Of a stretch of DNA of 64,000 nt, positions 1-64,000 are shown one piece after another. Origin of the DNA: an uncultured Chloroflexia bacterium (GTDB lineage Bacteria > Chloroflexota > Chloroflexia > Thermomicrobiales > UBA6265); contig CAVUJR010000003.1 of NCBI GenBank assembly GCA_963741805.1, forward strand, positions 56,876 to 120,875. Direction: 5' to 3'. Below the pieces are notes generated by a model, which had not been told where the DNA came from, searched no databases, and saw nothing but the letters and a program-made list of their open reading frames with translations. The position numbers and the translations under genes were made by a program. Positions within the stretch are counted from its first letter, which is position 1, and every line of letters begins with the position of its first letter.

Positions 1-342
1 GCGGAAATCGTTGCCTCCGCCATCAGCGAGGCGGGACGAGCCCAGCTTATCGGTGAGACGACGTTCGGTGTTGGCACCGTGCTTGTGCCACGCGAGCTGT
101 CCGACGGCTCGTTCGCGGTGCTGGGCGACAGCCAGTTGCTGACGGGATCCGGTCAGCGCATCTTCCAGGTCGGCGTGTCGCCGGATACGGAGGTCGAGCT
201 CGGCACAGACCAGCTCCCCGGTTTCATCATCGCCCTGGACACTGATCAGGACCACCAACTGACGCAGGATGAGCTCGACGCCATCCAGGACGACCAGCTG
301 CAGGCGGCATACGATGCCGTGGTCGGGGCGCCAGTGCCCTAA
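1..342 (+). CDS. S41-family C-terminal processing peptidase, C-terminal fragment (5' end outside window)
   Basis: Frame is open from nt 1 (AEIVASAISEAGRAQLIGETTFGVGTV...), continuous with the listed ORF 79..342. This resembles the C-terminal catalytic region of Ctp/tail-specific proteases. Stop TAA at 340-342. Confidence 0.5.
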   Translation, partial: AEIVASAISEAGRAQLIGETTFGVGTVLVPRELSDGSFAVLGDSQLLTGSGQRIFQVGVSPDTEVELGTDQLPGFIIALDTDQDHQLTQDELDAIQDDQLQAAYDAVVGAPVP

Positions 343-344
343 AC

Positions 345-388
345 AAACGGGCGGAACGGCACAATTGCCGCTCCGCCCGTTTTCGCTT
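345..388 (+). terminator. Rho-independent terminator after the peptidase gene
   Basis: Hairpin AAACGGGCGGAACGGC-acaat-TGCCGCTCCGCCCGTTT followed by TTTCGCTT. Confidence 0.6.
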
Positions 389-570
389 GCCCTAGACACG
401 CAGTGGCACCGGCAATGCGGTAGGGATGACAGGTATACGCCCCGGCGAGCCCCTGCGTACTAGAATGGGCGTGTCAGGACGGGACGAACCCAATGTGATG
501 CCTCCGCGCCTGGCAGTTTTCGGCGCGGTTTGGACAGCCAGCCCCGGGCGGGGCGGATACGAGGGTGTAG

Positions 571-999
571 ATGATCTCAGTCGAGTCTTGGCCGGAGCCG
601 GCCGCCAGGATGTGGTTGCTGATGCAGCGCTTTCAGAAGTTCCTGGTGGTCGGTGCCGTAGGGTTCCTGACCAATCAGGGCTTGCTGTTCATTCTGCACG
701 ACTCGGTAGGCATCTCCGTACCGGCAGCGTCGCCGATTGCCATCATCATCTCGATGATCGTCACCTTCTACCTCAACGAAGTGTGGACGTGGCATGACCG
801 TGGGAGCGGCAAGGTCCTGCACCGGGCCCGGAGTTATGTGCCGATCAATATCGGCGGCCTGGCGATTAACTGGGGCATCCTGACGTACCTCCACGCGAGC
901 TGGGACGTACACTACCTGATTGCGAACCTGATCGGTGCGGCGATCGCGGCGGTTTGGAACTTCACCCTCAACAACGCCATCACCTGGCGGGCGGACTAA
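571..999 (+). CDS. GtrA family membrane protein
   Basis: Small 4-TM protein with the typical GtrA N-terminus (FxKFLVVGxxGFxxN) and C-terminal NFxLNxxxxW motif. An alternative start is at 610. Confidence 0.7.
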   Translation: MISVESWPEPAARMWLLMQRFQKFLVVGAVGFLTNQGLLFILHDSVGISVPAASPIAIIISMIVTFYLNEVWTWHDRGSGKVLHRARSYVPINIGGLAINWGILTYLHASWDVHYLIANLIGAAIAAVWNFTLNNAITWRAD

Positions 1000-1064
1000 C
1001 CCCTCCGGTGAGGTTCGCTTCCCTCGCGCCCTGCGTAGGCGTACGCGAGGGAGTGGTATAAAGT

Positions 1065-2678
1065 GTGTTGCGAATGGGCAGGAGCGCGCGCCGGCGTGCC
1101 GCGTTTCCGCGCGCATGTATGAGCATGCAGGCTTCAATCTCACCTGAGGACAACGGGCTCCTGCGTAGGCCCAAGGGAAGGACACTCGAGAACATGCAGA
1201 ACGGCCATACCCCGAACGGATCGGCGAAGAGCACGGTCGGTTCCACTATCGTGATGGGCGCGGGCCCGGCTGGCCTATGCTCGGCATACGTGCTGAGCAA
1301 GGATGGCGCTCCGGTCACGGTTGTCGAGTCGGCACCCTTCGTCGGTGGACTGGCGCGCACCATCAAGCGGCAGACCGAGTTCGGCGAGTTCAAGTTTGAT
1401 ATCGGCGGACACCGCTGGTTCACCAAGAACGATGAGCTCAATGCCCTCTTCGAGGAGGTTGTGGCCGACGAGCTGCTGTGGGTTAACCGCATCAGCCGCA
1501 TCTACTTCGACGGCAAGTTCATCGATTACCCGCTGAAGTTCCAGAGTGCGCTGACCTCCATCGGACCGGTCACCGCGGCAAAGGCCGTGGTCGATTACGG
1601 CGTCTCGACGCTTCGCCGCACCTTCGGCGAACCGGCGCTGGCGACCATGGAGGACCGCTATAAGGACCAGTATGGCGAGACGCTCTACGGCCTCTTCTTT
1701 AAGAACTACTCCGAGAAGCTGTGGGGCCGCCCGTGTGACCAGCTGAGCGGCGACTGGGTTGCGCAGCGCACCAAGGGCATGTCGCTCATGACCGCTATCA
1801 AGGACGCCGTCATCCCGACCAAGGGCGAGGTGGTGAGCCTGATCGACGAATTCATGTACCCGCGCAATGGGTTCGGCCGCTTCTCCGAGCGAATGGCGGA
1901 TTACGTCCAGAAGGCCGGCAACGAGGTGTTGCTGAAGCACCCGGTTCGCAGGATTGTGCTCGACGGCGACCGCGTGAAGGGCATCGAGGTCCAAACCGAG
2001 AACGGTGTGGAGTTGATGGAGGCGGACAACTTCATCTCATCGATCCCGATGACGGTGCTCTGCAAGATCACGGATCCACCGGCACCGCAGGACGTTCTGG
2101 ACGCCGCGAACTCGCTCGACTTCCGCGACATCATCACCGTCAACATGATGTTCAAGAAGCGGCAGGTCACCAACGACACGTGGCTCTACGTTCATGACAA
2201 GAACATCCTCTTCGGCCGCTTCCACGAGCCGAAGAACTGGAGCCCGGCGATGGTGCCGGGCGACGAGTTCACGTCCTTGGTGGTCGAGTACTTCTGCACG
2301 AAGGGCGACCACATCTGGAACATGACCGACGAGCAGCTCGTCAACCAGACGGTGAAGCACCTCGTCGAGGACCTGCACTTCGTCAAGCCGGAAGAGGTCA
2401 TCGGGGGCTTCACGCTCCGCGCCACGAAGGCCTACCCGGTCTACGGCATGGGGTATGAAGAGCCGCTGACGAAGATGAAGAACTACATCAACTCGATCGA
2501 GAACCTCCAGTTTATCGGTCGCGGTGGATCGTTCCGCTATAACAATACGGATCACTCCATCGAGACCGGCCTGCTCGCGGCGAAGAATATCCTCGGCGGT
2601 CACTTTGACCTCGACGCGGTCAACGCCGACGAGGAGTACCACGAGATCAAGCGGGCTGCGATGGCCCAAAAGGCCTGA
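1065..2678 (+). CDS. FAD/NAD(P)-binding oxidoreductase (amine-oxidase / UDP-galactopyranose-mutase-like fold)
   Basis: Rossmann dinucleotide motif VMGAGPAGLCSAYVL...VVES...GG. ORF of ~500 aa. The true start is probably internal (e.g. ATG 1194). Confidence 0.65.
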   Translation: MLRMGRSARRRAAFPRACMSMQASISPEDNGLLRRPKGRTLENMQNGHTPNGSAKSTVGSTIVMGAGPAGLCSAYVLSKDGAPVTVVESAPFVGGLARTIKRQTEFGEFKFDIGGHRWFTKNDELNALFEEVVADELLWVNRISRIYFDGKFIDYPLKFQSALTSIGPVTAAKAVVDYGVSTLRRTFGEPALATMEDRYKDQYGETLYGLFFKNYSEKLWGRPCDQLSGDWVAQRTKGMSLMTAIKDAVIPTKGEVVSLIDEFMYPRNGFGRFSERMADYVQKAGNEVLLKHPVRRIVLDGDRVKGIEVQTENGVELMEADNFISSIPMTVLCKITDPPAPQDVLDAANSLDFRDIITVNMMFKKRQVTNDTWLYVHDKNILFGRFHEPKNWSPAMVPGDEFTSLVVEYFCTKGDHIWNMTDEQLVNQTVKHLVEDLHFVKPEEVIGGFTLRATKAYPVYGMGYEEPLTKMKNYINSIENLQFIGRGGSFRYNNTDHSIETGLLAAKNILGGHFDLDAVNADEEYHEIKRAAMAQKA

Positions 2679-2767
2679 TCGGCGCACGTTGTGTGACGCA
2701 ACGCCTGTTGGGCCCGTGAGGGTCGGCAGGCGTTCGTCGTTTTCGCACACGGGAGCAGGAGACGCGC

Positions 2768-3136
2768 ATGACAGAGCAGGTCGATCGGCCCGACGCCGAG
2801 GAGACCCAGGAGCAGGGCCCCTCCCGAATCCCGCTGGTGGTCTTTGGCGTGACCGCACTGGCGTTCCTCGTTTATCTCGCGTTCGGGACCATTGAGGCTC
2901 GCATCTGGCGCTATGGGCGACTCTACTTCGAGGACCGCACGATCCGACACGTTTGGGCATATTTCGGCGATCGCCTACCGGAGATGCCCGGCCAGCCGGT
3001 GATCCAGGCGCTGTACTGGATCTCGCTGGCGGTGATCGTTATCGGCACGGTTGCCGGCCTCTGGCTTTTCCTCGTCCCGGATGAGGATGACGCCGTCGAT
3101 AACGCTGCTCATTCCGGCGCGGAGCATCATGCCTGA
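2768..3136 (+). CDS. Small membrane protein, unknown function
   Basis: Two predicted TM helices. Its stop overlaps the next gene's ATG (ATGCCTGA), suggesting translational coupling. Confidence 0.45.
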   Translation: MTEQVDRPDAEETQEQGPSRIPLVVFGVTALAFLVYLAFGTIEARIWRYGRLYFEDRTIRHVWAYFGDRLPEMPGQPVIQALYWISLAVIVIGTVAGLWLFLVPDEDDAVDNAAHSGAEHHA

Positions 3137-5240
3137 GCCGGGCGTTCGCGAGACGTTCCGCCCCGGCCGCCACACGTGGTGGGCGTGGGGCGTTGTCCTG
3201 ATCCTGCTCGACTTCTGGGTCGCGGCGAGGATGGGTCTGTTCTCGCTCACGTCAACTGTGACGATTGACGGGCGGTCGGTCGACGTCCTGAACATGTATG
3301 GCACGGTGGATCACCCGTTTCACGCATCACGGGCGGCCATGCTCCTGCGGTCGCTCCAGGATGGAGAGCTCCTGCGTTGGGTCGGCCAGCATCAGGGTGG
3401 CTATCCTGCCGAGTTCTACCCTCTCGGGATCGCGTGGCTGGATGTCGGGATCTGGGCGTCGTCGTTCGGCGCGGTGTCGATTCTCGCCGCGCACAAGGTC
3501 GCGGTGATCCTCGTTTTTTTGCTCCCCTCGCTCTCGTATTGGCTGCTCGCGCGCGGCGACCGGATTCACCCCTCCGTAGCGGTTCTCGCAATGGCGGTCC
3601 ATGTCGCCATCCCGGGGCATTGGCTGAACGGTGGGTATGAAGAGCTGGTTGGCTGGGGGCTGGTGACAAACGTTGCTGGAGGCTCGCTCGCGCTGCTCGC
3701 AAGCGCGGCGTTGGCGAGGTTTGTGCTCCGGCGCGAGTTTGGCATGGGCATTCTCGCCACCTTGGCGGCAGCTGGTGGCGCGGTGACGAATCCACGCTCT
3801 CTGTTTGCCCTCGTCATGGCCGCGCTCGCGCTGGTCGTCGTGGCGTTGTTCCAGCGGGATGGTGCCAACGCACGTGTGGTCGCGCGGAACGCGCTCGCGC
3901 GCATCGGGGCGGTTGGCGGCATCGCCCTCCTGCTCGCCGCGCCGGTCGTCCTCGCCCTGTTCCGATACAACAGCCTCTACTTCTTCCTGCACTACGAGTT
4001 CTACGACCCGATCTCGGAGTACTGGGACGCGTCAGCGATGGCCGTTACCACGGCCGTGCTCCTGCTCGCCATCGCCGCCGTGGTGCTGCTTGCCATTCCT
4101 CGTCTCGGCGGGGCATTGCGAGTCTCCCAGGGCGTGGCGCTGGCCGGAATCCTCTATGTCGGCCTGACCCTCTGGGTGGCGCTTTCCCCGGTCGTGCCGC
4201 CGCTGGTCGAGCAGCTTGAGGCGCCGCGGCTGATGCCCTTCCAGCGGCAGGTGATGATCTGGCTCGGCGCGGTTGCGGTCTGGATCGTCCTGCGTTGGAT
4301 TCTCGGCTGGGTTGGCTCGGCTCCGGTGCGTGGCGTGCTTGCGGCGGGCATCCCTGCCGCACTCGCACTGTTCATCCTGGTCGCGCACGTCAGGCCACTG
4401 AGCTTCGTCCCTGCAGAGCAGGTTGCCCTGCGCGACGTGAGCCTGACCGGCAACGCGGACTATGCGGACTTCGAGTCAGCGATCCGGTTGGGGGAGACAA
4501 CGCGGCCGGACGGTACGGCGATGTTCGTCATTGGTAACCGCGACGACTGGTGGCATCAGCAAATCTGGGCGCCGGCATACAGCGACGCGCGGTTCTACTA
4601 CGACGATTGGATGTGGTACTGGCACGAACGCCATGCCGGTCCGTACAACCCCGAGAACGGTTATTGGTTCCCCAACCCGACCGACGCGCTGGAGGGGACT
4701 TATCTGGACGACAACGGCATCGGCGTCGTCGTCGTCAGTGATATGTACGTGCCCTCAGGCGTACCGCCCCGGGAATCCGCCCGAACGAACCCGCGCCTTG
4801 AGCCGGTCGGCAGTGTCGGCGCGTGGGACGTCTATACGGTCCGGAACCCGTCGTCGATCATCATCGACGGCGACCAACGTCCGGAGAGCGTTACGGTCGG
4901 GAACCAGGATATTCGCGCGACGTTCACCGACGGTGACGGGACTATCGTACTGCGCCAGAACTGGTTCCCGCGTTGGGAAGCGACGGTCAACGGCGAGACG
5001 GTCGAAGTCCAGCGACGAGATGACGGGTACATGCAGATCGACGCACCGGCTGGTCCCGTCGATGTGCAGTTCACCTATGGGGTGACCGCCCTTGACTGGG
5101 CCGGACGCGGGGCGGTTGTCATCGGTATAGTGTTGCTGGGCATCGCGACCTGGCGTGGCCCGGAATTGCTTCGACGGCTCGACGAGAGCGCTCCAGGTAC
5201 GACTGAACGCTCATCTTCGCTTCCGGAAGGATCCGCATAG
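3129..5240 (+). CDS. Large polytopic membrane protein, YfhO-like / GT-C-fold glycosyltransferase candidate
   Basis: More than 10 hydrophobic helices followed by a soluble C-terminal domain ending in a WFPRWEATVNGE...VQFTY pattern and a final TM, as in YfhO-type proteins. Start chosen at ATG 3129, in frame with listed ORF 3051..5240. Confidence 0.55.
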   Translation: MPEPGVRETFRPGRHTWWAWGVVLILLDFWVAARMGLFSLTSTVTIDGRSVDVLNMYGTVDHPFHASRAAMLLRSLQDGELLRWVGQHQGGYPAEFYPLGIAWLDVGIWASSFGAVSILAAHKVAVILVFLLPSLSYWLLARGDRIHPSVAVLAMAVHVAIPGHWLNGGYEELVGWGLVTNVAGGSLALLASAALARFVLRREFGMGILATLAAAGGAVTNPRSLFALVMAALALVVVALFQRDGANARVVARNALARIGAVGGIALLLAAPVVLALFRYNSLYFFLHYEFYDPISEYWDASAMAVTTAVLLLAIAAVVLLAIPRLGGALRVSQGVALAGILYVGLTLWVALSPVVPPLVEQLEAPRLMPFQRQVMIWLGAVAVWIVLRWILGWVGSAPVRGVLAAGIPAALALFILVAHVRPLSFVPAEQVALRDVSLTGNADYADFESAIRLGETTRPDGTAMFVIGNRDDWWHQQIWAPAYSDARFYYDDWMWYWHERHAGPYNPENGYWFPNPTDALEGTYLDDNGIGVVVVSDMYVPSGVPPRESARTNPRLEPVGSVGAWDVYTVRNPSSIIIDGDQRPESVTVGNQDIRATFTDGDGTIVLRQNWFPRWEATVNGETVEVQRRDDGYMQIDAPAGPVDVQFTYGVTALDWAGRGAVVIGIVLLGIATWRGPELLRRLDESAPGTTERSSSLPEGSA

Positions 5241-5244
5241 TCTC

Positions 5245-6456
5245 ATGGTCCAACCCTCGCGTCATGACGATCTGGCGCTGACCGCGCCGGTATTCCCCGG
5301 TGGTTCAATCCTTTCGGCTATCTTCGACCGCGACCTGATGCGGCTATCCGACAGGGGAGGGGCGAGCGGGGCGATCGGCGACCGTTGGTCTGATATCTGC
5401 TCGGCCGAGCTCAGTTCCTGGCCAGATACCCGTCTTGTGACGCCTGACGGCCAGCACCTCGAAGTGGAACGCATCGTTCGGCTGGACGATATCCCGTCCG
5501 TGGCGAGGATCGCCTCTCGCCGCAAGCTCCAGAACCCGGATTACATCGTTGCGGGGCGCTCAGATGAGGGAACGCTGATGCTCTCCGCCGATGCGAAGTT
5601 TTCCGTGGAGACGGCCGGTGCCTCGCAGGTCAGCGCCGATGCACTTCGGTCGCTGGTGGACGTGGGGCCGATTCTCACCGAGCACATGGGCGGGCTCGAT
5701 CCGGATGCCGCGATCGTGGATGGCATCTTCCTCAGCCCGGATTACAGCCTGACGCACTACATGATGCGACGGAAGCGGGGATACCGGTCCGTCTCCGTGG
5801 ATCACGAGCAGATCCATCTGCTTCCGGTGCGGTCCGTGCCCTTCCTGAAGCCACTGGAAGGCGCCCGGCTGATTCCGGTCTACGCCGACGTTGACGGTTT
5901 CGACGGCGAGAGCCGATCCAGCCTCCTCGTGGGTTTGTATTACTTCCGGCTGGTGCGGGCTTCGTTCGGCTGCTGGAACGACATGATCGCCCCGCTGCTG
6001 GCGCCGAAGCAGGGACCAGAAGTCGACCTCGCCGAGATCGAGGACCGGACCCGCGCCTACGCGCGAGACGCGCGATCGGGCTGGGAGATCGTGGAGCGGT
6101 GGGATGCTGCCGCGGAGACGGTGCGTACCCAACGCGAACTCGTCAATCGCATCACCTCGGTCCCGATCGTCAACCGGGAGCTTCGAGATGAACTGGCGGC
6201 CGCGGTCAAGGACGTGGGAGTCGAAGCCCCGTCCATGAACAAGGTGCGGCGGCGGATCGGTTCCTGGTTTCGCGACCAGATCGTCGCGCAGATCGGCGTG
6301 CTACAACCACCGGTGACGGACTTTCCCGCTGTCGTGCACCAGCTGGAGTTGCTTGCGGAGGAGGTCCGCCAGGAATTGCCCGCTGCGACGACTCGAATCA
6401 TTCACGAGATACTGGATGAGGCGAGGCAAGACGCGAGCGAGTCGGTCGAGCCGTAA
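5245..6456 (+). CDS. Hypothetical protein with PD-(D/E)xK-like motif
   Basis: ATG 5245 lies 5 nt after the upstream stop. Motif NPDYIVAG-x11-SADAKF at aa 97-119. The rest is helical with no family I recognise. Confidence 0.5.
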
Positions 6457-6593
6457 CCCCTCGCGACAGTTTCCGGAACCGGCGATATACTCAACGCACG
6501 AGATCGATCAAGCACCCCGCGCGAGCGCGCGGACGGGTCAGGCTCACGCGCGCCAGCGATATCGGGCGGCGATGGGCGACGAGGGAGGATTCG

Positions 6594-7127
6594 ATGAGTT
6601 CTGAAGAAGGACAGGCGGCTCGACGTGTCTCGATGACCGTCAATGGCCAGCAGCGGTCGGCCGTTGTCGAACCGCGAACGCTGCTCGTGCACTTCCTGCG
6701 GGACGAGCTCGGTCTGACCGGCACGCACGTTGGATGTGACACGAGCCAATGCGGCGCGTGTGTGGTTGACGTGGATGGCGTTTCGACGAAGTCGTGCACG
6801 ATGTTTGCCGTCCAGGCCGATGGCGCGTCGGTCACGACGATCGAAGGTATCTCGGAGCGGGGCGCGTACCATCCGGTGCAGGAGGGCTTCTGGGAGAAGC
6901 ACGGCCTTCAATGCGGATACTGCACGCCGGGCATGATCATGTCGACGATTGAGTTGTTGCGCGAGAACCCGAACCCGACCGAGGACGAGATTCGTCATGG
7001 GCTCGAGGGGAACATCTGCCGCTGCACCGGGTACCAGAATATCGTCCGTGCCGTGCAGCACGCGGCGTCGATCATGAACGAGTCGGGCGCGCGCGCGGAC
7101 GCTGACGCGTCGCCAGTCGCGGACTAG
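6594..7127 (+). CDS. (2Fe-2S)-binding small subunit of a molybdo-hydroxylase (CoxS / xanthine dehydrogenase family)
   Basis: Motifs [12 protein letters not shown] and [13 protein letters not shown]...CRCTGY. GAGGGAGGA ribosome-binding site upstream of the ATG. Confidence 0.85.
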
Positions 7128-7137
7128 GGGGTCAGGG

Positions 7138-7986
7138 ATGTTCGCTTCATCGTTTGCATATCATCGCGCAGAGTCCGTGGCCGATGCCGCCGCGCGGCTG
7201 GATTCCAACCCTGACGCCAAGATCCTCTCCGGGGGTCACTCGCTGATCCCGGCAATGAAGTTGCGCCTGGCGATGCCGGGCGAGCTGGTCGACATCAGCA
7301 AGCTGGACGAGCTCAAATCCATCACGATCGGTGACGAGGTCCATATCGGCGCCGGCGTGACATACCGCGATGTCGCGGCGCATGCCGAGATCTCGCAGAT
7401 GTTCCCGATCTTCCGCGCCGCGATCAGCAAGATCGGCGACCTCCAGGTGCGGGCCCGTGGCACGTTTGGCGGTGCCGTCGCCCACGCGGACCCGGCGGCG
7501 GACCTGACGGCCGTGTTCGTGGCGCTGAACGGGCGCGCGAAGCTTGTGTCGTCCTCTGGTGAGCGCGAGGTGCCGGCCGACGAGTTCTTCCTCGACCTTT
7601 GGACCACGGCCATGGAGCCGAACGAGATCCTCACCGAGATCATCCTCCCACGGCCCGCCGAAGGCTCCCGGATGACCTACGTCAAGCATTCGCATCCGGC
7701 AAGCGGCTATGCCGTCGTGGGCATCGCCGCCGTGGCGAGTATCGATGGCGGTTCCGTGCAGGATGCGCGGGTGGTCGTGACCGGAGCGACGTCTCGCCCA
7801 GAGCATCTGACGGCGCTCGAGGACGCCCTGCGCGGGTCGCCACTGGACGCTGGGACCATCGCGTCGGCTGCGTCGCATGCGGCCGACGGTGTCGAGATTA
7901 ATGGCGATACATACGCCGATGAGGAGTATCGCGCCCAGCTCATGCGCGTCCTCGCCAGGCAGGCGTTGGAGCAACTGGCCGGGTAG
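7138..7986 (+). CDS. FAD-binding medium subunit of a molybdo-hydroxylase (CoxM-like)
   Basis: N-terminus F.Y.RA.SV.EA..L......K.L.GGHSLIP.MKLRL is typical of CO dehydrogenase/xanthine dehydrogenase FAD subunits. Confidence 0.8.
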   Translation: MFASSFAYHRAESVADAAARLDSNPDAKILSGGHSLIPAMKLRLAMPGELVDISKLDELKSITIGDEVHIGAGVTYRDVAAHAEISQMFPIFRAAISKIGDLQVRARGTFGGAVAHADPAADLTAVFVALNGRAKLVSSSGEREVPADEFFLDLWTTAMEPNEILTEIILPRPAEGSRMTYVKHSHPASGYAVVGIAAVASIDGGSVQDARVVVTGATSRPEHLTALEDALRGSPLDAGTIASAASHAADGVEINGDTYADEEYRAQLMRVLARQALEQLAG

Positions 7987-8008
7987 ACCCGGAATCTACG
8001 TCGAGATT

Positions 8009-8070
8009 AACGAACAGAGCGCCGGTGTGGAACTCCACACCGGCGCTCTGTTCGTTTCGGTTCGTTTTTC
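8009..8070. terminator. Bidirectional hairpin terminator between convergent genes
   Basis: Perfect 22-bp stem AACGAACAGAGCGCCGGTGTGG/CCACACCGGCGCTCTGTTCGTT followed by a T-rich tail. Confidence 0.7.
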
Positions 8071-9136
8071 AGTTCCAGAGATACTTGAAGAGGGCGACCC
8101 AGGCGATAAAGTGAACGAGGAGCCCCGCCGCAAGGAGGAACCGCGCGGCGAATCCGTCGATCCGCGAGATAAACCAGGCGGCCGCGAGGTTCATCAGCGC
8201 GATCATCCCTGCCATCAGGGGAATCTGCCATATCGCGTCCCGGGTCCGGAGGTTCTCCGGATCCCCGGAGGCGCTCACATGCGTCGCGATCGTGTCGCCA
8301 AGTACATGCAGCCGATCGGAGACGAGGAACGACATGAGCGCGACGCTGACGATGGCCATGCCGATCATCACGAGGGATGGCATATCCGCCAGGAGCGGCG
8401 AGTCGGTCACAGACTTGGGCAGTGTGAGACTGGGCAGGTTTGGCTTCGACATCGCGGGCCGCTGCCGCGCCGGGCGACGAGTTGGTCGTGCCGAGCGAGG
8501 CGGTCGTCGGTCGATCTGGTCGTCCTCGTATCCGAGGTAAGGATCGTCGTTGTAGAGCTCCTCGTCCTCATAGACGTCGATCGGCTCGGGCTCGTAGCGC
8601 CGCGTCGGACGCTGCTGCTGGCTCGCGCGGGACGTTGAGGGGCGAGCGGGACGGCGCTGGGGGGCAGGGACCGGCTCCTCCCAGGCGGCGTCATCGTCTT
8701 CGTATGCATCGTAGCCGGTGCTTGGAGCTTCTTCGTACGGGTCTTCGTCCGGATATACATCGTCGTAGCCGGACTCTACATCGTCCTCGTATGCATCACG
8801 TGAGGCTCGCTGCGGGGTGGCCCGGTACGACTGGCGGGATGGCTCCGGAGCCTCGTTCGCGTCGCGACCGCGGCCCACGGCGTTGCGTAGCCGCGACAGC
8901 TGGTCCGCGGTGGATCCGCCGGATGCCTGGCGAGGTGCTTGGCTTTCGGATTGCTCGGAACGCGACGGGCGCCCGGACAGGTAGCGATCGATCTCTGCCG
9001 GATCGACATCCCACGTCTGGTTGCGCCGTCCCGGATTCTCCGGGCGGCGGGGCTGCTGCGATGTACGGGGTGTGCGTCGTGACCGGTTCGCTCCGTCTTG
9101 CGAAGACACGATGGCCGGCTCCTCTCCTCGAATCAA
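8069..9136 (-). CDS. Membrane protein with long disordered Tyr/Asp/Glu/Arg-rich N-terminal region
   Basis: ORF of 355 aa. The N-terminal ~230 aa are low complexity (YEDD/YDDV repeats); the C-terminal ~120 aa contain about 4 TM helices. Confidence 0.5.
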   Translation of the reverse strand: MIRGEEPAIVSSQDGANRSRRTPRTSQQPRRPENPGRRNQTWDVDPAEIDRYLSGRPSRSEQSESQAPRQASGGSTADQLSRLRNAVGRGRDANEAPEPSRQSYRATPQRASRDAYEDDVESGYDDVYPDEDPYEEAPSTGYDAYEDDDAAWEEPVPAPQRRPARPSTSRASQQQRPTRRYEPEPIDVYEDEELYNDDPYLGYEDDQIDRRPPRSARPTRRPARQRPAMSKPNLPSLTLPKSVTDSPLLADMPSLVMIGMAIVSVALMSFLVSDRLHVLGDTIATHVSASGDPENLRTRDAIWQIPLMAGMIALMNLAAAWFISRIDGFAARFLLAAGLLVHFIAWVALFKYLWN

Positions 9137-9189
9137 GGCCCAGTATTTCGTTGCTGCCGAGGCCCAACTGTTGCACCGATTGTAGCGTG

Positions 9190-9228
9190 AAACGGGGACC
9201 GGATGTCACTCGGCATCCGGTCCCCGTT
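9190..9228 (-). terminator. Hairpin terminator downstream of the PPIase gene
   Basis: AACGGGGACCGGATG...CATCCGGTCCCCGTT stem. Confidence 0.5.
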
Positions 9229-9247
9229 GATCACGTCTTGCTATCGG

Positions 9248-10735
9248 CTAGCTTGCCGGTGAAGCCACCGGAGAGGCCGCCGGACTGGCGACCGGCGAGC
9301 CAACCGGGCTTGCCTCCGGAACGATGAACTGCGGCCCGGCGACCGGTGTCGCGCTCAGGTCTGGCGCGGGTACCGGCGTCGCTACGATCGGCGTCGGCGC
9401 ATCTGCCGGCGGGATGAAGGATTCCGCTGTCGGCTCCGGCGTCGGGTTGTAGTAGTCCGACGAAACGTTGTACTGCTCGCGCTGGGTCGCCAGCCAGTCT
9501 TCACGAGCCGCTCTCACGGCCTCGTCGTACTGGGTCTGGGTCATCGGCCGGTTCTCATCCTTGTCGAGTACCTTAATGATGTGCCAGCCAAACTCGCTCT
9601 CGACTGGTCCGGCGACTTGCCCCGGCTCCGTGCTGAACGCGAGCTCGGAGACGGCGTCCGGCAACTGACCGGCTGTCACCCAGCCAAGGTTGCCGCCGGT
9701 CGGCGCGGTGATCGAGTCGATCGACGTGGATTCGGCGATGTCGGCGAAGTCTTCACCGTTGTCCAGTCGGGTCATGACCTGCTGGGCGAGATCCTCCGTG
9801 CCGACGAGGATGTGGGCCACCTCCACCTGCTCTGTTGACTGCTCCACGCCGTTTACGATCTGCGCGTTGAGCGCTTCGCGGGCTACCTGTGGCTGGATGA
9901 TCATGGAGTAGTACTGGTCGAGCGACATGTGCGCGTCGTCCAGCACATCCTGCTGGAACACCTGGAACTCGGCGTCGGCGTTGGTGCGGATGTTTGCCAG
10001 GTCCGGCGTGCCAACGGGGGTGCCGATAGGCGTGGCGGCCGGGGTTCCGACCGGGGTTGCGCCTGGCGTCGCGGCGGCGCCCACAGGCGTGCCCATTGCC
10101 AGCGCCTGCTGCGTCTGCATCGCTTCGGCCGTTTCAGTGGCCCACGCGGCCCGCTCCGGGATCATGGTCGGGGAGGGGATAGGCGTGACGAGCGGCTCAT
10201 CTTGCGGAGCAAAGGTGTTCAGCGCGTACGACTGGAGCGTGGCGTCGGACATGTCAATGCCCTGATCCTGCGCCGCGTCGACGTAGAGTTTGTCCTCGAT
10301 CATCTGGCTGATCGTCGCGTCGCTGACGTCCGAGCTTCCCCAGACATCCTGGCGCGCCTGGTCGAGCTGGGCGGCATAGGTGAGGAACTGCGTTTGCTGC
10401 TGGCCCGTGACCTGGAGCGCGTAATCTTCGTAGGTGCGCGCCTGGTTGTAGAGGGTCACGCTCTGGTAGCGCCAGTAGTCCTCACGGGTGATCTCGTCGC
10501 CGTTCACCTCGGCGAGCACCTGGTTCGGTTTGATCTGATACTCGTAAAAGGCGCCGATACCAAGAATAAGGACGATGATGCCGGCGGCGGCGGCGAGACC
10601 GATGTACAGCATGCGCTGGTACATCGTCTCACGTTGCGTGCGGCTCACGCGGCGTTGTGGTTGGGCGTTGAGCCGCGACCGGCGCGATCCGGACTGCGTG
10701 TCTTTGAGGGGGCGTTTCGGTGTTCGATCACTCAT
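9248..10735 (-). CDS. Peptidyl-prolyl cis-trans isomerase, parvulin type (SurA/PrsA-like), membrane anchored
   Basis: N-terminal TM helix. Parvulin domain ...VAHILV...GGNLGWV...FGWHIIKV. Pro/Ala/Thr-rich linkers. Confidence 0.8.
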   Translation of the reverse strand: MSDRTPKRPLKDTQSGSRRSRLNAQPQRRVSRTQRETMYQRMLYIGLAAAAGIIVLILGIGAFYEYQIKPNQVLAEVNGDEITREDYWRYQSVTLYNQARTYEDYALQVTGQQQTQFLTYAAQLDQARQDVWGSSDVSDATISQMIEDKLYVDAAQDQGIDMSDATLQSYALNTFAPQDEPLVTPIPSPTMIPERAAWATETAEAMQTQQALAMGTPVGAAATPGATPVGTPAATPIGTPVGTPDLANIRTNADAEFQVFQQDVLDDAHMSLDQYYSMIIQPQVAREALNAQIVNGVEQSTEQVEVAHILVGTEDLAQQVMTRLDNGEDFADIAESTSIDSITAPTGGNLGWVTAGQLPDAVSELAFSTEPGQVAGPVESEFGWHIIKVLDKDENRPMTQTQYDEAVRAAREDWLATQREQYNVSSDYYNPTPEPTAESFIPPADAPTPIVATPVPAPDLSATPVAGPQFIVPEASPVGSPVASPAASPVASPAS

Positions 10736-10876
10736 GGACGCTGCGACCTCTTCTTCAGCAGGATGCGCGGCACGAACCAGGCACTCGCATCCGCACGGGT
10801 GAGAAAAAGAAACGGCGCGTCACCAACGGATACTGAAGACCCGAGGGGACGCGCCGATCTTCATCGCGTTCCGGGC

Positions 10877-11266
10877 TTACCCGCGCGGAGCGCTGTTGGT
10901 GAACGGCAAGAGGGCGATGTAGCGGGCCCGCTTGATCGCAACGGTCACCGACCGCTGGTGCTTGGCGCAGGTGCCGAGCTTGCGTCGCGGCTCGATCTTG
11001 CCGCGCTCGCCGACATGGCGGCGCAGGCGGGCGATGTCCTTGTAATCGACATGCTCGATGTTGTCGGTGCAGAACTGACAAATCTTGCGGCGGCCGCCGA
11101 AGCGCCCACCACCGCCGCCACCGCGGCGCGGGCCACCGGGGCCACGACGGCCTCCGCCTTCACCACCCTCGCGCTGGGCCTGCGGGCCGCCGAAGCGGGA
11201 CGGGCGGCGCTCGCCACCTTCGCGGGTGTCACGTGACTCGCTGTTCTGGTTCTCACGGTCTGTCAT
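10877..11266 (-). CDS. rpsR: 30S ribosomal protein S18 with Arg/Gly-rich N-terminal extension
   Basis: Core [15 protein letters not shown]...LRRHV...GKI.PRR.TG.CAKHQR.V..AIKRAR..ALLPF. Confidence 0.9.
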
Positions 11267-11322
11267 GGTTGCTGTTTCTCACTTTTCAGGTCTACCGATG
11301 TGCCGGATAAGGGCGGGCAGGT

Positions 11323-11823
11323 CTAGAAGGGGACGTCGTTCAGGTTGTCCGGACCTTCGTCCTGGCTGTAGTCGCCGCCCTGGTTGCCGTAGTTGCTTCC
11401 ACCGTAGTTGCCGCCGCCGTAGCCACCCTGGCTGCCGCCGGCGTTGGCGCCGCCCTGTGCACCTTGCTCGCCGCCCTGGTTATCCTGGCGGCTGCCGACG
11501 AACTGGAAGTCATGCATGGTCACGTCCAGGGACGTGCGAGGCTGGCCGGTCCGGTCGGTGTACTGGCGGGTTTCGAGCTGGCCATCGACGTAGAGCTGAC
11601 GCCCCTTGGCGACATAGCCGCGCTCAATAAGGGTCACCAGACGCTCGGCCTGCTTGTCCCACGCGGTGACGCGGAACCAGGTCGTGTTGTCCTGATCGCC
11701 CTCGCCGCGACGTCGACCATCGGCGGCGATGCTGAACTGCACGTTCATCGTGCCGGACGGCGTGTAGCGAACTTCAGGGTCCTGCCCCAGTCGGCCAACA
11801 ATGGAGACTTTGGCAAAGCTCAT
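11323..11823 (-). CDS. ssb: Single-stranded DNA-binding protein
   Basis: OB-fold N-terminus (VSIVGRLGQDPEVRYTPSG), Gly-rich linker and acidic tail ending DVPF. Confidence 0.9.
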   Translation of the reverse strand: MSFAKVSIVGRLGQDPEVRYTPSGTMNVQFSIAADGRRRGEGDQDNTTWFRVTAWDKQAERLVTLIERGYVAKGRQLYVDGQLETRQYTDRTGQPRTSLDVTMHDFQFVGSRQDNQGGEQGAQGGANAGGSQGGYGGGNYGGSNYGNQGGDYSQDEGPDNLNDVPF

Positions 11824-12468
11824 TTAGGACTCCTTCGTGTCTTCCTCGGACTCCGCGCCGTCGGCCGGAGCCGGCTCTTCCTCGCCCTCGATCGCTTCGG
11901 CGGTCTCCTCGACAGCCGTCGCGGTCTCGGCGCGCTCGGCCGGAGCTTCCTCAGTTGCCGTCTCCGTAGACGCTTCGGCCGGTGCTTCTTCCGTCGCCGT
12001 CTCCGTGGTGGTTTCGGCCGGAGCTTCCGTCGTCTCGGAGGCAGGAGCCTCGCTGGCCCCGGCAGTGGGAGCCTCAGTCGCTGTTTCGCTGGCTTCCTCG
12101 GTGGCGGCCTGCGGCTGCTCGGTCACCTTCTCGCCCGCCTTCGGATCGTCCATGACGAGCAGGTAACGGATCACCCTGGTGTCGAGCTTCATTTCGCGCT
12201 CGATGTCGGAGATCGCTGTCGGCTGCGCGGAGAACCGAATCAACACGTAGAAGCCGTCGCGGTAGTCCACGCTCTCGTGGCGGATGGTGTAGGCCAGCCG
12301 GCGGCGGCCCCAGGGCGACTCGGTATTCGCCTCGGAGATCTCACCGTTGACGTCGGTGATGTAGCCGCGCACCTTGTCCAGTGCCGCCTGGGTGTCCTCG
12401 TCCGCCATGTCGGGGAGGAGGATCGTCATCATCTCATAATTACGAGCGGGTCGGGTTACGTTGTCCAA
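11824..12468 (-). CDS. rpsF: 30S ribosomal protein S6 with ~110-aa acidic Glu/Thr/Ala-rich C-terminal extension
   Basis: Core RNYEMMTILLPD...RRLAYTI. Probable TTG start at 12468, preceded by AAGGAAGGAAC. The listed ORF extends to 12555. Confidence 0.8.
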   Translation of the reverse strand: MDNVTRPARNYEMMTILLPDMADEDTQAALDKVRGYITDVNGEISEANTESPWGRRRLAYTIRHESVDYRDGFYVLIRFSAQPTAISDIEREMKLDTRVIRYLLVMDDPKAGEKVTEQPQAATEEASETATEAPTAGASEAPASETTEAPAETTTETATEEAPAEASTETATEEAPAERAETATAVEETAEAIEGEEEPAPADGAESEEDTKES

Positions 12469-12641
12469 AAGAGGTTCCTTCCTTTGGGTTTCCACCTGCA
12501 TGCCAGACCTTGGCGGCGGCGGAGAAAGGTCACGGGGGATTCCCCGTAAACGCACAACAGAAAACGAACCATGCTCAGCATGGCTCCGACTGGGCAGTAT
12601 ACCACCCGGGCCGGAGGGGGTTCACCTCGGCCCGCGGACCC

Positions 12642-13829
12642 TTATCGGTATGTGAGGCCGAGAATATCGCCCAGCTCGTGCAGCGTCGCATGGGCCTCGA
12701 CCGTATCGACATCTCGCGCGTCGCGTACGGCGATCGCCAGGTCGCGAAGGGCGAGCTCGGCGGTGCCAGTGTCGAGGTCATCATCCATCGCCGTCAGGAA
12801 GCGTTGCTTGTACGGCTCCGGATCGAGTCGCTCGCCGCCCGGAATCTCGGTCGGGCGGTCTTGCCGGATCACCGTGGCGATCTCCTGGTTCTTCGGCAAG
12901 TCAGCGTCAAAGAATTCCCACGGTTCGCGGTAGTGGTGCTGCAGTAACGTCAGGCGCACGGCGTCGGCCGAGTAGGTCTTGAGCAGATCCTTAACGTAGA
13001 CGAGGTTGCCGAGCGACTTGCTCATCTTCTCGCCCTGGTAATCGACCATCGCGACGTGCATCCAGTAGCGGACGAACGGCTCTTTATGCGTGATCGTCTC
13101 GGCCTGGGCGATTTCGCACTCGTGGTGAGGGAAGATGAGGTCGAATCCGCCACCATGGATGTCGATCTGGTCACCGAGGTAGTGCCGGGACATCGCCGAG
13201 CACTCGATGTGCCAGCCTGGGCGTCCCGGCCCCCATGGAGAGTCCCACGTGGGCTCACCAGGGACGCCAGCCTGCCAGAGCAGGAAGTCGATGGGGTCCT
13301 GCTTGTTCGGGTCGTCCGGTTTGTTGCCGCGCTCGTTCGCGATCGTCAGCCACTCGCTCTGCGGGAGCTTGCTGAGCTTGCCGAATTCCGGATCTTTCGC
13401 GACGGAGAAATAGACGCTGCCGTTGACCTCGTACGCCACACCGGCATCGAGCAGGGCCTGCACGTTCTCCACGACCTGCTGGATGTGCTCCGTGGCGGCG
13501 ACGTAGTGGTCGAAGGGCAAGGCGTTCAGCTGGCGCATGTCGTCGAGGTACTGCTCGGTCTCGCGGCGTCCCAGATCGCGCCAGTCCATGCCGAGCTCGT
13601 TGGCCTTGCGCAGGATGTCGTCGTCGATGTCGGTCACGTTCTGGACGTAGGTGACGTTGTAGCCGAGGTAACGGAGATAGCGGACGAGAACGTCGTAGGT
13701 GAGGAAGGTGAAGGCATGTCCGAGGTGGGTGGTGTCATACGGCGTCACGCCACAGACGTAGATGCCGACGTTGCCGCCGTCGCTGGTGAATTCTTCCAGC
13801 GACTGCGACTGGGTGTTGAACAGCTTCAT
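12642..13829 (-). CDS. Cysteine--tRNA ligase family protein (CysS or MshC-like cysteine ligase)
   Basis: HLGH and KMSKS class-I motifs; CGVTPYDTTHLGHA; PGWHIECSAM; FPHHECEIAQ. ATG 13829 with a GAGG site. 395 aa, which is short for CysRS. Confidence 0.75.
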   Translation of the reverse strand: MKLFNTQSQSLEEFTSDGGNVGIYVCGVTPYDTTHLGHAFTFLTYDVLVRYLRYLGYNVTYVQNVTDIDDDILRKANELGMDWRDLGRRETEQYLDDMRQLNALPFDHYVAATEHIQQVVENVQALLDAGVAYEVNGSVYFSVAKDPEFGKLSKLPQSEWLTIANERGNKPDDPNKQDPIDFLLWQAGVPGEPTWDSPWGPGRPGWHIECSAMSRHYLGDQIDIHGGGFDLIFPHHECEIAQAETITHKEPFVRYWMHVAMVDYQGEKMSKSLGNLVYVKDLLKTYSADAVRLTLLQHHYREPWEFFDADLPKNQEIATVIRQDRPTEIPGGERLDPEPYKQRFLTAMDDDLDTGTAELALRDLAIAVRDARDVDTVEAHATLHELGDILGLTYR

Positions 13830-14053
13830 CCTCGACCTCGTCTTCCATGCTCTGTATGTCGGGCCCGGCGATCGCCGGTTGCGATGCGCCGTACTCCCAT
13901 AGGGAACTGACGCTCCGTAAGCATAGCAACTTCCTTCTCGCCTGAATACGGGCATTTCAGGAGGATCGTCGTGCTATCCTCCCAGAAGACCAGTCGCCGC
14001 ACATGGCCGCCAGGCAGGTGGCCAGGGAAGGTACCGTGTTCCCCCGTTTCACC

Positions 14054-14692
14054 ATGCGACAACCGTCGTCCACCTGGATCGTTGCGGTGCTTGTCGGCGT
14101 CCTCCTGGCCTTGCCGGCGAACTCCTCTGCCGCGCAGGAGTCCACGCCCGAATCCATCCTCGGTGAGAGCCCGGACGCCGCCTGCGCGACCAGTCGGCTC
14201 CGTATCAGCGATCTCGAGTCGGTCGATGCCACAATCGAGCAAGGTGTTCAGCGCGCGGTCGACGAGGCTCGGCGCTGGCAAGCCGATGCCCGGCTCTACA
14301 CGCTCCGTCTCGGGTGCCCGCTTCTGACGACCGGCGTGCAGTGGGAGGGCGTGTTCTTTTCCGAGACCGCGCAAGCCTTCTACTCGACCGACACGGCGCG
14401 CATCGATGCGGTCAATGACCCGCCAGACACCATCCCGACGCTCGACCCGACGGTGCTCAATATGCGCGAGGTCTACCGCTCGCTCATCCGTGCCGGGTTC
14501 TCCGATGAGCTGCATCTCACGGCACAGGGTGGTGTCACGATCCGCCAGAGCACGGACGCGCACCCGTTCGGGCCACCAGCCGCTCCGCGAAACCAGACTT
14601 ACGCGCACCTCGCGATCGAGGTGGACGGCCAGATTACGGACGTGTGGGTGTCGGTGACCGACGGCACAATCTATCGGTATGGCACGGACTAG
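14054..14692 (+). CDS. Secreted hypothetical protein
   Basis: Signal peptide MRQPSSTWIVAVLVGVLLALPANSSAAQE. No recognised domain. Confidence 0.45.
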   Translation: MRQPSSTWIVAVLVGVLLALPANSSAAQESTPESILGESPDAACATSRLRISDLESVDATIEQGVQRAVDEARRWQADARLYTLRLGCPLLTTGVQWEGVFFSETAQAFYSTDTARIDAVNDPPDTIPTLDPTVLNMREVYRSLIRAGFSDELHLTAQGGVTIRQSTDAHPFGPPAAPRNQTYAHLAIEVDGQITDVWVSVTDGTIYRYGTD

Positions 14693-14708
14693 AGAGGAAG
14701 GGGCAAAC

Positions 14709-15551
14709 GTGGACGTCGAGACCAGCAGCCGCATCGAGGCCGTGGCGCGTCAATGCGCCGAGGCCCTGGCCCATCGCCCCGCGGGCATCTTCTCGGACTT
14801 TGACGGAACGCTGAGCGAGATCGCTCCAACCCCGGACGCGGCCGTGCCTTTTGCCGGAGCCTCCGAGGCGCTCGATCGCGTGGCCCGGCTGGTGGATGTC
14901 GCCGGCATCATCACCGGCCGAGCAGTGGGGGACGTGCGCTCGAAGGTCGATGCCGACAACCTGGTCGTCGTTGGGAACCACGGTTTGGAATGGTTCGAGC
15001 ACGGGCAGCACGTCGATCACGAGGCCGGTGTGGCGGCCGAGCAGGCGATCGCCGAAACACTCGCGGCGACTCAGCGCCGCCTGGCGGAGGATGTGTCGAC
15101 GGCGGACATGCTTTGGGAGAACAAGCGGCTGACGGCGTCGATCCACTACCGGAACGTTGACGATCCGGTCGAAGTCGGCCTCAAGCTCCTGCCCATCGTC
15201 GAGGAAGAAGCAACCCTGCGCGGCCTGCGGGTGTCCGGCGGCAAAATGCTTGTCGAGCTGCGGCCCTCCGTGACGGTCTCGAAGGGCACGGCACTCGAGC
15301 AGATCATCCGGACCCGGGGGTTGGCCAGCGCGATCTTCTTCGGCGACGACGTTACAGACGTCGACGGCTTTCGGTCGCTTCACCGTCATCGGGACGAGCA
15401 GGGCCTGAAGTCGGTGGCGATCGCGATTCGCTCGGAAGACGTCCACCCGGAGGTCATCGCGGAGGCTGACGTCGTACTCGAGAGCGTGGCGGATACTGTG
15501 GCGGTGCTCAATCGTCTTGCCGAGCTCCTGGGCGAAGGAGTGATTCGTTGA
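14709..15551 (+). CDS. otsB: Trehalose-6-phosphate phosphatase
   Basis: HAD motif I FSDFDGTL; GNHGLEW; GDDVTD. GTG 14709 preceded by GAGAGGAAGGGG. Confidence 0.75.
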   Translation: MDVETSSRIEAVARQCAEALAHRPAGIFSDFDGTLSEIAPTPDAAVPFAGASEALDRVARLVDVAGIITGRAVGDVRSKVDADNLVVVGNHGLEWFEHGQHVDHEAGVAAEQAIAETLAATQRRLAEDVSTADMLWENKRLTASIHYRNVDDPVEVGLKLLPIVEEEATLRGLRVSGGKMLVELRPSVTVSKGTALEQIIRTRGLASAIFFGDDVTDVDGFRSLHRHRDEQGLKSVAIAIRSEDVHPEVIAEADVVLESVADTVAVLNRLAELLGEGVIR

Positions 15552-16063
15552 TGATGCGACGACGATGGTGGGCGAGCGTGGCGCTCGCCCTGATGACCCT
15601 GATGATGCCGCTGCTCGCCTCGGCGCAGGCGGAGGTGACGCTGCCGCCGTGGCGACGGGAGCTGCCCCCTGGCCGGCAGGAGGCGACCATGACGGTCGGC
15701 GAGTCCCAGCTGCACGTGCAGCTCGCAATCCAGCCGTGGGAGAAGACGCTTGGCCTCGGCTACCGGAACGGCCTTGAGCCGGAGACCGGCATGCTGTTCG
15801 TCAACCAGTCCGCCACGGTCCAGACCTACTGGATGAAAGGCATGCGCTTCTGCCTCGACATCGTCTGGATCGAGAACGGCCAGGTCGTCGGCGCGGCCGA
15901 GAATGCATGTCCCGATCCCACCGGAACCGCCGATGGCGACCGCGCTCGTTACCATTCTGGCGAGCCCGTAACCTACATCCTCGAAGTACCAGCCGGATGG
16001 ATGGCGGAGCATGGCTACGGACCCGGCACGCCGGTTGACCTCAGCAACGTGCCGCTAGACTAG
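15548..16063 (+). CDS. DUF192 domain protein (secreted)
   Basis: Signal peptide plus the pattern GLGYR..L....GMLF......YWMKGMRF.LDI.W. typical of DUF192. 4-nt overlap with otsB. Confidence 0.65.
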   Translation: MMMRRRWWASVALALMTLMMPLLASAQAEVTLPPWRRELPPGRQEATMTVGESQLHVQLAIQPWEKTLGLGYRNGLEPETGMLFVNQSATVQTYWMKGMRFCLDIVWIENGQVVGAAENACPDPTGTADGDRARYHSGEPVTYILEVPAGWMAEHGYGPGTPVDLSNVPLD

Positions 16064-16713
16064 CCGATCCGGTTCTCTGCCTCTCGCAGCGCGTGCTCCA
16101 GCCGGCTCTGCCGCACGGACATGGTGACGTCACCGCGCGTTCGTTCCAGTACACCGCGAAACTGGTCGGTGGTGCGGCGCAGGCCGCCGGTGACCGCGTC
16201 CGGATAGTCGACCATCACAAGTACGGCGTAGACCGCGTCCATCAGCGCGAGGAGCTGCTCGGCACGGGCGGTATCGTCCTGCCGAAGGGCGTCCAGCGTG
16301 TCCCGGCGCAGCTCACTGGCCGCTTCGGCAAGCCCATTGAGCCAGGCTGCATCCTCGACGCCCAGCGAGAGGGAGTCCGGGACCGAGGTGCCGGAGAGCA
16401 TCGCCGCCGTGATCTCCGCCTCGGCATACTCCTTCATCGCGTCCTGCACGTAGCCAGCCCAATAGACGCTCGGGTAGGGCGCGGACTGGTCCCGGATCGT
16501 GTCCAGCAGCGCGCGAGCATCCGCCAGGAGCCCGGAGGCATCATCACCTCGATGAAGCGCGCGGACGGCGTTGGCGGCGAGCCGCACGACCTGCCGACCC
16601 CCGGTCACGGCAGCATCCCGGGCGGTGCTGAGCGCGTCGAAGCGGCCGATGATTTCGCCGACCGCACCCGCAAGGTCGTCAGCCGGTCCGGGTGCGTGGG
16701 GGTGAGCGGGCAT
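16060..16713 (-). CDS. Translin family protein
   Basis: All-helical ~217 aa with LHRGD...Y....VQDAMKEYAEAE...GLAEAASELRR, a translin-like pattern. ATG 16713 preceded by GGGAGG. Confidence 0.55.
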   Translation of the reverse strand: MPAHPHAPGPADDLAGAVGEIIGRFDALSTARDAAVTGGRQVVRLAANAVRALHRGDDASGLLADARALLDTIRDQSAPYPSVYWAGYVQDAMKEYAEAEITAAMLSGTSVPDSLSLGVEDAAWLNGLAEAASELRRDTLDALRQDDTARAEQLLALMDAVYAVLVMVDYPDAVTGGLRRTTDQFRGVLERTRGDVTMSVRQSRLEHALREAENRIG

Positions 16714-16780
16714 GGTGCCTCCCGTGTATGCGCGCAAGCGTCTCTACGCCAAGCATACCCGCGGCAGGGTTGGCGACATG

Positions 16781-17083
16781 CTACTCGCGAACGATGATCT
16801 CCATTTCGATGTCCTCCCATGTCGGCTCCGCTTCCAGGTGCTCCACCATCTTGCGGAACCAGGCATCCTGCTCGGGCATGTCCGCCAAACGGCGATACGT
16901 CGCTTCATCCTGCGCGAGGGCCAGGAACACCATCTCGTCTGGCGCCCCGGCACGATGGCCGGACACTTCGAGGAAGGTTCCGGGAACCTTCGGGCGGACC
17001 GTGCCTTTCCAGTCCTGGAGGAGGTCGTTCAACTGATCGTGATGGCCGGACTTCACGCGGGCGTGGCCGATGGTTCCGAACAT
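16781..17083 (-). CDS. Small hypothetical protein (possible dimeric alpha/beta-barrel, ABM-like)
   Basis: 100-aa ORF with good coding character. No firm family assignment. Confidence 0.4.
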   Translation of the reverse strand: MFGTIGHARVKSGHHDQLNDLLQDWKGTVRPKVPGTFLEVSGHRAGAPDEMVFLALAQDEATYRRLADMPEQDAWFRKMVEHLEAEPTWEDIEMEIIVRE

Positions 17084-17325
17084 ATTTGGCTCCTTGTCGC
17101 GGAATGGCGAAACGTCAGCAGCGCCGCGATATCACGCGGTGAACGTCGCGGGCTGCCAGGCAATCAGGGGAGCCAGTCGATCATGTGGCAGATGGGCACG
17201 GAGGGGAAGGGGCGGCATGTTTGCCATGCCGGAGTTGGGCGGAGGACAATCGTGACCCGAAGATCGCTCGCTCCGGGTTCCATGGTAGCGGATCGGGGGA
17301 AAAGTCCTTGACATCGTGTTGCATG

Positions 17326-17359
17326 GAGAAGGCCGGGACAGCGTTATCCCGGCCTTCTC
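17326..17359. terminator. Strong hairpin in the intergenic region
   Basis: GAGAAGGCCGGGA-cagcgtta-TCCCGGCCTTCTC, followed on the + strand by TCACGTTTTCAG. Confidence 0.45.
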
Positions 17360-17388
17360 TCACGTTTTCAGTATGTCGAGAGGTTCGA

Positions 17389-18902
17389 CTACTGCACGTT
17401 GAAGGTGCCCTCGTAGACGGTCTCGCCGTCCTGGGTCACCTGGTACGTGTACTGACCCGCCTCGGCGTCGTCGGGAACAGTCGTCTCCGCCTGCTCGCCG
17501 CTGCCGAGCGTCTGCTCGATACCGAGATCCGGCACGCTGAACGTGCGCTCGCTCTCGAACTCGTTGGAGAGGAGCAGCGTCTGGCCGGGGGCCGTATTGA
17601 CATCGACCGGCTCGTCGCCGCCGATCTCAACCGCGACTTGCTCGGTCTGGCCCTGCGTCTCCGCTGGGGTCGACTCTTCGGTCGGCTGCTGCTCGCCCTC
17701 GACGATCGCCGTGGCTTCATCAGCCGGGACCACGACCGTCTCGACGATCACCGCGGTCGCCTCCTGGGTCGGAGTGGCCGCCGGCGTCTCGATCGGGGCA
17801 GGGGTGCCGGCCTGTGGCGGCGTCGCTTGGGACTGCGTGCTGCATGCTGAAGTCTTCGATCCACCACAGGAAGCCCTGCGCGCTCGAGACATCTTCCGGC
17901 ATCTCCAGGTAGCCGGCTAGTTGGAGCCGCCAACCGGGTGCAGGAAGACAACCACGTTGTCCTCGTCCATCACCGGAAGGATCTGGCCACAGGCAACGAC
18001 GCTGCTGTAGTTCTCTGCGCTCTCGTGCACAACCGCCACGCGCGGGTTCTCGGCGTCGAGGATGCTATCGCCCTCGATGTCGGTGCCTTCACCGTCGAGG
18101 CGGTACACCGGACCGAAGTCCTGCGCCTCGGAAGGAACGTCGCCCTCCATGTCGCCGGCGTCCTGCTGGCCGTCGGCGTAGACGTTGGTCTCCATGAAGT
18201 CGCCGATGTCATAGATCGGCTCGGCCACGAAGTCCGGGCACGTGCCGGAGTGGATGCCGACCGGATGGCCAGCGACGCTCACCTGCTCGCCGGCAGTCCC
18301 CTGGAGGGGCTGGGTGTTCGGCTGGAACAGGTAGGTGTTCAGGGTCGCGCCGTCAAGGACCGCGTAACCGAAGAAGTTGGAGTCGTTCAGGCCCTGAAGG
18401 TAGATGAGGTTCCCGGCGTCGGTCGACTCAGAACCATCGATGGCGCCACAAGCGATGTACGTGTCGTACTCCTCGGGGCTCAGGTGGAGAACGACGACAT
18501 ACGGCTCGTCCGTGTTGACGTCGGAGCCGAGGTCACCCTGGGCATAGCCCATCGGCGCGCTGACGCCGTCCGGCGTGATGACCTCGTTTGCCTGGAGTTG
18601 GCCGTCGTTGTTGAAGTCAATGCCGGACGCCTGGAGCTGGTCATCCTCGAAGATGCCGGTCATGAACGTCTCGTCGCCCCACATATCATCCGTGGTCGTC
18701 TCGGTGATCTCACCGCCGTCATATGCCGGCTCGGCGAGGAAATCCGAACAACTACCCGAATGGATTCCGACTGGCGCTCCGGCCGGGATCTTGGATTCCT
18801 GGTGCGGTCATCGTTGAAGGTTGCGGCACTCCCTGTCAGGGCCAGGATCAGCGCCGCGACGACCGCCACGAACAATGGTCGTCCTGCTGTTGAATTCGTC
18901 AT
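17389..18902 (-). pseudogene. Secreted two-repeat protein with Pro/Thr linker and cupredoxin-like C-terminal domain, disrupted by about 3 frame changes
   Basis: A signal-peptide ORF (18660..18902) continues in another frame as ...PAGAPVGIHSGSCSDFLAEPAYD..., a repeat of ...VAGHPVGIHSGTCPDFVAEPIYD... inside ORF 17917..18684. At 17917 a TAG interrupts and the sequence continues as LAGYLEMPEDVSSAQGFLWWIEDF in another frame. It then shifts again into ORF 17389..17892. Confidence 0.6.
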
Positions 18903-19264
18903 GTAATTCTCTCTCCTGCATCATCGCCACGCATTTTCAACGAGGAGAGCGGAAGAAGATGCACTGAGGCGGTTTGCCGGCGTTCCTGGCGTCCTCCTTT
19001 CCTTCAGTCGTCAAACGGGGCGCACTAAGCCGAACTTTGTAGCCATCAAGAGATGCCACCCCGTCTTTCAGGTCACCCGAATATGGGGTCTTGGCGGTCA
19101 GGTCGCACGTGCCGTGCCACATCAATGGAGTTTAGGGACAACATCATTCGAGCCGGAGCGATGGCACAGAACTGGCATGGACTGAGCGGGACGACGAGAA
19201 GCGGTCCCGCGCCTGGATCGACGGTAGACGTGCGCCGCTGAAATGGAGGTGAGAGATCTGGGTC

Positions 19265-20978
19265 GTGACAGGAGAGGCCTGCCAAGGCGCATATCGTCTG
19301 CGGGCGGCCACATGGCTGCTTCTCGCCGGTCAGCTCGCATCGGTGTCGACGGTCGCGATGGCCGCGCCGCGGTCGCTGGTCGCGCTCCTGGTCGGGTTCG
19401 GTCTTGCGTCTCTGGGCCGCGCTTCGTCTTTCTCCGCACATCGACGAGGCCGCGAGCATTCTTGCCGCGAACGTGGTCGCGGACCATCTTCTCCCGGTCC
19501 TGCCGTCGGGAACCGTGTATTTCCAGGGCTACACGCTGTCCTTGCTCTTGATGCCGTTCGTTTGGTTCGGCCACGGAGGGCTGGGCGACCTCTTGCTCAT
19601 GCGGATGGTGAGCGTTGCTGCCGGTACGGGCGCGATCTCCCTTAGTACCTTATGGCCGGAAACGTGATCTCAAAGCGCGTGGGTGCGATCGTCGCGGCGA
19701 TGCTCCTGGCCATCGATCCGCTAACCGTCCAGTGGGGCGGCCACGTGCGGATGTACGCCTTGCTCCAACTTATGGTCGTCACGCTCGCTTGGGCATTCGC
19801 GGTTTCGCACGAGATGGGATCGATGGCAGAACCGTCGCGGCTGTCGTGCTTCGCTCTGGCCTGGGCCGCCGTGTTTACCCACGTTGGAGCGTCGGTCGTT
19901 GTCATGGCGCTCTTGGTCAGTATCATCGTTGTCTTCCGGCTGGATGTCCTGCGTCGTCCCGCTCTCCGCGCGCTCATGATCCTGTAGTGGCGCTGCGCCG
20001 GTGGCCTTATTGGGAGCGAACTGGTTGCTGAGCCCGGAGGGCGTGACGCACAGCGGGGACGCGACATCTCACGGCCTATGGTTCGTTGGCAATAGCCAGA
20101 TCGAGCTGTTCGGATTCATGCGCGACATGTCAGCCGAACGGGTGCTGTCCTTGCTCGTAGTGAAGAGCGCGCGCTTCTGGCTCATGCCCGTCTCCATTGT
20201 TTTGTTTGGAGCCGCCGTAGCGCTGTTCGATCAGTTGATCCCGCGCCGTCATGGCGGTGCCCCCCTCATCCTGAGGCAACCTTGTTCGTCCTCCTCGCAT
20301 ACTGGCTCACGACCGTCGGGTTCGTTCTCTTCAGTAAGGGCCTCGTCGGGCGCTACCTGCTGCATGTGCACGCTCTCGGCTATGTGTTCATTGCTTCACT
20401 TGTCGTAGGGCTCGGACGCATCTTTACGACGCGGTGGTCCATGCCCGGTCTTTGCCAGGCCTCATGGCGAGTGCCACGGTCGTTGCCCTACTCCTCCTGA
20501 TACTCGGGCAGAACGTCCAATGGAGATTCGAGCACCCGGTCGTCAACGCCGATTATCACGACGCGATGGAGTACTGTTGGAGGAACACCAGACCCGGGCA
20601 GCCGGTGGTGGCCGCTCTGCCGCCGCCCGTGTACCTGGGCCTGGAACCGGAAAGCCGCGACGACGTGTACTTCCTCGCCGGTCCAGCCGACAGCGCCCGC
20701 GCAAGGGACTACAGCCGGGTCACCCCAGGGCGATCGGATCGACTATTGGGTGGGCGCCGAGACGATCGTCTCGGCCCACGGACTACGCCAGTTGTTCTTC
20801 GAGCACCCTGACACGATGCTGGTCGTCGATGCGTACCGCCTTACAGTGGCTGAGCTACGGCGGCGAGATCGAGGACGTGATCCGGGAGATGACGGTTCCC
20901 GTTTACTACGGCCCTGGAGGCGTCGCGGTCATGGTGGTCGAGCCCGCGCAGATCGGTCCCGGCCCCAAGGCGAACTGA
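19265..20978 (+). pseudogene. GT-C/GT39-like (PMT/ArnT-type) polytopic membrane glycosyltransferase, fragmented by about 7 frameshifts
   Basis: Consecutive ORFs 19265, 19404, 19652, 20001, 20282, 20434, 20750 and 20520 (frames 2,0,2,0,2,1,2,0) read as one continuous hydrophobic protein (...SPHIDEAASILAANVV...LLAIDPLTVQWGGHVRMYALL... C-terminus DYWVGAETIV...VVDAYRL...VPVYYGPGGVAVMVV). Confidence 0.6.
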
Positions 20979-21154
20979 TCCGCTGGCTCCCGGGCGGTCG
21001 CTGAATCCTTCGTCCCGGACCTGTCCCGCATCGCGCCTTACGAAGTTACGAGCCTCGTGCCGCCGATGGCAACCACATTGCGCGCGAAGAGCGCTGAGGT
21101 CGGGAGGCGAGCGCTGCCGGAACGAACGCGAATCAATCTGAAGGGGCTCGATCC

Positions 21155-21758
21155 ATGCCAAAGCTGCTGATCGCTACCACGACTGAACACGAGTTCGACA
21201 AGCTGCGCGAGTTCTTCGCCGATGACGAGGTCGAGGTCGTCTCCCACGCTGGAGGCCGGCGTGGACATGCCGGTGGGGTCCGGCACGACGTTCGACCAGG
21301 TCGCAATGGAGACCGCCGACAAGGTCGCGAAAGAGAGCGGACTGGTCACGATCACGGAGGCGTCAGGGATCGAGGTCGATGTTCTCGACGGCGCGCCGGG
21401 CGTTTCATCTTCAGATATGCCGGCACGGAGGCCACCGATGCTGAGAACCGTCAGGAGTTACTGCGAGACGTCAATGTCTCCGGGTACACGAGCCGGTCGG
21501 CCCGAATGATCACCTATATCGGCGGTCGCGCATCCGGACGGTCGACTGCAAACCTTCGGAAGCACGCTTGAAGGGGTCATCGCGGACGAGGAGCGGGGCG
21601 TCGAGGGTGCCGGGTACGAGCCCATTTTCGAGCTGGACGACGGCATGACCATCGCCGAGCTGTTGCCGGACGCGCGTGACCGTGTCCATCCACGCGCGGT
21701 GGCCTTCGCCAAGGCCAGGCCCTTCATCGTAGAGCTGTTCGCGGAGCAAGGCGGCTAG
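21155..21758 (+). pseudogene. rdgB: Non-canonical purine NTP pyrophosphatase (RdgB/HAM1), 3 frameshifts
   Basis: The pieces MPKLLIATTTEHEFDKLREFF... / TLEAGVDMP..TFDQVAMETADKVAKESGLVTITEASGIEVDVLDGAPGV / RYAGTEATDAENRQELL / ...GYEPIFELDDGMTIAELLPDARDRVHPRAVAF together give a full RdgB only if the frame changes near 21245, 21412 and 21521. Confidence 0.7.
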
Positions 21759-22117
21759 TTGGTACCCCACGGCACGCACCCGATTCCGATCAACCGGACC
21801 GGGTGAGTCGGGGGAGAGGATCCGGGTCCGTGGCCCGGCCACGCGCACATCACGAGCCCTGCTTGTTCCCCGAGCGATTGCACGATGAATCGACGTAATC
21901 ATGAGGCTGCGGTATGCCCGGACAGTCATGCGCTTCGGGACATTTCATCAAAGCAACGAATGGTGCCGCGAAGTCTGATAGAATCGATCCATTCCAGACT
22001 GTGCAGCCCATGTCAAACCACTCTTGACATCGCGCACCTCCTTCAAATGCATGCCGCTGCAAGTCGCGTTGGTTTCCTTTCGGTGCTCGATGCCACCTGT
22101 TAGGAGGTATCGGTGCC

Positions 22118-23119
22118 ATGGACCGCGGACGCTTCTACCGAATGGCCGCTCAGGTCGCTCGAGCACAGACCAGACATGTACGTAGTTTGTGGCGAGCGCC
22201 AATCGTCGTAGCCTCAGCAACCAGCGGCGTCGCGCAAAACTCGCGTGCGCAGCGCCCAGAACCAACCCCGACGTCCATGCCGATCCGGGTCGCTCCTGAG
22301 CCCACCCCAACATCAGGGCCGCCCGACTCAATCGCTCTTCCACCCACGCCAACCGTGCCATCGAGCGGCCCGGGCAACGTGACTCCGACCGCCACCTCGG
22401 TGCCGCCCACACCGACCGCCACATCCGTCCCCCCTGCGGCGATACCGCCGTCGCCAACCCCGGTAACGCCAACCCAGGCGCCCCCTCAGGAAGAAGCGCA
22501 GCCCGGGGAGGCTCAGCAGTCCACATTCGATCCGTTCAACCCGTTCTGCCGACCGGGTCCGTTTGGGCCGTGGTTCCCTGTCGTGGCCCCACCTGACGTT
22601 ATGGCGATCACTGGCATCCGCTGGTACGGGTTACAGCCCGACATGGCCAACGGAATATTGAGTGCCAGCGCCTTCGGCGACGGCGGAGACGAGTTGAGCC
22701 GAGGGCAGGTAAATCGGGACAGCAGCGGTGCCTACAACTGGAGCCTTTCGGATGGTCAGGCTCGGATCGAGGCGTCCTTCTCCCTACAGACTGACGGCGA
22801 GGAAGGGACCATCGTCGGTGAGGTGGCTGATACTCCCTATATCCTGACGGTGACCGGTCAGCTGGAGATGGACGAGCCTGTGTCGCTCGGGGACGCCGAG
22901 CAGCGCCTTGTGGCCCAGTGGAGCGCAGTCATCCCGAAGATGGAAGTCCTCTTCGACGTCTTCTCCACAGGGAGCTCGTCTCCCTCGGCGAGCCCGGAGA
23001 AGTGCTTCACCTCCGGGTTCTTGCTCCCGTTGTCGATCATTACTTGTCCGGTGAGCGGACTTGGGTGCGCGGCCGCCGGCATCTTCGGTGGCTATATCTG
23101 GAAATTTTGCACCGATTAG
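22118..23119 (+). CDS. Secreted/exported hypothetical protein, paralog 1 (Pro/Thr-rich linker plus conserved C-terminal domain)
   Basis: AGGAGG site (22102-22107). The domain FDPFNPFCRPGPFGPWFPVV... is shared with the next gene. Cys-containing hydrophobic tail ...GCAAAGIFGGYIWKFCTD. Confidence 0.55.
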   Translation: MDRGRFYRMAAQVARAQTRHVRSLWRAPIVVASATSGVAQNSRAQRPEPTPTSMPIRVAPEPTPTSGPPDSIALPPTPTVPSSGPGNVTPTATSVPPTPTATSVPPAAIPPSPTPVTPTQAPPQEEAQPGEAQQSTFDPFNPFCRPGPFGPWFPVVAPPDVMAITGIRWYGLQPDMANGILSASAFGDGGDELSRGQVNRDSSGAYNWSLSDGQARIEASFSLQTDGEEGTIVGEVADTPYILTVTGQLEMDEPVSLGDAEQRLVAQWSAVIPKMEVLFDVFSTGSSSPSASPEKCFTSGFLLPLSIITCPVSGLGCAAAGIFGGYIWKFCTD

Positions 23120-23257
23120 CGGTTCGCGTTCGCAGATAACGCCGCGATCGTCTGGCGATCAGCGGCGGACCAGTGGGTCCCCGTAAAGATCTCCTGGACG
23201 CAGAACTTGTCCCCATGCCTGCGGCATACAGGTGCCGGAGGAGGAAGAGGTTTCGAA

Positions 23258-24007
23258 ATGGACTTCCAGCGCTTTGATGAACTCACGACGCAACTGCGCA
23301 CTGGCCAGATCGGTCGGCGCCGGTTTCTTATGAGCGCCATCGCTCTCGGTATCGGATTGCCGCACGTCACCGAGGCACTCGCAGCCCGGTCTGGAGAGCT
23401 CGATGATGCGCCTGCCTTTACCACTCAGGGACAAACGACGCCGTACAACCCGTTTGACTGGTTTTGTTGGCCGGGGCCAGGGCCGTTCATCCCATGGTTT
23501 CCGGTCGTTCCGGACGCGGATGCGGTCCGTGGAACTCGCGTTCGAATGTATGGGCTCCATCTCGGCGAAGGCGACTTGATGACTATGGCCGCCTTTGGGA
23601 ACGACAATCAGGAATTGAGTCGCTGCGAGACGTCGCGAGATCCCGACGGTTCGATTCGCCTCCGCTTCTCTGACGGAGTGACCGAGATAGAGGGTCGTAT
23701 TCTGGTCGAGCGAGATGCTGCCGGTAGCGTCCACGTGACCGGCGAGCTTGGCGGAGACCTGCTCGACACGGACGCTGAAGCATTTCCGGCCGAACGTGAG
23801 GATCCAGCGCAGAGCGAGTTGCTGAACGACTGGGTGCCGTTGGAGCACGAGGTGCGCGGTCTGCTCGACGTCCTTTCGACGGTCGGTGATGACACCGCTA
23901 CCGCCGGCGGGGCAAAGTGCGCCGCCGCCGGCTACCTGGCCGGCTTCAATTGCCTCGTTCCTCGTTGGCTCGCTTGGGCCGTTCGGGATTTCGTCATGTG
24001 TGGATGA
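23258..24007 (+). CDS. Tat-signal hypothetical protein, paralog 2
   Basis: ATG 23258 after GGAGGAGGAAGAGG. N-terminus MDFQRFDELTTQLRTGQIGRRRFLMSAIALG (twin-arginine). Domain YNPFDWFCWPGPGPFIPWFPVV... Tail ...KCAAAGYLAGFNC. Confidence 0.6.
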   Translation: MDFQRFDELTTQLRTGQIGRRRFLMSAIALGIGLPHVTEALAARSGELDDAPAFTTQGQTTPYNPFDWFCWPGPGPFIPWFPVVPDADAVRGTRVRMYGLHLGEGDLMTMAAFGNDNQELSRCETSRDPDGSIRLRFSDGVTEIEGRILVERDAAGSVHVTGELGGDLLDTDAEAFPAEREDPAQSELLNDWVPLEHEVRGLLDVLSTVGDDTATAGGAKCAAAGYLAGFNCLVPRWLAWAVRDFVMCG

Positions 24008-24083
24008 TGCCGAGTCCCTGTACGACTATGGGTGCGCTTAGCTCTGGGGTGTACATATGGATCTTTAGCCGGCTGCGGCGTTG

Positions 24084-24112
24084 TTGACACCGGTGCGGGT
24101 GGCACCTATACT
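24084..24112 (+). promoter_or_regulatory. Sigma-70-type promoter of the leuS leader
   Basis: TTGACA (24084-24089), 17-nt spacer, TATACT (24107-24112). Confidence 0.65.
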
Positions 24113-24350
24113 TCAATCGCTCCGGACGGGGTGACCCTTGCCGGAGATCAACAGTGGACAGCACGATGTACTGGCGATGAACGGAAGTAGTACGCTTCGC
24201 CCTCCAGAGAGACGCCGGCGGTGAGAGGCGTCACGAGAAGCGGAACTCGTCCGGGAGCCGCGCGGGTGAATGATCAGCCCGGGCCGGAAGCCTCCGTTAC
24301 AGGGCACAGAGCGGATCACGGAGTGGTCTGCGACCCAGGCGCAAAGACAC

Positions 24351-24423
24351 GGGGCCGTAGCTCAGCTGGGAGAGCACCACACTGGCAGTGTGGGGGTCAG
24401 GGGTTCGAGTCCCCTCGGCTCCA
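24351..24423 (+). tRNA. tRNA-Ala (anticodon GGC)
   Basis: 73-nt cloverleaf: acceptor GGGGCCG/CGGCTCC with G3:U70, D arm GCTC-AGCTGGGA-GAGC, anticodon arm CCACA-CTGGCAG-TGTGG, T arm AGGGG-TTCGAGT-CCCCT, discriminator A. CCA is not encoded. Confidence 0.9.
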
Positions 24424-24487
24424 CCCGAACGCGCATGGATTGCATGAACCGGCCTGATCAAGCAGGGTGGTACCGCGGATGCGCCCG

Positions 24488-24528
24488 ACGCCTTCGTCCC
24501 TGAGAGGGATGAGGGCGTTTTTGTGTTT
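24488..24528 (+). terminator. T-box leader intrinsic terminator
   Basis: ACGCCTTCGTCCC-tgaga-GGGATGAGGGCGT followed by TTTTTGTGTTT. Its 5' arm overlaps the antiterminator. Confidence 0.75.
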
Positions 24529-24572
24529 AACGAGCGATTGGTTTGTGGTCACCGGCCACGGGAGCGACAACG

Positions 24573-27077
24573 ATGAGCGTCCAGACTGAATCCAACGAAA
24601 TTGTCCACGAGGCAGATGCCCACCGCTATGATCACCGGGTGATCGAACCACGCTGGCGCGAGGCGTGGCAGGAGCACGCGATCTACAAGGTGGAGGACGA
24701 TAGCGAGAAGCCGAAGTGGTACTCGCTGACGATGTACCCGTACCCATCGGGCATCCTGCACGTCGGCCACTGGTACGCGTTCGCCGTGCCGGATGTCTTC
24801 GCCCGACGCCAGCGCATGCTGGGGTACAACGTGCTCTTCCCGATGGGATTCGACGCCTTCGGGCTGCCAGCCGAGAACGCTGCCATTCGCAACAACATCC
24901 ATCCCGCCCAGTGGAATGGCGAGAACATTCCCCAGATGAAGCGCCAGTACGACATGATGGGCGCCATGATCGACTGGTCGCGCGAAGTCAACACGTCCGA
25001 CCCCGATTACTATCGCTGGAACCAGTGGATTTTCCTGAAGATGTTGGAAAGGGGCCTCGCCTACCGCAAGGACGGCGCGGTGTGGTGGTGCCCGAACGAT
25101 CAGACCGTGCTGGCGAATGAGCAGGTCCTGGAAGGCAATATCTGCGAGCGCTGCGGTTCCGAGGTCTACAAGCGCGACCTGGAGCAGTGGTATTTCCGAA
25201 TCACCGAGTACGCACAGGAACTGCTCGACGAGCTGGACAGCCTCGACTGGCCGCAGCGCGTCAAGACGATGCAGCGCAACTGGATCGGTCGCTCCGAGGG
25301 CGCGCGGCTCCAGTTCGAGCTCGAGACGGGCGACACGCTCGACGTCTTCACCACCCGTCCGGATACCGTGTTCGGCGCCACGTTCATGGTGATGGCCCCC
25401 GAGCATCCGCTGGTCCAGAAGATCACGACCGACGAGCAGAAGGATGACGTCGAGGCGTACATCGCCAAGGCTCGGAACGAATCCGAGATCGAGCGCCTGT
25501 CCACGGACGTTGAGCGCAAGAAGACGGGCGTCTTCACCGGCGCATACGCGATCAACCCGGTGAACGACGAGAAGATCCCGGTCTGGATCGCCGATTACGT
25601 GCTGATGACGTACGGCACCGGCGCGATCATGGCGGTGCCGGCCCACGACGAGCGTGACTTCGCGTTCGCGCGTACCTTCGAACTGCCCATCCGGGTCGTC
25701 ATCCAGCCCGAAGACCAGGAAACACTGGTCCCGGCGAGCATGGACGAGGCCTACATTGGGCCGGGCAGGATGGTGAACTCGGGCCGATTCGACGGTCTTC
25801 CCGTCCCGGAAAGTATCGACACGGTCATCCGGTGGCTTGACGAGCAGGGACGGGGCAAGGCGGAGGTTACCTGGCGGCTGCGGGACTGGCTGATCTCTCG
25901 CCAGCGGTACTGGGGGACGCCGATCCCGGTTGTCTACTGCGATGACTGTGGTGTCGTGCCTGTCCCGGAAGACCAGTTGCCCGTCGTGCTGCCGTTGGAC
26001 GCCGAGTTCAAGCCGACCGGCCAAAGCCCGCTAATCACGCACGAGGGCTTCCTGAACACGACGTGCCCAACGTGCGGCGGTCCTGCGCGTCGGGAAACCG
26101 ACACCATGGACACGTTCATGGACTCGTCCTGGTACTGGTTCCGTTACACGAGCCCGCATTATGAAGATGGCCCCTTCGATCCAGAGAAGGCCAGGGAGTG
26201 GACACCCGTCGATCTCTACTGTGGCGGCATCGAACACGCGATCCTGCACCTGCTCTACGCGCGCTTCTTCACGAAGGTGCTGCGCGACTTCGGCCTAATC
26301 GATCACGGTGAGCCATTCGTCCGTCTCCGGAATCAGGGGATGATCCTCTCGGCCGAGGGCGTGAAGATGAGCAAGAGCCGCGGCACGCAGATCGGCCCGG
26401 ACGATCTGGTCGAGGAGCACGGCGCGGACGCCCTGCGCCTGCACCTGATGTTCCTCGGGCCGTGGGAGCAGGGCGGGCCGTGGAACGACCGTGGCATCAC
26501 GGGCATGGAGCGCTTCATCCGTCGCGCCTTCCAGATCGTATCGGAAGTCGGCGAGCGCCAGCTCGATGGCGAGGCGCCAGAGGCGGACGTCCGCGCTCTT
26601 CAGGCCTTGATGCACCGGACGATCAAGAAGGTGAGCGAGGACATCGACGATTTCTCGTTCAACACGATGATCGCCGCCCTCATCGAGTTCACGAACGAGC
26701 TGATGAAGCTCCGCGATACGCCGGTCGCCGACACGGCGCAGTGGCGCGAGGCGGCGGAAACGCTGACGTTGCTGATGGCGCCAAGCACTCCGTATGTGTC
26801 CGAAGAGATGTGGCGCCGGCTGGGCAACCCGTTCTCGGTCCATCAGCAGGATTGGCCGGTCTTTGACGCCGAGATGGCGAAGGACGACACGATCGAGATC
26901 CCGGTCCAGATCAACGGGAAGGTCCGTGACAAAGTGATAGTGCCGAACGGCGCCTCGAAGGATGACCAGCTGGCCGCCGCGAAGGGATCTGAGAAGATCG
27001 CCGAGCAGATCGCCGGCAAGACGATCGTCAAGGAGATTTCTGTTCCCGGACGCCTCGTGAACATCGTCGTCAAGTAG
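24573..27077 (+). CDS. leuS: Leucine--tRNA ligase
   Basis: Full-length class-I LeuRS (PYPSG.LHVGH, ...VKMSKSRG...). ATG 24573 after GGGAG. Confidence 0.95.
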   Translation: MSVQTESNEIVHEADAHRYDHRVIEPRWREAWQEHAIYKVEDDSEKPKWYSLTMYPYPSGILHVGHWYAFAVPDVFARRQRMLGYNVLFPMGFDAFGLPAENAAIRNNIHPAQWNGENIPQMKRQYDMMGAMIDWSREVNTSDPDYYRWNQWIFLKMLERGLAYRKDGAVWWCPNDQTVLANEQVLEGNICERCGSEVYKRDLEQWYFRITEYAQELLDELDSLDWPQRVKTMQRNWIGRSEGARLQFELETGDTLDVFTTRPDTVFGATFMVMAPEHPLVQKITTDEQKDDVEAYIAKARNESEIERLSTDVERKKTGVFTGAYAINPVNDEKIPVWIADYVLMTYGTGAIMAVPAHDERDFAFARTFELPIRVVIQPEDQETLVPASMDEAYIGPGRMVNSGRFDGLPVPESIDTVIRWLDEQGRGKAEVTWRLRDWLISRQRYWGTPIPVVYCDDCGVVPVPEDQLPVVLPLDAEFKPTGQSPLITHEGFLNTTCPTCGGPARRETDTMDTFMDSSWYWFRYTSPHYEDGPFDPEKAREWTPVDLYCGGIEHAILHLLYARFFTKVLRDFGLIDHGEPFVRLRNQGMILSAEGVKMSKSRGTQIGPDDLVEEHGADALRLHLMFLGPWEQGGPWNDRGITGMERFIRRAFQIVSEVGERQLDGEAPEADVRALQALMHRTIKKVSEDIDDFSFNTMIAALIEFTNELMKLRDTPVADTAQWREAAETLTLLMAPSTPYVSEEMWRRLGNPFSVHQQDWPVFDAEMAKDDTIEIPVQINGKVRDKVIVPNGASKDDQLAAAKGSEKIAEQIAGKTIVKEISVPGRLVNIVVK

Positions 27078-27096
27078 GGAATCCAAGGGAACGGTC

Positions 27097-27135
27097 GGGA
27101 GAGGGGTAGCGCCACAGCGCTGCCCCTCTCTTGTG
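27097..27135 (+). terminator. Terminator after leuS
   Basis: GGGAGAGGGGTAGCGC-caca-GCGCTGCCCCTCTC followed by TTGTG. Confidence 0.55.
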
Positions 27136-27219
27136 CCCGCGGGGACCGACGACAGGAAGCCGGAACCGGAGTACCCTGACGCGGAGACCCGTGACCCGAG
27201 ATACCGGAGGCAGAGAACG

Positions 27220-27891
27220 ATGAAGCACCTGAGTCCCCATCAGATTGACGCGCTGAAGCGCATCGACAGCCCGACAGTCGCGAACGCGATCGAGACGTTC
27301 GAGGTCCGGCCGCGTGTGAGCGGCTACGTCGGCTATGACATCCGCTGCATCTTCCAGGACATGCCGCCAACGGTCGGCTACGCGGTCACGTGCACCGTCG
27401 ACAGCACGACCGAGGGACGCGAGGGCATCGGATTCAATGCGCTTTACGCGTTGCTGGAGAAGGCGCCAAAGCCAGCGATCGTGGTCATGCAGGACGTCGG
27501 GCAGGATCGTACCCACTCCTGCCATGCGGGCGAGGTGATGTCGACACGCATGAAGGCGCTGGGCGCGGTGGGCATCCTGACGGACGGTGGCCTGCGGGAC
27601 GCGAACGAGGTCCGCAACCTGGGCGGTTTCCAGTACTTCTGCGCCGGGCTGGTCGTCTCGCACGGCAACCCGATCTGCGTGAGCGTCGGTGACGATGTGA
27701 CGATCTCGGGCATGACAGTGAAGATGGGCGATCTGCTGCACGGTGACCTGAACGGCATTGTGCATATCCCGGACGAGGTTGCGGCGGACGTCGCCGAGGC
27801 GGCGCACACGGTGTGGGAGCGCGAAGGTGAAACCCTCCGCGGCATCACCGGCCAGGGCGGGGATGTGCCGAGCGGCGAGCTGAAGCATTAG
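27220..27891 (+). CDS. RraA family protein (RNase E regulator / HMG-CHA aldolase-like)
   Basis: ...SPTVANAIE...VVMQD.......GE.M......G..G...DG..RD..E......F......SHG... pattern. ATG 27220 after GGAGG. Confidence 0.65.
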   Translation: MKHLSPHQIDALKRIDSPTVANAIETFEVRPRVSGYVGYDIRCIFQDMPPTVGYAVTCTVDSTTEGREGIGFNALYALLEKAPKPAIVVMQDVGQDRTHSCHAGEVMSTRMKALGAVGILTDGGLRDANEVRNLGGFQYFCAGLVVSHGNPICVSVGDDVTISGMTVKMGDLLHGDLNGIVHIPDEVAADVAEAAHTVWEREGETLRGITGQGGDVPSGELKH

Positions 27892-27982
27892 GGGCGCGCG
27901 AACAGGCGGCCCTTGTGGTCGGCTCGGGGTCACAGCGGAGAGCCAGCTCCGGTCGTGCTACGAGGGCCGCTGCCAGCACGCA

Positions 27983-28040
27983 GAAGCGCGGCTCCGGGAG
28001 ATAGCACCGGAGGCGCTTCCTTGCGTTTGTCGCTTTTCAG
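27983..28040 (+). terminator. Hairpin plus T-rich tract after the RraA-like gene
   Basis: GAAGCGCGGCTCCGGGAG...CACCGGAGGCGCTTC followed by CTTGCGTTTGTCGCTTTTC. Confidence 0.45.
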
Positions 28041-28048
28041 CTGAATGC

Positions 28049-29515
28049 CTAGACCGGCTGGAGCTCGCGCTCTTCGACCATCGCCGGTGTCCATCGCTGG
28101 TTGAGGGTGCGGTTGGCGCCGACCTCGTCCAGCCGCTTGTACTCCGTGTTATGCGGCGCGGAGGTAACGACTTCCGGCGTGTTTTCCGCCTCGTCGGCGA
28201 TCTGGAGCATCGCGTCGGCAAAGTAATCGAGCGACTCGACAGACTCGGTCTCGGTCGGCTCGATCATGAGCGCTTCCGGCACGATCAGCGGGAAGTACGT
28301 TGTCGGCGGGTGGATGCCGAAGTCGAGCAGTCGCTTGGCCATGTCGACCGTCTTCACGCCCTGCTTCTTCTGCCGGTTACCGTTAATGACGAACTCGTGC
28401 ATGCACGTGCGCTCGTACTGCACGTCGAAGCGGTCGCTCAGCCGCGCCATCAGGTAGTTCGCCGCGAGCACGGCGTCCTCACTGATCTGGCGAAGGCCCT
28501 CGGCGCCGTGCATCCGGATGTAGGTGTACGCGCGGACGTGCATGCCGAAGTTGCCGTTGAAGCTGTGCAACCGGCCGATCGACTTCTCCGGTTGGACCCA
28601 GGTGTAGGTGTCACCCTGCTTCGCCACGATGGGCCCCGGCAGGTATTGTTCCAGCCCCTCGCGGACGCCGACCGGGCCGGAACCCGGGCCGCCGCCGCCG
28701 TGCGGGGTCGAGAACGTCTTGTGCAGGTTGTAGTGCATCACATCGACGCCGAGATCACCGGGGCGGGCGATGCCGAGGATCGCGTTGAAGTTGGCGCCAT
28801 CGTTATAGACCAGGCCGCCAGCCTCATGAACAATGTCGATGATTTCCCGGATATGCTCGTCCCAAAGGCCGAGCGTGTTCGGGTTCGTCATCATGATCCC
28901 CGCAGTATCCGGACCGATCAGCTCACGTATTTTCTCGATATCGCTGTTGCCGCGGTCGTCTGACGGCACGGTGATGACCTGGAAGCCGGCCATGCGCGCG
29001 GTCGCCGGGTTGGTGCCGTGCGCCGAGTCCGGGATGAGCATCTTCGTGCGGGCGGTATCGCCACGTTCCTTGTGGTACGCGTCGATGATGAGGCATCCCG
29101 TCAGCTCACCGTGGGCACCAGCGGCCGGCTGGAGGGTGACCGCGTTGAAGCCGGCGATCTCAGCCAGCATCTCCTGAAGCTCGTACATCAGCTCCAGCGC
29201 GCCCTGGACCGTTTCCTCGGGCTGGTAGGGGTGAAGCCGGGCGAAGCCGGGATAGCGAGCGACTTCCTCATTGATCTTCGGGTTGTACTTCATCGTGCAC
29301 GACCCGAGCGGATACATCGCGATATCGATCGCGTGGTTCTTCTGGCTCAGGCGCGTGAAGTGGCGGATGACGTCGATCTCGCTGGCCTCCGGCCAGGCGA
29401 GGGTGTCCCGCATGAGTTCCTCGGGAAGTTCCGTCTCCGGGACGTCCGGCTGGGGAATGCGAATGGCGCGACGACCGGGTTTGCTAAGTTCGTAGATCAA
29501 CGGCTCCACAGCCAT
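28049..29515 (-). CDS. gcvPB: Glycine dehydrogenase (aminomethyl-transferring) subunit 2
   Basis: N-terminus [12 protein letters not shown]......PD; ...GSCTMKYNP...; PLP-lysine region [18 protein letters not shown]. Confidence 0.9.
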
Positions 29516-29642
29516 GAACTGTTCTCCCGTGGATGAAGAGATAGGGGACCATGCGAGGCAAGAACCGCACGGTGAACCGGATCACGCCATCTCGACGGAA
29601 TCCATGGTGATGGTAGCACGAACACGCCCTGCGGATGACGGT

Positions 29643-30869
29643 CTACAGCGCTGGTGTGGCGACCTGCAGAACAGGCCGCTCCGCCACGACGAAACCGTGC
29701 CGGTAGCGCAGCACGAGGACGACAGACATGAGTGTTCCGAAGGCGAACGCGGCGACGAGCGGGAGTTCCGGCGAGACGCCGTAGAGCTCCGCCGCGACCA
29801 CCGGTGAGAACGAGAGGGCTCCGCCTCCCAGCACCTCGACCAACGCGAACGCGCGCGTTCGCAGACGTGGAGGCGCGTGCTGTCCGAGCGCCGTCAGCAG
29901 GAACGTCCACGTCGCGAACATGCCGCCGCGCAGCACAAAGGCAACGAGGAGGACCGGAAGGGCACCAGACAGCGAGAGAAGCAGGAATCCCACGCTCGCG
30001 ACGAACGTCGAGAGACTGGCGGCGAGAAACGGCGATCGTTTCACCCACGACACACGAAGGCTGGCGATACCGAACAGCGTCGTGCCGACGGCGGCGCCAC
30101 CGGCCAACAGGGTGATCAACGAGGCGGACAGCCCTCTTTGCTCCGCGAGGTAATTGGGCAGGAGCATTGCGCCGAGACCGAGCGCGAAGATCGTGATGCC
30201 GTGCAGGATCACGATGTCGCGGCTTGGCGTGTGTCGCATCAACTCGCCGAGCGTCGCAGGTGTCGTCGTGCGGGCATAATCGCGATCCTGAGAGAAGTCC
30301 ATGCGCCACATGAACAGGATGCCGGTGGCGCTAAACGCCGCAGAGAGCAGGATGCCACCCTGGAGCCCGAAGATCGCCACGACGGCGCCCGTCAGCAAGG
30401 GCGTGACGATCAGGGCGACGGACGGGCCGATCGTCGACGTCAAACTAAACGCCCTGGCGATGTCATTCCCGGCGTGCACGGGAATATGCGCATGCAGAAT
30501 GGGATAGACCAACTCCCCGAAGCCATAGAAGAAGACGACGGGGATGAGCATCTGCCACGATCCGGCGAACGCCGCGAAGATCAGTGAAACCACCAGCGCT
30601 GAACGCACGACGATGAGCATCCTGCGGTTGTCGACGCGGTCAGAAGCCCACGATCCACCAAGCAGGATAAATGGCCGCACGATACCCGCAAGGCCCAGCA
30701 CGATCCCGACGATCGTGATCGATCCACTGAGGTGCGCGATCCACAGGGGCCAGATCGTCGAGTAGGCACCGTACGCCGCTTCGAAGAGGATCTTTGCCCA
30801 GAAGACATAGCCGAGTTCACGACCCAGGCCAACGTGCCAACTGAAACGCATATGCTGTTGTTCCATCAT
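29643..30869 (-). CDS. MFS transporter
   Basis: About 12 TM helices, 408 aa, with MFS-like loop motifs. Confidence 0.7.
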   Translation of the reverse strand: MMEQQHMRFSWHVGLGRELGYVFWAKILFEAAYGAYSTIWPLWIAHLSGSITIVGIVLGLAGIVRPFILLGGSWASDRVDNRRMLIVVRSALVVSLIFAAFAGSWQMLIPVVFFYGFGELVYPILHAHIPVHAGNDIARAFSLTSTIGPSVALIVTPLLTGAVVAIFGLQGGILLSAAFSATGILFMWRMDFSQDRDYARTTTPATLGELMRHTPSRDIVILHGITIFALGLGAMLLPNYLAEQRGLSASLITLLAGGAAVGTTLFGIASLRVSWVKRSPFLAASLSTFVASVGFLLLSLSGALPVLLVAFVLRGGMFATWTFLLTALGQHAPPRLRTRAFALVEVLGGGALSFSPVVAAELYGVSPELPLVAAFAFGTLMSVVLVLRYRHGFVVAERPVLQVATPAL

Positions 30870-30976
30870 GAGGAAGGGGCGAACGCCGGCGCGTCCGATA
30901 CCCGGATTGTAGTCGCTTGGAAGGGCCGTGACACCCGGAATTGAGATGATCTTTTACTATTGACCTCGTTTGTAAC

Positions 30977-31633
30977 TTGCGGGCCGGAGAGGCGCCGCGC
31001 GCATGGAGTGAAAGCCGCACTGTGAACCCCTATCTCTTGACCGGTCTGGCGATGTGCCTGGTGATCGGCGTCGCCCTCGTCGGCACCGCGTACCTGGCGA
31101 TGTACTTCACGCGGCGGGCGAAGGCGGACCTCGAAGCGCTGCTGACGCCCCTCGCGGAGCACCTCGATGGCGAGGTGGACATCGAGAACGCGTCCGTGAG
31201 CGGTCGCTGGAACGGCACGCTGGCGATGGGCCGCATGGCGGGTGCGGCCGGCGGCACGGTCCGGATCTGGCAGGTCGACCTCATCGATTCGGCGGGCGGC
31301 GACGCGTGGAACTACGTGTACTCCCGGCCGAAGAAGTCGCGCCCGGAACCTGAGATCGACATCGTGACGGACAACCCGGTCATCGCCGAGCAGCTGGGCG
31401 TGATCGAGCGCGCGACGATCGCGCCGCTGGAGCCCGACGCGACCGATTGGGTCCAGGTTGAGTACAACCCCGACGCAGGCTATGTCCGTGCCGCACGCCC
31501 GATGCACGGTCGGAACGACATTCCGGGCGTCGAGCGCTTCGAGACGGACCTCCGATTCCTGCAGCGTGTGGGGGATGAGAACCGGGCGCTGCAGGAGCGG
31601 ATCGCACGCAAGGACGAAGGGACCAGCCGATGA
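30977..31633 (+). CDS. Membrane-anchored hypothetical protein
   Basis: A single N-terminal TM helix followed by a soluble domain. 4-nt overlap (ATGA) with the next ORF. Confidence 0.45.
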   Translation: MRAGEAPRAWSESRTVNPYLLTGLAMCLVIGVALVGTAYLAMYFTRRAKADLEALLTPLAEHLDGEVDIENASVSGRWNGTLAMGRMAGAAGGTVRIWQVDLIDSAGGDAWNYVYSRPKKSRPEPEIDIVTDNPVIAEQLGVIERATIAPLEPDATDWVQVEYNPDAGYVRAARPMHGRNDIPGVERFETDLRFLQRVGDENRALQERIARKDEGTSR

Positions 31634-32421
31634 GCACGCCCAAGACGTATCCGGTCGTCTATATCGATTCCGATCGGGAGCAAGAGGCGTGGCTCATCGC
31701 GACATTCGGCCCGATGGGGACGTGGCAGTCGATGTCGCAGACCCTGCGCATGACGGAAGGCGGCGAGCAGGCGGAAGTGCTCGAGATCAGGTTGGAGAAT
31801 GGGGAGACGGCCTACGTCCCGTTTATGGAGGCGACCCCAGACGAGTCCCTGGGAGGCGAGGGCGTCGACCGCACAGAGCTGCTCGACGACATGATGTCGC
31901 TCGCGGCGCAGTACGCCGAGCAGAATCCACCCAACCACCCGGGCAGCATGCCGCGCTTCCCGGTTCCGGCCCGCGCCTACGCAGATGCGGTCTCGATCCC
32001 GTTGGCCGTGCTCGCGGTCGATGACCAGGGCCGGCGGGGCCTCTATGCGCCACCGCGCCAGGTGGCGATCAGCTTGCGCGACCAGACGTTGATCGGCGTG
32101 GGTGAATTCCCGGGGTTCGACCCGGAGCATTGGCCGCCGCCACGCCTGGGAGATTGGCCGCCAGAGAGCATCACAGCGGTCCCGCATGAGCAGCTACAGG
32201 GCATGATCGCCCGATTCAACGCGTGCTGGAGCCGGATTCTCGATGCCTGGTTCGCCAAGGCGACGGAGGCGAGCCCGGTATTGCGGGCGGACGTGCAGGA
32301 GGCGCTGCGGTACCGGTCGATCCTCGACCTGCCCACGTTCGACGTCTACTACGAGCAGCTCAACCCGGTGTTCGCGAAGTGGCTGCGCACCATTGCCGAG
32401 TCAGGCGAGTCGCCTCGTTAG
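31630..32421 (+). CDS. Hypothetical protein
   Basis: 263-aa ORF translationally coupled to the upstream gene. No recognised domain. Confidence 0.45.
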   Translation: MSTPKTYPVVYIDSDREQEAWLIATFGPMGTWQSMSQTLRMTEGGEQAEVLEIRLENGETAYVPFMEATPDESLGGEGVDRTELLDDMMSLAAQYAEQNPPNHPGSMPRFPVPARAYADAVSIPLAVLAVDDQGRRGLYAPPRQVAISLRDQTLIGVGEFPGFDPEHWPPPRLGDWPPESITAVPHEQLQGMIARFNACWSRILDAWFAKATEASPVLRADVQEALRYRSILDLPTFDVYYEQLNPVFAKWLRTIAESGESPR

Positions 32422-33461
32422 GAGACGGGCTGGGTTTCCGGGACCTCGTCGGGAGAGACTGGCACGGCATCCTCGGTCGGCGGCCCGAAATGCGTCGGGC
32501 TGAGGATCGGCTCGTGCTTGCGCATCCACATGCGGGTCACGAACCAGGACCAGGTCGTGACGGACCCGCCGACGATGACGTCGATCACGTAGTGCTCGCC
32601 CATGTACACGAGCGCCGCGCCCATCGAAAGCGCATAGAGCCAGGCGAGGATCTCCCAGCCGCGGCCTCGGCCGTGCGCGACCCAGACGAGGATGAACGTG
32701 ATCGCAAAGTGCATCGACGGCATTGCCGCGATGGGGTTCGACTCGCCCACGATCTTGTAGCCGGCCTCGTACAACCCGCCGCCGAGCGCCTTGCCGATCG
32801 GCTCCATGATCCGCATCACGACCGGTGCGCCCGGGGAGTCGATCGACTCTGGCGCCATCCAGGGCGGATTTGACGGAAGGATGAAGTAGATCAGCAGCCC
32901 AAGGAACAAGGTCATGGTGAGCGCAGTCAGGAAGTGAGAGAACTCCTCCTTGTGCTTCCACCAGATCCAGACCATGATCGCGTGCGGCACGATGAAGTAC
33001 GACCAATGCACAAACGTGAAATAGTAGTCATACCACTGGATATGGTCGAGATTGAAGAACCGGGCCTGGAGCCTGATGGTCGGCAGCTCACCGCCCCACA
33101 CCCATCTCTCGAACTCGACGACCTTGGTGTTGAGCGTCTTCGCGAGGATCGTCTCGTCGGCGAACGAACGCAGGAACGAAAACACGAACCAGACGGACGC
33201 GTACGGGACGATGGCCGCAATGAACGACCGCGCGCGGCCGGTCGGCACGAACACGACAGCCAACGATGCGATGAGGCCCCAGAGCAGGAATTGCCGGTCC
33301 GTGAACAGCGAGATCACGACCAACGCGACCGCGATGCCGATCCGGATCACCAACTCTGGCGTGGTGCGTAGCCGGAAGCGCGAGGTCTTGGGGCTCTCCT
33401 CGATATGGACCGGGGTCCGCTCGTCGCGGTCCCCGTTTGAGGGGTCAGGCGTGCTCGTCAC
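32418..33461 (-). CDS. PAP2-superfamily membrane protein (phosphatase / inositol-phosphoceramide-synthase-like)
   Basis: Polytopic membrane protein. C-terminal motifs PSMHF...GEHYVIDVIVGG are typical of PAP2/AUR1-like enzymes. Confidence 0.6.
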   Translation of the reverse strand: MTSTPDPSNGDRDERTPVHIEESPKTSRFRLRTTPELVIRIGIAVALVVISLFTDRQFLLWGLIASLAVVFVPTGRARSFIAAIVPYASVWFVFSFLRSFADETILAKTLNTKVVEFERWVWGGELPTIRLQARFFNLDHIQWYDYYFTFVHWSYFIVPHAIMVWIWWKHKEEFSHFLTALTMTLFLGLLIYFILPSNPPWMAPESIDSPGAPVVMRIMEPIGKALGGGLYEAGYKIVGESNPIAAMPSMHFAITFILVWVAHGRGRGWEILAWLYALSMGAALVYMGEHYVIDVIVGGSVTTWSWFVTRMWMRKHEPILSPTHFGPPTEDAVPVSPDEVPETQPVS

Positions 33462-33660
33462 GGGTAATGATCTCGTCCTCGCGTGTGTCGGGTAGCGCCC
33501 GGCGGTGAGTTGCGGTGCAGTATACGGCAGGCGGCGCCCGGTGGGCCCAGAGCGGCGGCGACTGGCCTCACTCGCCCACGTATCGACCTTCGGTCGATCG
33601 GGCCGACCCCGAAGGGACGCCGGCCCCTACACTGAGCGGGTGCCTCTTACGAGCAGGACC

Positions 33661-34176
33661 TTAGCCCAGCCGGTAGCGGTGAAGCGCCTTCGACGTCATC
33701 GAGTAGCGGTCCTCGCCGGTCTCGGAGTCGGGCTTCTTCGCCATGAACCCGCGCCTGAGCTGCTCGGCGATCCAGCGCTCATCGAAGTCCCGGGCGGTCG
33801 CCATGCCCATCACGGTCGTTTCGTCGGCGCGGTTCCCGGCCTCCTGCAAGTCCTTGTAGAACGCCTGTCGTTGCTCCTCGGCGGGTGCGTGCGGACCTGT
33901 CACCAGCCGATCGACGACCGGGCCACCGTCAAGGAAGGTGACGATGTCCGGGATGTCCGCCTCTGTGATGTTGCTATAGACGATGTTGTCCGGATAGATC
34001 ACCAGATTGGGGCCAATATCGCAAAGGTCGATGGTGCCGCAGGTGTTGAGCAGGATCTTGTCGTTCATCTTCCGTCGCATCAGCTCGAAGCGGAGCCGGT
34101 TGACGATCTGCGCGGCGCCCTTCTGGTTGCAGTGATTGCCGGTGCAGGCGAGGATATGGCGTTCGGTCCAGTACAT
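33661..34176 (-). CDS. Thioredoxin-like [2Fe-2S] ferredoxin domain protein
   Basis: ILACTGNHCNQKG...CGTIDLCDIGPNLVIYPD pattern. Confidence 0.65.
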   Translation of the reverse strand: MYWTERHILACTGNHCNQKGAAQIVNRLRFELMRRKMNDKILLNTCGTIDLCDIGPNLVIYPDNIVYSNITEADIPDIVTFLDGGPVVDRLVTGPHAPAEEQRQAFYKDLQEAGNRADETTVMGMATARDFDERWIAEQLRRGFMAKKPDSETGEDRYSMTSKALHRYRLG

Positions 34177-34225
34177 GCGGCCTCCTGATGCGCGAAGCGA
34201 TTGGAGGGCAGTCTACCAAAGGCGA

Positions 34226-35347
34226 TCAGCCGCCGAGGTTGATCCACGCCTTCCACGCGGTGTTCAGCTCGTCGAGGCTGATATCGAGCGCGGCCGGAAC
34301 CGCCTCCTCCACCGGCAAGCCGTCGGCGAACGCCCCGATCATGCGCGTGATGCCTTCAGGTCCCCAACGCTCCTCGATGTACGTGATCATGCTCCATGAG
34401 CTGGCGTAGGCCAGGGTCGCCTGGGCGGGGCCGTAGGGGAAGCTCTCCGAGAGCGACTGGATGTCGAAGAGAAGGCCGTCTTTCCCGGCGCGCGCGACCA
34501 TGCCCGCATACCCGTCCGTACCGCCGATCTGGGTGTGTGTCGCCATGCCTTCGTCAAACCAGACCGGTGGCGGGCCGTATGCATTGCGCGTCGCGGCGAA
34601 CAGCACCTGATGACTGATTTCGTGCGGCACGACACGTCCGAACTCCTGTTCATCGCCGTTCGGGACAACGACGACCATGGTGTCCAGGCCGGGGTAGGTG
34701 ACGCCGGCGATTGCCTCTCGCTGGTTGCCTTGCCGCGTGCCCGCGAAATCCTCGTAGGAGGGATACACCCAGATCGAGACGGGCGGGATCGCATCGAGCG
34801 CATAGGTCGATTCGAGTGCGTCGATCGTGGCCTGGGAATCGGCCAGCATCCCGTCGGCGAACCCGTCGTCCGCGTCATAGGTGTAGAGGCGGACCTGGTC
34901 ACTGGCGCGCTCGTCCCATTCGAAGCGGTCGTCCATCCAGCGAGTTGTCTCGTCTTCGGTCGTGACGACCGAACCGTCCGCGAGCAGGATTTCCCAGGAG
35001 TAGGTGAGCTCGACGCCGACGGGCACGAACCCTGAAAGGAAATCCACGAACGTGCCGATCTGCAGGACATCGTCGCTTACGACAACATCGGTAGGCGGGA
35101 TGATTTCCAGATTGAGCGTTGGGTCTGAGGCGATCCGGTAGATCAGCTGTACCGCATCGACCTCGGCCGCGCCGTCCGCCAGTGGCACGGTCGCGGAGAA
35201 GGTCATTCCCTGCGGAAAGTCGATCTCCGTGGACGTTGTGAGCGGAAGCGCGGGAGCAGGCGTGGAGACATGCATGCCTGCCGCGCCCGCCACGTGTACC
35301 GTGACGAGTACCAGCAGCAGGAATAAGGTCGCCACTCGCCGCATCAC
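34226..35347 (-). CDS. Secreted zinc metallopeptidase (peptidase MA-like, HExxH)
   Basis: Signal peptide; HEISHQ followed by FDEGMATH downstream. Its start overlaps the prfB stop. Confidence 0.6.
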   Translation of the reverse strand: MMRRVATLFLLLVLVTVHVAGAAGMHVSTPAPALPLTTSTEIDFPQGMTFSATVPLADGAAEVDAVQLIYRIASDPTLNLEIIPPTDVVVSDDVLQIGTFVDFLSGFVPVGVELTYSWEILLADGSVVTTEDETTRWMDDRFEWDERASDQVRLYTYDADDGFADGMLADSQATIDALESTYALDAIPPVSIWVYPSYEDFAGTRQGNQREAIAGVTYPGLDTMVVVVPNGDEQEFGRVVPHEISHQVLFAATRNAYGPPPVWFDEGMATHTQIGGTDGYAGMVARAGKDGLLFDIQSLSESFPYGPAQATLAYASSWSMITYIEERWGPEGITRMIGAFADGLPVEEAVPAALDISLDELNTAWKAWINLGG

Positions 35348-36463
35348 GACGCCTCCGCCTCCTCCGGCGTGATCAGGTACTGCAGGTAGCCGTCGATGAA
35401 CGGGTCAAGCCCGCCATTGAGTACGCCCTGCGCGTCTCCCACCGTTACATCGGTGCGGTGGTCGGTCACCTGGGTGTACGGGTGCAGCACGTACGAGCGG
35501 ATGCGGCTGCCGAAACCGGCCGCGATCGCGTCGCCCTTGAGCTCATTGCGCTCGGCGGCTTCCTTCTCCAACTTCAGCTCGAGCAATCGCGAGCGGAGAA
35601 TCTTGAACGCCGATTCGCGGTTTTGCATCTGGCTGCGCTCGTTCTGGCACGTGACCACGATTCCGGTCGGCATGTGCGTCAGGCGCACGGCCGAATCCGT
35701 CTTGTTGACGTGCTGCCCACCCGCCCCGGACGAGCGATAGGTATCGACGCGCACGTCGTCCGACTTCAGGTCGATCTCCTGGTCGTTCTCGATCTCCGGC
35801 AGCACTTCGACCAGCGCGAACGCCGTATGGCGTCGGTGGGCCGAGTCGTACGGGGAGAGGCGAACCAGGCGATGCGAGCCGCCCTCTCCCTTGAGCAATC
35901 CATACGCGTTGGTGCCCTTGAATTCGATGGTGGCGTTCTTGATGCCGGCCTCGTCGCCCTCGGTGGTGTCAAGCAACTCCGCCTTGAGCCCGCGCTTGTC
36001 GGCCCAGCGCAGGTACATGCGAGAGAGCATCGACGCCCAGTCCTGCGCGTCCACGCCGCCTTCGCCCGAATGGATCACGATAATCGCATCAGTATGGTCG
36101 TGCGGGCCGTTGAGGGCGGACTCCAACTCAAAAGCGTCCACGCGTTCCAGAAGCGTGTCTCGCTCGGCCGTGATCTCATCCAGCAACTCCGGCTCGTCAC
36201 CGGCCAGCTCCAGCATCTCCAGCATGTCGGACGCGGTGGCCGAGGCAGAGCTGAACTGGTCGACACGCGCCTTTAGCTCGCCGAGGCGGCGCATTTCGCG
36301 CTGCGCGGTGTCCGGATCGTCCCAATACTCGGGTGAGGCGCTGCGCCGCTCGAGGTCGTCGATCTCGCGCTCGTCGTTGGCGAGGTCAAAGACGCCCCCG
36401 GAGTGAATCGAGCCGCGTCTGCAGCTCGGAGAGGGTCTTTTTCAGCTCGTCACGGGTTGCCAT
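35344..36463 (-). CDS. prfB: Peptide chain release factor 2, requires programmed +1 frameshift (join 36463..36389, 36387..35344)
   Basis: A 25-codon ORF0 (MATRDELKKTLSELQTRLDSLRGRL) ends at CTT TGA C. The +1 frame continues DLANDEREIDDLERR...SGAGGQHVNKTDSAVR (GGQ motif). Confidence 0.95.
36385..36400 (-). promoter_or_regulatory. RF2 autoregulatory +1 frameshift site
   Basis: Minus-strand CGG GGG CGT CTT TGA C: an internal SD-like GGGGG, the slippery CUU and an in-frame UGA followed by C. Confidence 0.9.
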
Positions 36464-36578
36464 GAACAGTGGTCCTCCAGTGGAATGATCAATACAGCGC
36501 GATACGGGCTCGGTTGGCCCGTCCTGATGCCCCAAAGTATACGGGCCGCGTGTCGCGAACGAAGAGTGGAGGGCGGGT

Positions 36579-36875
36579 ATGAGGTTCGGGAGAGTCTTTG
36601 GCGTTGTCACGCAGCATACCGACCTTGGCCGATGGCTTACGGTCGTGCTGGACACGGGTCGCGAGATCCGGACGGTGCGGGATGAGGCGGTCAGCCCGAT
36701 GCTTGCAGGCGAGGACCCGGCCTGGCTGGCGGATCAGCTGGTGCAGGAAACGATCGGCAACGAGCTGGCGGGAGAGGGCTGGGAAGTCGTCGGTCCGGGT
36801 GCCACGGACGAGACCTCAGATCCGCTCACCGACGCGCTTGCCGTGTCATCGACGTGGATCGTGCGTCTGCTTTAG
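36579..36875 (+). CDS. Small hypothetical protein
   Basis: 98-aa ORF with plausible coding composition. No recognised family. Confidence 0.35.
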   Translation: MRFGRVFGVVTQHTDLGRWLTVVLDTGREIRTVRDEAVSPMLAGEDPAWLADQLVQETIGNELAGEGWEVVGPGATDETSDPLTDALAVSSTWIVRLL

Positions 36876-36878
36876 CCG

Positions 36879-37826
36879 CTACCAGAAGTCCTCTCCGGCG
36901 ATCCGGTCGTAGAGCGCCTGGAGCTGCTCGTCGGAGTAGAACTCGATCGTGATCGTGCCGCGAGATGCCGACGGGTCGCGCTTGAGGGCCACCTTTGTGC
37001 CCAACGCGTCACGCAGCCGGCTCTCGATGCGGACATGCTCCGGGTCGGACTGGGCGTCCCCGCGCTTTGGCTTCTGTTTCGGTCCGGAGAGCCATGCGCG
37101 GACCATGTCCTCCGTCTGGCGTACGCTCAGACCGCGCTCCATGACGATGTCGAACACCGCGAGCTGGTCCGCCGCGCTGGTGAGGCCCAGCAGCGCCCGG
37201 ACGTGCCCCTCTGAGACACCGCCGTCCGCGAGCACGCGCTGGATGCGTTCCGGCGCGTTCAGCAGACGCAAGGTGTTCGTGATGCTGACGCGCGAACGCC
37301 CGACGCGCTCGGCGACATCCGCCTGCGTCAGCCCGAAGTCCTCGATCAGCTGCTTGTAGGCATGGGCCTCTTCCAGCGCGCTCAAGTCGGCGCGGACGAC
37401 GTTCTCGACGATCGCCAGCTCGAGCATGGCTTGAGGGGTGACATCCTTGATCACGACGGGCACGTGCGTATGCCCGGCCAGCTTCGATGCCCGCCAGCGC
37501 CGCTCGCCAGCGATGAGGGTGAAGGTCCCGTCGTTCTCGCCGCGGGAGACGACAAGCGGTTGCATCACGCCATGGGTGCGAATCGACTGCGCCAGCTCCT
37601 GCAGCTGGTGCTCGTCCATTTTCCCGCGAGGCTGCCACGGATTCGGCGTGATCGCCTCGATTGGCACTTCAAGCGGAATACCCGATTCGAGCGGCAGCGC
37701 TGCCTCGACCGTGGCATCCGGCGCGGGCGCGGAGGTCGGGATCAACGACTCCAGACCACGGCCAAGCCCGCCCCGCCGCTGGCGTGAGCGCATCGAGCCT
37801 TTGGCTTGCCGCGTATCGTCGGTCAC
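36879..37826 (-). CDS. parB: ParB/Spo0J-family partition protein
   Basis: GLGRGLESLIP; ParB box ...QPR...L.EL..SI...G..QP..V; HTH; C-terminal dimerisation region. GTG 37826 after GGGAG (listed ORF extends to 37985). Confidence 0.8.
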   Translation of the reverse strand: MTDDTRQAKGSMRSRQRRGGLGRGLESLIPTSAPAPDATVEAALPLESGIPLEVPIEAITPNPWQPRGKMDEHQLQELAQSIRTHGVMQPLVVSRGENDGTFTLIAGERRWRASKLAGHTHVPVVIKDVTPQAMLELAIVENVVRADLSALEEAHAYKQLIEDFGLTQADVAERVGRSRVSITNTLRLLNAPERIQRVLADGGVSEGHVRALLGLTSAADQLAVFDIVMERGLSVRQTEDMVRAWLSGPKQKPKRGDAQSDPEHVRIESRLRDALGTKVALKRDPSASRGTITIEFYSDEQLQALYDRIAGEDFW

Positions 37827-37988
37827 CGAGAACTCCCGAGGGGCGCATCGCGGACCGCTATCCGACCCGTGTGCCGCTGCCTGATTCCACGAAAGTCTAT
37901 CACTGCCGCCCGGTATACTTTCCCGCAGCATTGATACGCTCGTGTGCTGGCCTGGCGCCGGTTCGTATGGAAAGTCCCACCTCATCTC

Positions 37989-38933
37989 ATGGCTGATTTC
38001 ACGATGTCGTTGTTCGCGCTGGTCCTCGTCGTTGGGGCGGCGTTCGGGCTGGTGAACTGGGCGAAGCGGGCGGCGACTGGGGACCGCGCGGCGTCGATGG
38101 GCCTCTACCTCTTGTTCGGCATGCCCGGCGTGCTCCTGTTCGTCGCTGGCCTCGCACTGGTGTCCAACGGCAAGGAGGGCGGTTGGTTCGCGCTCGGTAT
38201 CGGGCTCGGGATGTCGCTGCCGCTCGTCCGCCGGTTCCGCGTGGCGCTCTCGAGAGTCACGCCGCTCGACCCGGAGTCCCCGATCGACTATTCGGGCCTC
38301 GCGATCCTGCTCTCCATCGCGGCGTTCCTCTTCTTCTCGCTCATCCTCAGCAACGAGCCCGTCGAGATCTCGCCGACCTCGACGGGCAGTATGGTGACGT
38401 CGCTCCTGATCAACCTGTTGACATTCCTCGGCCTGGCCTACGTTGCGGTGGGATACCGGAACTACCGAAATGGCGAGGAGGCGACGGTTCGTCTGGGTCT
38501 GACCCGTCCGACGGCCCAGCAGATACAGGTGGGCCTGATCGGCGTCGTCCCGGCGTTCGTCTTCGCGATCATCGGATCGGTACTGACGAACGTGCTCCAG
38601 CCGGACGTTGTCGACCGGCTCGGGGAGAACATCGACAACCTCACCTCAGGCGTGCAGAATCCCGCCGGCGCGATCCTGCTCGGCCTTTCGGCGGGCATCG
38701 GCGAGGAGGTGCTGTTCCGCGGAGCGCTCCAGCCGCGATTCGGCATCGTGCTGACGGCCGGCCTCTGGACGTTGCTGCATACCCAGTACGAACTGACGTG
38801 GATCATGGTCGGGCTCTTCCTTCTCGGCATGTTCCTCGGATGGATTCGCAAGCGCTATGGAACGGTCGCCGCGATCATCACGCATGCGACATACAACGCG
38901 CTGGTCGTGCTCTTGCAGATGACCATGAACTAG
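37989..38933 (+). CDS. CPBP-family intramembrane glutamic endopeptidase (CAAX protease-like)
   Basis: Motifs GIGEEVLFRG, LLH, and HATYNA in a polytopic membrane protein. Confidence 0.75.
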   Translation: MADFTMSLFALVLVVGAAFGLVNWAKRAATGDRAASMGLYLLFGMPGVLLFVAGLALVSNGKEGGWFALGIGLGMSLPLVRRFRVALSRVTPLDPESPIDYSGLAILLSIAAFLFFSLILSNEPVEISPTSTGSMVTSLLINLLTFLGLAYVAVGYRNYRNGEEATVRLGLTRPTAQQIQVGLIGVVPAFVFAIIGSVLTNVLQPDVVDRLGENIDNLTSGVQNPAGAILLGLSAGIGEEVLFRGALQPRFGIVLTAGLWTLLHTQYELTWIMVGLFLLGMFLGWIRKRYGTVAAIITHATYNALVVLLQMTMN

Positions 38934-39025
38934 GTCATGCTCCCCTGCATCTGAACAGGCGAGAGCAGCGAGCGAAGACGGTCCGGATGATCCCGGGATA
39001 ACGCATGAACGCAGCGGGGTGCCGC

Positions 39026-40636
39026 ATGAAAATCACCGAGATCCGGGATCTGGATGGGCCTAATCTCTTCTTGCCCGGCCCGGCGATCAAGCTCGAGGTC
39101 GAGGTCCCGGAGGGCGAGGCAATCCGCGTCGTCGACGAAACCGGTATTCAGGTCGATGCGACGCCAGAGGAGCTGATGGCCCGACTCCAGTCTGTCGTTC
39201 GTGATCTGCACCAGAGACTGGGTGCCGATGCGCCGGCATTCGCCTCCCGCGCAATGGAAGCGCCCGGCCACTATGTCGTCGCGTTCTCCTGGACGCATCG
39301 GCGGCTGTCCGAAGCATTGGCGAAATGCGCGTTCAGCCTCGTCAGCGGCGAGCGGAGCGACTTCGACGCGATCGTCGAGGAACTGAAGGCGCTCAACGAA
39401 AGCGCGCCGGACGACGACGACGCGCCGGAGATGCTGCCGACCGCGAGGCGAACCTTACCGATCATCGCGATCACCGGGACGAACGGCAAGACGACGACCT
39501 CTCGGCTGATCTCGTCGGTGCTTCGCCATGCCGGCCGCCGTGTCGGGACGACGTCGTCCGCCGGCGTGTTCATCAATGGCGAACAGGTCATTGCGGGCGA
39601 CTACTCGGGGCCGTCCGGCGCCCAGCGCGTCTTCCAGGAGCCCGGTCTCGACGTTGGCGTGCTCGAGACGGCGCGCGGCGGCATGCTGCTGCGCGGGCTG
39701 GCGTACGAGACGGCCGATGTCGGCGTGGTGACCAACGTCAGCGCCGACCATCTAGGCCTGCATGGGGTCTACACCGTCGAGGGGCTGGCGGAGGTGAAGT
39801 CGCTGGTTGTGCGGTACCTGCGACCGGACGGCTTCGCCGTTTTGAACGCCGACGACCCGCGTGTGCTGGCGATGCGAGACGTGACGCCGGCGCGCCCGTT
39901 CCTCGTCACCCGGCACGCGATCGCTCCGGACGTGCAGGCGCACATCGACGCCGGTGGCTGGGCCCTGACGGTCGACGATGCACAGGATGTGGTCTTTTGG
40001 CATGACGATGAGCAGGAGGTGCTGACCTCGCTCCGCGACGTACCGATGACCTTCCAGGGGCGGGCGCCGCATATGGTCGAGAACGCCCTGTGCGCGGCGG
40101 GCGCCTTGCTGGGAATCGGTCTGACTAATGTTGAGGTCAAGGCCGGCTTGGCCGCGTTCCACAACACGGCGAAGGACAACCGCGGTCGGTTGAACGTCTA
40201 CGACTACAACGGCGCCACGATCGTGCTCGACTTCGCGCACAACGTGGCCGGGCTGGAGCAGTTGGTCTCCTTTGGTCGCAACTTCCTCGGAGAGAGCGGT
40301 CAACTAACGACGGTGATCGGGACCGCTGGTGACCGTGAAGACGAGGTTTTCCGTGGCCTTGCGCGTGTTGCGGCGGAGCGCTCGGATGCCGTGGTGTTGA
40401 AGGACTCGCACCGCTACCTGCGCGGGCGCGAGATGGGCGACATGATCGCCCTCATGCGCGAGGGTATCGAGGCGAGTGGCCGCAGCGTCCCCGTCATGCA
40501 GGCTGACTCCGAGCGGGAGGCGAGCCTGATGGCGTTTGAGCGGGTGACGGCCGGCGATGTGATCTGCCTGATGTGTATCGAGGATTACGACTTCCTCATC
40601 CCCTGGCTCGATGAGCGGGGCCGTTCCATTTCCTGA
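39026..40636 (+). CDS. Cyanophycin-synthetase-like protein with N-domain and Mur-ligase-like M-domain only (no ATP-grasp domain)
   Basis: N-terminus MKITEIRDLDGPNLF..PAI parallels the CphA start. Residues ~150-537 align along their whole length with the M domain of the CphA at 53496..56132 (IAITGTNGKTTTSRLI...VLETARGG.LLRGL......VVTNV..DHLGL...). About 300 aa of ATP-grasp domain are absent. Confidence 0.7.
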   Translation: MKITEIRDLDGPNLFLPGPAIKLEVEVPEGEAIRVVDETGIQVDATPEELMARLQSVVRDLHQRLGADAPAFASRAMEAPGHYVVAFSWTHRRLSEALAKCAFSLVSGERSDFDAIVEELKALNESAPDDDDAPEMLPTARRTLPIIAITGTNGKTTTSRLISSVLRHAGRRVGTTSSAGVFINGEQVIAGDYSGPSGAQRVFQEPGLDVGVLETARGGMLLRGLAYETADVGVVTNVSADHLGLHGVYTVEGLAEVKSLVVRYLRPDGFAVLNADDPRVLAMRDVTPARPFLVTRHAIAPDVQAHIDAGGWALTVDDAQDVVFWHDDEQEVLTSLRDVPMTFQGRAPHMVENALCAAGALLGIGLTNVEVKAGLAAFHNTAKDNRGRLNVYDYNGATIVLDFAHNVAGLEQLVSFGRNFLGESGQLTTVIGTAGDREDEVFRGLARVAAERSDAVVLKDSHRYLRGREMGDMIALMREGIEASGRSVPVMQADSEREASLMAFERVTAGDVICLMCIEDYDFLIPWLDERGRSIS

Positions 40637-40748
40637 GCCAGCATTTGACGTATGGGGCTCTGGTCGCTAACCTGATGCGAAGGATAGTCAACGATCAACT
40701 AGGGTCGTGCGGCGGGTACATGCCCCCGGCGCGACCGGAGCAGCGACG

Positions 40749-41780
40749 ATGGCCACGGTAAGCCCACTCACATTCCACCCCGATCCCAAGACCGTCACCG
40801 GTCCGCGCGACAAGTTCGGGCGGACGATGAACTACTTGCGGATCTCGCTGACGGATCGCTGCAACTTCCGCTGCATGTACTGCATGCCCGCCGCGGGGAT
40901 GGTTTTCCAGCCGCGCGACGAGATGCTGACCGATGATGAGTTGGTCCGGCTTGTTGGTATTTTCGCCAAGGCGGGCGTGACGAAGCTACGCCTGACAGGC
41001 GGCGAGCCCACGGTGCGGCCACACCTGACCGAGTTGATCCGCGCGTTCAAATCGTTCCCGGGCATCAACGAGCTGTCCATGACAACGAACGCGCTCTTGC
41101 TCGGCAAGAAGGCGCAAGAATACAAGGACGCCGGTCTGGACCGTATCAACGTCAGCATCGACACCCTCGACCCGGTGAAGTTCCAGTTCATGACGCGCGG
41201 CGGCCGCTTCGACATGGTCTGGGACGGTATCAACGAAGCGGACCGCGTCGGTCTCGGCCCGATCAAGCTCAACAGTGTTGTCCTCCGTGGCCAGAACGAC
41301 CACGAAGTGCACAAGATGGCGGAGCTGACCATCGACAAGCCTTGGCAGGTACGATTCCTCGAGATCATGCCGATGGAGGGCGTCGGGCTTGTCTACGACG
41401 AGGGCCTCGTCACGTCCACGGAGACCCGCTCCGAGCTGGAGAAGCACTTCGGCCCGCTGGAGGAGCTTCCGGCGCCACCGGCCGATCCCGCTCGCCTCTG
41501 GAAGATTCCCGGCGCGAAGGGCACGATCGGCTTCATCTCGCCGATGTCAGAGCCGTTCTGCGAGACGTGCAACCGCGTCCGCCTGACCGCCGACGGGAAC
41601 CTGCGCCTCTGCCTGCTCCATGGCGACGAGGTGAACCTGCGCGACCTCGTGCGTGCCGGCGCGAGTGATGAGGACATCACGCAGGCCATGCTCGGCGGCA
41701 TCTGGAACAAGCCGTGGGGTCATGAAGCGTGGCAGCGCGAGATTCATACCGTTCGCGGGATGTCCCAGATCGGCGGATAG
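40749..41780 (+). CDS. moaA: GTP 3',8-cyclase (radical SAM)
   Basis: YLRISLTDRCNFRCMYCMP; a C-terminal Cys motif; ends GG. Confidence 0.9.
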   Translation: MATVSPLTFHPDPKTVTGPRDKFGRTMNYLRISLTDRCNFRCMYCMPAAGMVFQPRDEMLTDDELVRLVGIFAKAGVTKLRLTGGEPTVRPHLTELIRAFKSFPGINELSMTTNALLLGKKAQEYKDAGLDRINVSIDTLDPVKFQFMTRGGRFDMVWDGINEADRVGLGPIKLNSVVLRGQNDHEVHKMAELTIDKPWQVRFLEIMPMEGVGLVYDEGLVTSTETRSELEKHFGPLEELPAPPADPARLWKIPGAKGTIGFISPMSEPFCETCNRVRLTADGNLRLCLLHGDEVNLRDLVRAGASDEDITQAMLGGIWNKPWGHEAWQREIHTVRGMSQIGG

Positions 41781-42007
41781 GCCACTTTAACGTCCCAGTT
41801 GGCGGATGTGGGCCCTGGCGCGTGCGCCGGGGCCGCATTGTGTCCATCGCACATGCCGCCTTCGTGTGCGGAAAGAGCATGCGGATGTGTTGACATGAGG
41901 CACAACTTGTCCTGAAACCCTGCAACCGATAGAGTACGTACAGGTATGAGCGCGCCGGCTCGTCGGCGTGCCCACGGGGGAACACTCATCGGGGGAAGGG
42001 AGCGCGG

Positions 42008-43435
42008 ATGTCTGCACAAGCTGGGGGCGGCTGGCTCGAACGCCAGTTCAAGCTGTCCCAACTCGGGACGAACGTCCAGACCGAAATCATCGCCGGTCTG
42101 ACGACATTCATGGTCATGTCCTACATCATCGCGGTGAATCCGGCGACGCTGACCTTCGGCGGAACGGGCGAGCTGACGATCACACAGGTGGCCACCGTCA
42201 CCGCGCTGGTCGCCGGTGTCATGTCCATCGTTATGGGTCTGTACACGAACCGGGCCATCGCGATTGCGCCGGGCCTCGGCATCAACGCGATCGTGGCCTA
42301 CACGCTTGTGGGCAGCATGGGTCTCTCGTTCCCGGAGGCGATGGGCGTCATCGTCACCGAGGGCCTGATCATCACGCTGCTGGTGGTCACCGGCATTCGG
42401 CGCTACGTGTTGGAGGTCGTGCCGCTGGTCCTGAAGAAGGCGATCAGCGTCGGTATCGGCCTGTTCATCCTGTTCCTTGGCCTGAAGAACGCCGGCATCA
42501 TCCGCTTCCATAGCGGCGTACTCGGCGAGAATGGCGAGATGGGGACCTACACAGGGCGCCTGGACCTTGCGCCGTTGAACACCTGGCCGATCTTCGTCGC
42601 CATGGTCGGACTGCTGGTCATGCTCGTGCTCATGGCCCGCAACGTTAAGGCCGCGATCTTCTGGGGCATCGTGGTCGCGACCGTGATCGCGTTCATTGTG
42701 CCTGGTGACGTCGCGAAGATGCCGGCGGAACCCTTCGGCGGGCCCGATTTCAGCCTTATCGGCGACTTCAGCTTCAACTACTGGGGCAAGCTCGGCGCCT
42801 TGACCTCGATCCTCGTCATCATCAGCATCATGCTGTCCGACTTCTTCGATACCATGGGCACGCTTATCGGCGTCGGCGCCCAGGCGGGCTATCTCGACGA
42901 GAACGGTGAGCTGCCGGACGCGGACAAGCCACTGCTGGTCGACTCCCTGGCGGCGGTGGCCGGTGGCGCGCTCAGCGCGTCCTCGGCGACGTCGTACATC
43001 GAATCGGCGGCCGGCGTCAGCGTCGGTGGCCGCTCGGGCCTGACGGTCGTGACGACGGGCATCCTCTTCCTGCTCTCGCTGCCGCTGGTGGCGCTGGTCG
43101 AGGCGATCCCGGGGTCCGCGACGGCTCCGGCACTGATCGTGGTCGGCCTGCTCATGATGAGCGTGCTTGCTGATGACGAGGGGACCGATCGCCAGGGCAG
43201 GAAGCGCGGCATCAACTGGAACGACATCGAGGATGCGTTCCCGGTCGCGCTGACGATGCTGGTCATGCCGTTCACCTTCAACATCACGTACGGCATCGGC
43301 GCGGGCTTTATCAGCTACGTGCTGATCAAGGTCGCCAAGGGACATGCGCGGCAGGTGAACCCGGCGATGTACGGTGTCGCCATCCTCTTCTTGCTGTACT
43401 TCCTGCGCTGGGTGCTTTTCGACGCCCAGTTCTAG
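42008..43435 (+). CDS. NCS2-family purine (adenine/guanine/hypoxanthine, AzgA-like) permease
   Basis: N-terminus FKL...GT.V.TEI.AG.TTF..M.YII.VNP. About 13 TM helices. Confidence 0.85.
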   Translation: MSAQAGGGWLERQFKLSQLGTNVQTEIIAGLTTFMVMSYIIAVNPATLTFGGTGELTITQVATVTALVAGVMSIVMGLYTNRAIAIAPGLGINAIVAYTLVGSMGLSFPEAMGVIVTEGLIITLLVVTGIRRYVLEVVPLVLKKAISVGIGLFILFLGLKNAGIIRFHSGVLGENGEMGTYTGRLDLAPLNTWPIFVAMVGLLVMLVLMARNVKAAIFWGIVVATVIAFIVPGDVAKMPAEPFGGPDFSLIGDFSFNYWGKLGALTSILVIISIMLSDFFDTMGTLIGVGAQAGYLDENGELPDADKPLLVDSLAAVAGGALSASSATSYIESAAGVSVGGRSGLTVVTTGILFLLSLPLVALVEAIPGSATAPALIVVGLLMMSVLADDEGTDRQGRKRGINWNDIEDAFPVALTMLVMPFTFNITYGIGAGFISYVLIKVAKGHARQVNPAMYGVAILFLLYFLRWVLFDAQF

Positions 43436-43510
43436 TCGACGATGCGATGCGGGGCCGGGGAGTGTGCAATGTGTGCCGCTCCCCGGTCGCGCCGTTAACA
43501 GGAGCATTCG

Positions 43511-44483
43511 ATGACCATACGGCCGGAGATACGCAAGGTCGTTTTCACATATGAGGCCGAATCCGGGCTGCAGGATGCCGTGCGCGAGATCGTGCCAGGC
43601 GCGACGATCGTGCTCTGCGATTCGGACGACGACCTGCGGCGCGAGATCGTCGACGCGCAGATGACGATCGGCGGCAGGATCGATGACGAGACGCTGGAGT
43701 CGGCGTCGGAGTTGGCCTGGCATCACGTGCCGTGGGCGGGTGTCGAGCGCATCGCCACGCCCCTGATGGCGGAGAAGGGCGTCGTGTTGACCAACAGCCG
43801 TGGCATCAGCGCGCCGAACATGGCCGAGCACGCCATCGCGTTCATGCTGGCGTTCGGGCGAGCGTTGCCGGAGTTCTGGAAAGAGCAGCAGGCGAAGTCA
43901 TGGCGGGGGTGGTACGAGCGCCCGACATTCTTCGAGCTTACCGGCCAAACCGTGCTCTTGCTTGGTACCGGGGCGATCGGGCAGGCGATCGCCGAGCGGT
44001 TGCGGCCGTTCGGATGCCGCCTGATCGGCGCACGTCGGACCGGCGGACAACTGGATGGCCTCGATGAGGTTGTCACGTTCGACGCGCTGCCCCGTGTCCT
44101 GCCGAGTGTGGATCATGTTGTTAGCACTTTGCCGATGACGCCGCACACGGCGGGGATCTTCAACCGGGACCTCATCGAGGCAATGAAGCCGGGATCGTAT
44201 TTCTACAACCTTGGACGGGGTGGCACGGTCGACCAGGACGCGTTGATCGACGCGTTGAAGAGCGGCCATATCGCCGGCGCCGGGCTGGACGTCACCGATC
44301 CGGAGCCGCTACCGGCGGATTCGCCCACTGTGGGACGCGCCGAACGTCCTGATTACCGGTCACACCTCCGGCGCATCCCCGATGACCGGAGCGCGCGCGA
44401 TCGAGGTGCTGCGCGAGAACCTGCGGGCATACGTGGCTGGCGAGCCCCTGATCAACGTCGTCGATTTCGAGATGGGATATTAG
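43511..44483 (+). pseudogene. D-isomer-specific 2-hydroxyacid dehydrogenase, single frameshift near 44324-44327
   Basis: The NAD motif GTGAIGQAIA and RGG..D..AL are intact. After LPADSP the frame must shift by -1 to read LWDAPNVLITGHTSGASP...NVVDFEMGY*, ending at TAG 44481-44483. The listed ORF instead runs on to 44755 as Arg-rich sequence. Confidence 0.75.
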
Positions 44484-44498
44484 CGGCCTGGAAACGCA

Positions 44499-44540
44499 AA
44501 GACGGCCATCGGACGACCTGTCGTCCGGTGGCCGTCTTCC
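44499..44540. terminator. Bidirectional terminator between convergent genes
   Basis: AAAGACGGCCATCGGACGAC-ctg-TCGTCCGGTGGCCGTCTT hairpin. Confidence 0.65.
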
Positions 44541-44554
44541 TCTCCGAATGTCAC

Positions 44555-45745
44555 TCAGCTCTCGCGGTGAGCGCCGGGACCGAATGTGCAGACCTGAAAC
44601 GGCTGGTCGCTCGTGACCGGATGCTCCGCGTAGAAGCCGCCACGGAGCGCCTCGGCGACGCTATCGACGGCGTCGCGCCGGAGCAGGACGAGCGCCGGGC
44701 CACCTTCGCCGCCGCCCATCATACGCGCGCCGAGCACGCCGGGCAGCCCGCGTAGCGCGTGGACCAGTTCCTCGACGACAGGATGGCTGATCTCGTAGTC
44801 GACAGCGGAGCTTTCCCCGGACGCGTTCATCAACTCCCCGAAACGTTCCCAATCGCCTTGTCGTGCGACGTCCTCTGCCTCGCGCACACGGCGGGTCTCC
44901 GTCACGACATGGCGAACGCGGCGCACGAGCGTGGGGGAGAGGATGTCGCCCAGCCGATCCTCGGCATCGTCCCAGAACGGCTCGAACGCGGCCACGTTCG
45001 GTAAAGAGACGTCGAACGCCCCTTCGAGCGCGCTACGGGCGTCCTCAGCCTCCTGGACGCGTGTTCCATACGACGATGTGCGCAGGGATCGGTCCACTCC
45101 GGAGTCCGCGACGGCGAAGACCAGCTCTCCGAGGTCGGGCTCGATGCGCTCAAAGGAATTGTCCCGGCCGTCAAAACGGATCATGTAACCCGCCACGGAA
45201 GACGACTGGTCCATGGCGCCAACCGGGGAGCCCGCGCGGTGTTCCGCGTCGCGTGCGATCGCCACCATCTGGTACGGGTCGATGTCGTCGACCGTAAGCG
45301 CGAGGATTGTGGCGAGACAGAACGCCGCGGAGGAGCTCATGCCGAAGCCTGGAGGGATGTTGCCGGCGACCGCGAGCCCGACGCCGCTACGGAAAGGGAT
45401 CCCGCGCGACGCCAATGCGGCGACGATGCCCTTCACGTAGACGATGGGCCCGTGATCCTCCCGGGAGGCGCGCCAGTCGCCGATGGCCATCGGCGCGAAC
45501 GACGCGGCGCCCTCGCCTGTGTCCGGCGCGACCAAGGCTATCGAACGCGAGTCTTCGATCGGCCCGACGGCCATGACCAGCACGCGGTCGATCGCGGCGG
45601 CGAGGACCGGGCCACCGTTGTAGTCGATATGGTTCCCGATCAGTTCGATGCGGCCAGGCGCGACGCTCCAGCCGTCGGGCAACCAGCCCGCACCGAAGGC
45701 GTTGCGTCCTGCTTCCTCGGCCCGGGCTTTCAACTCCTCGTGCAT
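44555..45745 (-). CDS. galK: Galactokinase / GHMP-family sugar kinase
   Basis: Motifs APGRIELIGNHIDYNGG and PPGFGMSSSAA. Confidence 0.75.
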   Translation of the reverse strand: MHEELKARAEEAGRNAFGAGWLPDGWSVAPGRIELIGNHIDYNGGPVLAAAIDRVLVMAVGPIEDSRSIALVAPDTGEGAASFAPMAIGDWRASREDHGPIVYVKGIVAALASRGIPFRSGVGLAVAGNIPPGFGMSSSAAFCLATILALTVDDIDPYQMVAIARDAEHRAGSPVGAMDQSSSVAGYMIRFDGRDNSFERIEPDLGELVFAVADSGVDRSLRTSSYGTRVQEAEDARSALEGAFDVSLPNVAAFEPFWDDAEDRLGDILSPTLVRRVRHVVTETRRVREAEDVARQGDWERFGELMNASGESSAVDYEISHPVVEELVHALRGLPGVLGARMMGGGEGGPALVLLRRDAVDSVAEALRGGFYAEHPVTSDQPFQVCTFGPGAHRES

Positions 45746-46464
45746 GGAGTTAGCGCCGCATCTTGACCGATTTGAAGTGCCTCGGCCAGCTCGAAGGGCT
45801 GGTCCTTGGCGAGTTCCTCGTGCCGCTCGCGAAGTCGCTCGGCCAGACCTTCTCCGTCGCCGACCTGCGACTGGTGCGCCTTCAATGCGTCGATCTTTCC
45901 CTCGAACGTGTCCGTGATGTCGACGAAGACGTCTGGTACCTCGGAGCCGAAGTACCAGATCTCAGCCGTCTTGTGCGGCTCGATGCCCTCGGCGAGATGG
46001 TCCGGGAAGTAGAGATGATCTCGAGCGGTGGGGTAGACGGAGTCATGCGTCGCCAGGCCGACGCCGCGGTGATCTGGGTGCATCGCATAGGGGCGGAATG
46101 GATCGTGGGTGATGACGACATCCGGCTTGTGGACACGGATTTGTTTGACGATTTTCTCGCGCAAGGCTATGTCCGGCATGACATGGCCATCGCCCTCGTG
46201 GAGGAAGACCACCTCCGCGACCCCCATCCGTCGGGCGGCTTCCTGAAGCTCCGCCTCGCGCGTCGCCTGGAGGGTTTCCGGCGTGAACGACCGGTCGGCT
46301 GTGCCGCGGTCACCCGAAGTGACCTGGATCAGGATGCACCGCTTACCTGCCTGTGCCAGCTTGATGACCGTCCCCGCGGAGGAGAACTCGAGATCGTCCG
46401 GATGGGCGACCACCCACATGAACGTGTCGTAATCCTGCATGTAGTCCGACGTAGCGTTATCCAT
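45730..46464 (-). CDS. PIG-L/LmbE-family N-acetylglucosaminyl deacetylase (MshB/BshB-like)
   Basis: Motifs VVAHPDDLEF, HPDH, and the family layout. The 3' end may carry a 1-nt indel: the alternative reading ...LAEALKSVKMRR* stops at 45750, 4 nt before the galK ATG. Confidence 0.7.
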   Translation of the reverse strand: MDNATSDYMQDYDTFMWVVAHPDDLEFSSAGTVIKLAQAGKRCILIQVTSGDRGTADRSFTPETLQATREAELQEAARRMGVAEVVFLHEGDGHVMPDIALREKIVKQIRVHKPDVVITHDPFRPYAMHPDHRGVGLATHDSVYPTARDHLYFPDHLAEGIEPHKTAEIWYFGSEVPDVFVDITDTFEGKIDALKAHQSQVGDGEGLAERLRERHEELAKDQPFELAEALQIGQDAALTPCTRS

Positions 46465-47808
46465 TGCGCTTTCCTGACTCCTCCTGCGATTGCTTCACCA
46501 GCATATCCAGCTCTTGCACGACCACGGCCCGCGGCACTTCACGCTGCTCGCCGGTCGCGAGGTTCTTGATCGAGACCTCTCCTCGCTGGAGCTCGTCCGT
46601 GCCGAGGATGGCGGCGAACGGGATCCCGCGGCGATCGGCGTACTTGAGCTGCGCGCCGATACCCTTGTTGGTGATCACCGACTGGTCGACCCGCAGCCCC
46701 TCATCGCGCAGCTCGCGCGCGAGCAGCGACGCGTCAGCCAGCGTCTCCTCGACAAACACCATCATCACATCGGCGACGGATTTCCGCGCGGGGAGGAGGT
46801 CGAATTCCTGGATAACTTCGAGAATGCGCTCGATGCCAAGCGAGATGCCGGTCGCCGGGACATCACGACCAAGGAACGTGCCGACCAGTCCGTCGTAGCG
46901 GCCGCCACGACGGCGACCGAGCCGACTTTGGGCTCCTCGACCACCGCTTCGTAGACCGGGCCAGTGTAGTAATCGAGGCCGCGAGCCAGGGCGAGATCGA
47001 TGCGGTACATGCTTTTCGGCACACCCAGGCGCTCGACGTTGTCGATGAGCTCGCGCAGTTCCTGCACGGCCTTCGCGCCTTGCGGCACATCGGCGAGTCG
47101 GTCGCCGGCAAATGCCAGCAGCTCGTCGTTCGTGCCCTTCGTGGTCACGATGTCGAGTACCTGGTTGGCGGCATCTTCCGAGACGCCGTTGCGCTGCATC
47201 TCGGCGAACACGCCGTCACGCCCGATCTTGTCGAGCTTGTCGATCGACCGGTAGATCGTATGCGCCTGCTCCGCCGGGACGCCGGCGATGGTTGCAAGGG
47301 CTTCCAGCAGCTGCCGGTGATTGATGACCACCACCGCACGGCCGAGACCGATCTGCTGCAGCGCGTCAGTCAGCACGTTCACCGCCTCAGCGTCGGCAAG
47401 GGCGGAAGAGGAGCCGACGATATCGGCGTCACACTGCCAGAACTCGCGGAAGCGACCGCGCTGGGGCTTCTCCGCGCGCCAGACAGGTGCCATGTGGTAG
47501 CGCTTGAACGGCATGACGAGGTCGTTCTGGTGCATCGCGACGACCCGGGCCAGCGGCACGGTGAGGTCGTAGCGGAGCCCGACTTCGCGTTCGCCCTGAT
47601 CCTGAAAGTGGTACATGAGCTTCTCGTTCTCGCCGGCCTTGCCGGTGAGGATCTCCATGTACTCCAGCGCCGGGGTATCGAGCGGCTCGAAGCCATGCTG
47701 CTCGAAGACCGAGCGGATGATGCCGAGCACGCGCTGGCGCAGCAGCATGTGCTCGGGAAGGTAATCGCGGAAGCCCTTGAGGACCTGCGGCTTACGTGTC
47801 GGTGCCAA
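46457..47808 (-). pseudogene. hisS: Histidine--tRNA ligase, frameshift near 46907-46911
   Basis: ORF 46765..47808 carries class-II motifs 1 and 2 up to ...EEPKVGSVA. The expected GGGRYDGLVGTFLGRDVPATGISLGIERI... is present in another frame and runs into ORF 46457..46768 (the anticodon-binding domain). Confidence 0.85.
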
Positions 47809-47826
47809 GATGCGGTCTCCCTGGTA

Positions 47827-48384
47827 CTAGTTGGCGTGGTGCTTCGTCAGCTCGTGAACGATGTGGCCCAACTCGGGGCCGATCAGCTTCTCCATGGCGA
47901 GGCGGACCGCGTTGCTCGAGCCGGGCGTCGAGAAGATCACGGTGCCTCCGGCGACGCCCGCCGTGGCCCGACTAAGCATCGCGGCGGGGCCGACCTCGTC
48001 CCAGGACAACATCCGGAACAGCTCGCCGAACCCCGGGAGCTCCTTGTCGAGCAGGCCGGTGATGGCGCCGTACGTGACGTCGCGGCCAGAGATGCCCGTG
48101 CCGCCGTTCGTGATGACGGCCTGGATTGCCGGATCCATGATCCACCGGGTGAGGGCATCGTTGATCTGGTCGACGTCGTCTTTCACGATCCGGTAATCCG
48201 CAACGATGTGGTTGCGGAATGAGAGGTGCTGGCGGATGAGCTGACCACTCTGGTCGTCATCCTCGGTGCGCGTGTCGCTGATCGTCAGGACGGCGCACGT
48301 GATCTCGCGAGGCGCCTCGGCCCGGTGCTCCTCGGTCGAGGCGGAGGCGTGCTGCGGGCCAAATGGGTTGAATGGGGAATCCAC
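47827..48384 (-). CDS. moaB: Molybdenum cofactor biosynthesis protein B (MoaB/MogA family)
   Basis: Motifs AVLTISDTR, ITNGGTGISGRD, GTVIFSTPGS. Confidence 0.8.
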   Translation of the reverse strand: MDSPFNPFGPQHASASTEEHRAEAPREITCAVLTISDTRTEDDDQSGQLIRQHLSFRNHIVADYRIVKDDVDQINDALTRWIMDPAIQAVITNGGTGISGRDVTYGAITGLLDKELPGFGELFRMLSWDEVGPAAMLSRATAGVAGGTVIFSTPGSSNAVRLAMEKLIGPELGHIVHELTKHHAN

Positions 48385-48481
48385 GAGCGGACCTTCCGGC
48401 TACAATGCGGTCCCGCTCCGGGCGCGCCGGCGCGGGAATACCTGGCCCACAATGGTATCCGAATTTCCCGGGCTCGCGCGG

Positions 48482-48862
48482 CTATCCGGCGACGATCGCG
48501 TTGATGTAGTGGTTCGCCGATACGACGCCGCTGGTTGGGTCGATCGTGATCGCGACGAGGTCAACGCGCCAGATGCGGTGCTGATGGTCCGGATGCTCCG
48601 CGACAAACCATTCGCCGGTTGCGAGCAGCTTTCTGGCCTTTGCGCCGGAAATCGCGTCGTCGGCCCTACCCGCACGCTCGCCCCGCCGCGTCTTGACCTC
48701 GACGAAGACAAGCTCATCCCCGTCAAGCATGACCAGGTCGAGCTCGCCGGAGAGGCAGTGCCAGTTGGACGTGACGAACCGGTAGCCGTGGCCCTCCAGC
48801 ACCAGCCGGGCATGTCGCTCGCCAAGCCGGCCGAGCTCGTCCCTGTCAGCGCGTCGCGGCAC
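48482..48862 (-). CDS. YraN-family (UPF0102) endonuclease-like protein
   Basis: G...E..A...L...G......N.....GE.DL......LVFVEVK.R pattern. GTG 48862 overlaps the end of rnhB. Confidence 0.7.
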   Translation of the reverse strand: MPRRADRDELGRLGERHARLVLEGHGYRFVTSNWHCLSGELDLVMLDGDELVFVEVKTRRGERAGRADDAISGAKARKLLATGEWFVAEHPDHQHRIWRVDLVAITIDPTSGVVSANHYINAIVAG

Positions 48863-49535
48863 GTCTGAGCTCCTCGGCGGCGCGAACCGGGGCGAACGAG
48901 CGGCGGTGAAGCGGGCACGGTCCATGGGTCTGGAGGGCCGCGACATGGCTCGCAACCCCGTACCCCTTGTGCCGGGCGAACCCGAACACGGGCCAGGAGG
49001 AATCGTGGTCGATCATGGTGGTGTCCCGGGCGACCTTGGCGATGATCGACGCGGCGGCGACAGAGAGGCTGAGCGCGTCGCCGTCAATGATCCCCAGCTG
49101 GGGGAGGCCGAGGTCGACCGTCATCGCATCGATCAGGAGCAAGTCCGGCTCGTCTGCCAGCGCGAGGACGGCTCGCTCCATCGCGATCCGGTTCGCCGGG
49201 CCGACACCAACATCGTCCAGCTCATCGACCTCGATAGCCGCGATGCCCCATGCCGGGCAACGACGGATGATCTCCTCGGCGAGCGTGGCCCGGCGGGTAG
49301 CGGTGATCGTCTTCGAGTCACGCACGGCAGCCCAGAAGACCGCGTCGTGCGCCAGTTCGTCTGGAGATGGAAGGATGACGGCCGCGGCAACGAGCGGACC
49401 GGCAATCGCGCCACGACCCACCTCATCGACGCCCGCAAGGGTCGCGTATCCGGCATCCCACAAGTGGCGCTCGTATGTGAGCGTCCGAATGTCGTCTGGA
49501 GGTTGGGCTGATCGTTGGCGAGTGCGCGTGGTCAT
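48846..49535 (-). CDS. rnhB: Ribonuclease HII
   Basis: AGVDEVGRGAIAGPLVAAAV...DSK...; KGY.S..H. Confidence 0.9.
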   Translation of the reverse strand: MTTRTRQRSAQPPDDIRTLTYERHLWDAGYATLAGVDEVGRGAIAGPLVAAAVILPSPDELAHDAVFWAAVRDSKTITATRRATLAEEIIRRCPAWGIAAIEVDELDDVGVGPANRIAMERAVLALADEPDLLLIDAMTVDLGLPQLGIIDGDALSLSVAAASIIAKVARDTTMIDHDSSWPVFGFARHKGYGVASHVAALQTHGPCPLHRRSFAPVRAAEELRRAATR

Positions 49536-49617
49536 GGAGGACAGGATAGCCCAAACAGAAACGACCGGGAGCAGATGCGCTCCCGGTCGTTTCTTCGCAT
49601 GTTGCTGGGTTCCGAGA

Positions 49618-50196
49618 CTACTTCTCGGTCTCGTCCGCCTTCGGCGTCCCTTCGACAGCCTCGGCTGGCTGCTCGGCCTGGGCGACGTCCACGGCCTCGG
49701 CAGTGGTGTCGACGACCTCAGCTTCGGCGGCCTGGGCTTCCTCGGCCTCGGCAGCAGCAGCCTCAGCGGCGGCCCGCTCAGCGGCGAGGGCCTCGGCTTC
49801 CGCGGCGGCGGCGCGATCAGCGGCCTTGCGCGCGGCGGCGGTTAGGTCACGGCGGCGCTCGGTGATGCGGGCGGCACGACCGGTCAGGCCACGCAGATAG
49901 TACAGCCTTGCGCGGCGGACCTTCCCGTGGCGAACGACCTCGATATGGTCGATGCGCGGTGAGTGGATCAGGAAGGTGCGCTCCACGCCGACACTGTGGG
50001 CGGCGATGCGGCGAACGGTAAAGTTCTCGTTGATCCCACCACCGCGGCGGCGAATCACGACCCCTTCGAAGACCTGGATGCGCTCGCGGGTGCCCTCAAC
50101 GACCTTCGCGTGAACGCGAACGGTGTCGCCGGCGCTGAACTGCGGCACGTCCTTGAACTGCTCCTGTTCAATGGAGCGGATGAGCTGGGCAACCAT
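49618..50196 (-). CDS. rplS: 50S ribosomal protein L19 with ~75-aa Ala/Glu-rich C-terminal extension
   Basis: Core F..GD.V.V...[18 protein letters not shown]....FTVR......GVER.F..HSP.I..I.V. Confidence 0.9.
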
Positions 50197-50345
50197 AATG
50201 CTAACGATCCTCGTATTTCATCTCATACCGACCATCGTATGGCCGGGAGTGTCCATCCACACAGGAAAATTGGCGCAGCAACTCGTTCCCGAGTTCCGCG
50301 GGCACCGGACGAGTGTACCACGCTGGAAAGGCGCGTTCCACCGGG

Positions 50346-52214
50346 CTAACGCGCGCCTTCCAGCACCTGGATGACCTCGGCGGCCACCTCGTAGCGCCCG
50401 AACGACGGCATCAGGTAGACGCCCTGGGCGAACGGCCGGAGCTCGTGCAACAGCTCCTGGGCCATGAGGATGCCCTCGCGACGGCCCTCCTTGCCGGCCT
50501 TGCGCATTCGCTCGCGCGCTTCGTCGGTCAGGTTGATGCCGGGAACCTCGTTGTGCAGGAATTCCGCGTGCTTCGAGCTCTGCAGCGGAAGGATGCCGAT
50601 CATGACCGGGACCGGCAGTTCCTCGGCGCCGAAGACATCGAGGAAGTTCTTCCAGACGGCGACCGAGAAGATCGGCTGGGTCATCACGAAGTGCGCTCCA
50701 GCGGCGATCTTCTCCTTCAGGCGACGCGACTCCTCCTCGAGGTCCGGCTTGGTCGGGTCCACCGCGCAGGCGATCGTGAAATTCGCCGTCCGGCCGATGC
50801 TGGAACCGGCGGAATCCTCTCCGCTGTTCATGCGCGAGATGACCCGGATCAGGCCGATCGAGTCCACATCGTAGACAGGCGTGGACTCCGCATAGTCGCC
50901 CAGGCTCGGGGGATCACCGGTCAGCGCCAGGATGTTGCGGACCCCGGCCGCGTGCGCGCCGAGCAGCTCCGATTGCAGACCCATCAACGAGCGGTCGCGC
51001 GTCGTGTAGTGCAGGATCGTCTCGATCCCGACCTCCTGCTGGATGAGGTAGCAGAGCGTCATCGCGCTCATTCGCACGCGCGCCATAGGCGAATCCGCGA
51101 CGTTGATCGCGTCGACGCCGGCTTCCTTGAGCAGACGGGCACCCTCGATCGCCTTCGCCGGGTTGAGACCCTTCGGCGGATCGATCTCGACGCAGGTGAG
51201 GAACCGCTTGCCGAGCGCCTTCTTGACCTCCGTGTCCTCGTCGGCCTCGTTCGAGAACGTCAATGCGGGCCGGGCCGGGCGCGCGGGCTTGTGACCGTTG
51301 GGCGACCCGTTCGGGTGAATCTGGTCGACCACGGCGCGCATCGCGGCGGTGTGGGCCGGGGTGGTGCCGCAGCAGCCACCAACGATCCGTGCGCCAGCCT
51401 CGATCGCATCCTTCGCGAACTGGGCGAAGTACTCCGGGGTGGAGCGGTAGACGAGGCGAGTGCCGACCTTCGTTGGCCAACCGGCGTTCGGGATCGCGGC
51501 GATGAAGGGGCGGTGCTCCTCCAGATCGTCGGCGGCGCGGCGCATCTCCCGCACAACCCGCACCAGTCGATGGGGTCCGACAGAGCAGTTCGCGCCGATG
51601 ATGTCGATGCCGCGCCCGGAAAGATGGCGCACGACATCGTCGGGCGTCTCTTCGGCAAACGTGCGGCCGTCGTCCCCGAACGTCATCATCGCCATGATCG
51701 GCAGGTCGCAGGACTCGCGGACGGCGCGGACAGCCGCGTCCATCTCGCCGAGATAGCCCATCGTCTCAATGATGAAGAAGTCGACACCGGCTTCAAGCAA
51801 CGCCTCGACCTGCTCGCGGAAGGCGATATAGGCCTTCTCCAGGGGCAAGGTGCCGACGGGTTCGAGCAGTCGCCCGGTTGGTCCAATTGAGCCGGCGATA
51901 AGCACCGGGCGTCCGCTGATCTCGCGCTCTTCCCGGGCGATCTTGACGCCCCGGAAGTTGATGTCGCGGACCTTGTCGGCGAGGCCGTGGTGCTCCAGGC
52001 GGTACCGATTGGCGCCGAAGGTGTTCGTCTCGATGAAGTCGGCCCCCGCGGCGATGTTCGCGCGGTGGATCTCGGCAACTTCTTGCGGATGGGTGAGATT
52101 CAGGTCATCCAGACAGGCGTCTGTCGGATGGCCGAAACCGAAGAGCATGGTGCCCATGGCACTGTCGCCAAGCAGGCAGCCGGCCTGCAGGCGGTCCCTC
52201 AGCGGATGGGACAT
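50346..52214 (-). CDS. Bifunctional homocysteine S-methyltransferase / 5,10-methylenetetrahydrofolate reductase
   Basis: N-terminal Hcy-binding domain (DSAMGT..., GSIGPTG, GGCCGTTP) fused to an MTHFR domain (VEIDPPKG..., HYTTRD, ALTGDPP). Confidence 0.85.
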   Translation of the reverse strand: MSHPLRDRLQAGCLLGDSAMGTMLFGFGHPTDACLDDLNLTHPQEVAEIHRANIAAGADFIETNTFGANRYRLEHHGLADKVRDINFRGVKIAREEREISGRPVLIAGSIGPTGRLLEPVGTLPLEKAYIAFREQVEALLEAGVDFFIIETMGYLGEMDAAVRAVRESCDLPIMAMMTFGDDGRTFAEETPDDVVRHLSGRGIDIIGANCSVGPHRLVRVVREMRRAADDLEEHRPFIAAIPNAGWPTKVGTRLVYRSTPEYFAQFAKDAIEAGARIVGGCCGTTPAHTAAMRAVVDQIHPNGSPNGHKPARPARPALTFSNEADEDTEVKKALGKRFLTCVEIDPPKGLNPAKAIEGARLLKEAGVDAINVADSPMARVRMSAMTLCYLIQQEVGIETILHYTTRDRSLMGLQSELLGAHAAGVRNILALTGDPPSLGDYAESTPVYDVDSIGLIRVISRMNSGEDSAGSSIGRTANFTIACAVDPTKPDLEEESRRLKEKIAAGAHFVMTQPIFSVAVWKNFLDVFGAEELPVPVMIGILPLQSSKHAEFLHNEVPGINLTDEARERMRKAGKEGRREGILMAQELLHELRPFAQGVYLMPSFGRYEVAAEVIQVLEGAR

Positions 52215-52391
52215 GGCGGGAGTGCTTCCTTCGCACGGTCGGGGAGGGGCGTCCGTGACGATGCTCCCCGATGATCAGTGTGTCACGCGTCCTCGAAACC
52301 CCGACGCTCGCACTGTGCGGGTGGCGGCCGGCCACCCTGGCGTACCTCGCATGATACCCGTTGCGATGCGCGGATGTCGTATCTTAAGACG

Positions 52392-52420
52392 TTGACGTGG
52401 TTCCGGGGACGCGGTACAGT
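52392..52420 (+). promoter_or_regulatory. Candidate promoter of the cyanophycin operon
   Basis: TTGACG, 17-nt spacer, TACAGT. Confidence 0.4.
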
Positions 52421-52508
52421 CGCCCGGAATCGGCGACGACGCCTTCGCGGCGTGCGGCCGTGCGCAACGTCCGCCCCGCGTCTGCGCAAGACAGGACCCA
52501 AATTACCT

Positions 52509-53355
52509 ATGCCATCCGAGACAACACAGCAGCCACAGCAGCAGGCGGAAGCCCCGTCGGCGACCGCGCGAGGGGTCATCATGCCCATCGGCGGCGCCGA
52601 GGACAAGTTGGATGACAAGGTCATCCTCTCCGAGTTCGTGCGGCTGGCGGGTGGCGACAATGCACGGATCGCGGTCGTCCCGACGGCTTCATCGATCGAG
52701 GCGGCCGGGCTGCGCTACAAGGCGATCTTCCTCGGTATGGGAGTCGAGAGCGCGGAGGTGGTCTACATCGGCAGCAGGGACGACGCCAACGGCGGTGAAA
52801 GCCTTGATCTGGTCGAGAACGCAACCGGCATCTTCCTCACCGGGGGAAACCAGATGCGGCTCTCCGCCATCATCGGCGGCACGCGCTTCGAGCAGCTCGT
52901 ACGCGCACGCAACGCGGCCGGGATGGTCGTCGCGGGGACCAGCGCCGGGGCGTCGATCCTCTCCGCGCATATGGTCGCCCTCGGGGCCAGCGGCGCGACG
53001 CCGAAGCTCCGCATGGCGCAGATGTTCGCCGGCTTCGGCCTGATCAACAACGTGATCATCGACCAGCATTTCCGCCAGCGTGACCGCATCGGCCGGTTGC
53101 TTTCGCTCGTCGCGAGCAACCCGGGCCTGCTTAGGGATCGGGATCGACGAGGATACCGCCGCGGTGATCGAGCCCGATAACACGCTGCGCGTGGTCGGGC
53201 GGCACAGTGTCACGCTCGTTGACGGCTCGCACATGACGTCCGATATTTTTCAGGTGAAGCGGTACGGCGAGATCACGATCAGCGATGCCCGGCTCCATGT
53301 GCTCGGGACAGGACGGCAGTTCGATATGGACGAGCGGAAGCTGCTCCAGGACTAG
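52509..53355 (+). pseudogene. cphB: Cyanophycinase (S51 peptidase), frameshift near 53131-53133
   Basis: ...MPIGGAEDK...GIFLTGGNQ...GTSAGASIL...IDQHF.QR.R.GRLL runs in ORF 52278..53180. After ...SNPGLL the sequence continues GIGIDEDTAAVIEPD... only in ORF 53080..53355. Confidence 0.8.
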
Positions 53356-53495
53356 GCCGTACAATCAACTGACCAGCATGGCAACGAGGCCTCGCCGGAC
53401 ACCGCGCGGGGCTTTCGTGTATATAGAACCCAGAGTCGAGACGACAAAACCGGTCCAGGACCACGCAAAATCGCCGCACCCGGGAGGGAAGGGTC

Positions 53496-56132
53496 GTGTT
53501 GAACATCCGTGAAACCCATGTCTATCGCGGCCCGAACATCTGGGCCCGCATGCCGGCGATCCACTACGTTCTTGACATCGGTGAGCTCGAGGACCGTCCC
53601 TCGAACAAGATCCCAGGCTTCTACGAGCAGCTGACCGAGGCGCTTCCTTCGCTCTACGACCATGGCTGCTCGATCGGCAAGCCGGGTGGCTTCCTGCGGC
53701 GGCTCCGCGAGGGCACGTGGATGGGCCATGTGCTCGAGCACGTCGCGCTGGAGCTGCAGAACCTCGCCGGCGGCGAGGTGAGCCGTGGCAAGACGCGGCA
53801 GATCGAAGAGCGGGGCGTCTACAACGTCATCTTCCAGTACGAGCAGGAAGATGTCGGGCTCGCGGCGGGCCAGCTTGCCCTTCGCATGCTGAACCACATG
53901 ATCTACAACACGGAGCCGGACACCGACTTCGTGCACGAGCACGAAGAGAAGGTGATCAAGCTCGCCGAGCGCTTCGCGTACGGCCCATCGACCGGCGCAA
54001 TCGTGCAGGAGGCCCAGCGGCGCGGCATCCCGGTCCTGCGGCTGGACCCGCGACGTTCCCTCGTGCAGCTCGGGCACGGCAAGTTCCAGCAGCGTATCTG
54101 GGCGACTGTGACGTCCGAAACAAGTGACATCGCAGTCAACATCGCCAGCAACAAGGAGCTGACGAATCGGCTGATGCACGAGATCGGCATCCCGGTGCCG
54201 CGTTCGATCGTCGTCTCGTCCGAGGACGAGGCCGTCGCCGTGGCAGGTCGGCTCCGCTACCCGGTGGTCATCAAGCCGCTGGACGGCAACCATGGGCGGG
54301 GGGTCTTCATCAACCTCGCGGACGAAGCGGAGGTGCGCGAGTTCTTCCCTTCGGCGCGCGCCGAGTCGCGTGACGGCCGGATCATCGTCGAGTCGTATAT
54401 CCACGGGAGGGACTACCGCGTCCTGGTGGTTCACAACCAGGTGATTGCGGTGGCCGAGCGTGTGCCGGCTCATGTCACCGGTGACGGGGTGCACACCGTC
54501 CAGGAGCTGATTGACATCACCAATCAGGATCCCCGGCGTGGCGTCGGGCACGAGAAGATCCTGACCCGTATTACGGTCGACAGCCAGACGATGGAGGTCC
54601 TGGAGCGAGACAGCCGGACGCTGGAGACGGTTCCAGCCGAGGGCGAGTTCGTCCAGCTCAAGCTGACCGGGAATATGAGCACCGGCGGCACCTCGATCGA
54701 CCGCACGGACGATATCCACGCGGACAACATCGAGATCGCCCGCCAGGCGGCGATGGTCGTCGGGCTGGACATCGCCGGCATCGACTTCATCACCGAGGAC
54801 ATCTCCATCTCCGCCCGTGACACCGATGGCGGTATCGTCGAGGTCAACGCCGGCCCCGGCTTCCGCATGCATACCAACCCGACGGAGGGGCACCCCCGCC
54901 ACGTCGGCCGGGCCGTCGTCGACATGATGTACGAGCGGAACGCGCCAAGCCGCGTGCCGATCGTCGCCGTGACCGGTACAAACGGAAAAACGACGACCTC
55001 GCGCATGATCGCGCACATCATGAAGACCGCCGGCAAGACAGTCGGCCTTACGACGACAGACGGCATCTATATCGACGGCACGCAGATGATGGCGGGCGAT
55101 ATGAGTGGCCCAACCAGCGCGCGGATGGTGCTGAAGAACCCGACGATCGACTACGCGGTGCTGGAAACGGCGCGCGGCGGCATCCTTCGCTCGGGACTCG
55201 GCTACGACCGCTGCAACGTCGCCGTCGTCACCAACGTCACCGGCGACCACCTCGGGCTCAAGGGCGTCGAGACGATGGCGGCGCTGGCCCGCGTGAAGTC
55301 CGTTGTGCCGGCGAGCGCGCTGCGCGACGGTGCGTCAGTGCTGAACGCCGACAACGAGTGGACTGTGCGCATGCAGAACGTCGCGCGCGGGGAGATCATC
55401 TTCTTCAGCATGGATGAGGAGAACCCGGTAATCCGGGACCATATCCGCGAGAAGGGGCGGGCGGTGCTCCTGAAGAAAACCAGGCAGGGCGAGATGATTA
55501 CCATCTACGAGAGCCGCCGTGAGACCTCCCTCCTCCTGGCGAGCCAGATCCCCGCGACCATGGACGGACGGATTCGCGTCAACATCGAGAACGCAATGGC
55601 CGCCGCGGCCGCCGCGCTCGCCGACGACGTCAATCTCGATTCCATCCGCCTTGGCTTGCGCACGTTTGGCAATTCGTTCTCGCAGGCGCCCGGGCGGTTC
55701 AATCTGCTCGATCTCGGTACGAAGCGCGTGCTCATGGACTATTGCCACAACGTCGCGGGCCTCCAGGCGGTCGCCGACTTCGTCAGTCGCATGGATGCTG
55801 ACCGCACGATCGGCGTCGTCAGCATGCCGGGCGACCGCTCGAATACCGACATGGAGGAGTTCGGGGCCTTGGCCGGAAAGACCTTTGACCAGTTGATCCT
55901 CCGCGAGGATAACAACACGCGTGGCCGGCCATCCGGCGAGATCGCGCGTCGGTTGAAGGAGGCGGCGATGAGCGCCGGGAAGGATGAGTCGGCGATCGAC
56001 ACTGTTCTCGATGAGAAGGAAGCCGTCCGGGCGGCGCTTGCGCGGTCCGAAAAGGGCGACCTGCTGGTGTTGCTCGTGGACAAGCCGATGGAAATCTGGG
56101 AAATGCTGACGGCGGGCGACATCACGCCGTAG
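53496..56132 (+). CDS. cphA: Cyanophycin synthetase (N, ATP-grasp G and Mur-ligase-like M domains)
   Basis: 878 aa; start ML.IRE..VYRGPNIW. ATP-grasp region (VVIKPLDGNHGRGV...). M domain GTNGKTTTSRMI... GTG start after GGGAGGGAAGGG. Confidence 0.9.
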   Translation: MLNIRETHVYRGPNIWARMPAIHYVLDIGELEDRPSNKIPGFYEQLTEALPSLYDHGCSIGKPGGFLRRLREGTWMGHVLEHVALELQNLAGGEVSRGKTRQIEERGVYNVIFQYEQEDVGLAAGQLALRMLNHMIYNTEPDTDFVHEHEEKVIKLAERFAYGPSTGAIVQEAQRRGIPVLRLDPRRSLVQLGHGKFQQRIWATVTSETSDIAVNIASNKELTNRLMHEIGIPVPRSIVVSSEDEAVAVAGRLRYPVVIKPLDGNHGRGVFINLADEAEVREFFPSARAESRDGRIIVESYIHGRDYRVLVVHNQVIAVAERVPAHVTGDGVHTVQELIDITNQDPRRGVGHEKILTRITVDSQTMEVLERDSRTLETVPAEGEFVQLKLTGNMSTGGTSIDRTDDIHADNIEIARQAAMVVGLDIAGIDFITEDISISARDTDGGIVEVNAGPGFRMHTNPTEGHPRHVGRAVVDMMYERNAPSRVPIVAVTGTNGKTTTSRMIAHIMKTAGKTVGLTTTDGIYIDGTQMMAGDMSGPTSARMVLKNPTIDYAVLETARGGILRSGLGYDRCNVAVVTNVTGDHLGLKGVETMAALARVKSVVPASALRDGASVLNADNEWTVRMQNVARGEIIFFSMDEENPVIRDHIREKGRAVLLKKTRQGEMITIYESRRETSLLLASQIPATMDGRIRVNIENAMAAAAAALADDVNLDSIRLGLRTFGNSFSQAPGRFNLLDLGTKRVLMDYCHNVAGLQAVADFVSRMDADRTIGVVSMPGDRSNTDMEEFGALAGKTFDQLILREDNNTRGRPSGEIARRLKEAAMSAGKDESAIDTVLDEKEAVRAALARSEKGDLLVLLVDKPMEIWEMLTAGDITP

Positions 56133-56199
56133 CCGGGCAGCATCGAAATGACGTAATCGAAGGCGCCCGTCATCGCTCGGCCGGCGCCTTCCTGTTGGA

Positions 56200-56757
56200 A
56201 TGAGGATGGAGGACACGATGGACCATGTCGCGCTGGGCGGCGCGTTGAGCCGCGAACAGTTGCGAGGGCTGATCGAGTCCCCGGAACGCCCGCTGGTGAC
56301 GGGCGCGCCGAATGTCGAAATGCAACTGCAGCCGAACGGCATCGACCTCACACTACGCGAGGTGGCGCGGCATGAGGGTGGAGGCGTCATCGGTGTGGAC
56401 AATGCCGATCGCGTGCTGCCCGAGCTGGAGCAGATCCCATTCGACGATGACGGATGGCTCGAGCTTCGTCCCGGCGTCTATCACATCATGTACAACGAGG
56501 TGGTGGACATCCCCGAGACGTTGATGGCCTTCGGGCGACCACGCTCGAGCCTCAACCGTTGCGGCGTGACGATCCATACCGCCGTCTGGGATGCCGGGTA
56601 TACTGGCCGCTCGACGTCGATGCTGGTGGTCCATAATCCGCAGGGGTTCCGCGTCCAGCGCGATGCGAGGGTCATGCAGCTGGTGTTCTTCGGGATGTCA
56701 GAAGCGGCCGCGGAAGGATACCGCGGCCGCTATCAGGGCGAGAATATTGAGGGTTAG
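56200..56757 (+). CDS. dCTP deaminase / dUTPase-family protein
   Basis: ...QPNGIDLTL...G.Y.........P......GRSSL.R.G........DAGY.G......N... pattern of the trimeric dUTPase superfamily. Confidence 0.6.
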   Translation: MRMEDTMDHVALGGALSREQLRGLIESPERPLVTGAPNVEMQLQPNGIDLTLREVARHEGGGVIGVDNADRVLPELEQIPFDDDGWLELRPGVYHIMYNEVVDIPETLMAFGRPRSSLNRCGVTIHTAVWDAGYTGRSTSMLVVHNPQGFRVQRDARVMQLVFFGMSEAAAEGYRGRYQGENIEG

Positions 56758-56765
56758 GGACGCAA

Positions 56766-57041
56766 CTAGCGCAGGTCCTTCCGGCGTGAGAAGATCGGCC
56801 GCTCGGGCGGAGCGCCAGGCACCGGGATCTGCGTGCGGCGATGTTCGCGCATCGCCGTCTCGTTACAGCCCTCGACCGGGCAGAAGTAGATCAGCGTGTA
56901 TTCCTCTTCGGTCTGGTCGCTGAAGCGCGACGGCCGGCCCAGCTTGCCACGAAGGCGCATATCGACGTGGTGGTCGGGGCAGTCCGGAATCTCGGGCTCG
57001 TTGACGTTGCGACCGAGAAGGGTGTCCAAAAACGACGGCAT
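56766..57041 (-). CDS. Small zinc-ribbon-like hypothetical protein
   Basis: 91 aa with DCPDHH...CPVEGC metal-binding-like pairs. Confidence 0.4.
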   Translation of the reverse strand: MPSFLDTLLGRNVNEPEIPDCPDHHVDMRLRGKLGRPSRFSDQTEEEYTLIYFCPVEGCNETAMREHRRTQIPVPGAPPERPIFSRRKDLR

Positions 57042-57157
57042 CAGGTGCGCTCCAGGTACGTTGAAAGTCAGTAACCAACGTTCCTAGTATACGGGAAGAG
57101 CGCGTGAGGGCAGGGTGCGGCTCTTGCGTGGTGCCGGTCGAGGCGAAAGGGAGTGGA

Positions 57158-57607
57158 ATGAAGAAACAAGCGCTACCGTCGGAGGTCTTTAGCGAGATCG
57201 AAGCGGTGATCATGGAGCGGTTCGCCGACAACTGGACCGCGGACAAGACACGGATGAACAACTTCCTGTCGGCCATGAACGGGATCATCCAGTCGTCGGA
57301 CGGGGTGCACCTGATCGGCAAACCCGAGACCGGCGATATGGGCACGACGTTCAACCTGTGGGTGGAGTACCCGGTCGAGGACATGTGGGACGCCGACGAC
57401 CTGGCGTACTCAATCTTTGGGCAGCTCGCCGAGGACATCTTCCTTGCATCGCGCGAGATCGTCGAGGGTGGCGTGCGCTATCGGTTCCTGACGGGGTCGA
57501 TGGAGAACGGGTACCGGGGCAGCATTAACCTGACTGGGCCCCACGCCAAGGAATTCGTGAACATGTACCGGCTACGGGTGACGGAGGGACGACACTATCA
57601 TGCATAA
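57158..57607 (+). CDS. Hypothetical protein
   Basis: ATG 57158 after AAAGGGAG. 149 aa. 8-nt overlap with the downstream ferredoxin gene. Confidence 0.45.
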   Translation: MKKQALPSEVFSEIEAVIMERFADNWTADKTRMNNFLSAMNGIIQSSDGVHLIGKPETGDMGTTFNLWVEYPVEDMWDADDLAYSIFGQLAEDIFLASREIVEGGVRYRFLTGSMENGYRGSINLTGPHAKEFVNMYRLRVTEGRHYHA

Positions 57608-57977
57608 CGGGGATGGGATCGAGGTCGACGTCGCGGGATTCGGCTGCGTCAGCGTAAAGGAGGGTCGCCGGCTCGTCCTCGGGCTCGAGGATGGCGGCGT
57701 GGACATCCTGCACCGGTGTGGCGGCAATGCACGCTGCGCAACTTGCCGTGTGGAGGTCCTGGAGGGCGAGCCGACACCGGTGACGCCATGGGAGGAGGAA
57801 CGCCTCGCCCGTCTCAAGAGCCGTAAGGAGACGACGCGGCTCTCCTGCCAGATTCGAGTGCTCGAGCCGCTGACGGTGGAGGTCGTGAACCATCTGTCCG
57901 AGCACCCGGAAATGGACGACCCCGGGCCGCGGCCGATCGAGTGGCCGGCGGACCGCCCGCTGGAGCCGGAACCGTAG
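57600..57977 (+). CDS. Plant-type [2Fe-2S] ferredoxin domain protein
   Basis: HRCGGNARCATCRV...LSCQ cysteine pattern. Confidence 0.7.
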   Translation: MHNGDGIEVDVAGFGCVSVKEGRRLVLGLEDGGVDILHRCGGNARCATCRVEVLEGEPTPVTPWEEERLARLKSRKETTRLSCQIRVLEPLTVEVVNHLSEHPEMDDPGPRPIEWPADRPLEPEP

Positions 57978-58014
57978 GCAGCGCACTGGGAGCGCAGGGC
58001 CGGACAGGGTATAC

Positions 58015-58290
<276 letters not shown>

Positions 58291-58311
58291 CTTTGCACTG
58301 AACGCAAATGC

Positions 58312-58348
58312 AAAACCGGCGGGCGCCAAGCCCGCCGGTTTTGTGTTG
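58312..58348. terminator. Bidirectional rho-independent terminator
   Basis: AAAACCGGCGGGC-gccaa-GCCCGCCGGTTTT followed by GTGTTGT. Confidence 0.8.
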
Positions 58349-58369
58349 TCGACCTCCCTGTGAGGGAAT

Positions 58370-58789
58370 CTATATGGTTCCACGGCGGGCACGGCGCACG
58401 GGTCGGCGCTCGAGCTGCGACGGACGATGACCCGCCTTGCGGAGGCGCTTCGCCTCGCGGTCCTGCGGCGCCTGCATGACGATAGCCACTGCGCTGGCCG
58501 CCAGCGCGAGCCAGGAGAACACGATCCAGATCGGGCGTCCAAACGTTGCCGGGTCGATCTGGAGTAGCCGCACAATGGTGAAGAACAGCCCGAGTCCGGC
58601 GGACCAGCCAAGCCACATAGCCGCCTTACCGACGAAGCGCCTGGAATGCGCCTTGCCGAACGGCGGCGCCCATGGTCGGGCGGAATAGAATCCGGATGCG
58701 AGGAGCACGATCGCGAAGACGACGATGCTCACCACAATGAACGGGTTCAGGACCTCATCAGCCGTCGGCCGTGTTGTTAGCCAGTCCAT
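58370..58789 (-). CDS. Three-TM membrane protein of unknown function immediately downstream of sdhB
   Basis: 139 aa, three hydrophobic helices, basic C-terminal tail. 24-nt gap from sdhB. Confidence 0.5.
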   Translation of the reverse strand: MDWLTTRPTADEVLNPFIVVSIVVFAIVLLASGFYSARPWAPPFGKAHSRRFVGKAAMWLGWSAGLGLFFTIVRLLQIDPATFGRPIWIVFSWLALAASAVAIVMQAPQDREAKRLRKAGHRPSQLERRPVRRARRGTI

Positions 58790-58813
58790 CTCTCCACCCC
58801 ACGCAGGAAGTCA

Positions 58814-59512
58814 CTAGACCTCGCCGAGAACCAGCGATCGCTTTACCTGTTCGATCGCCTCGGTGACCTTGATGTCACGCGGGCAGGCGTCGGTGCAGTT
58901 GAAGACGGTGCGGCAGCGCCACACTCCGGAGCCGGTGTTCAGGATGCGCAGGCGCTCGCCGGCGCCCTGGTCGCGGCTGTCGAAAATGAAACGGTGAGCA
59001 TTCACGATTGCCGCCGGCCCGACGAACTCGTCGTTGGTCCATGTGATCGGGCATGACGTGGTGCAGGCCGCGCAGAGGATGCACTTCGTTGTGTCGTCGA
59101 AGATCGCGCGATCCTCGGGCGACTGCAGCCGCTCGCCGGAGGCCGGAGCATCGTCGGCGATAAGGTACGGCTTGACCGACTTGTACGCGTCGAAGAACTT
59201 CTCCATGTCGACGAGGAGGTCCTTTTCGACGCGGAACCCGAGCAGGGGCTCCAGCGTGACACGCTTGCCAAGATCCTTCATCAGGACCTTGCAGGCCAGG
59301 CGATTCCGGCCGTTGATGCGCATCGCGTCGGAGCCGCAGATGCCGTGGGCGCAAGAGCGGCGATAGGTGAGGGTGCCGTCCTGGTACCACTTCACCTGAT
59401 TCAGCGCGTCCAGCACGCGGTCGGTGCCCTCGACCTCGACGTTGTATTCCTCGAAGTGAGCCTTCTGGTCCATCTCCGGGTTGAACCGCTTGATACGAAG
59501 GGTGACCTGCAT
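58814..59512 (-). CDS. sdhB: Succinate dehydrogenase / fumarate reductase iron-sulfur subunit
   Basis: 2Fe-2S motif CAHGICGSDAMRINGRNRLAC. 4Fe-4S/3Fe-4S motifs CILCAACTTSCP and CRTVFNCTDACP. Confidence 0.9.
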   Translation of the reverse strand: MQVTLRIKRFNPEMDQKAHFEEYNVEVEGTDRVLDALNQVKWYQDGTLTYRRSCAHGICGSDAMRINGRNRLACKVLMKDLGKRVTLEPLLGFRVEKDLLVDMEKFFDAYKSVKPYLIADDAPASGERLQSPEDRAIFDDTTKCILCAACTTSCPITWTNDEFVGPAAIVNAHRFIFDSRDQGAGERLRILNTGSGVWRCRTVFNCTDACPRDIKVTEAIEQVKRSLVLGEV

Positions 59513-59565
59513 CCTGCTCCCTCTCCTGTTGTTCTCGACCCACCTGCCGCCGCGCGGCGTCGTCC

Positions 59566-61299
59566 CTAGTATTTTCTCTCTTTTGGCTCAAAACGGGTAA
59601 TGGTCACCGGCTTGAAATCCGTCCGAATCCCGTCCGGACCCCTCGCGATCATCGTGTGCTTGAGCCAGTTGACGTCGTCCCGTTTCTGGAAGTCGTTCCG
59701 GAAATGCGCGCCACGGCTTTCCTGCCGGGCAAGGGCACCATGGGCCATCACCTCGGCGACATCCAGCATGTGCTCCAGTTCCAACGTCTCCATTAGGTCC
59801 GTGTTGTAGATCCTGCCTTTGTCTCCCACTGTAACACGGGAATAGGCGTCTTTGAGACCTTCCAGATGCGTCAATGCATGGCGGATTCCGGCTTCGTCTC
59901 GAACCACCGACATGTTCTCGGTCATCTCCTGTTGCATGGACGAGCGGATGGCGGCGGCACGTTCCCCGCCAGGGTTGTTCAGCAGGGCGTCGATGCGCTC
60001 CTCGATATGCGCGGACGGATCTTTCGGCAGGTCGACGAACTCCAGCGTCCGCAGGTCCTCGATCGCCTGGCGGCCAGCCCGGCGCCCGAAGACGACCAGC
60101 TCCAGGAGCGAATTGGTGCCGAGCCGGTTGGCGCCATGCACCGAGACGCAGGCCGCCTCTCCCGCGGCGTACAGGCCGGGGATGACGGTACCCTGCCCAT
60201 CGCGGATCGCCTGGCCGTTGACGTTCGTCGGTAGGCCGCCCATCGTGAAGTGGGCCGTGGGCTGGATCGGGATGCCTTCCTTGGTGGGCTCGACGCCGAG
60301 GTACACGCGGGCGAAGTCGGTCACGTCCGGGAGTTTCGCCTCGATGACCTCCGGCGGAAGGTGGGAGATGTCGAGCAGGACGTAGTCTTCGCCGTTGATC
60401 CCTCGGCCCTCATGGATCTCCTGCCAGATGAAGCGGGACATCATGTCGCGCGGCGCAAGGTCTTTCATCGTCGGGGCGTAACGGGCGGCAAACCCCTCGC
60501 CGGCGTTGTTCCGGACAATACCGCCCTCGCCGCGCGCCGCTTCGGAGACCAGGATGCCGAGCTTGCGCAGGCCGGTCGGGTGGAACTGGAGGAACTCCAT
60601 ATCCATCAGCGGCACGCCGCGGCGATAGGCGATACCGATGCCGTCTCCGGTGCTGGCCAGCGCGTTCGACGTGATCTTGTAGACGCGACCGGCGCCGCCG
60701 GTGGCGATGATCACGGCACGCGCCTGGATCACGTGAAGCTCGCCCGTTTTCAGCTCGTAAGTGATGACCCCGGCGCACTGTCCGTCGTCGGTGAACATCA
60801 GGTCGACGAGGTGATGCTCGTCGAAGAAGTTCACTTTGTGCTTGATGCTGTTCTGGTAGAGCGTCTGCAAGATCATGTGGCCCGTGCGGTCGGCGGCATA
60901 GCAGGCGCGGCGCACCGGTCCCTCGCCATGGGCGCGCGTATGACCTCCAAACCGACGCTGGTCGATTCTGCCCTCTGGCGTGCGGTTGAAGGGCAGACCC
61001 ATGTGCTCCAGCGAGATCACCGCCTCGATCGCGTCCTTGACGAGGATTTCGGCGGCATCCTGGTCGACGAGGTAGTCGCCTCCCTTCACCGTGTCGTACA
61101 TGTGCCACTCCCAATGGTCTTCCTCGGTGTTTCCGAGGGAGGCGGCGATCCCGCCCTGGGCGGCGCCCGTGTGGGAGCGTGAGGGGAACAATTTCGTCAC
61201 GCAGGCGATATGCGCGCCGCTATCGGCGAGCTGGATGGCGGCGGCCAGGCCAGCACCGCCTGCCCCGACGACAACGGCGTCGTATCGGTGGAACGCCAT
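59566..61299 (-). CDS. sdhA: Succinate dehydrogenase / fumarate reductase flavoprotein subunit
   Basis: Motifs [22 protein letters not shown] (covalent-FAD His), HPTG, and RGEGG. 577 aa, intact. Confidence 0.9.
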   Translation of the reverse strand: MAFHRYDAVVVGAGGAGLAAAIQLADSGAHIACVTKLFPSRSHTGAAQGGIAASLGNTEEDHWEWHMYDTVKGGDYLVDQDAAEILVKDAIEAVISLEHMGLPFNRTPEGRIDQRRFGGHTRAHGEGPVRRACYAADRTGHMILQTLYQNSIKHKVNFFDEHHLVDLMFTDDGQCAGVITYELKTGELHVIQARAVIIATGGAGRVYKITSNALASTGDGIGIAYRRGVPLMDMEFLQFHPTGLRKLGILVSEAARGEGGIVRNNAGEGFAARYAPTMKDLAPRDMMSRFIWQEIHEGRGINGEDYVLLDISHLPPEVIEAKLPDVTDFARVYLGVEPTKEGIPIQPTAHFTMGGLPTNVNGQAIRDGQGTVIPGLYAAGEAACVSVHGANRLGTNSLLELVVFGRRAGRQAIEDLRTLEFVDLPKDPSAHIEERIDALLNNPGGERAAAIRSSMQQEMTENMSVVRDEAGIRHALTHLEGLKDAYSRVTVGDKGRIYNTDLMETLELEHMLDVAEVMAHGALARQESRGAHFRNDFQKRDDVNWLKHTMIARGPDGIRTDFKPVTITRFEPKERKY

Positions 61300-61412
61300 G
61301 GGAAATCTCCAGTCGTGTGTATCCGCGAGGCGGATCGGTCACTCCTGTCATTCTGCCAGCGTCGTGCGTCGGGGGACGAGACCCGTTTGGGCGGTTTCGC
61401 GGCTTAAATGCA

Positions 61413-61445
61413 ACGGCGCCGCGTCCTTGCAGGACGTGGCGCCGT
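61413..61445 (-). terminator. Strong hairpin between the two sdhA copies
   Basis: ~14-bp GC-rich stem (ACGGCGCCGCGTCC/GGACGTGGCGCCGT), followed on the minus strand by TGCATTTAAG. Confidence 0.45.
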
Positions 61446-61464
61446 GCGGATCGACCGATATGCG

Positions 61465-63202
61465 CTAGTACTTGCGCTCCTTTGGCTGGAACTTCGTGAT
61501 CACAATCGGCTTCTTCTCGATCGTCAGCGCGCCGGCATCGTCGCGATAGAGGAGGGTATGCGCGAGCCAGTTCTGGTCGTCGCGGTCCTGGTAATCCTCA
61601 CGGTAGTGAGCGCCGCGGCTCTCCTTGCGGGCGATCGCGCCTTCGACGATCGCGTCGGAGCAGTCGAGCATATTGCGCAGCTCCATGACCTCCAGCAGGT
61701 CCATGTTGTAGGTGCTGCCATGATCCATGATCGCGACGTTATCGTAGGCGGCGCGGAGCTCGGCGAGGCGGGTCTTCGCTTCCTGCATGCCCTTTTCGTC
61801 GCGGACCACGGACACGTTGTCCATCATGATGTCCTGCATGCCCTTGCGGATGTCGGCAGCACGCTCGCCGGTCTTGCGCGACTTGAGCGTTGCGATCTGC
61901 TCGCGGGCCCGGTCCTCGACGTTGTCCGGCAGCGTTGCGAAGTCGAGCGTCTTGACGTCTTCCAAGCATCTTTCGTCCGGCGCGCCTCCCGAACACCACG
62001 AGGTCAACGAGCGAGTTCGTGCCGAGCCGGTTCGCGCCGTGGACGGAGACGCACGCGGCTTCACCGGCGGAGTAGAAGCCGGGAACGACCGTGCCGCTCG
62101 GGTCGGTGATGACCTGCGCGTCGATGTTCGTTGGCAGACCGCCCATGGCGTAGTGGGCGGTCGGCTGGACCGGGACGCCTTCCTTCTTCGGCTCGACACC
62201 GAGGTAGACGCGCGCGAAGTCGGTGATGTCTGGCAGCTTCTCGTCGATGACTTCCGGCGGGAGGTGCGAGACGTCGAGGAGGACGTAGTCCTTGCCGTCG
62301 ATTCCGCGGCCCTCCTTCACTTCCTGATAGATAAAGCGGGACATCATGTCGCGCGGCGCAAGATCCTTCATCGTCGGTGCATAGCGGGCGGCGAAGGCTT
62401 CTCCCTCGCTGTTGCGGACCACGCCACCCTCACCGCGAGCGGCCTCTGACAGGAGGATGCCCAACTTGTAGAGGCCTGTCGGATGGAACTGGTACATCTC
62501 CATGTCCATCAGCGGCACGCCGCGCCGCCAGGCCAGGGCCACGCCGTCGCCTGTCCCGGCGAGGGCGTTGGACGTCACGCGGAAGACGCGGCCGAAACCG
62601 CCGGAGGCGATGAGGACAGTCTTGGCGTGAATGGTATGCAGCTCGCCGGTCTTGATCTCGTACGTCACCACGCCGGCGCACTGGCCATCGTCCGTGAAGA
62701 TGAGATCGACGAGATGATGCTCGTCGAAGAAGTTGACGTTGTGCTTGATACCTTGCTGGTAGAGGGTCTGGATGATCATGTGTCCGGTGCGGTCGGCGGC
62801 GTAGCAGGCGCGGCGCACTGGGCCCTCGCCATAGTTGCGGCTGTGTCCACCGAACCGGCGCTGGTCGATCTTGCCCTCCGGAGTGCGGTTGAACGGCAGC
62901 CCCATGTGCTCCAGCTCGTAGACCGCGTCGATGGCCTCCCGCGCGAGGACTTCGGCCGCGTCCTGGTCGACGAGGTAGTCACCGCCCTTGACGGTGTCGT
63001 ACATGTGCCATTCCCAATGGTCTTCTTCGGTGTTTCCGAGGGCCGCGCCGATTCCGCCCTGGGCCGCTCCGGTATGTGACCGGGTCGGGTACAGCTTGCT
63101 GACGACCGCGATGTTCGCCTTGCCAGCCATCTGTATTGCCGCCATGAGGCCCGCGCCGCCGGCGCCGACGACGACCGCGTCGTAACGGTGATACGCCATC
63201 AA
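61465..63202 (-). pseudogene. Second SdhA-type flavoprotein paralog (~80% aa identity to 59566..61299), frameshift near 61962-61966
   Basis: ORF 61739..63202 matches sdhA up to ...[11 protein letters not shown]. The remainder, LEDVKTLDF...RGAHYREDY...[11 protein letters not shown], lies in ORF 61465..62199. A single extra base in CTTGGAAGAC joins them. Confidence 0.8.
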
Positions 63203-63421
63203 GTTGCTCCTTTAGAACCGTCCCGAGAGACCCGATGTGGGAACTTCTACGTTATTCTGCCACGCACTCCGGTATTCAGAAAGGGAGAAAAGCCGCCGCG
63301 ACGCGGTTTCCGACGGCGCAATCGACGGTATACTCCCAGCGATGACGTGAGAGACAGCGATCACGCCGGCCACGCCCCCGCGCGCAGGCGCCGCGACGCT
63401 GTGTGCCCCGGAGGATTCCTC

Positions 63422-64000
63422 GTGCCCCGAACCACCCTACCAACCGTCGCCGATGTCCTGTCCCTGTCCGAGTCGTTTCTGGAGCCGATCGTTGCGCTGA
63501 CCACGCGCCTGACCGAGGTGCCGGCGCCGACGAATGACGAGGGTGATCGCGCCGTGGCCCTTCGCTCAGAGCTCGAGGCACTGGGTTACGAAGGCGTGAC
63601 GGTCGATGACCTGCACGACGTCACCGCGCGCATCCCGGGTGACGATTCGTCGCGCGTGCTGCTCGTCGCGGCGCATACCGATACGGTGTTCCCGCGCGGC
63701 ACGAACCTGACGGTGCGGCGGGACGGCGATACGCTGCACGCTCCGGCGGTGGGTGACAACACGGTGGCCGTCGCCTCCGTCGCGATGCTGCGCAAGGCCT
63801 TCAAGGACCTCGGCGTGACCCCGGCGATCGACATTGTCGTCACCGGGAATGTTGGTGAGGAAGGGCTTGGCGATCTGCGTGGCATGCGTGCGGTGGTCGA
63901 CGGGCTCTCTGACATCGCCGGGGCGATCGCGGTCGAGGGTCATCTGCTCGGGCGCATTACGCACCGTGCGGTCGGCAGCAAGCGCCTGAAGGTGACCGTT
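63422..64000 (+). CDS. M20-family metallopeptidase / deacylase (ArgE/DapE/PepT-like), N-terminal part (3' end outside window)
   Basis: GTG 63422 lies 7 nt after GGAGG. The frame stays open to the window end. Motifs AAHTDTVFP, GDN, and GEEGLGDLRG. Confidence 0.7.
   Translation, partial: MPRTTLPTVADVLSLSESFLEPIVALTTRLTEVPAPTNDEGDRAVALRSELEALGYEGVTVDDLHDVTARIPGDDSSRVLLVAAHTDTVFPRGTNLTVRRDGDTLHAPAVGDNTVAVASVAMLRKAFKDLGVTPAIDIVVTGNVGEEGLGDLRGMRAVVDGLSDIAGAIAVEGHLLGRITHRAVGSKRLKVTV

Follow-up and report, generated by a model that had tools for sequence, protein, structure and literature searches.

A tRNA-Ala(GGC) gene within the Stem III loop of a leucine-type T-box leader upstream of leuS

The T-box is the textbook example of an RNA that reads tRNA, and the locus described here raises the question of what a tRNA gene is doing inside such an RNA. 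The window, by which we mean the whole stretch of DNA analysed, covers 64,000 nucleotides from an uncultured Chloroflexia bacterium of the Thermomicrobiales lineage (contig CAVUJR010000003.1, positions 56,876 to 120,875 of the forward strand). An earlier note, made from its letters alone, had proposed that one leuS T-box leader has an entire tRNA-Ala(GGC) gene inside it. This proposal is borne out by the Rfam T-box model RF00230, whose match at 24168-24504 spans the tRNA at 24351-24423. The presence of a tRNA gene in the helix with which a T-box senses aminoacylation, in more than 100 species, was unexpected. The elements of the locus, in window coordinates, are as follows.

24084..24112, + strand: leader promoter of the sigma-70 type, TTGACA-17-TATACT (11/12 consensus matches)
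24120..24146, + strand: hairpin CUCCGG...CCGGAG at the predicted 5' end of the transcript, before Stem I (read from sequence)
24174..24259, + strand: T-box Stem I (Rfam T-box alignment)
24260..24299, + strand: Stem II / IIA-B region with the F-box (Rfam T-box model positions ~105-150)
24309..24318, + strand: purine string GAGCG (RRRxG) and Stem III 5' arm GAUCA, the latter at 24314-24318 (Rfam alignment)
24319..24350, + strand: 5' spacer (pre-tRNA leader), paired with the 3' spacer in the MFE fold except for its last ~8 nt
24351..24423, + strand: tRNA-Ala(GGC) gene, 73 nt (ARAGORN, Rfam tRNA model)
24424..24454, + strand: 3' spacer (pre-tRNA trailer), paired with the 5' spacer
24455..24461, + strand: Stem III 3' arm UGAUC (24455-24459), then the conserved AA (Rfam alignment)
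24464..24501, + strand: T-box sequence and antiterminator (Rfam alignment)
24487..24529, + strand: intrinsic terminator, a 15-bp stem (24487-24519) followed by the T-run UUUUUGUGUUU (fold -34.7 kcal/mol, z = -2.85)
24573..27077, + strand: leuS, leucyl-tRNA synthetase, 834 aa, ATG at 24573 (Pfam)

The promoter, Stem I, specifier, F-box, T-box sequence, terminator and leuS start codon were each located where the earlier note had placed them. No consensus promoter-like site other than that at 24084-24112 was detected within 23800-24800 (0.2 expected in shuffles), and sequence alignment indicates that this promoter is kept in relatives. Stem I contains the K-turn GAUGA, the AG bulge AGAGAG and the distal loop GGUGAGA, assigned by the covariance model with high posterior probability across 24168-24259. 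Its specifier loop, GAA-CUC-G, presents the leucine codon CUC at 24246-24248 with the purine G next at 24249, in agreement with the amino acid of the regulated gene. The leuS product itself matches the Pfam families tRNA-synt_1, tRNA-synt_1_2 (the LeuRS editing domain) and Anticodon_1, its homologs are named leucine--tRNA ligase, and its Shine-Dalgarno sequence GGGAG lies at 24560-24564. The F-box CCGUUA (CCGTTA in the DNA) occupies 24294-24299. Further downstream, the leuS leader has the T-box sequence AGGGTGGTACCGCG at 24464-24477. The antiterminator formed with this T-box sequence (AGGGUGGUACCGCG, 24464-24477) consists of helix A1 (AGGG/CCCU), the bulge UGGUACC and helix A2 (GCGGA/UUCGU), and the UGGU of the bulge suits a ligand tRNA with A73. 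tRNA-Leu carries A73. The terminator overlaps the 3' half of the antiterminator. With regard to the hairpin at the predicted transcript 5' end, the alignment also places an inverted repeat at the matching position in loci L001, L002 and L005.

The covariance model returned a single full-length match (model 1-219/219) at 24168-24504, with an E-value of 9.5e-17 and a score of 76.6 bits. An independent antiterminator or terminator ahead of the tRNA would have refuted the nested arrangement; the model detects none, and one full-length T-box spans the tRNA. In the apical loop of Stem III, 5 nt long in the consensus, the model opens an insertion of 132 nt that includes the tRNA. The position between the F-box region and the T-box sequence given in the earlier note was thus correct but imprecise, and the suggestion that the 91 nt left between these two elements without the tRNA is a normal spacing does not hold, as the consensus is ~40 nt. 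The ~59 extra nt beyond the tRNA are the two spacers, which pair together in the MFE fold and lengthen Stem III; within the Thermomicrobiales group, cognate spacers pair better than non-cognate ones. Stem III is a helix of the discriminator that senses aminoacylation. In the window its flanks read GAGCG-GAUCA...UGAUC-AA, and its loop is atypical in having the tRNA inside. A Stem III flanked by RRRxG...AA has been described for the T-box discriminator (PMC7583486, PMC7778990), and the helix is indispensable, yet variable in both stem and loop (PMC7583486). Neither Stem III as the host element nor the wide distribution of the arrangement had been recognised in the earlier note.

The distribution was investigated through relatives reached via LeuS homologs and through a tRNA-neutral scan. 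Nesting is present in 6 of the 8 Thermomicrobiales leuS loci sampled, relatives with LeuS identities of 88, 78, 74 and 73% have it, and a full-length T-box match spanning the tRNA was obtained for the window and for 12 further loci tested. The tRNA-neutral scan searched 185,579 species genomes for a T-box sequence with the T-loop of any tRNA 30-60 nt ahead of it and yielded at least 120 loci, at least ~103 of them real. Among the matches listed, all real loci consist of a tRNA-Ala(GGC) in a Leu-type leader, and leuS, or an ilvE-like ORF and then leuS, follows wherever the sequence is long enough. More than 100 species carry the nesting, in records whose labels name at least four phyla (Chloroflexota, Bacillota, Armatimonadota and Ca. 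Sysuimicrobiota), and the Stem III loop insertion (tRNA gene plus spacers) ranges from 75 to 137 nt. Among the carriers with complete genomes are chromosome OY970217.1, Thermosyntropha lipolytica DSM 11003 and Desulfitispora alkaliphila DSM 22410. The recurrence of nesting in more than 100 independent assemblies rules out chance and mis-assembly, and with them the mis-join that the earlier note had named as a possible refutation. Full-text literature searches found no description of a tRNA gene nested in a T-box leader, in agreement with the earlier note, whose author knew of none.

Several scan matches were rejected as further combinations of a tRNA with a T-box. Loci L019, L024 and L032 proved to be ordinary T-boxes in which a word resembling a T-loop occurs by chance. 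At L089, tRNA-gene-like repeats after a tRNA-Arg include the 13-mer by coincidence, and the remaining odd matches fall in coding sequence.

Comparison of the related leaders indicates how the host T-box has been maintained. A specifier-like NRA-CUC-R motif is present in 99 of 101 related leaders and a terminator follows the T-box in 87 of 104, both among the matches listed. Helices A1 and A2 are 98-99% paired in the related leaders among the matches listed, with a terminal G.U wobble in 48/54. In Stem III all six pairs (6/6) have changes on both sides, as judged from a sequence-only alignment of 54 leaders among the matches listed. With the register fixed, the Stem III arms are fully paired in 55% of cognate pairs versus 5% of non-cognate pairs, and the AA after the 3' arm is retained in 79 of 83 leaders among the matches listed. 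Flank pairing measured by duplex energy, with any register allowed and near-identical relatives included, gave only a weak separation (z ~ -0.9 to -1.2). On this comparative evidence, the T-box of the nested leaders remains under selection; antitermination dependent on uncharged tRNA is inferred.

We consider it likely that a single promoter produces a leader which serves both as a leucine-responsive attenuator and as the precursor of tRNA-Ala(GGC), with co-transcription, processing and their order being inferred. The transcript from 24084-24112 is predicted to fold as a leucine-specific T-box, its CUC specifier reading tRNA-Leu(GAG), through Stem I, Stem II/IIA-B, Stem III and an antiterminator whose UGGU bulge would match the ACCA end of tRNA-Leu. 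In place of the apical loop of Stem III stands the complete tRNA-Ala(GGC) gene with its short spacers. Because the two ends of a tRNA meet at its acceptor stem, a cloverleaf atop Stem III leaves the base of the helix and the RRRxG...AA flanks undisturbed, and the Stem III base and flanking purines are the parts that the discriminator would use for aminoacylation sensing. Polymerase would make the tRNA first, the Stem III 3' arm next and the T-box thereafter, and the choice between stopping at 24487-24529 and continuing into leuS would be co-transcriptional. Since the terminator comes after the tRNA, every transcript, terminated or read-through, would include one tRNA-Ala precursor. RNase P and a 3' processing activity would then free the tRNA, and attenuated leaders, usually seen as by-products or waste, would be productive tRNA precursors. 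The earlier note had inferred that terminated leaders could act as the tRNA-Ala precursor; the lack of an internal promoter-like site, the place of the tRNA before the terminator and the state of loci L246 and L248, described below, all fit that inference. Excision may also split read-through transcripts, leaving the sensor on one piece and the antiterminator with leuS on the other, after the termination decision, although an effect of excision on leuS mRNA is inferred and has not been shown. The spacer pairing in the window is extensive and could hinder RNase P; next to the acceptor stem, ~8 nt on either side remain single-stranded.

The long-term conservation of the arrangement hints at a benefit beyond hitch-hiking, which the dual use of the leader does not specify. 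A more far-reaching interpretation, which we put forward tentatively and hold to be less probable than not, is that the nesting is a functional ancient module rather than a frozen accident. In such a module the attenuated leader would be the main, perhaps the only, source of tRNA-Ala(GGC), and excision by RNase P/Z would be a built-in second step that cuts the sensor off from the expression platform, returns the switch to its starting state and decides what becomes of the read-through leuS mRNA. If this is true, the locus would be the first natural riboswitch to carry a stable-RNA gene within its own fold. It would also be a tRNA-Ala operon tied to LeuRS control (with a tRNA-Ala(CGC) added in Anaerolineae-type loci). 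Lineages labelled Chloroflexota, Bacillota, Armatimonadota and Sysuimicrobiota would have acquired the module by descent or by exchange.

The explanation that best survives beside the dual-purpose leader, and is compatible with it since the two can coexist, is that processing itself regulates, an alternative already raised in the earlier note. Release of the tRNA by RNase P together with RNase Z, or an enzyme equivalent to it, would break Stem III, leaving the half that binds the ligand on one RNA and the antiterminator with leuS mRNA on another. How stable or how well translated the read-through leuS mRNA is would be set in this way, and bound tRNA-Leu would be released. We regard this as possible, though on balance doubtful. 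The occurrence of this exact tRNA at this exact site in records labelled as at least four phyla suggests more than neutrality, cleavage would leave RRRxG and the 5' arm on a fragment apart from the antiterminator, and leader cleavage is known to alter mRNA fate in the thrS, met T-box and pbuE leaders discussed below. The new 5' end of leuS mRNA would, however, lie upstream of the re-formed terminator hairpin with ~45-60 nt before it, so that not even the sign of the effect, protection or exposure, is predictable. Moreover, many leuS T-boxes function without any tRNA, as the 5-nt loop of the Rfam consensus illustrates, and L246 and L248 retain the tRNA without a sensor.

A far weaker alternative is that the locus holds two independent units, the tRNA having its own non-consensus promoter in the leader and its position in the T-box being incidental. 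The promoter scan speaks against this, which we judge very unlikely. Among the matches listed, a scan of 95 loci for sigma-70-type consensus showed the 125 nt ahead of the tRNA to be free of promoter-like sites. Promoter-like sites in the matches listed instead cluster 175-225 nt upstream of the tRNA (62/101 sites), just 5' of Stem I. In Anaerolineae-type loci a further tRNA-Ala(CGC) is placed 5' of Stem I, and in 9 of 10 such loci the sole promoter-like box is upstream of this extra tRNA. The scan is limited to sigma-70-type consensus and Chloroflexota promoters are poorly known; atypical promoters can therefore not be excluded. L246 and L248, loci of a related lineage, have lost Stem I through the F-box as well as the T-box bulge, and what remains is the promoter, the tRNA and the terminator hairpin. 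That a free unit is viable is illustrated by L246, whose promoter-like box stands 65 nt before the tRNA. Compact leaders nevertheless leave merely 21-27 nt from F-box to tRNA, a gap filled by the conserved RRRxG and Stem III arm, and the spacer sequence is not conserved in the alignment of relatives. Even an internal start would still leave the tRNA in every leader transcript.

The L246/L248 lineage is in exactly the state expected if the T-box were a decaying relic, that is, if the window held merely a tRNA gene with promoter and terminator and leuS were expressed otherwise. The window T-box also scores below the Rfam gathering score (76.6 versus 93 bits), so that Rfam run over the window with default settings leaves it out. 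This score is low because the 132-nt insertion costs bits and not because elements are missing: every T-box element in the window is intact, from the K-turn through to the overlapping terminator, and there is no other promoter-like site before leuS. The T-boxes of Thermomicrobiales relatives reach 83.8-93.3 bits against the same gathering score, and compact Bacillota-type versions of the nested architecture reach 115-133 bits and exceed it. Little room remains for decay as the explanation of this locus.

The tRNA itself scores 65.1 bits against the Rfam tRNA model (gathering score 29) and is also called by ARAGORN. It has G3:U70 and A73, and the bases that follow are CCC, so CCA is not encoded. 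Slightest of all is the prospect that the insert is a tRNA mimic, a structural or regulatory module not released for decoding: it does occupy a discriminator-domain helix, and some T-boxes have inserts in Stem III and helix A2 for which contacts with the ligand tRNA have been proposed (PMC7583486), but among the matches listed all 104 related copies (66 distinct sequences) share anticodon GGC, G3:U70 and A73 while the stems compensate and CCA is encoded in 72/104, and the tRNA survives in L246 and L248 where the T-box is lost. All four tRNA helices are 100% paired with compensatory changes in 54 relatives among the matches listed. The nested tRNA is, as far as sequence can tell, a real gene, and its invariant identity and compensated stems signal selection for alanylation and decoding; expression, processing and aminoacylation are inferred, with indirect support from this purifying selection and from survival of the tRNA after T-box loss.

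A metagenome scan using the 3' half of the tRNA was aimed at the copy-number question, and the pattern used proved not to be clade-specific. Most matches were free-standing tRNA-Ala(GGC) genes with a different D-arm, which may be actinobacterial. Only two matches were identical to the window tRNA, both nested, and near-identical tRNAs comprised four nested copies and, on other contigs of unknown origin, six free-standing ones.

Several consequences follow for annotation and experiment. Regulation of leuS is probably under-annotated in Chloroflexota because the insertion drops many T-boxes below the gathering score, and nested tRNAs are listed as free-standing in annotation. The leader offers a natural system for the timing of co-transcriptional folding, riboswitch decision and RNA processing, and for testing whether downstream mRNA stability is governed by tRNA excision. 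That the Stem III loop accommodates a structured insert of 75-137 nt is of use in T-box engineering.

Comparison with known systems places the nested leader closest to the canonical transcriptional T-box (RF00230; Bacillus leuS, tyrS, glyQS). Domain order and conserved motifs are alike, and both have a specifier matched to the gene, a discriminator of Stem III plus antiterminator, and a mutually exclusive terminator. The canonical Stem III loop has 5 nt, whereas that of the nested leader holds a 73-nt tRNA gene with spacers and also encodes a stable RNA. T-boxes with large linker or discriminator inserts likewise tolerate an insertion without loss of T-box function, but those inserts, restricted to a single genus, are simple hairpins that specify no gene product of their own, while the nested insert is a bona fide tRNA gene in records labelled as at least four phyla.

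Mixed operons of tRNA and protein genes, such as E. coli thrU-tyrU-glyT-thrT-tufB, and mitochondrial tRNA punctuation place tRNA and mRNA in one primary transcript separated by RNase P/Z-type activities, as is proposed here. The S. agalactiae rplS-tRNA-Arg operon is a further example (PMC4448216). In mixed operons the tRNA lies between or beside genes with no conditional terminator before the ORF, whereas in the nested leader it lies inside a regulatory RNA helix. A synthetic RNase P riboswitch (PMC7897497) also unites riboswitch and pre-tRNA in one transcript; it is engineered and its ligand governs tRNA 5' processing, while the nested leader is natural and is inferred to govern the downstream gene.

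Precedents for cutting a leader after the transcriptional decision are cited in PMC7913692. According to that source, the B. subtilis thrS T-box leader is cut just upstream of the terminator and the mRNA is stabilised (Condon et al. 1996), RNase III cleaves and destabilises the S. aureus met T-box, and the pbuE adenine riboswitch is cut by RNase P (Seif and Altman 2008). These leaders are separated from the mRNA after the transcriptional decision with mRNA stability affected, as is predicted for the nested leader. They are cut at an mRNA-type site or a tRNA-like feature, whereas the predicted cleavage signal of the nested leader is a genuine tRNA, which would itself be released.

The tRNA-Ala(GGC) gene lies within Stem III of the leuS T-box, and all of the elements that the earlier note had named for 24084-24572 were found at the positions it had given.

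Features of the leuS leader (window coordinates)
24084-24112, + strand, promoter-like site TTGACA-17-TATACT, 11 of 12 positions matching
24168-24504, + strand, T-box (RF00230), a single full-length match in a local scan (model 1-219 of 219, 76.6 bits, E = 9.5e-17)
24314-24318 and 24455-24459, + strand, Stem III arms GAUCA and UGAUC, from the RF00230 alignment
24351-24423, + strand, tRNA-Ala(GGC), by ARAGORN and Rfam (65.1 bits against a gathering score of 29)
24573-27077, + strand, leuS ORF (leucyl-tRNA synthetase), by Pfam and homologs

A default Rfam scan left the T-box in the window unreported. The RF00230 alignment covers Stem I, the specifier GAA-CUC-G, Stem II, the F-box, the T-box sequence and the antiterminator, and a 15-bp terminator with a U-run lies 3' of the antiterminator and overlaps it. 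At the tip of Stem III a 132-nt insertion containing the tRNA replaces the 5-nt consensus loop, and because the covariance model sets the insertion at this tip, the tRNA can be assigned to the Stem III apical loop specifically. Two spacers of about 30 nt pair mutually and extend Stem III, leaving about 8 nt unpaired on each side of the acceptor stem. The F-box-to-T-box spacing of 91 nt without the tRNA had been regarded as normal; this does not hold, as the consensus is about 40 nt. No other promoter-like site of the TTGACA-17-TATACT type was detected in 23800-24800. An inverted repeat (CUCCGG...CCGGAG, 24120-24146) is located at the predicted transcript start, 5' of Stem I; three related loci (L001, L002 and L005) have a hairpin equivalent to it, and the repeat may serve as a 5' stabiliser.

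Homologs of the leuS product assign the window to Thermomicrobiales (Chloroflexota). Comparison with Thermomicrobiales relatives demonstrated tRNA-Ala(GGC) at the same leuS-leader site in genomes whose LeuS proteins are 88, 78, 74 and 73% identical to that of the window. Each of these four gave one T-box match spanning the tRNA (83.8-93.3 bits, insertions of 129-137 nt), and their Stem III arms differ through compensatory changes. Across the alignment the tRNA hardly varies, the spacers vary freely, and conservation extends to the promoter 5' of Stem I. A mis-join, which according to the earlier note would have refuted the nesting, is excluded because the relatives carry the same arrangement, with one T-box match each and compensatory arm changes.

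One genome per species (185,579 species) was scanned for a tRNA T-loop (GGTTCRANYC) with GGGTGGNACCGCG 30-60 nt further on, a pattern neutral as to tRNA identity. At least 120 loci matched. Among the matches listed, the T-loop fell within a tRNA in 100 loci, tRNA-Ala(GGC) every time, and three further loci have the same arrangement clipped by the locus edge. One listed match, a tRNA-Arg with repeat sequence after it, is probably due to chance; in three others an ordinary T-box contains a T-loop-like word by coincidence, and the remainder are coding sequence. In every real listed locus with enough downstream DNA the leader is followed by leuS, whose product is 44-78% identical to the window LeuS. 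According to the labels in record titles, the listed carriers include Chloroflexota (Thermomicrobiales and Sphaerobacteraceae, 'Chloroflexia', Anaerolineae, Caldilineae, Thermoflexales, Ktedonobacterales and Limnocylindria), Bacillota (Syntrophomonadaceae including Thermosyntropha lipolytica DSM 11003, Peptococcaceae, Pelotomaculum, Thermacetogeniaceae and Desulfitispora alkaliphila DSM 22410), Armatimonadota and Ca. Sysuimicrobiota (three Ca. Fervidifonticultor MAGs). A few carrier MAGs are labelled Actinomycetota, Pseudomonadota or Acidobacteriota, and these may be mis-binned. The true distribution is wider than the matches listed. The simplest putative explanation for the recurrence of Ala(GGC) is that the tRNA was inserted once, long ago, and that the leuS locus was then inherited or transferred.

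Several of the sampled loci displayed additional features. In L043, L078, L084 and L117 (Ca. Sysuimicrobiota, Armatimonadota and unclassified) the T-box terminator is followed directly by an ORF starting MKASSRIWMDGALVPW, with leuS after it; by eye only, this ORF looks like ilvE (branched-chain amino acid aminotransferase), in which case the tRNA-bearing Leu T-box would govern a two-gene operon. In a Ktedonobacter racemifer MAG (L031), tRNA-Leu(GAG), the predicted ligand of a CUC T-box, and tRNA-Val(TAC) are found at 7420-7609, about 3 kb downstream and after leuS, and a tRNA-Ala(CGC) 1.5 kb upstream. Two metagenome contigs (L127 and L138) hold only the 3' half of the tRNA-Ala(GGC) sequence, fused to unrelated DNA; by analogy, such partial tRNA repeats are typical of integrated-element attachment sites.

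Analysis of the leaders indicates that both the T-box and the tRNA are under selection, as inferred from sequence comparison. Among the matches listed, 99 of 101 leaders show the CUC specifier context, and 87 of 104 have a strict terminator of hairpin plus U-run after the T-box, most of the others having a hairpin with a weaker tail. Rfam returned a single full-length T-box across the tRNA in eight diverse loci; compact Bacillota-type versions exceed the gathering score (115-133 bits) and most Chloroflexota and Armatimonadota versions fall below it (57-94 bits). With the Stem III register fixed (5' arm beginning after AG-N-G, 3' arm ending 5 nt before GGGTGG), 55% of cognate arms among 58 distinct arm pairs formed six of six base pairs against 5% of non-cognate arms, and 81% against 30% formed at least five. 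When 54 compact units were aligned with MAFFT from sequence only, 97.5% of Stem III cells were paired, compared with 83% when shuffled (0 of 500 shuffles reached the observed value) and about 50% in slid controls, with changes on both sides at all six pairs. The antiterminator helices were 98-99% paired, with the terminal G.U wobble kept in 48 of 54 units. AA lies directly 3' of the Stem III 3' arm in 79 of 83 leaders; the flanking motif of this helix is indispensable for aminoacylation sensing while its stem and loop are variable (PMC7583486; PMC7778990).

As for the nested tRNA, G3:U70, A73 and the GGC anticodon are retained in 104 of 104 copies (66 distinct sequences) among the matches listed. 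All four helices are 100% paired in the 54 compact units, with two-sided changes at 13 pairs. Of the 104 listed copies, 72 encode CCA; the window has CCC. For CCA-encoding copies (L005 2284-2359, and those of L010, L059, L073, L246 and L248) Rfam gives a sub-threshold 'tmRNA' instead of a tRNA, at 39-46 bits against a gathering score of 47. A tmRNA gene at this site was rejected, the match being an artefact of clan competition and of the alanine-tRNA-like ends of tmRNA.

The position of promoter-like sites bears on whether leader and tRNA share one transcript. Within 125 nt upstream of the tRNA, none of 95 loci showed a sigma-70-type site, and 62 of 101 promoter-like sites lie 175-225 nt upstream of it, just 5' of Stem I. 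Compact leaders have only 21-27 nt from F-box to tRNA, a stretch filled by the Stem III arm together with a purine string. In ten loci of Anaerolineae, Caldilineae and Chloroflexota type (L036, L047, L051, L056, L058, L069, L073, L082, L086 and L125) an additional tRNA-Ala(CGC) immediately precedes Stem I, some 210-260 nt before the nested tRNA, and in nine the only promoter-like box is upstream of tRNA-Ala(CGC). The predicted layout there appears to be promoter, tRNA-Ala(CGC), Stem I/II, tRNA-Ala(GGC) in Stem III, antiterminator/terminator and leuS, so that two alanine tRNAs appear to flank and interrupt the leader in one operon with leuS.

In two related Thermomicrobiales loci (L246/L247 and L248; LeuS 70% identical, synteny as in the window) the segment from Stem I to the F-box has been lost and the T-box bulge has decayed (GGGCGGTTTTGCGG). 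Both keep the promoter-like box, tRNA-Ala(GGC) and a terminator-like hairpin with a TTCGTCCCT core just before leuS (L246 1231-1510). Judged by sequence alone, the tRNA has survived the riboswitch and now uses the leader's former promoter and terminator. Here leuS sits behind a terminator-like hairpin without an antiterminator, and its mode of expression is unexplained.

The best-supported interpretation is a dual-purpose leader, both T-box attenuator and tRNA-Ala(GGC) precursor, with no expression data for any carrier. The T-box would act as usual, co-transcriptionally, and carry the tRNA at the sole position where a self-closing structure leaves the discriminator undisturbed. Because the tRNA is upstream of the terminator, terminated and read-through transcripts would each give one precursor. 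From general tRNA biology, RNase P and a 3' activity would free the tRNA, and the same cuts would divide read-through transcripts into a sensor and an antiterminator/leuS part, a split that may or may not alter leuS mRNA stability or reset the switch.

Elsewhere in the window, the only further Rfam match at gathering level is a large bacterial signal recognition particle RNA (58025-58286, + strand), which covers RF01854 in full length at 190.3 bits. Downstream of leuS, on the opposite strand, lies a gene for a P-protein subunit of glycine cleavage (GcvP2_C, GDC-P; 28049-29515, - strand), a neighbour shared by L001, L005, L246 and L249. ORFs 23207-24007 and 22118-23119 (both + strand) upstream of the leader and 27070-27933 (- strand) just past leuS are without a Pfam match and are possibly not genes.

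The earlier note knew of no described T-box leader with a tRNA gene, and we likewise found none in the full-text literature searched, including T-box surveys, a structural review, the S. aureus met leader and the S. agalactiae transcriptome; this literature lies mostly outside subscription journals, so absence is not proven and a prior report is not excluded. Leader cleavage has precedents for an effect on mRNA stability in both directions, thrS being stabilised and S. aureus met destabilised, and pbuE is cut by RNase P (PMC7913692). The T-box and the tRNA gene are each of a well-known kind.

Follow-up and report, generated by a model that had tools for sequence, protein, structure and literature searches.

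Cyanophycin synthesis is currently viewed as the work of two enzymes: CphA1, which has three domains, and CphA2, in which the G domain is retained alongside an inactive M domain. CphA1 (TIGR02068; PDB 7LG5, 7LGQ, 7WAE) is encoded in ~6% of complete bacterial genomes (PMC10206079). Its ATP/Mg2+ residues in TeCphA1 are N497, K499, T500, T522, E558, R731 and H748 (PMC9427784), and the first ligations by all CphA1s are reported to be very slow (PMC9262961). In CphA2 (PDB 7TA5, 8FXH, 8FXI) the G domain is active, and the M domain is truncated and inactive (PMC10273328). No description of a G-less CphA-like enzyme was found in the open-access literature searched, in which the name "CphA3" refers only to an Aeromonas beta-lactamase.

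The window analyzed here, 64,000 nucleotides from an uncultured Chloroflexia bacterium of the Thermomicrobiales, encodes a protein that joins an N domain of CphA type to a complete Mur-ligase (M) domain, also of CphA type, and has no G domain. Like CphA1, it has the N-domain fold and both parts of the M domain, Mcore and Mlid. It resembles CphA2 in being a reduced CphA paralog with an N domain that has no peptidase motif, but the reduction is the opposite one: the full M domain is kept, including Mur_ligase_C, and is predicted to be active, while G is missing. The contrast with CphA2 that the initial annotation had drawn (G kept, M reduced) is correct.

Domain architecture

The gene and its parts are as follows.

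39026..40636, + strand: G-less CphA paralog gene, N + M domains (ORF; family alignment; AlphaFold2; PDB structural matches)
39026..39415, + strand: N domain, residues 1–130, CphA N-domain fold, shortened (hhalign; N-only model; Foldseek)
39416..39460, + strand: acidic linker, residues 131–145, ...DDDDAPEMLPTARRTLP (family alignment)
39461..40180, + strand: M core, residues 146–385 (Pfam Mur_ligase_M; TeCphA1 mapping; invariant columns)
40181..40633, + strand: M lid, residues 386–536 (Pfam Mur_ligase_C; TeCphA1 mapping)

The ORF is intact on the + strand; it opens with the ATG at 39026 and closes with the stop codon at 40634–40636. The start at MKITEIRD is fixed by the family alignment, which gives no support to an alternative ATG at 39005. 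The length of 537 aa in the initial annotation was off by one; the product is 536 aa, plus the stop. The motifs it quoted are all present in the protein (ITGTNGKTTTSR, VLETARGG, VVTNVSADHLG, VENALCAAGALLG, LDFAHN), and its description of a CphA-like N domain and M domain with the ATP-grasp G domain missing is borne out by Pfam, TIGR02068, hhalign and structure. The AlphaFold2 model of the full protein has a pLDDT of 93.3 and a pTM of 0.90, and its best PDB structural matches in Foldseek are all CphA1 (1e-36, vs 5e-21 for other Mur ligases).

The N-terminal resemblance to CphA, also claimed from the sequence, is real. BLASTP against the window's own CphA gave no significant N-terminal likeness (E 0.19), Pfam PF18921 was not significant on the whole protein and matched 1 of 22 N-terminal segments (E 0.043), and an N-only profile found only chance matches, such as plectin, among PDB sequences. 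Since the homology is invisible to BLAST and Pfam, its assignment rests on hhalign and structure. Comparison with the CphA1 N domain by hhalign gave 98.2% (P 4e-14, 138 columns), with controls at 0.1%. An AlphaFold model of the N domain by itself has a pLDDT of 95, and its top 13 PDB matches in Foldseek are all CphA1 or CphA2 (TMq 0.56–0.73).

Where CphA1 has a segment of ~45 residues containing the Cx19HxxEH endo-cyanophycinase site, this protein has a short variable stretch, so its N domain is ~30 residues shorter overall. The metallopeptidase site is absent – the HxxEH positions align to A..QS – and HxxEH was found in none of 35 clade members. An alternative metal site (H62, E78, H82) was considered and rejected: it is near-invariant in Thermomicrobiales and unconserved in the Actinomycetota and Chloroflexia members. 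The N-domain residues that are conserved across the clade are E5, R7, L9, G11, P12, N13, P19 and W89. One loop is the most conserved N-domain element in the clade, which argues that N and M together form a natural substrate-binding unit; the reduced N domain would pack against the complete Mur-ligase-like M domain.

The acidic linker lies at the place of the ~320-aa G domain of CphA1. No ATP-grasp domain was detected in the protein by Pfam, and a CphA1 G-domain HMM did not match it. The NCBIfam model TIGR02068 (cyanophycin synthetase) aligned only at positions 475–854 of 862, with 388.9 bits against a cutoff of 850, and PRK14016 scored 358.6 bits against a cutoff of 877, which places the protein under both curated equivalog cutoffs. 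The Pfam, G-domain HMM and TIGR02068 coverage results thus agree that the G domain is missing. A frameshifted ATP-grasp segment upstream was not found either: the intergenic gap between the preceding CPBP gene and this one is 92 bp and holds no G-domain remnant, and a tblastn search of the whole window with the CphA G domain matched only cphA itself. Without a G domain, the protein cannot extend the backbone and must use acceptors made elsewhere; by itself it is predicted to be unable to polymerise Asp and Arg into cyanophycin. The CphA1 oligomer contacts made via the G domain, which are most of them, are necessarily absent.

Conservation of the M domain

Pfam places Mur_ligase_M at residues 149–360 and Mur_ligase_C at 387–516. 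The collinearity of the C-terminal part with the CphA M domain that had been reported from the sequence holds, with 34% identity between this M domain and that of the CphA encoded in the window (E 5e-62). Elements of the M core include the P-loop (G151-T157), the Mg2+ ligands T156, S178 and E214, and D241-H242, as well as the CphA-specific A216-R217-G218-G219 and D192..G195. Those of the M lid are R388 and H405, which correspond to ATP phosphate contacts, G435-D436-R437 and R466-G467-R468. Residues N153, K155, T156, S178, E214, R388 and H405 map, in that order, to the seven ATP/Mg2+ residues of TeCphA1, and all seven are invariant in the family alignment.

Conserved positions were compared between 35 clade sequences and 41 CphA1 sequences, with Mur ligases as outgroup. 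There were 44 positions conserved at >=90% in both the clade and CphA1; the residue was the same at all 44, and none was conserved but different. Almost half of these (21) are absent from the outgroup Mur ligases and so are CphA-specific, while the other 23 are generic. The protein retains 21 of the 21 CphA-specific positions along with the known ATP/Mg2+ residues. This comparison of conserved positions suggests that the M domain may match CphA1 in specificity. The proposals in the initial annotation that the enzyme might ligate another amine or act on another carboxylate polymer find no support here, as no position conserved in both groups differs from the CphA1 M domain.

Genomic context

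Two pairs of genes in the window are relevant to this locus.

37944..38933, + strand: CPBP/Rce1-like intramembrane protease, directly upstream and co-directional (NCBIfam + Pfam)
40707..41780, + strand: moaA (GTP 3',8-cyclase), directly downstream (TIGR02666, 379 bits)
52278..53180, + strand: cphB (cyanophycinase) (TIGR02069, 186.5 bits, above cutoff)
53496..56132, + strand: cphA, full-length CphA1, N+G+M (TIGR02068, 1170.8 bits, cutoff 850)

All four identities had been assigned correctly from the sequence, and are confirmed by family profiles. The Cx19HxxEH site of the window's cphA is intact (C58..H78-E81-H82).

A cphB-cphA pair lies within 0.3–15 kb of a gene of this type at 13 of the 14 informative loci, from Thermomicrobiales, Chloroflexia and Actinomycetota, the Actinomycetota loci being mutually non-independent. 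On Thermomicrobiales contigs, the 11.6 kb spacing between the gene and cphB-cphA is conserved synteny. The Actinomycetota and Chloroflexia orthologs are 0.3–7.4 kb from cphA-cphB, often tail-to-tail. The linkage is thus kept in three lineages at 35–45% protein identity, with differing intervening genes. The earlier statements that the gene is "encoded away from cphB-cphA" and that its neighbours give "no clear functional hint" were misleading, as this linkage is the main functional hint. No operon with cphA was seen at the loci examined, where the genes are tail-to-tail or parted by unrelated genes, and in one clade member (L090) the 10 kb on each side of the gene contain no cphA.

The CPBP protease is adjacent only at Thermomicrobiales/Sphaerobacteraceae loci, where the whole region is syntenic, and is absent beside the Actinomycetota and Chloroflexia orthologs; it was rejected as a functional partner. 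A MoaA-like gene was found by tblastn 2.7–4 kb upstream of Actinomycetota orthologs (L006–L009, L013, L016, L044).

Relationship to other Mur ligases and to CphA1

MurC-F, MurT, CapB/PgsB and FolC have in common with this protein the Mur_ligase_M/C fold, the P-loop, the Mg2+ ligands and the DH motif. The UDP-binding N-terminal domain of the peptidoglycan Mur ligases is not among the shared parts: Pfam found no Mur-ligase N-terminal domain, and a CphA N fold stands in its place. The ARGG, GD..GP and RGR motifs of the protein are lacking in the outgroup Mur ligases. Scores against other families were 123 bits for MurE (cutoff 257), less for the other peptidoglycan Mur ligases, 47.6 for FolC and 28.2 for MurT, and in a ranking of PDB sequences CphA1 reached 364 bits vs <=100 bits for other Mur ligases. 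By score and by PDB ranking the protein therefore groups with CphA M domains rather than with MurT, CapB or FolC.

It belongs to a clade defined by a short CphA N domain with ExRxLxGPN...P and no HxxEH, an acidic linker, a complete CphA-type M domain and a length of 520–600 aa; membership was established from family and clade-wide alignments and domain classification. Members are known from Thermomicrobiales, Chloroflexia and Actinomycetota (Kribbella, Terrabacter), and have diverged to about 35% identity. The same architecture occurs in >100 sequence clusters and in the finished genomes of the cultured Kribbella sp. NBC_00889, Terrabacter sp. BE26 and T. aerolatus NBRC 106305. Some members have an extra C-terminal TPR protein-interaction module. 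In databases these relatives are named no more specifically than "Mur ligase family protein", or carry an automatic "cyanophycin synthetase" label.

Two other kinds of G-less protein were distinguished from this clade. Uncharacterised "Mur ligase family proteins" of the DUF4938 type (~570 aa; e.g. P0155, P0163) have a CphA-type M domain and no functional G domain. In the M-domain tree they branch as a clade of their own, and their N-terminal region is a different one, unseen by either N-domain HMM apart from weak matches of 1–40 residues in a few members (P0155, P0163, P0198, P0207, P0216). DUF4938 (PF16292) did not match the protein studied here at E up to 1, and no cphA linkage was seen at the one DUF4938-type locus examined. 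Sporadic G-deleted forms of CphA1 (P0181, P0183, P0220) have strongly CphA1-like N domains and a G stub of ~50 aa; their scatter within the CphA1 crown suggests recent deletions or incomplete gene calls.

In NJ trees that included two rogue sequences, deep splits had bootstraps of 12–33%; without these two, the clade was recovered at 78%, and its grouping with the DUF4938 type against CphA1 at 62%. Tentatively, the clade appears to branch deep, outside the CphA1 crown, a position that may reflect long-branch attraction to the outgroup. The CphA1s encoded near genes of this type, including the window's own, form one clade with 90% bootstrap, which suggests that the G-less gene and the neighbouring CphA1 gene were inherited together over a long time.

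Proposed function and alternative explanations

The reading that best accommodates these observations, with a probability of roughly one-half, is that the protein is a stand-alone, catalytically competent CphA-type side-chain ligase, with acceptors supplied by another enzyme, most plausibly the CphA1 encoded nearby. By analogy with the CphA1 M domain, it would bind ATP-Mg2+, phosphorylate a free carboxylate and then join arginine (or lysine) to it through the alpha-amino group. The carboxylate would most likely be the beta-carboxyl of a C-terminal Asp that is still unmodified, at the end of a cyanophycin chain or a short primer. Such an enzyme could supplement or rescue M-domain capacity, or attach the first Arg residues. 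Among the options in the initial annotation, action in trans with CphA appears to fit best. Because the gene lies near the normal cyanophycin genes in several lineages, the protein is probably an unrecognised extra enzyme of the cyanophycin nitrogen-storage pathway. Complementation of a defective resident CphA1 is ruled out, as the resident enzyme has intact G, M and N-site motifs. More generally, the M domains and the primer-generating N sites of the neighbouring CphA1s are intact, which leaves no obvious gap in activity for the G-less protein to fill.

Proximity to cphBA could also derive in part from an ancient local duplication and inherited synteny, not from function. If it is entirely such a relic, the same ATP-dependent amide-ligase chemistry may act on a substrate other than cyanophycin, such as another carboxylate polymer, a peptide or a metabolite. 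The gene was never seen in an operon with cphA, and the intervening genes are housekeeping or unrelated ones; locus L090 is without cphA within 10 kb and the one DUF4938-type locus examined is without cphA linkage, the clade seems to lie outside the CphA1 crown, and the N domain has lost the ~45 residues that include the cyanophycin-cleaving site. We nevertheless consider this unlikely, though to be taken seriously: none of the CphA-specific M positions has been switched, and the linkage has lasted in three lineages while the genes between have changed. A narrower role within the pathway, that of a dedicated initiator coupling Arg to free Asp or a small acceptor to give beta-Asp-Arg or short primers, would bypass the slow start of CphA1 (PMC9262961) after stores had been fully used. 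The linkage to cphBA agrees with such a role, and small acceptors could suit a monomeric N+M enzyme that lacks the polymer-cleaving site, but the neighbouring CphA1s retain their Cx19HxxEH primer-generating site and no sequence feature indicates a small-molecule acceptor; we regard it as improbable.

Loss of catalysis is more improbable still. CphA2 offers a precedent for CphA domains becoming non-catalytic (PMC10273328), and the TPR module of some clade members might suit a protein that binds cyanophycin or CphA1 and serves as regulator, scaffold or sensor. Against this, no variation is seen at the P-loop, the Mg2+ ligands, D241-H242, R388 or H405 in a clade that has diverged to ~35% identity, a pattern that active enzymes typically show. 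Two genes in the window, hisS and one for a 2-hydroxyacid dehydrogenase, do carry frameshifts, and these could raise the suspicion of assembly errors that truncated or frameshifted a cphA copy, or of a mis-read MurE-like peptidoglycan ligase. That explanation is effectively refuted by the recurrence of the architecture, its presence in finished Kribbella and Terrabacter genomes and the absence of any G remnant in tblastn; identity to the resident cphA is only 34%, there is no Mur-ligase N-terminal domain, and the MurE score is far under its cutoff.

A bolder form of the preferred reading, that of a side-chain ligase acting beside CphA1, joins two proposals: that the clade represents a third cyanophycin enzyme class with a role of its own, and that it descends not from a degraded CphA1 but from a pre-fusion N+M ancestor that later received an ATP-grasp insert to become CphA1. 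Candidates for the role would be chain initiation, the rescue of chain ends with unmodified Asp, or control of Arg/Lys content. Taken together, the two proposals are speculative, and we are inclined to doubt the combination.

Significance

If the preferred reading is true, the existence of a conserved, apparently active form that kept M and lost G, near cphB-cphA in Chloroflexota and Actinomycetota, would imply that separate proteins can share out the extension of the backbone and the loading of side chains in vivo. The hypothesis is directly testable, as cultured strains with finished genomes have the gene. A small, possibly monomeric enzyme of this kind would also be of potential biotechnological interest for decorating poly-Asp-type materials. 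For cyanophycin metabolism itself, the finding would bear on how synthesis starts, what becomes of chain ends with unmodified Asp and what sets the side-chain composition, and the apparently deep position of the clade would bear on how the three-domain CphA1 was assembled.

Architecture of the G-less protein

The CphA paralog without a G (ATP-grasp) domain, here the target, and the genes discussed with it are:

39026–40636, + strand: target, N and M (Mur-ligase-like) domains, 536 aa
40707–41780: moaA
52278–53180: cphB (cyanophycinase)
53496–56132: cphA, full-length (1171 bits)

Both cyanophycin genes lie where the initial annotation placed them, and its neighbours for the target – a CPBP protease 5' and moaA 3' – were borne out. 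The target ORF is uninterrupted and ends at 40636. Family alignment puts its start at the ATG at 39026 (MKITEIRD...), preceded by a GGGG-rich stretch, and gives no support to an alternative ATG at 39005.

The G domain is truly missing, not lost through error. Pfam found only Mur_ligase_M (149–360) and Mur_ligase_C (387–516), and the match to the NCBIfam cyanophycin synthetase model TIGR02068 (388.9 bits) is limited to model positions 475–854 of 862, in agreement with the absence first read from the sequence. A frameshifted ATP-grasp segment upstream was also sought: 92 bp separate the target from the gene upstream, and tblastn of the resident CphA G domain against the 64-kb window found cphA alone, the runner-up (E 0.23) being 21 kb from the target. 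More than 100 sequence clusters of 520–565 aa show the same architecture, as do proteins from finished genomes of cultured bacteria.

Two other genes in the window are broken – hisS (46535–47799, −), split over two reading frames near ~46,900, and a 2-hydroxyacid dehydrogenase gene (43514–44480, +), interrupted near ~44,320, with intact relatives of 440 and 326 aa, respectively. This suggests assembly indel errors or pseudogenes; comparable gene fragmentation occurs in L001 (ERZ25039504 contig_5254). A 695-aa minus-strand ORF (41744–43831) overlapping the permease gene (42008–43435, +) is Arg/His/Asp-rich, of low complexity, and almost certainly a spurious high-GC ORF.

The M domain and its active site

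The M domains of the target and the resident CphA share 34% identity (E 5e-62). Against solved structures, the top hits of the target's M domain were all CphA1, at 231 bits with the single sequence and 364 bits with the family profile, and non-CphA Mur ligases in the same comparison reached at most about 100 bits. Grouping with MurT or FolC, named initially as a way to refute CphA kinship, was tested with family models: FolC scored 47.6 bits, MurT 28 and MurE 123, against 388.9 for TIGR02068. No model reached its NCBIfam cutoff on the target.

The ATP-Mg2+ residues of the reference protein TeCphA1 are N497, K499, T500, T522, E558, R731 and H748 (PMC9427784). In the alignment, the target equivalents (N153, K155, T156, S178, E214, R388 and H405) are all invariant in its family, which answers the call for a check of catalytic-residue conservation. 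The adenine-stacking F692 corresponds to an invariant H349; this position is variable among CphA1s too. When 35 clade members were compared with 41 full-length CphA1s, 44 M-domain positions were conserved (at least 90%) in both groups, with the same residue at all 44 and a different residue at none. Twenty-one of these are missing from four outgroup Mur ligases; the CphA-specific positions include A216-R217-G218-G219, D192..G195 and R466-G467-R468. With this agreement, the active site looks, at the available resolution, like that of the CphA1 M domain and not retargeted.

The N domain

The N-terminal likeness to CphA is the weakest element of the initial annotation. It received no support from BLAST of this region against the resident CphA (E 0.19), from Pfam, or from a search of PDB sequences with an N-only profile. 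The likeness stands in profile and model comparisons. The family N-terminal profile is collinear with the N domain of the resident CphA (E 2e-7 in a single comparison), and an independent HMM made from 34 full-length CphA1s matches target residues 1–33 and 53–125 in register. With hhalign, the target-family and CphA1 N profiles aligned over 138 columns (98.2% probability, P 4e-14), versus 0.1% for the control comparison with G and M profiles. An AlphaFold2 model of residues 1–132 (pLDDT 95) had cyanophycin synthetases (CphA1 and CphA2) as its top 13 PDB matches exclusively, with E 4.5e-5 to 0.02 and TMq 0.56–0.73; the first non-CphA fold was LuxS (E 0.07, TMq 0.33). The full-length model (pLDDT 93.3, pTM 0.90) aligned with CphA1 over ~600 columns that take in N and M but leave out G, versus just ~390 columns with MurE.

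Compared with CphA1, the N domain is shortened, and the segment with Cx19HxxEH, the endo-cyanophycinase site of the CphA1 N domain (PMC9262961), gives way to a short variable stretch. In the target, A..QS aligns with the HxxEH positions, and none of the 35 clade members has HxxEH, versus 34 of the 42 full-length CphA1s in the set with the motif. The only clade-wide conserved N-domain residues are E5, R7, L9, G11-P12-N13, P19 and W89 (the GPN loop). In CphA1 this loop contacts bound polymer and is packed onto the M domain (PMC9262961). N+M is a natural functional unit.

Family and distribution

At E <= 1e-30, an exhaustive search with the profile yielded 2,033 proteins. Local N, G and M HMMs sorted the best 150 representatives into about 35 ordinary N+G+M CphA1s, about 30 target-type proteins (short N+M, 520–600 aa), a ~570-aa group with an N-terminus seen by neither HMM, scattered forms in which a strongly CphA1-like N domain is followed by a G stub of ~50 aa and M, and other forms with an internally deleted G domain.

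In a neighbour-joining tree of 131 M domains, the CphA-type domains, with the target among them as had been proposed, separated from the outgroup as one group in every bootstrap (100%). The target-type proteins make up a single deep clade (78%, after two rogue sequences were taken out) and DUF4938-type proteins a separate one, and sporadic G-less forms are dispersed within the CphA1 crown. Support for the deep splits is modest, other deep groupings having at most 62%. Clearly, the target did not arise from the resident cphA by a recent deletion.

The named target-type members are from MAGs of Thermomicrobiales and Chloroflexia. Scanning species-representative genomes added full-length matches at 35–50% identity in Sphaerobacteraceae (L005), a Chloroflexia MAG (L057), Kribbella sp. 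NBC_00889 (L007) and NPDC051718 (L016), Terrabacter sp. BE26 (L009), T. aerolatus NBRC 106305 (L010), a Nocardioides MAG (L008) and Actinomycetota MAGs (L006, L011, L013, L014, L044). Orthologs from Terrabacter and Actinomycetales are longer at the C-terminus by ~180 aa (L009 11651–12187, L010 4103–4633, L013 11702–12250). The added stretch is 54% identical to the TPR_5 domain of the homolog P0147 (residues 622–740), a homology that points to a module for protein-protein interaction in some clade members.

Other homologs have a variety of architectures. The second, uncharacterised G-less clade (~570 aa; P0155, P0163, P0189, P0214 and others) is the DUF4938 type, whose N-terminal ~170 aa match neither N-domain HMM, bar weak matches of 1–40 residues in P0155, P0163, P0198, P0207 and P0216; P0155 matches Pfam DUF4938. 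At the one such locus looked at (L091, 5283–6995) there is no cphA nearby. G stubs are found in P0173, P0181, P0183, P0190, P0220 and P0261, and G lacks its middle third in P0172, P0179, P0208, P0223, P0237, P0239, P0258 and P0262. These CphA1-crown proteins, with strongly CphA1-like N domains and spread through the CphA1 tree, could reflect natural deletions that have recurred, or incomplete gene calls. P0232 (1109 aa) has N+M followed by ~500 unassigned residues, P0132 (972 aa) two tandem M domains (10–394, 580–956) without N or G, and P0164 (602 aa) an M domain fused with a peptidyl-tRNA hydrolase domain.

Linkage to cphB-cphA

The Thermomicrobiales keep the order prfB, parB, then (divergent) CPBP, target, moaA, an optional permease and 2-hydroxyacid dehydrogenase. 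When the window's proteins were searched against all loci by tblastn, every non-Thermomicrobiales locus with sufficient flank had a complete cphB-cphA downstream on the opposite strand.

Table. Interval between the target-type gene (its end) and cphA (its 3' end)
Locus, organism: distance
L010, Terrabacter aerolatus: 322 bp
L009, Terrabacter sp. BE26: 360 bp
L011, Actinomycetota MAG: 361 bp
L057, Chloroflexia MAG: 639 bp
L044, Actinomycetota MAG: 2.2 kb
L016, Kribbella sp. NPDC051718: 4.2 kb
L013, Actinomycetales MAG: 4.4 kb
L007, Kribbella sp. NBC_00889: 5.0 kb
L006, Actinomycetota MAG: 7.4 kb

A divergent member, L089, has cphA tail-to-tail at 284 bp. Linkage was found in 13 of 14 informative loci, the exception being L090, with no cphA within 10 kb on either side; cphA1 is present in ~6% of complete bacterial genomes (PMC10206079). 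Searching from the CphA side again found the linkage in Thermomicrobiales – 8.8 kb from target-type gene to cphB in ERZ1300058:NODE_5, with the same intervening housekeeping genes as the window, and ~15 kb to cphA in ERZ27286916:k141_411173 – and four additional pairs are probable, since contigs of identical length appear among both the target-type and the CphA hits. The neighbouring CphA1s form one clade (90% bootstrap) and retain their own Cx19HxxEH sites. In Kribbella, a fabI-like reductase gene precedes the target-type gene, which is separated from cphA by genes for an ECF sigma factor and a DyP peroxidase. No operon with cphA was found among the loci examined.

The moaA directly 3' of the G-less gene in Thermomicrobiales has a counterpart in Actinomycetota, where a MoaA or MoaA-like radical SAM gene (38–40% identity) lies 2.7–4 kb 5' (positions ~5,000–7,600; L006–L009, L013, L016, L044); shared ancestry of the region, coincidence or function may account for this. 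An M20-family peptidase gene divergently adjoins the G-less gene in L089 (4098–5336, −) and lies ~7.5 kb 3' of cphA in Thermomicrobiales (L085 20093–21253, +; window end 63434–64000, +); it could be a dipeptidase for cyanophycin breakdown, or unrelated. In beta- and gamma-proteobacterial loci (L019, L022 from Nitrosomonas europaea, L023, L026, L028, L036, L038, L065) and one myxobacterial locus (L033, Polyangiaceae), a CphA N-domain match precedes the matched cphA's G domain by ~2.3–3.4 kb, which is consistent with two tandem cphA genes.

Proposed function

Architecture, fold, residue conservation and linkage are observed; from them we infer substrates and a physiological role. The favoured reading (probability about 0.5) is that the target works on its own as an ATP-dependent ligase for side chains, of the CphA M type. 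It would phosphorylate a free carboxylate and then join Arg or Lys onto it, acting in trans to the neighbouring CphA1. The probable acceptor is the beta-carboxyl of an unmodified C-terminal Asp of a cyanophycin chain or primer, and the N domain would be a structural, substrate-cradling partner rather than a peptidase.

The main alternative, considered less likely, keeps this chemistry and gives it an unrelated acceptor, the linkage then being no more than a leftover of an ancient duplication and of synteny. A synthase devoted to making primers or initiators is improbable; the partner CphA1s have intact primer sites, which speaks against it. The invariant catalytic residues make a non-catalytic regulator very unlikely, and an artefact or a MurE-like cell-wall enzyme is effectively excluded.

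No description of a G-less CphA-like enzyme was found in the open-access literature, the scope of the search; a pangenomic study of Mur-domain proteins covers CphA solely as a fusion of ATP-grasp and Mur (PMC11915815), and source annotations, where named, go no further than 'Mur ligase family protein' or, assigned automatically, 'cyanophycin synthetase'. The domains and their chemistry are already known; that this architecture marks a conserved clade, linked to cphB-cphA, appears to have gone unrecognised so far. The clade brings no new principle; it offers a concrete lead in a well-studied pathway, one that is easy to test, and there are cultured organisms with the gene to test it in.
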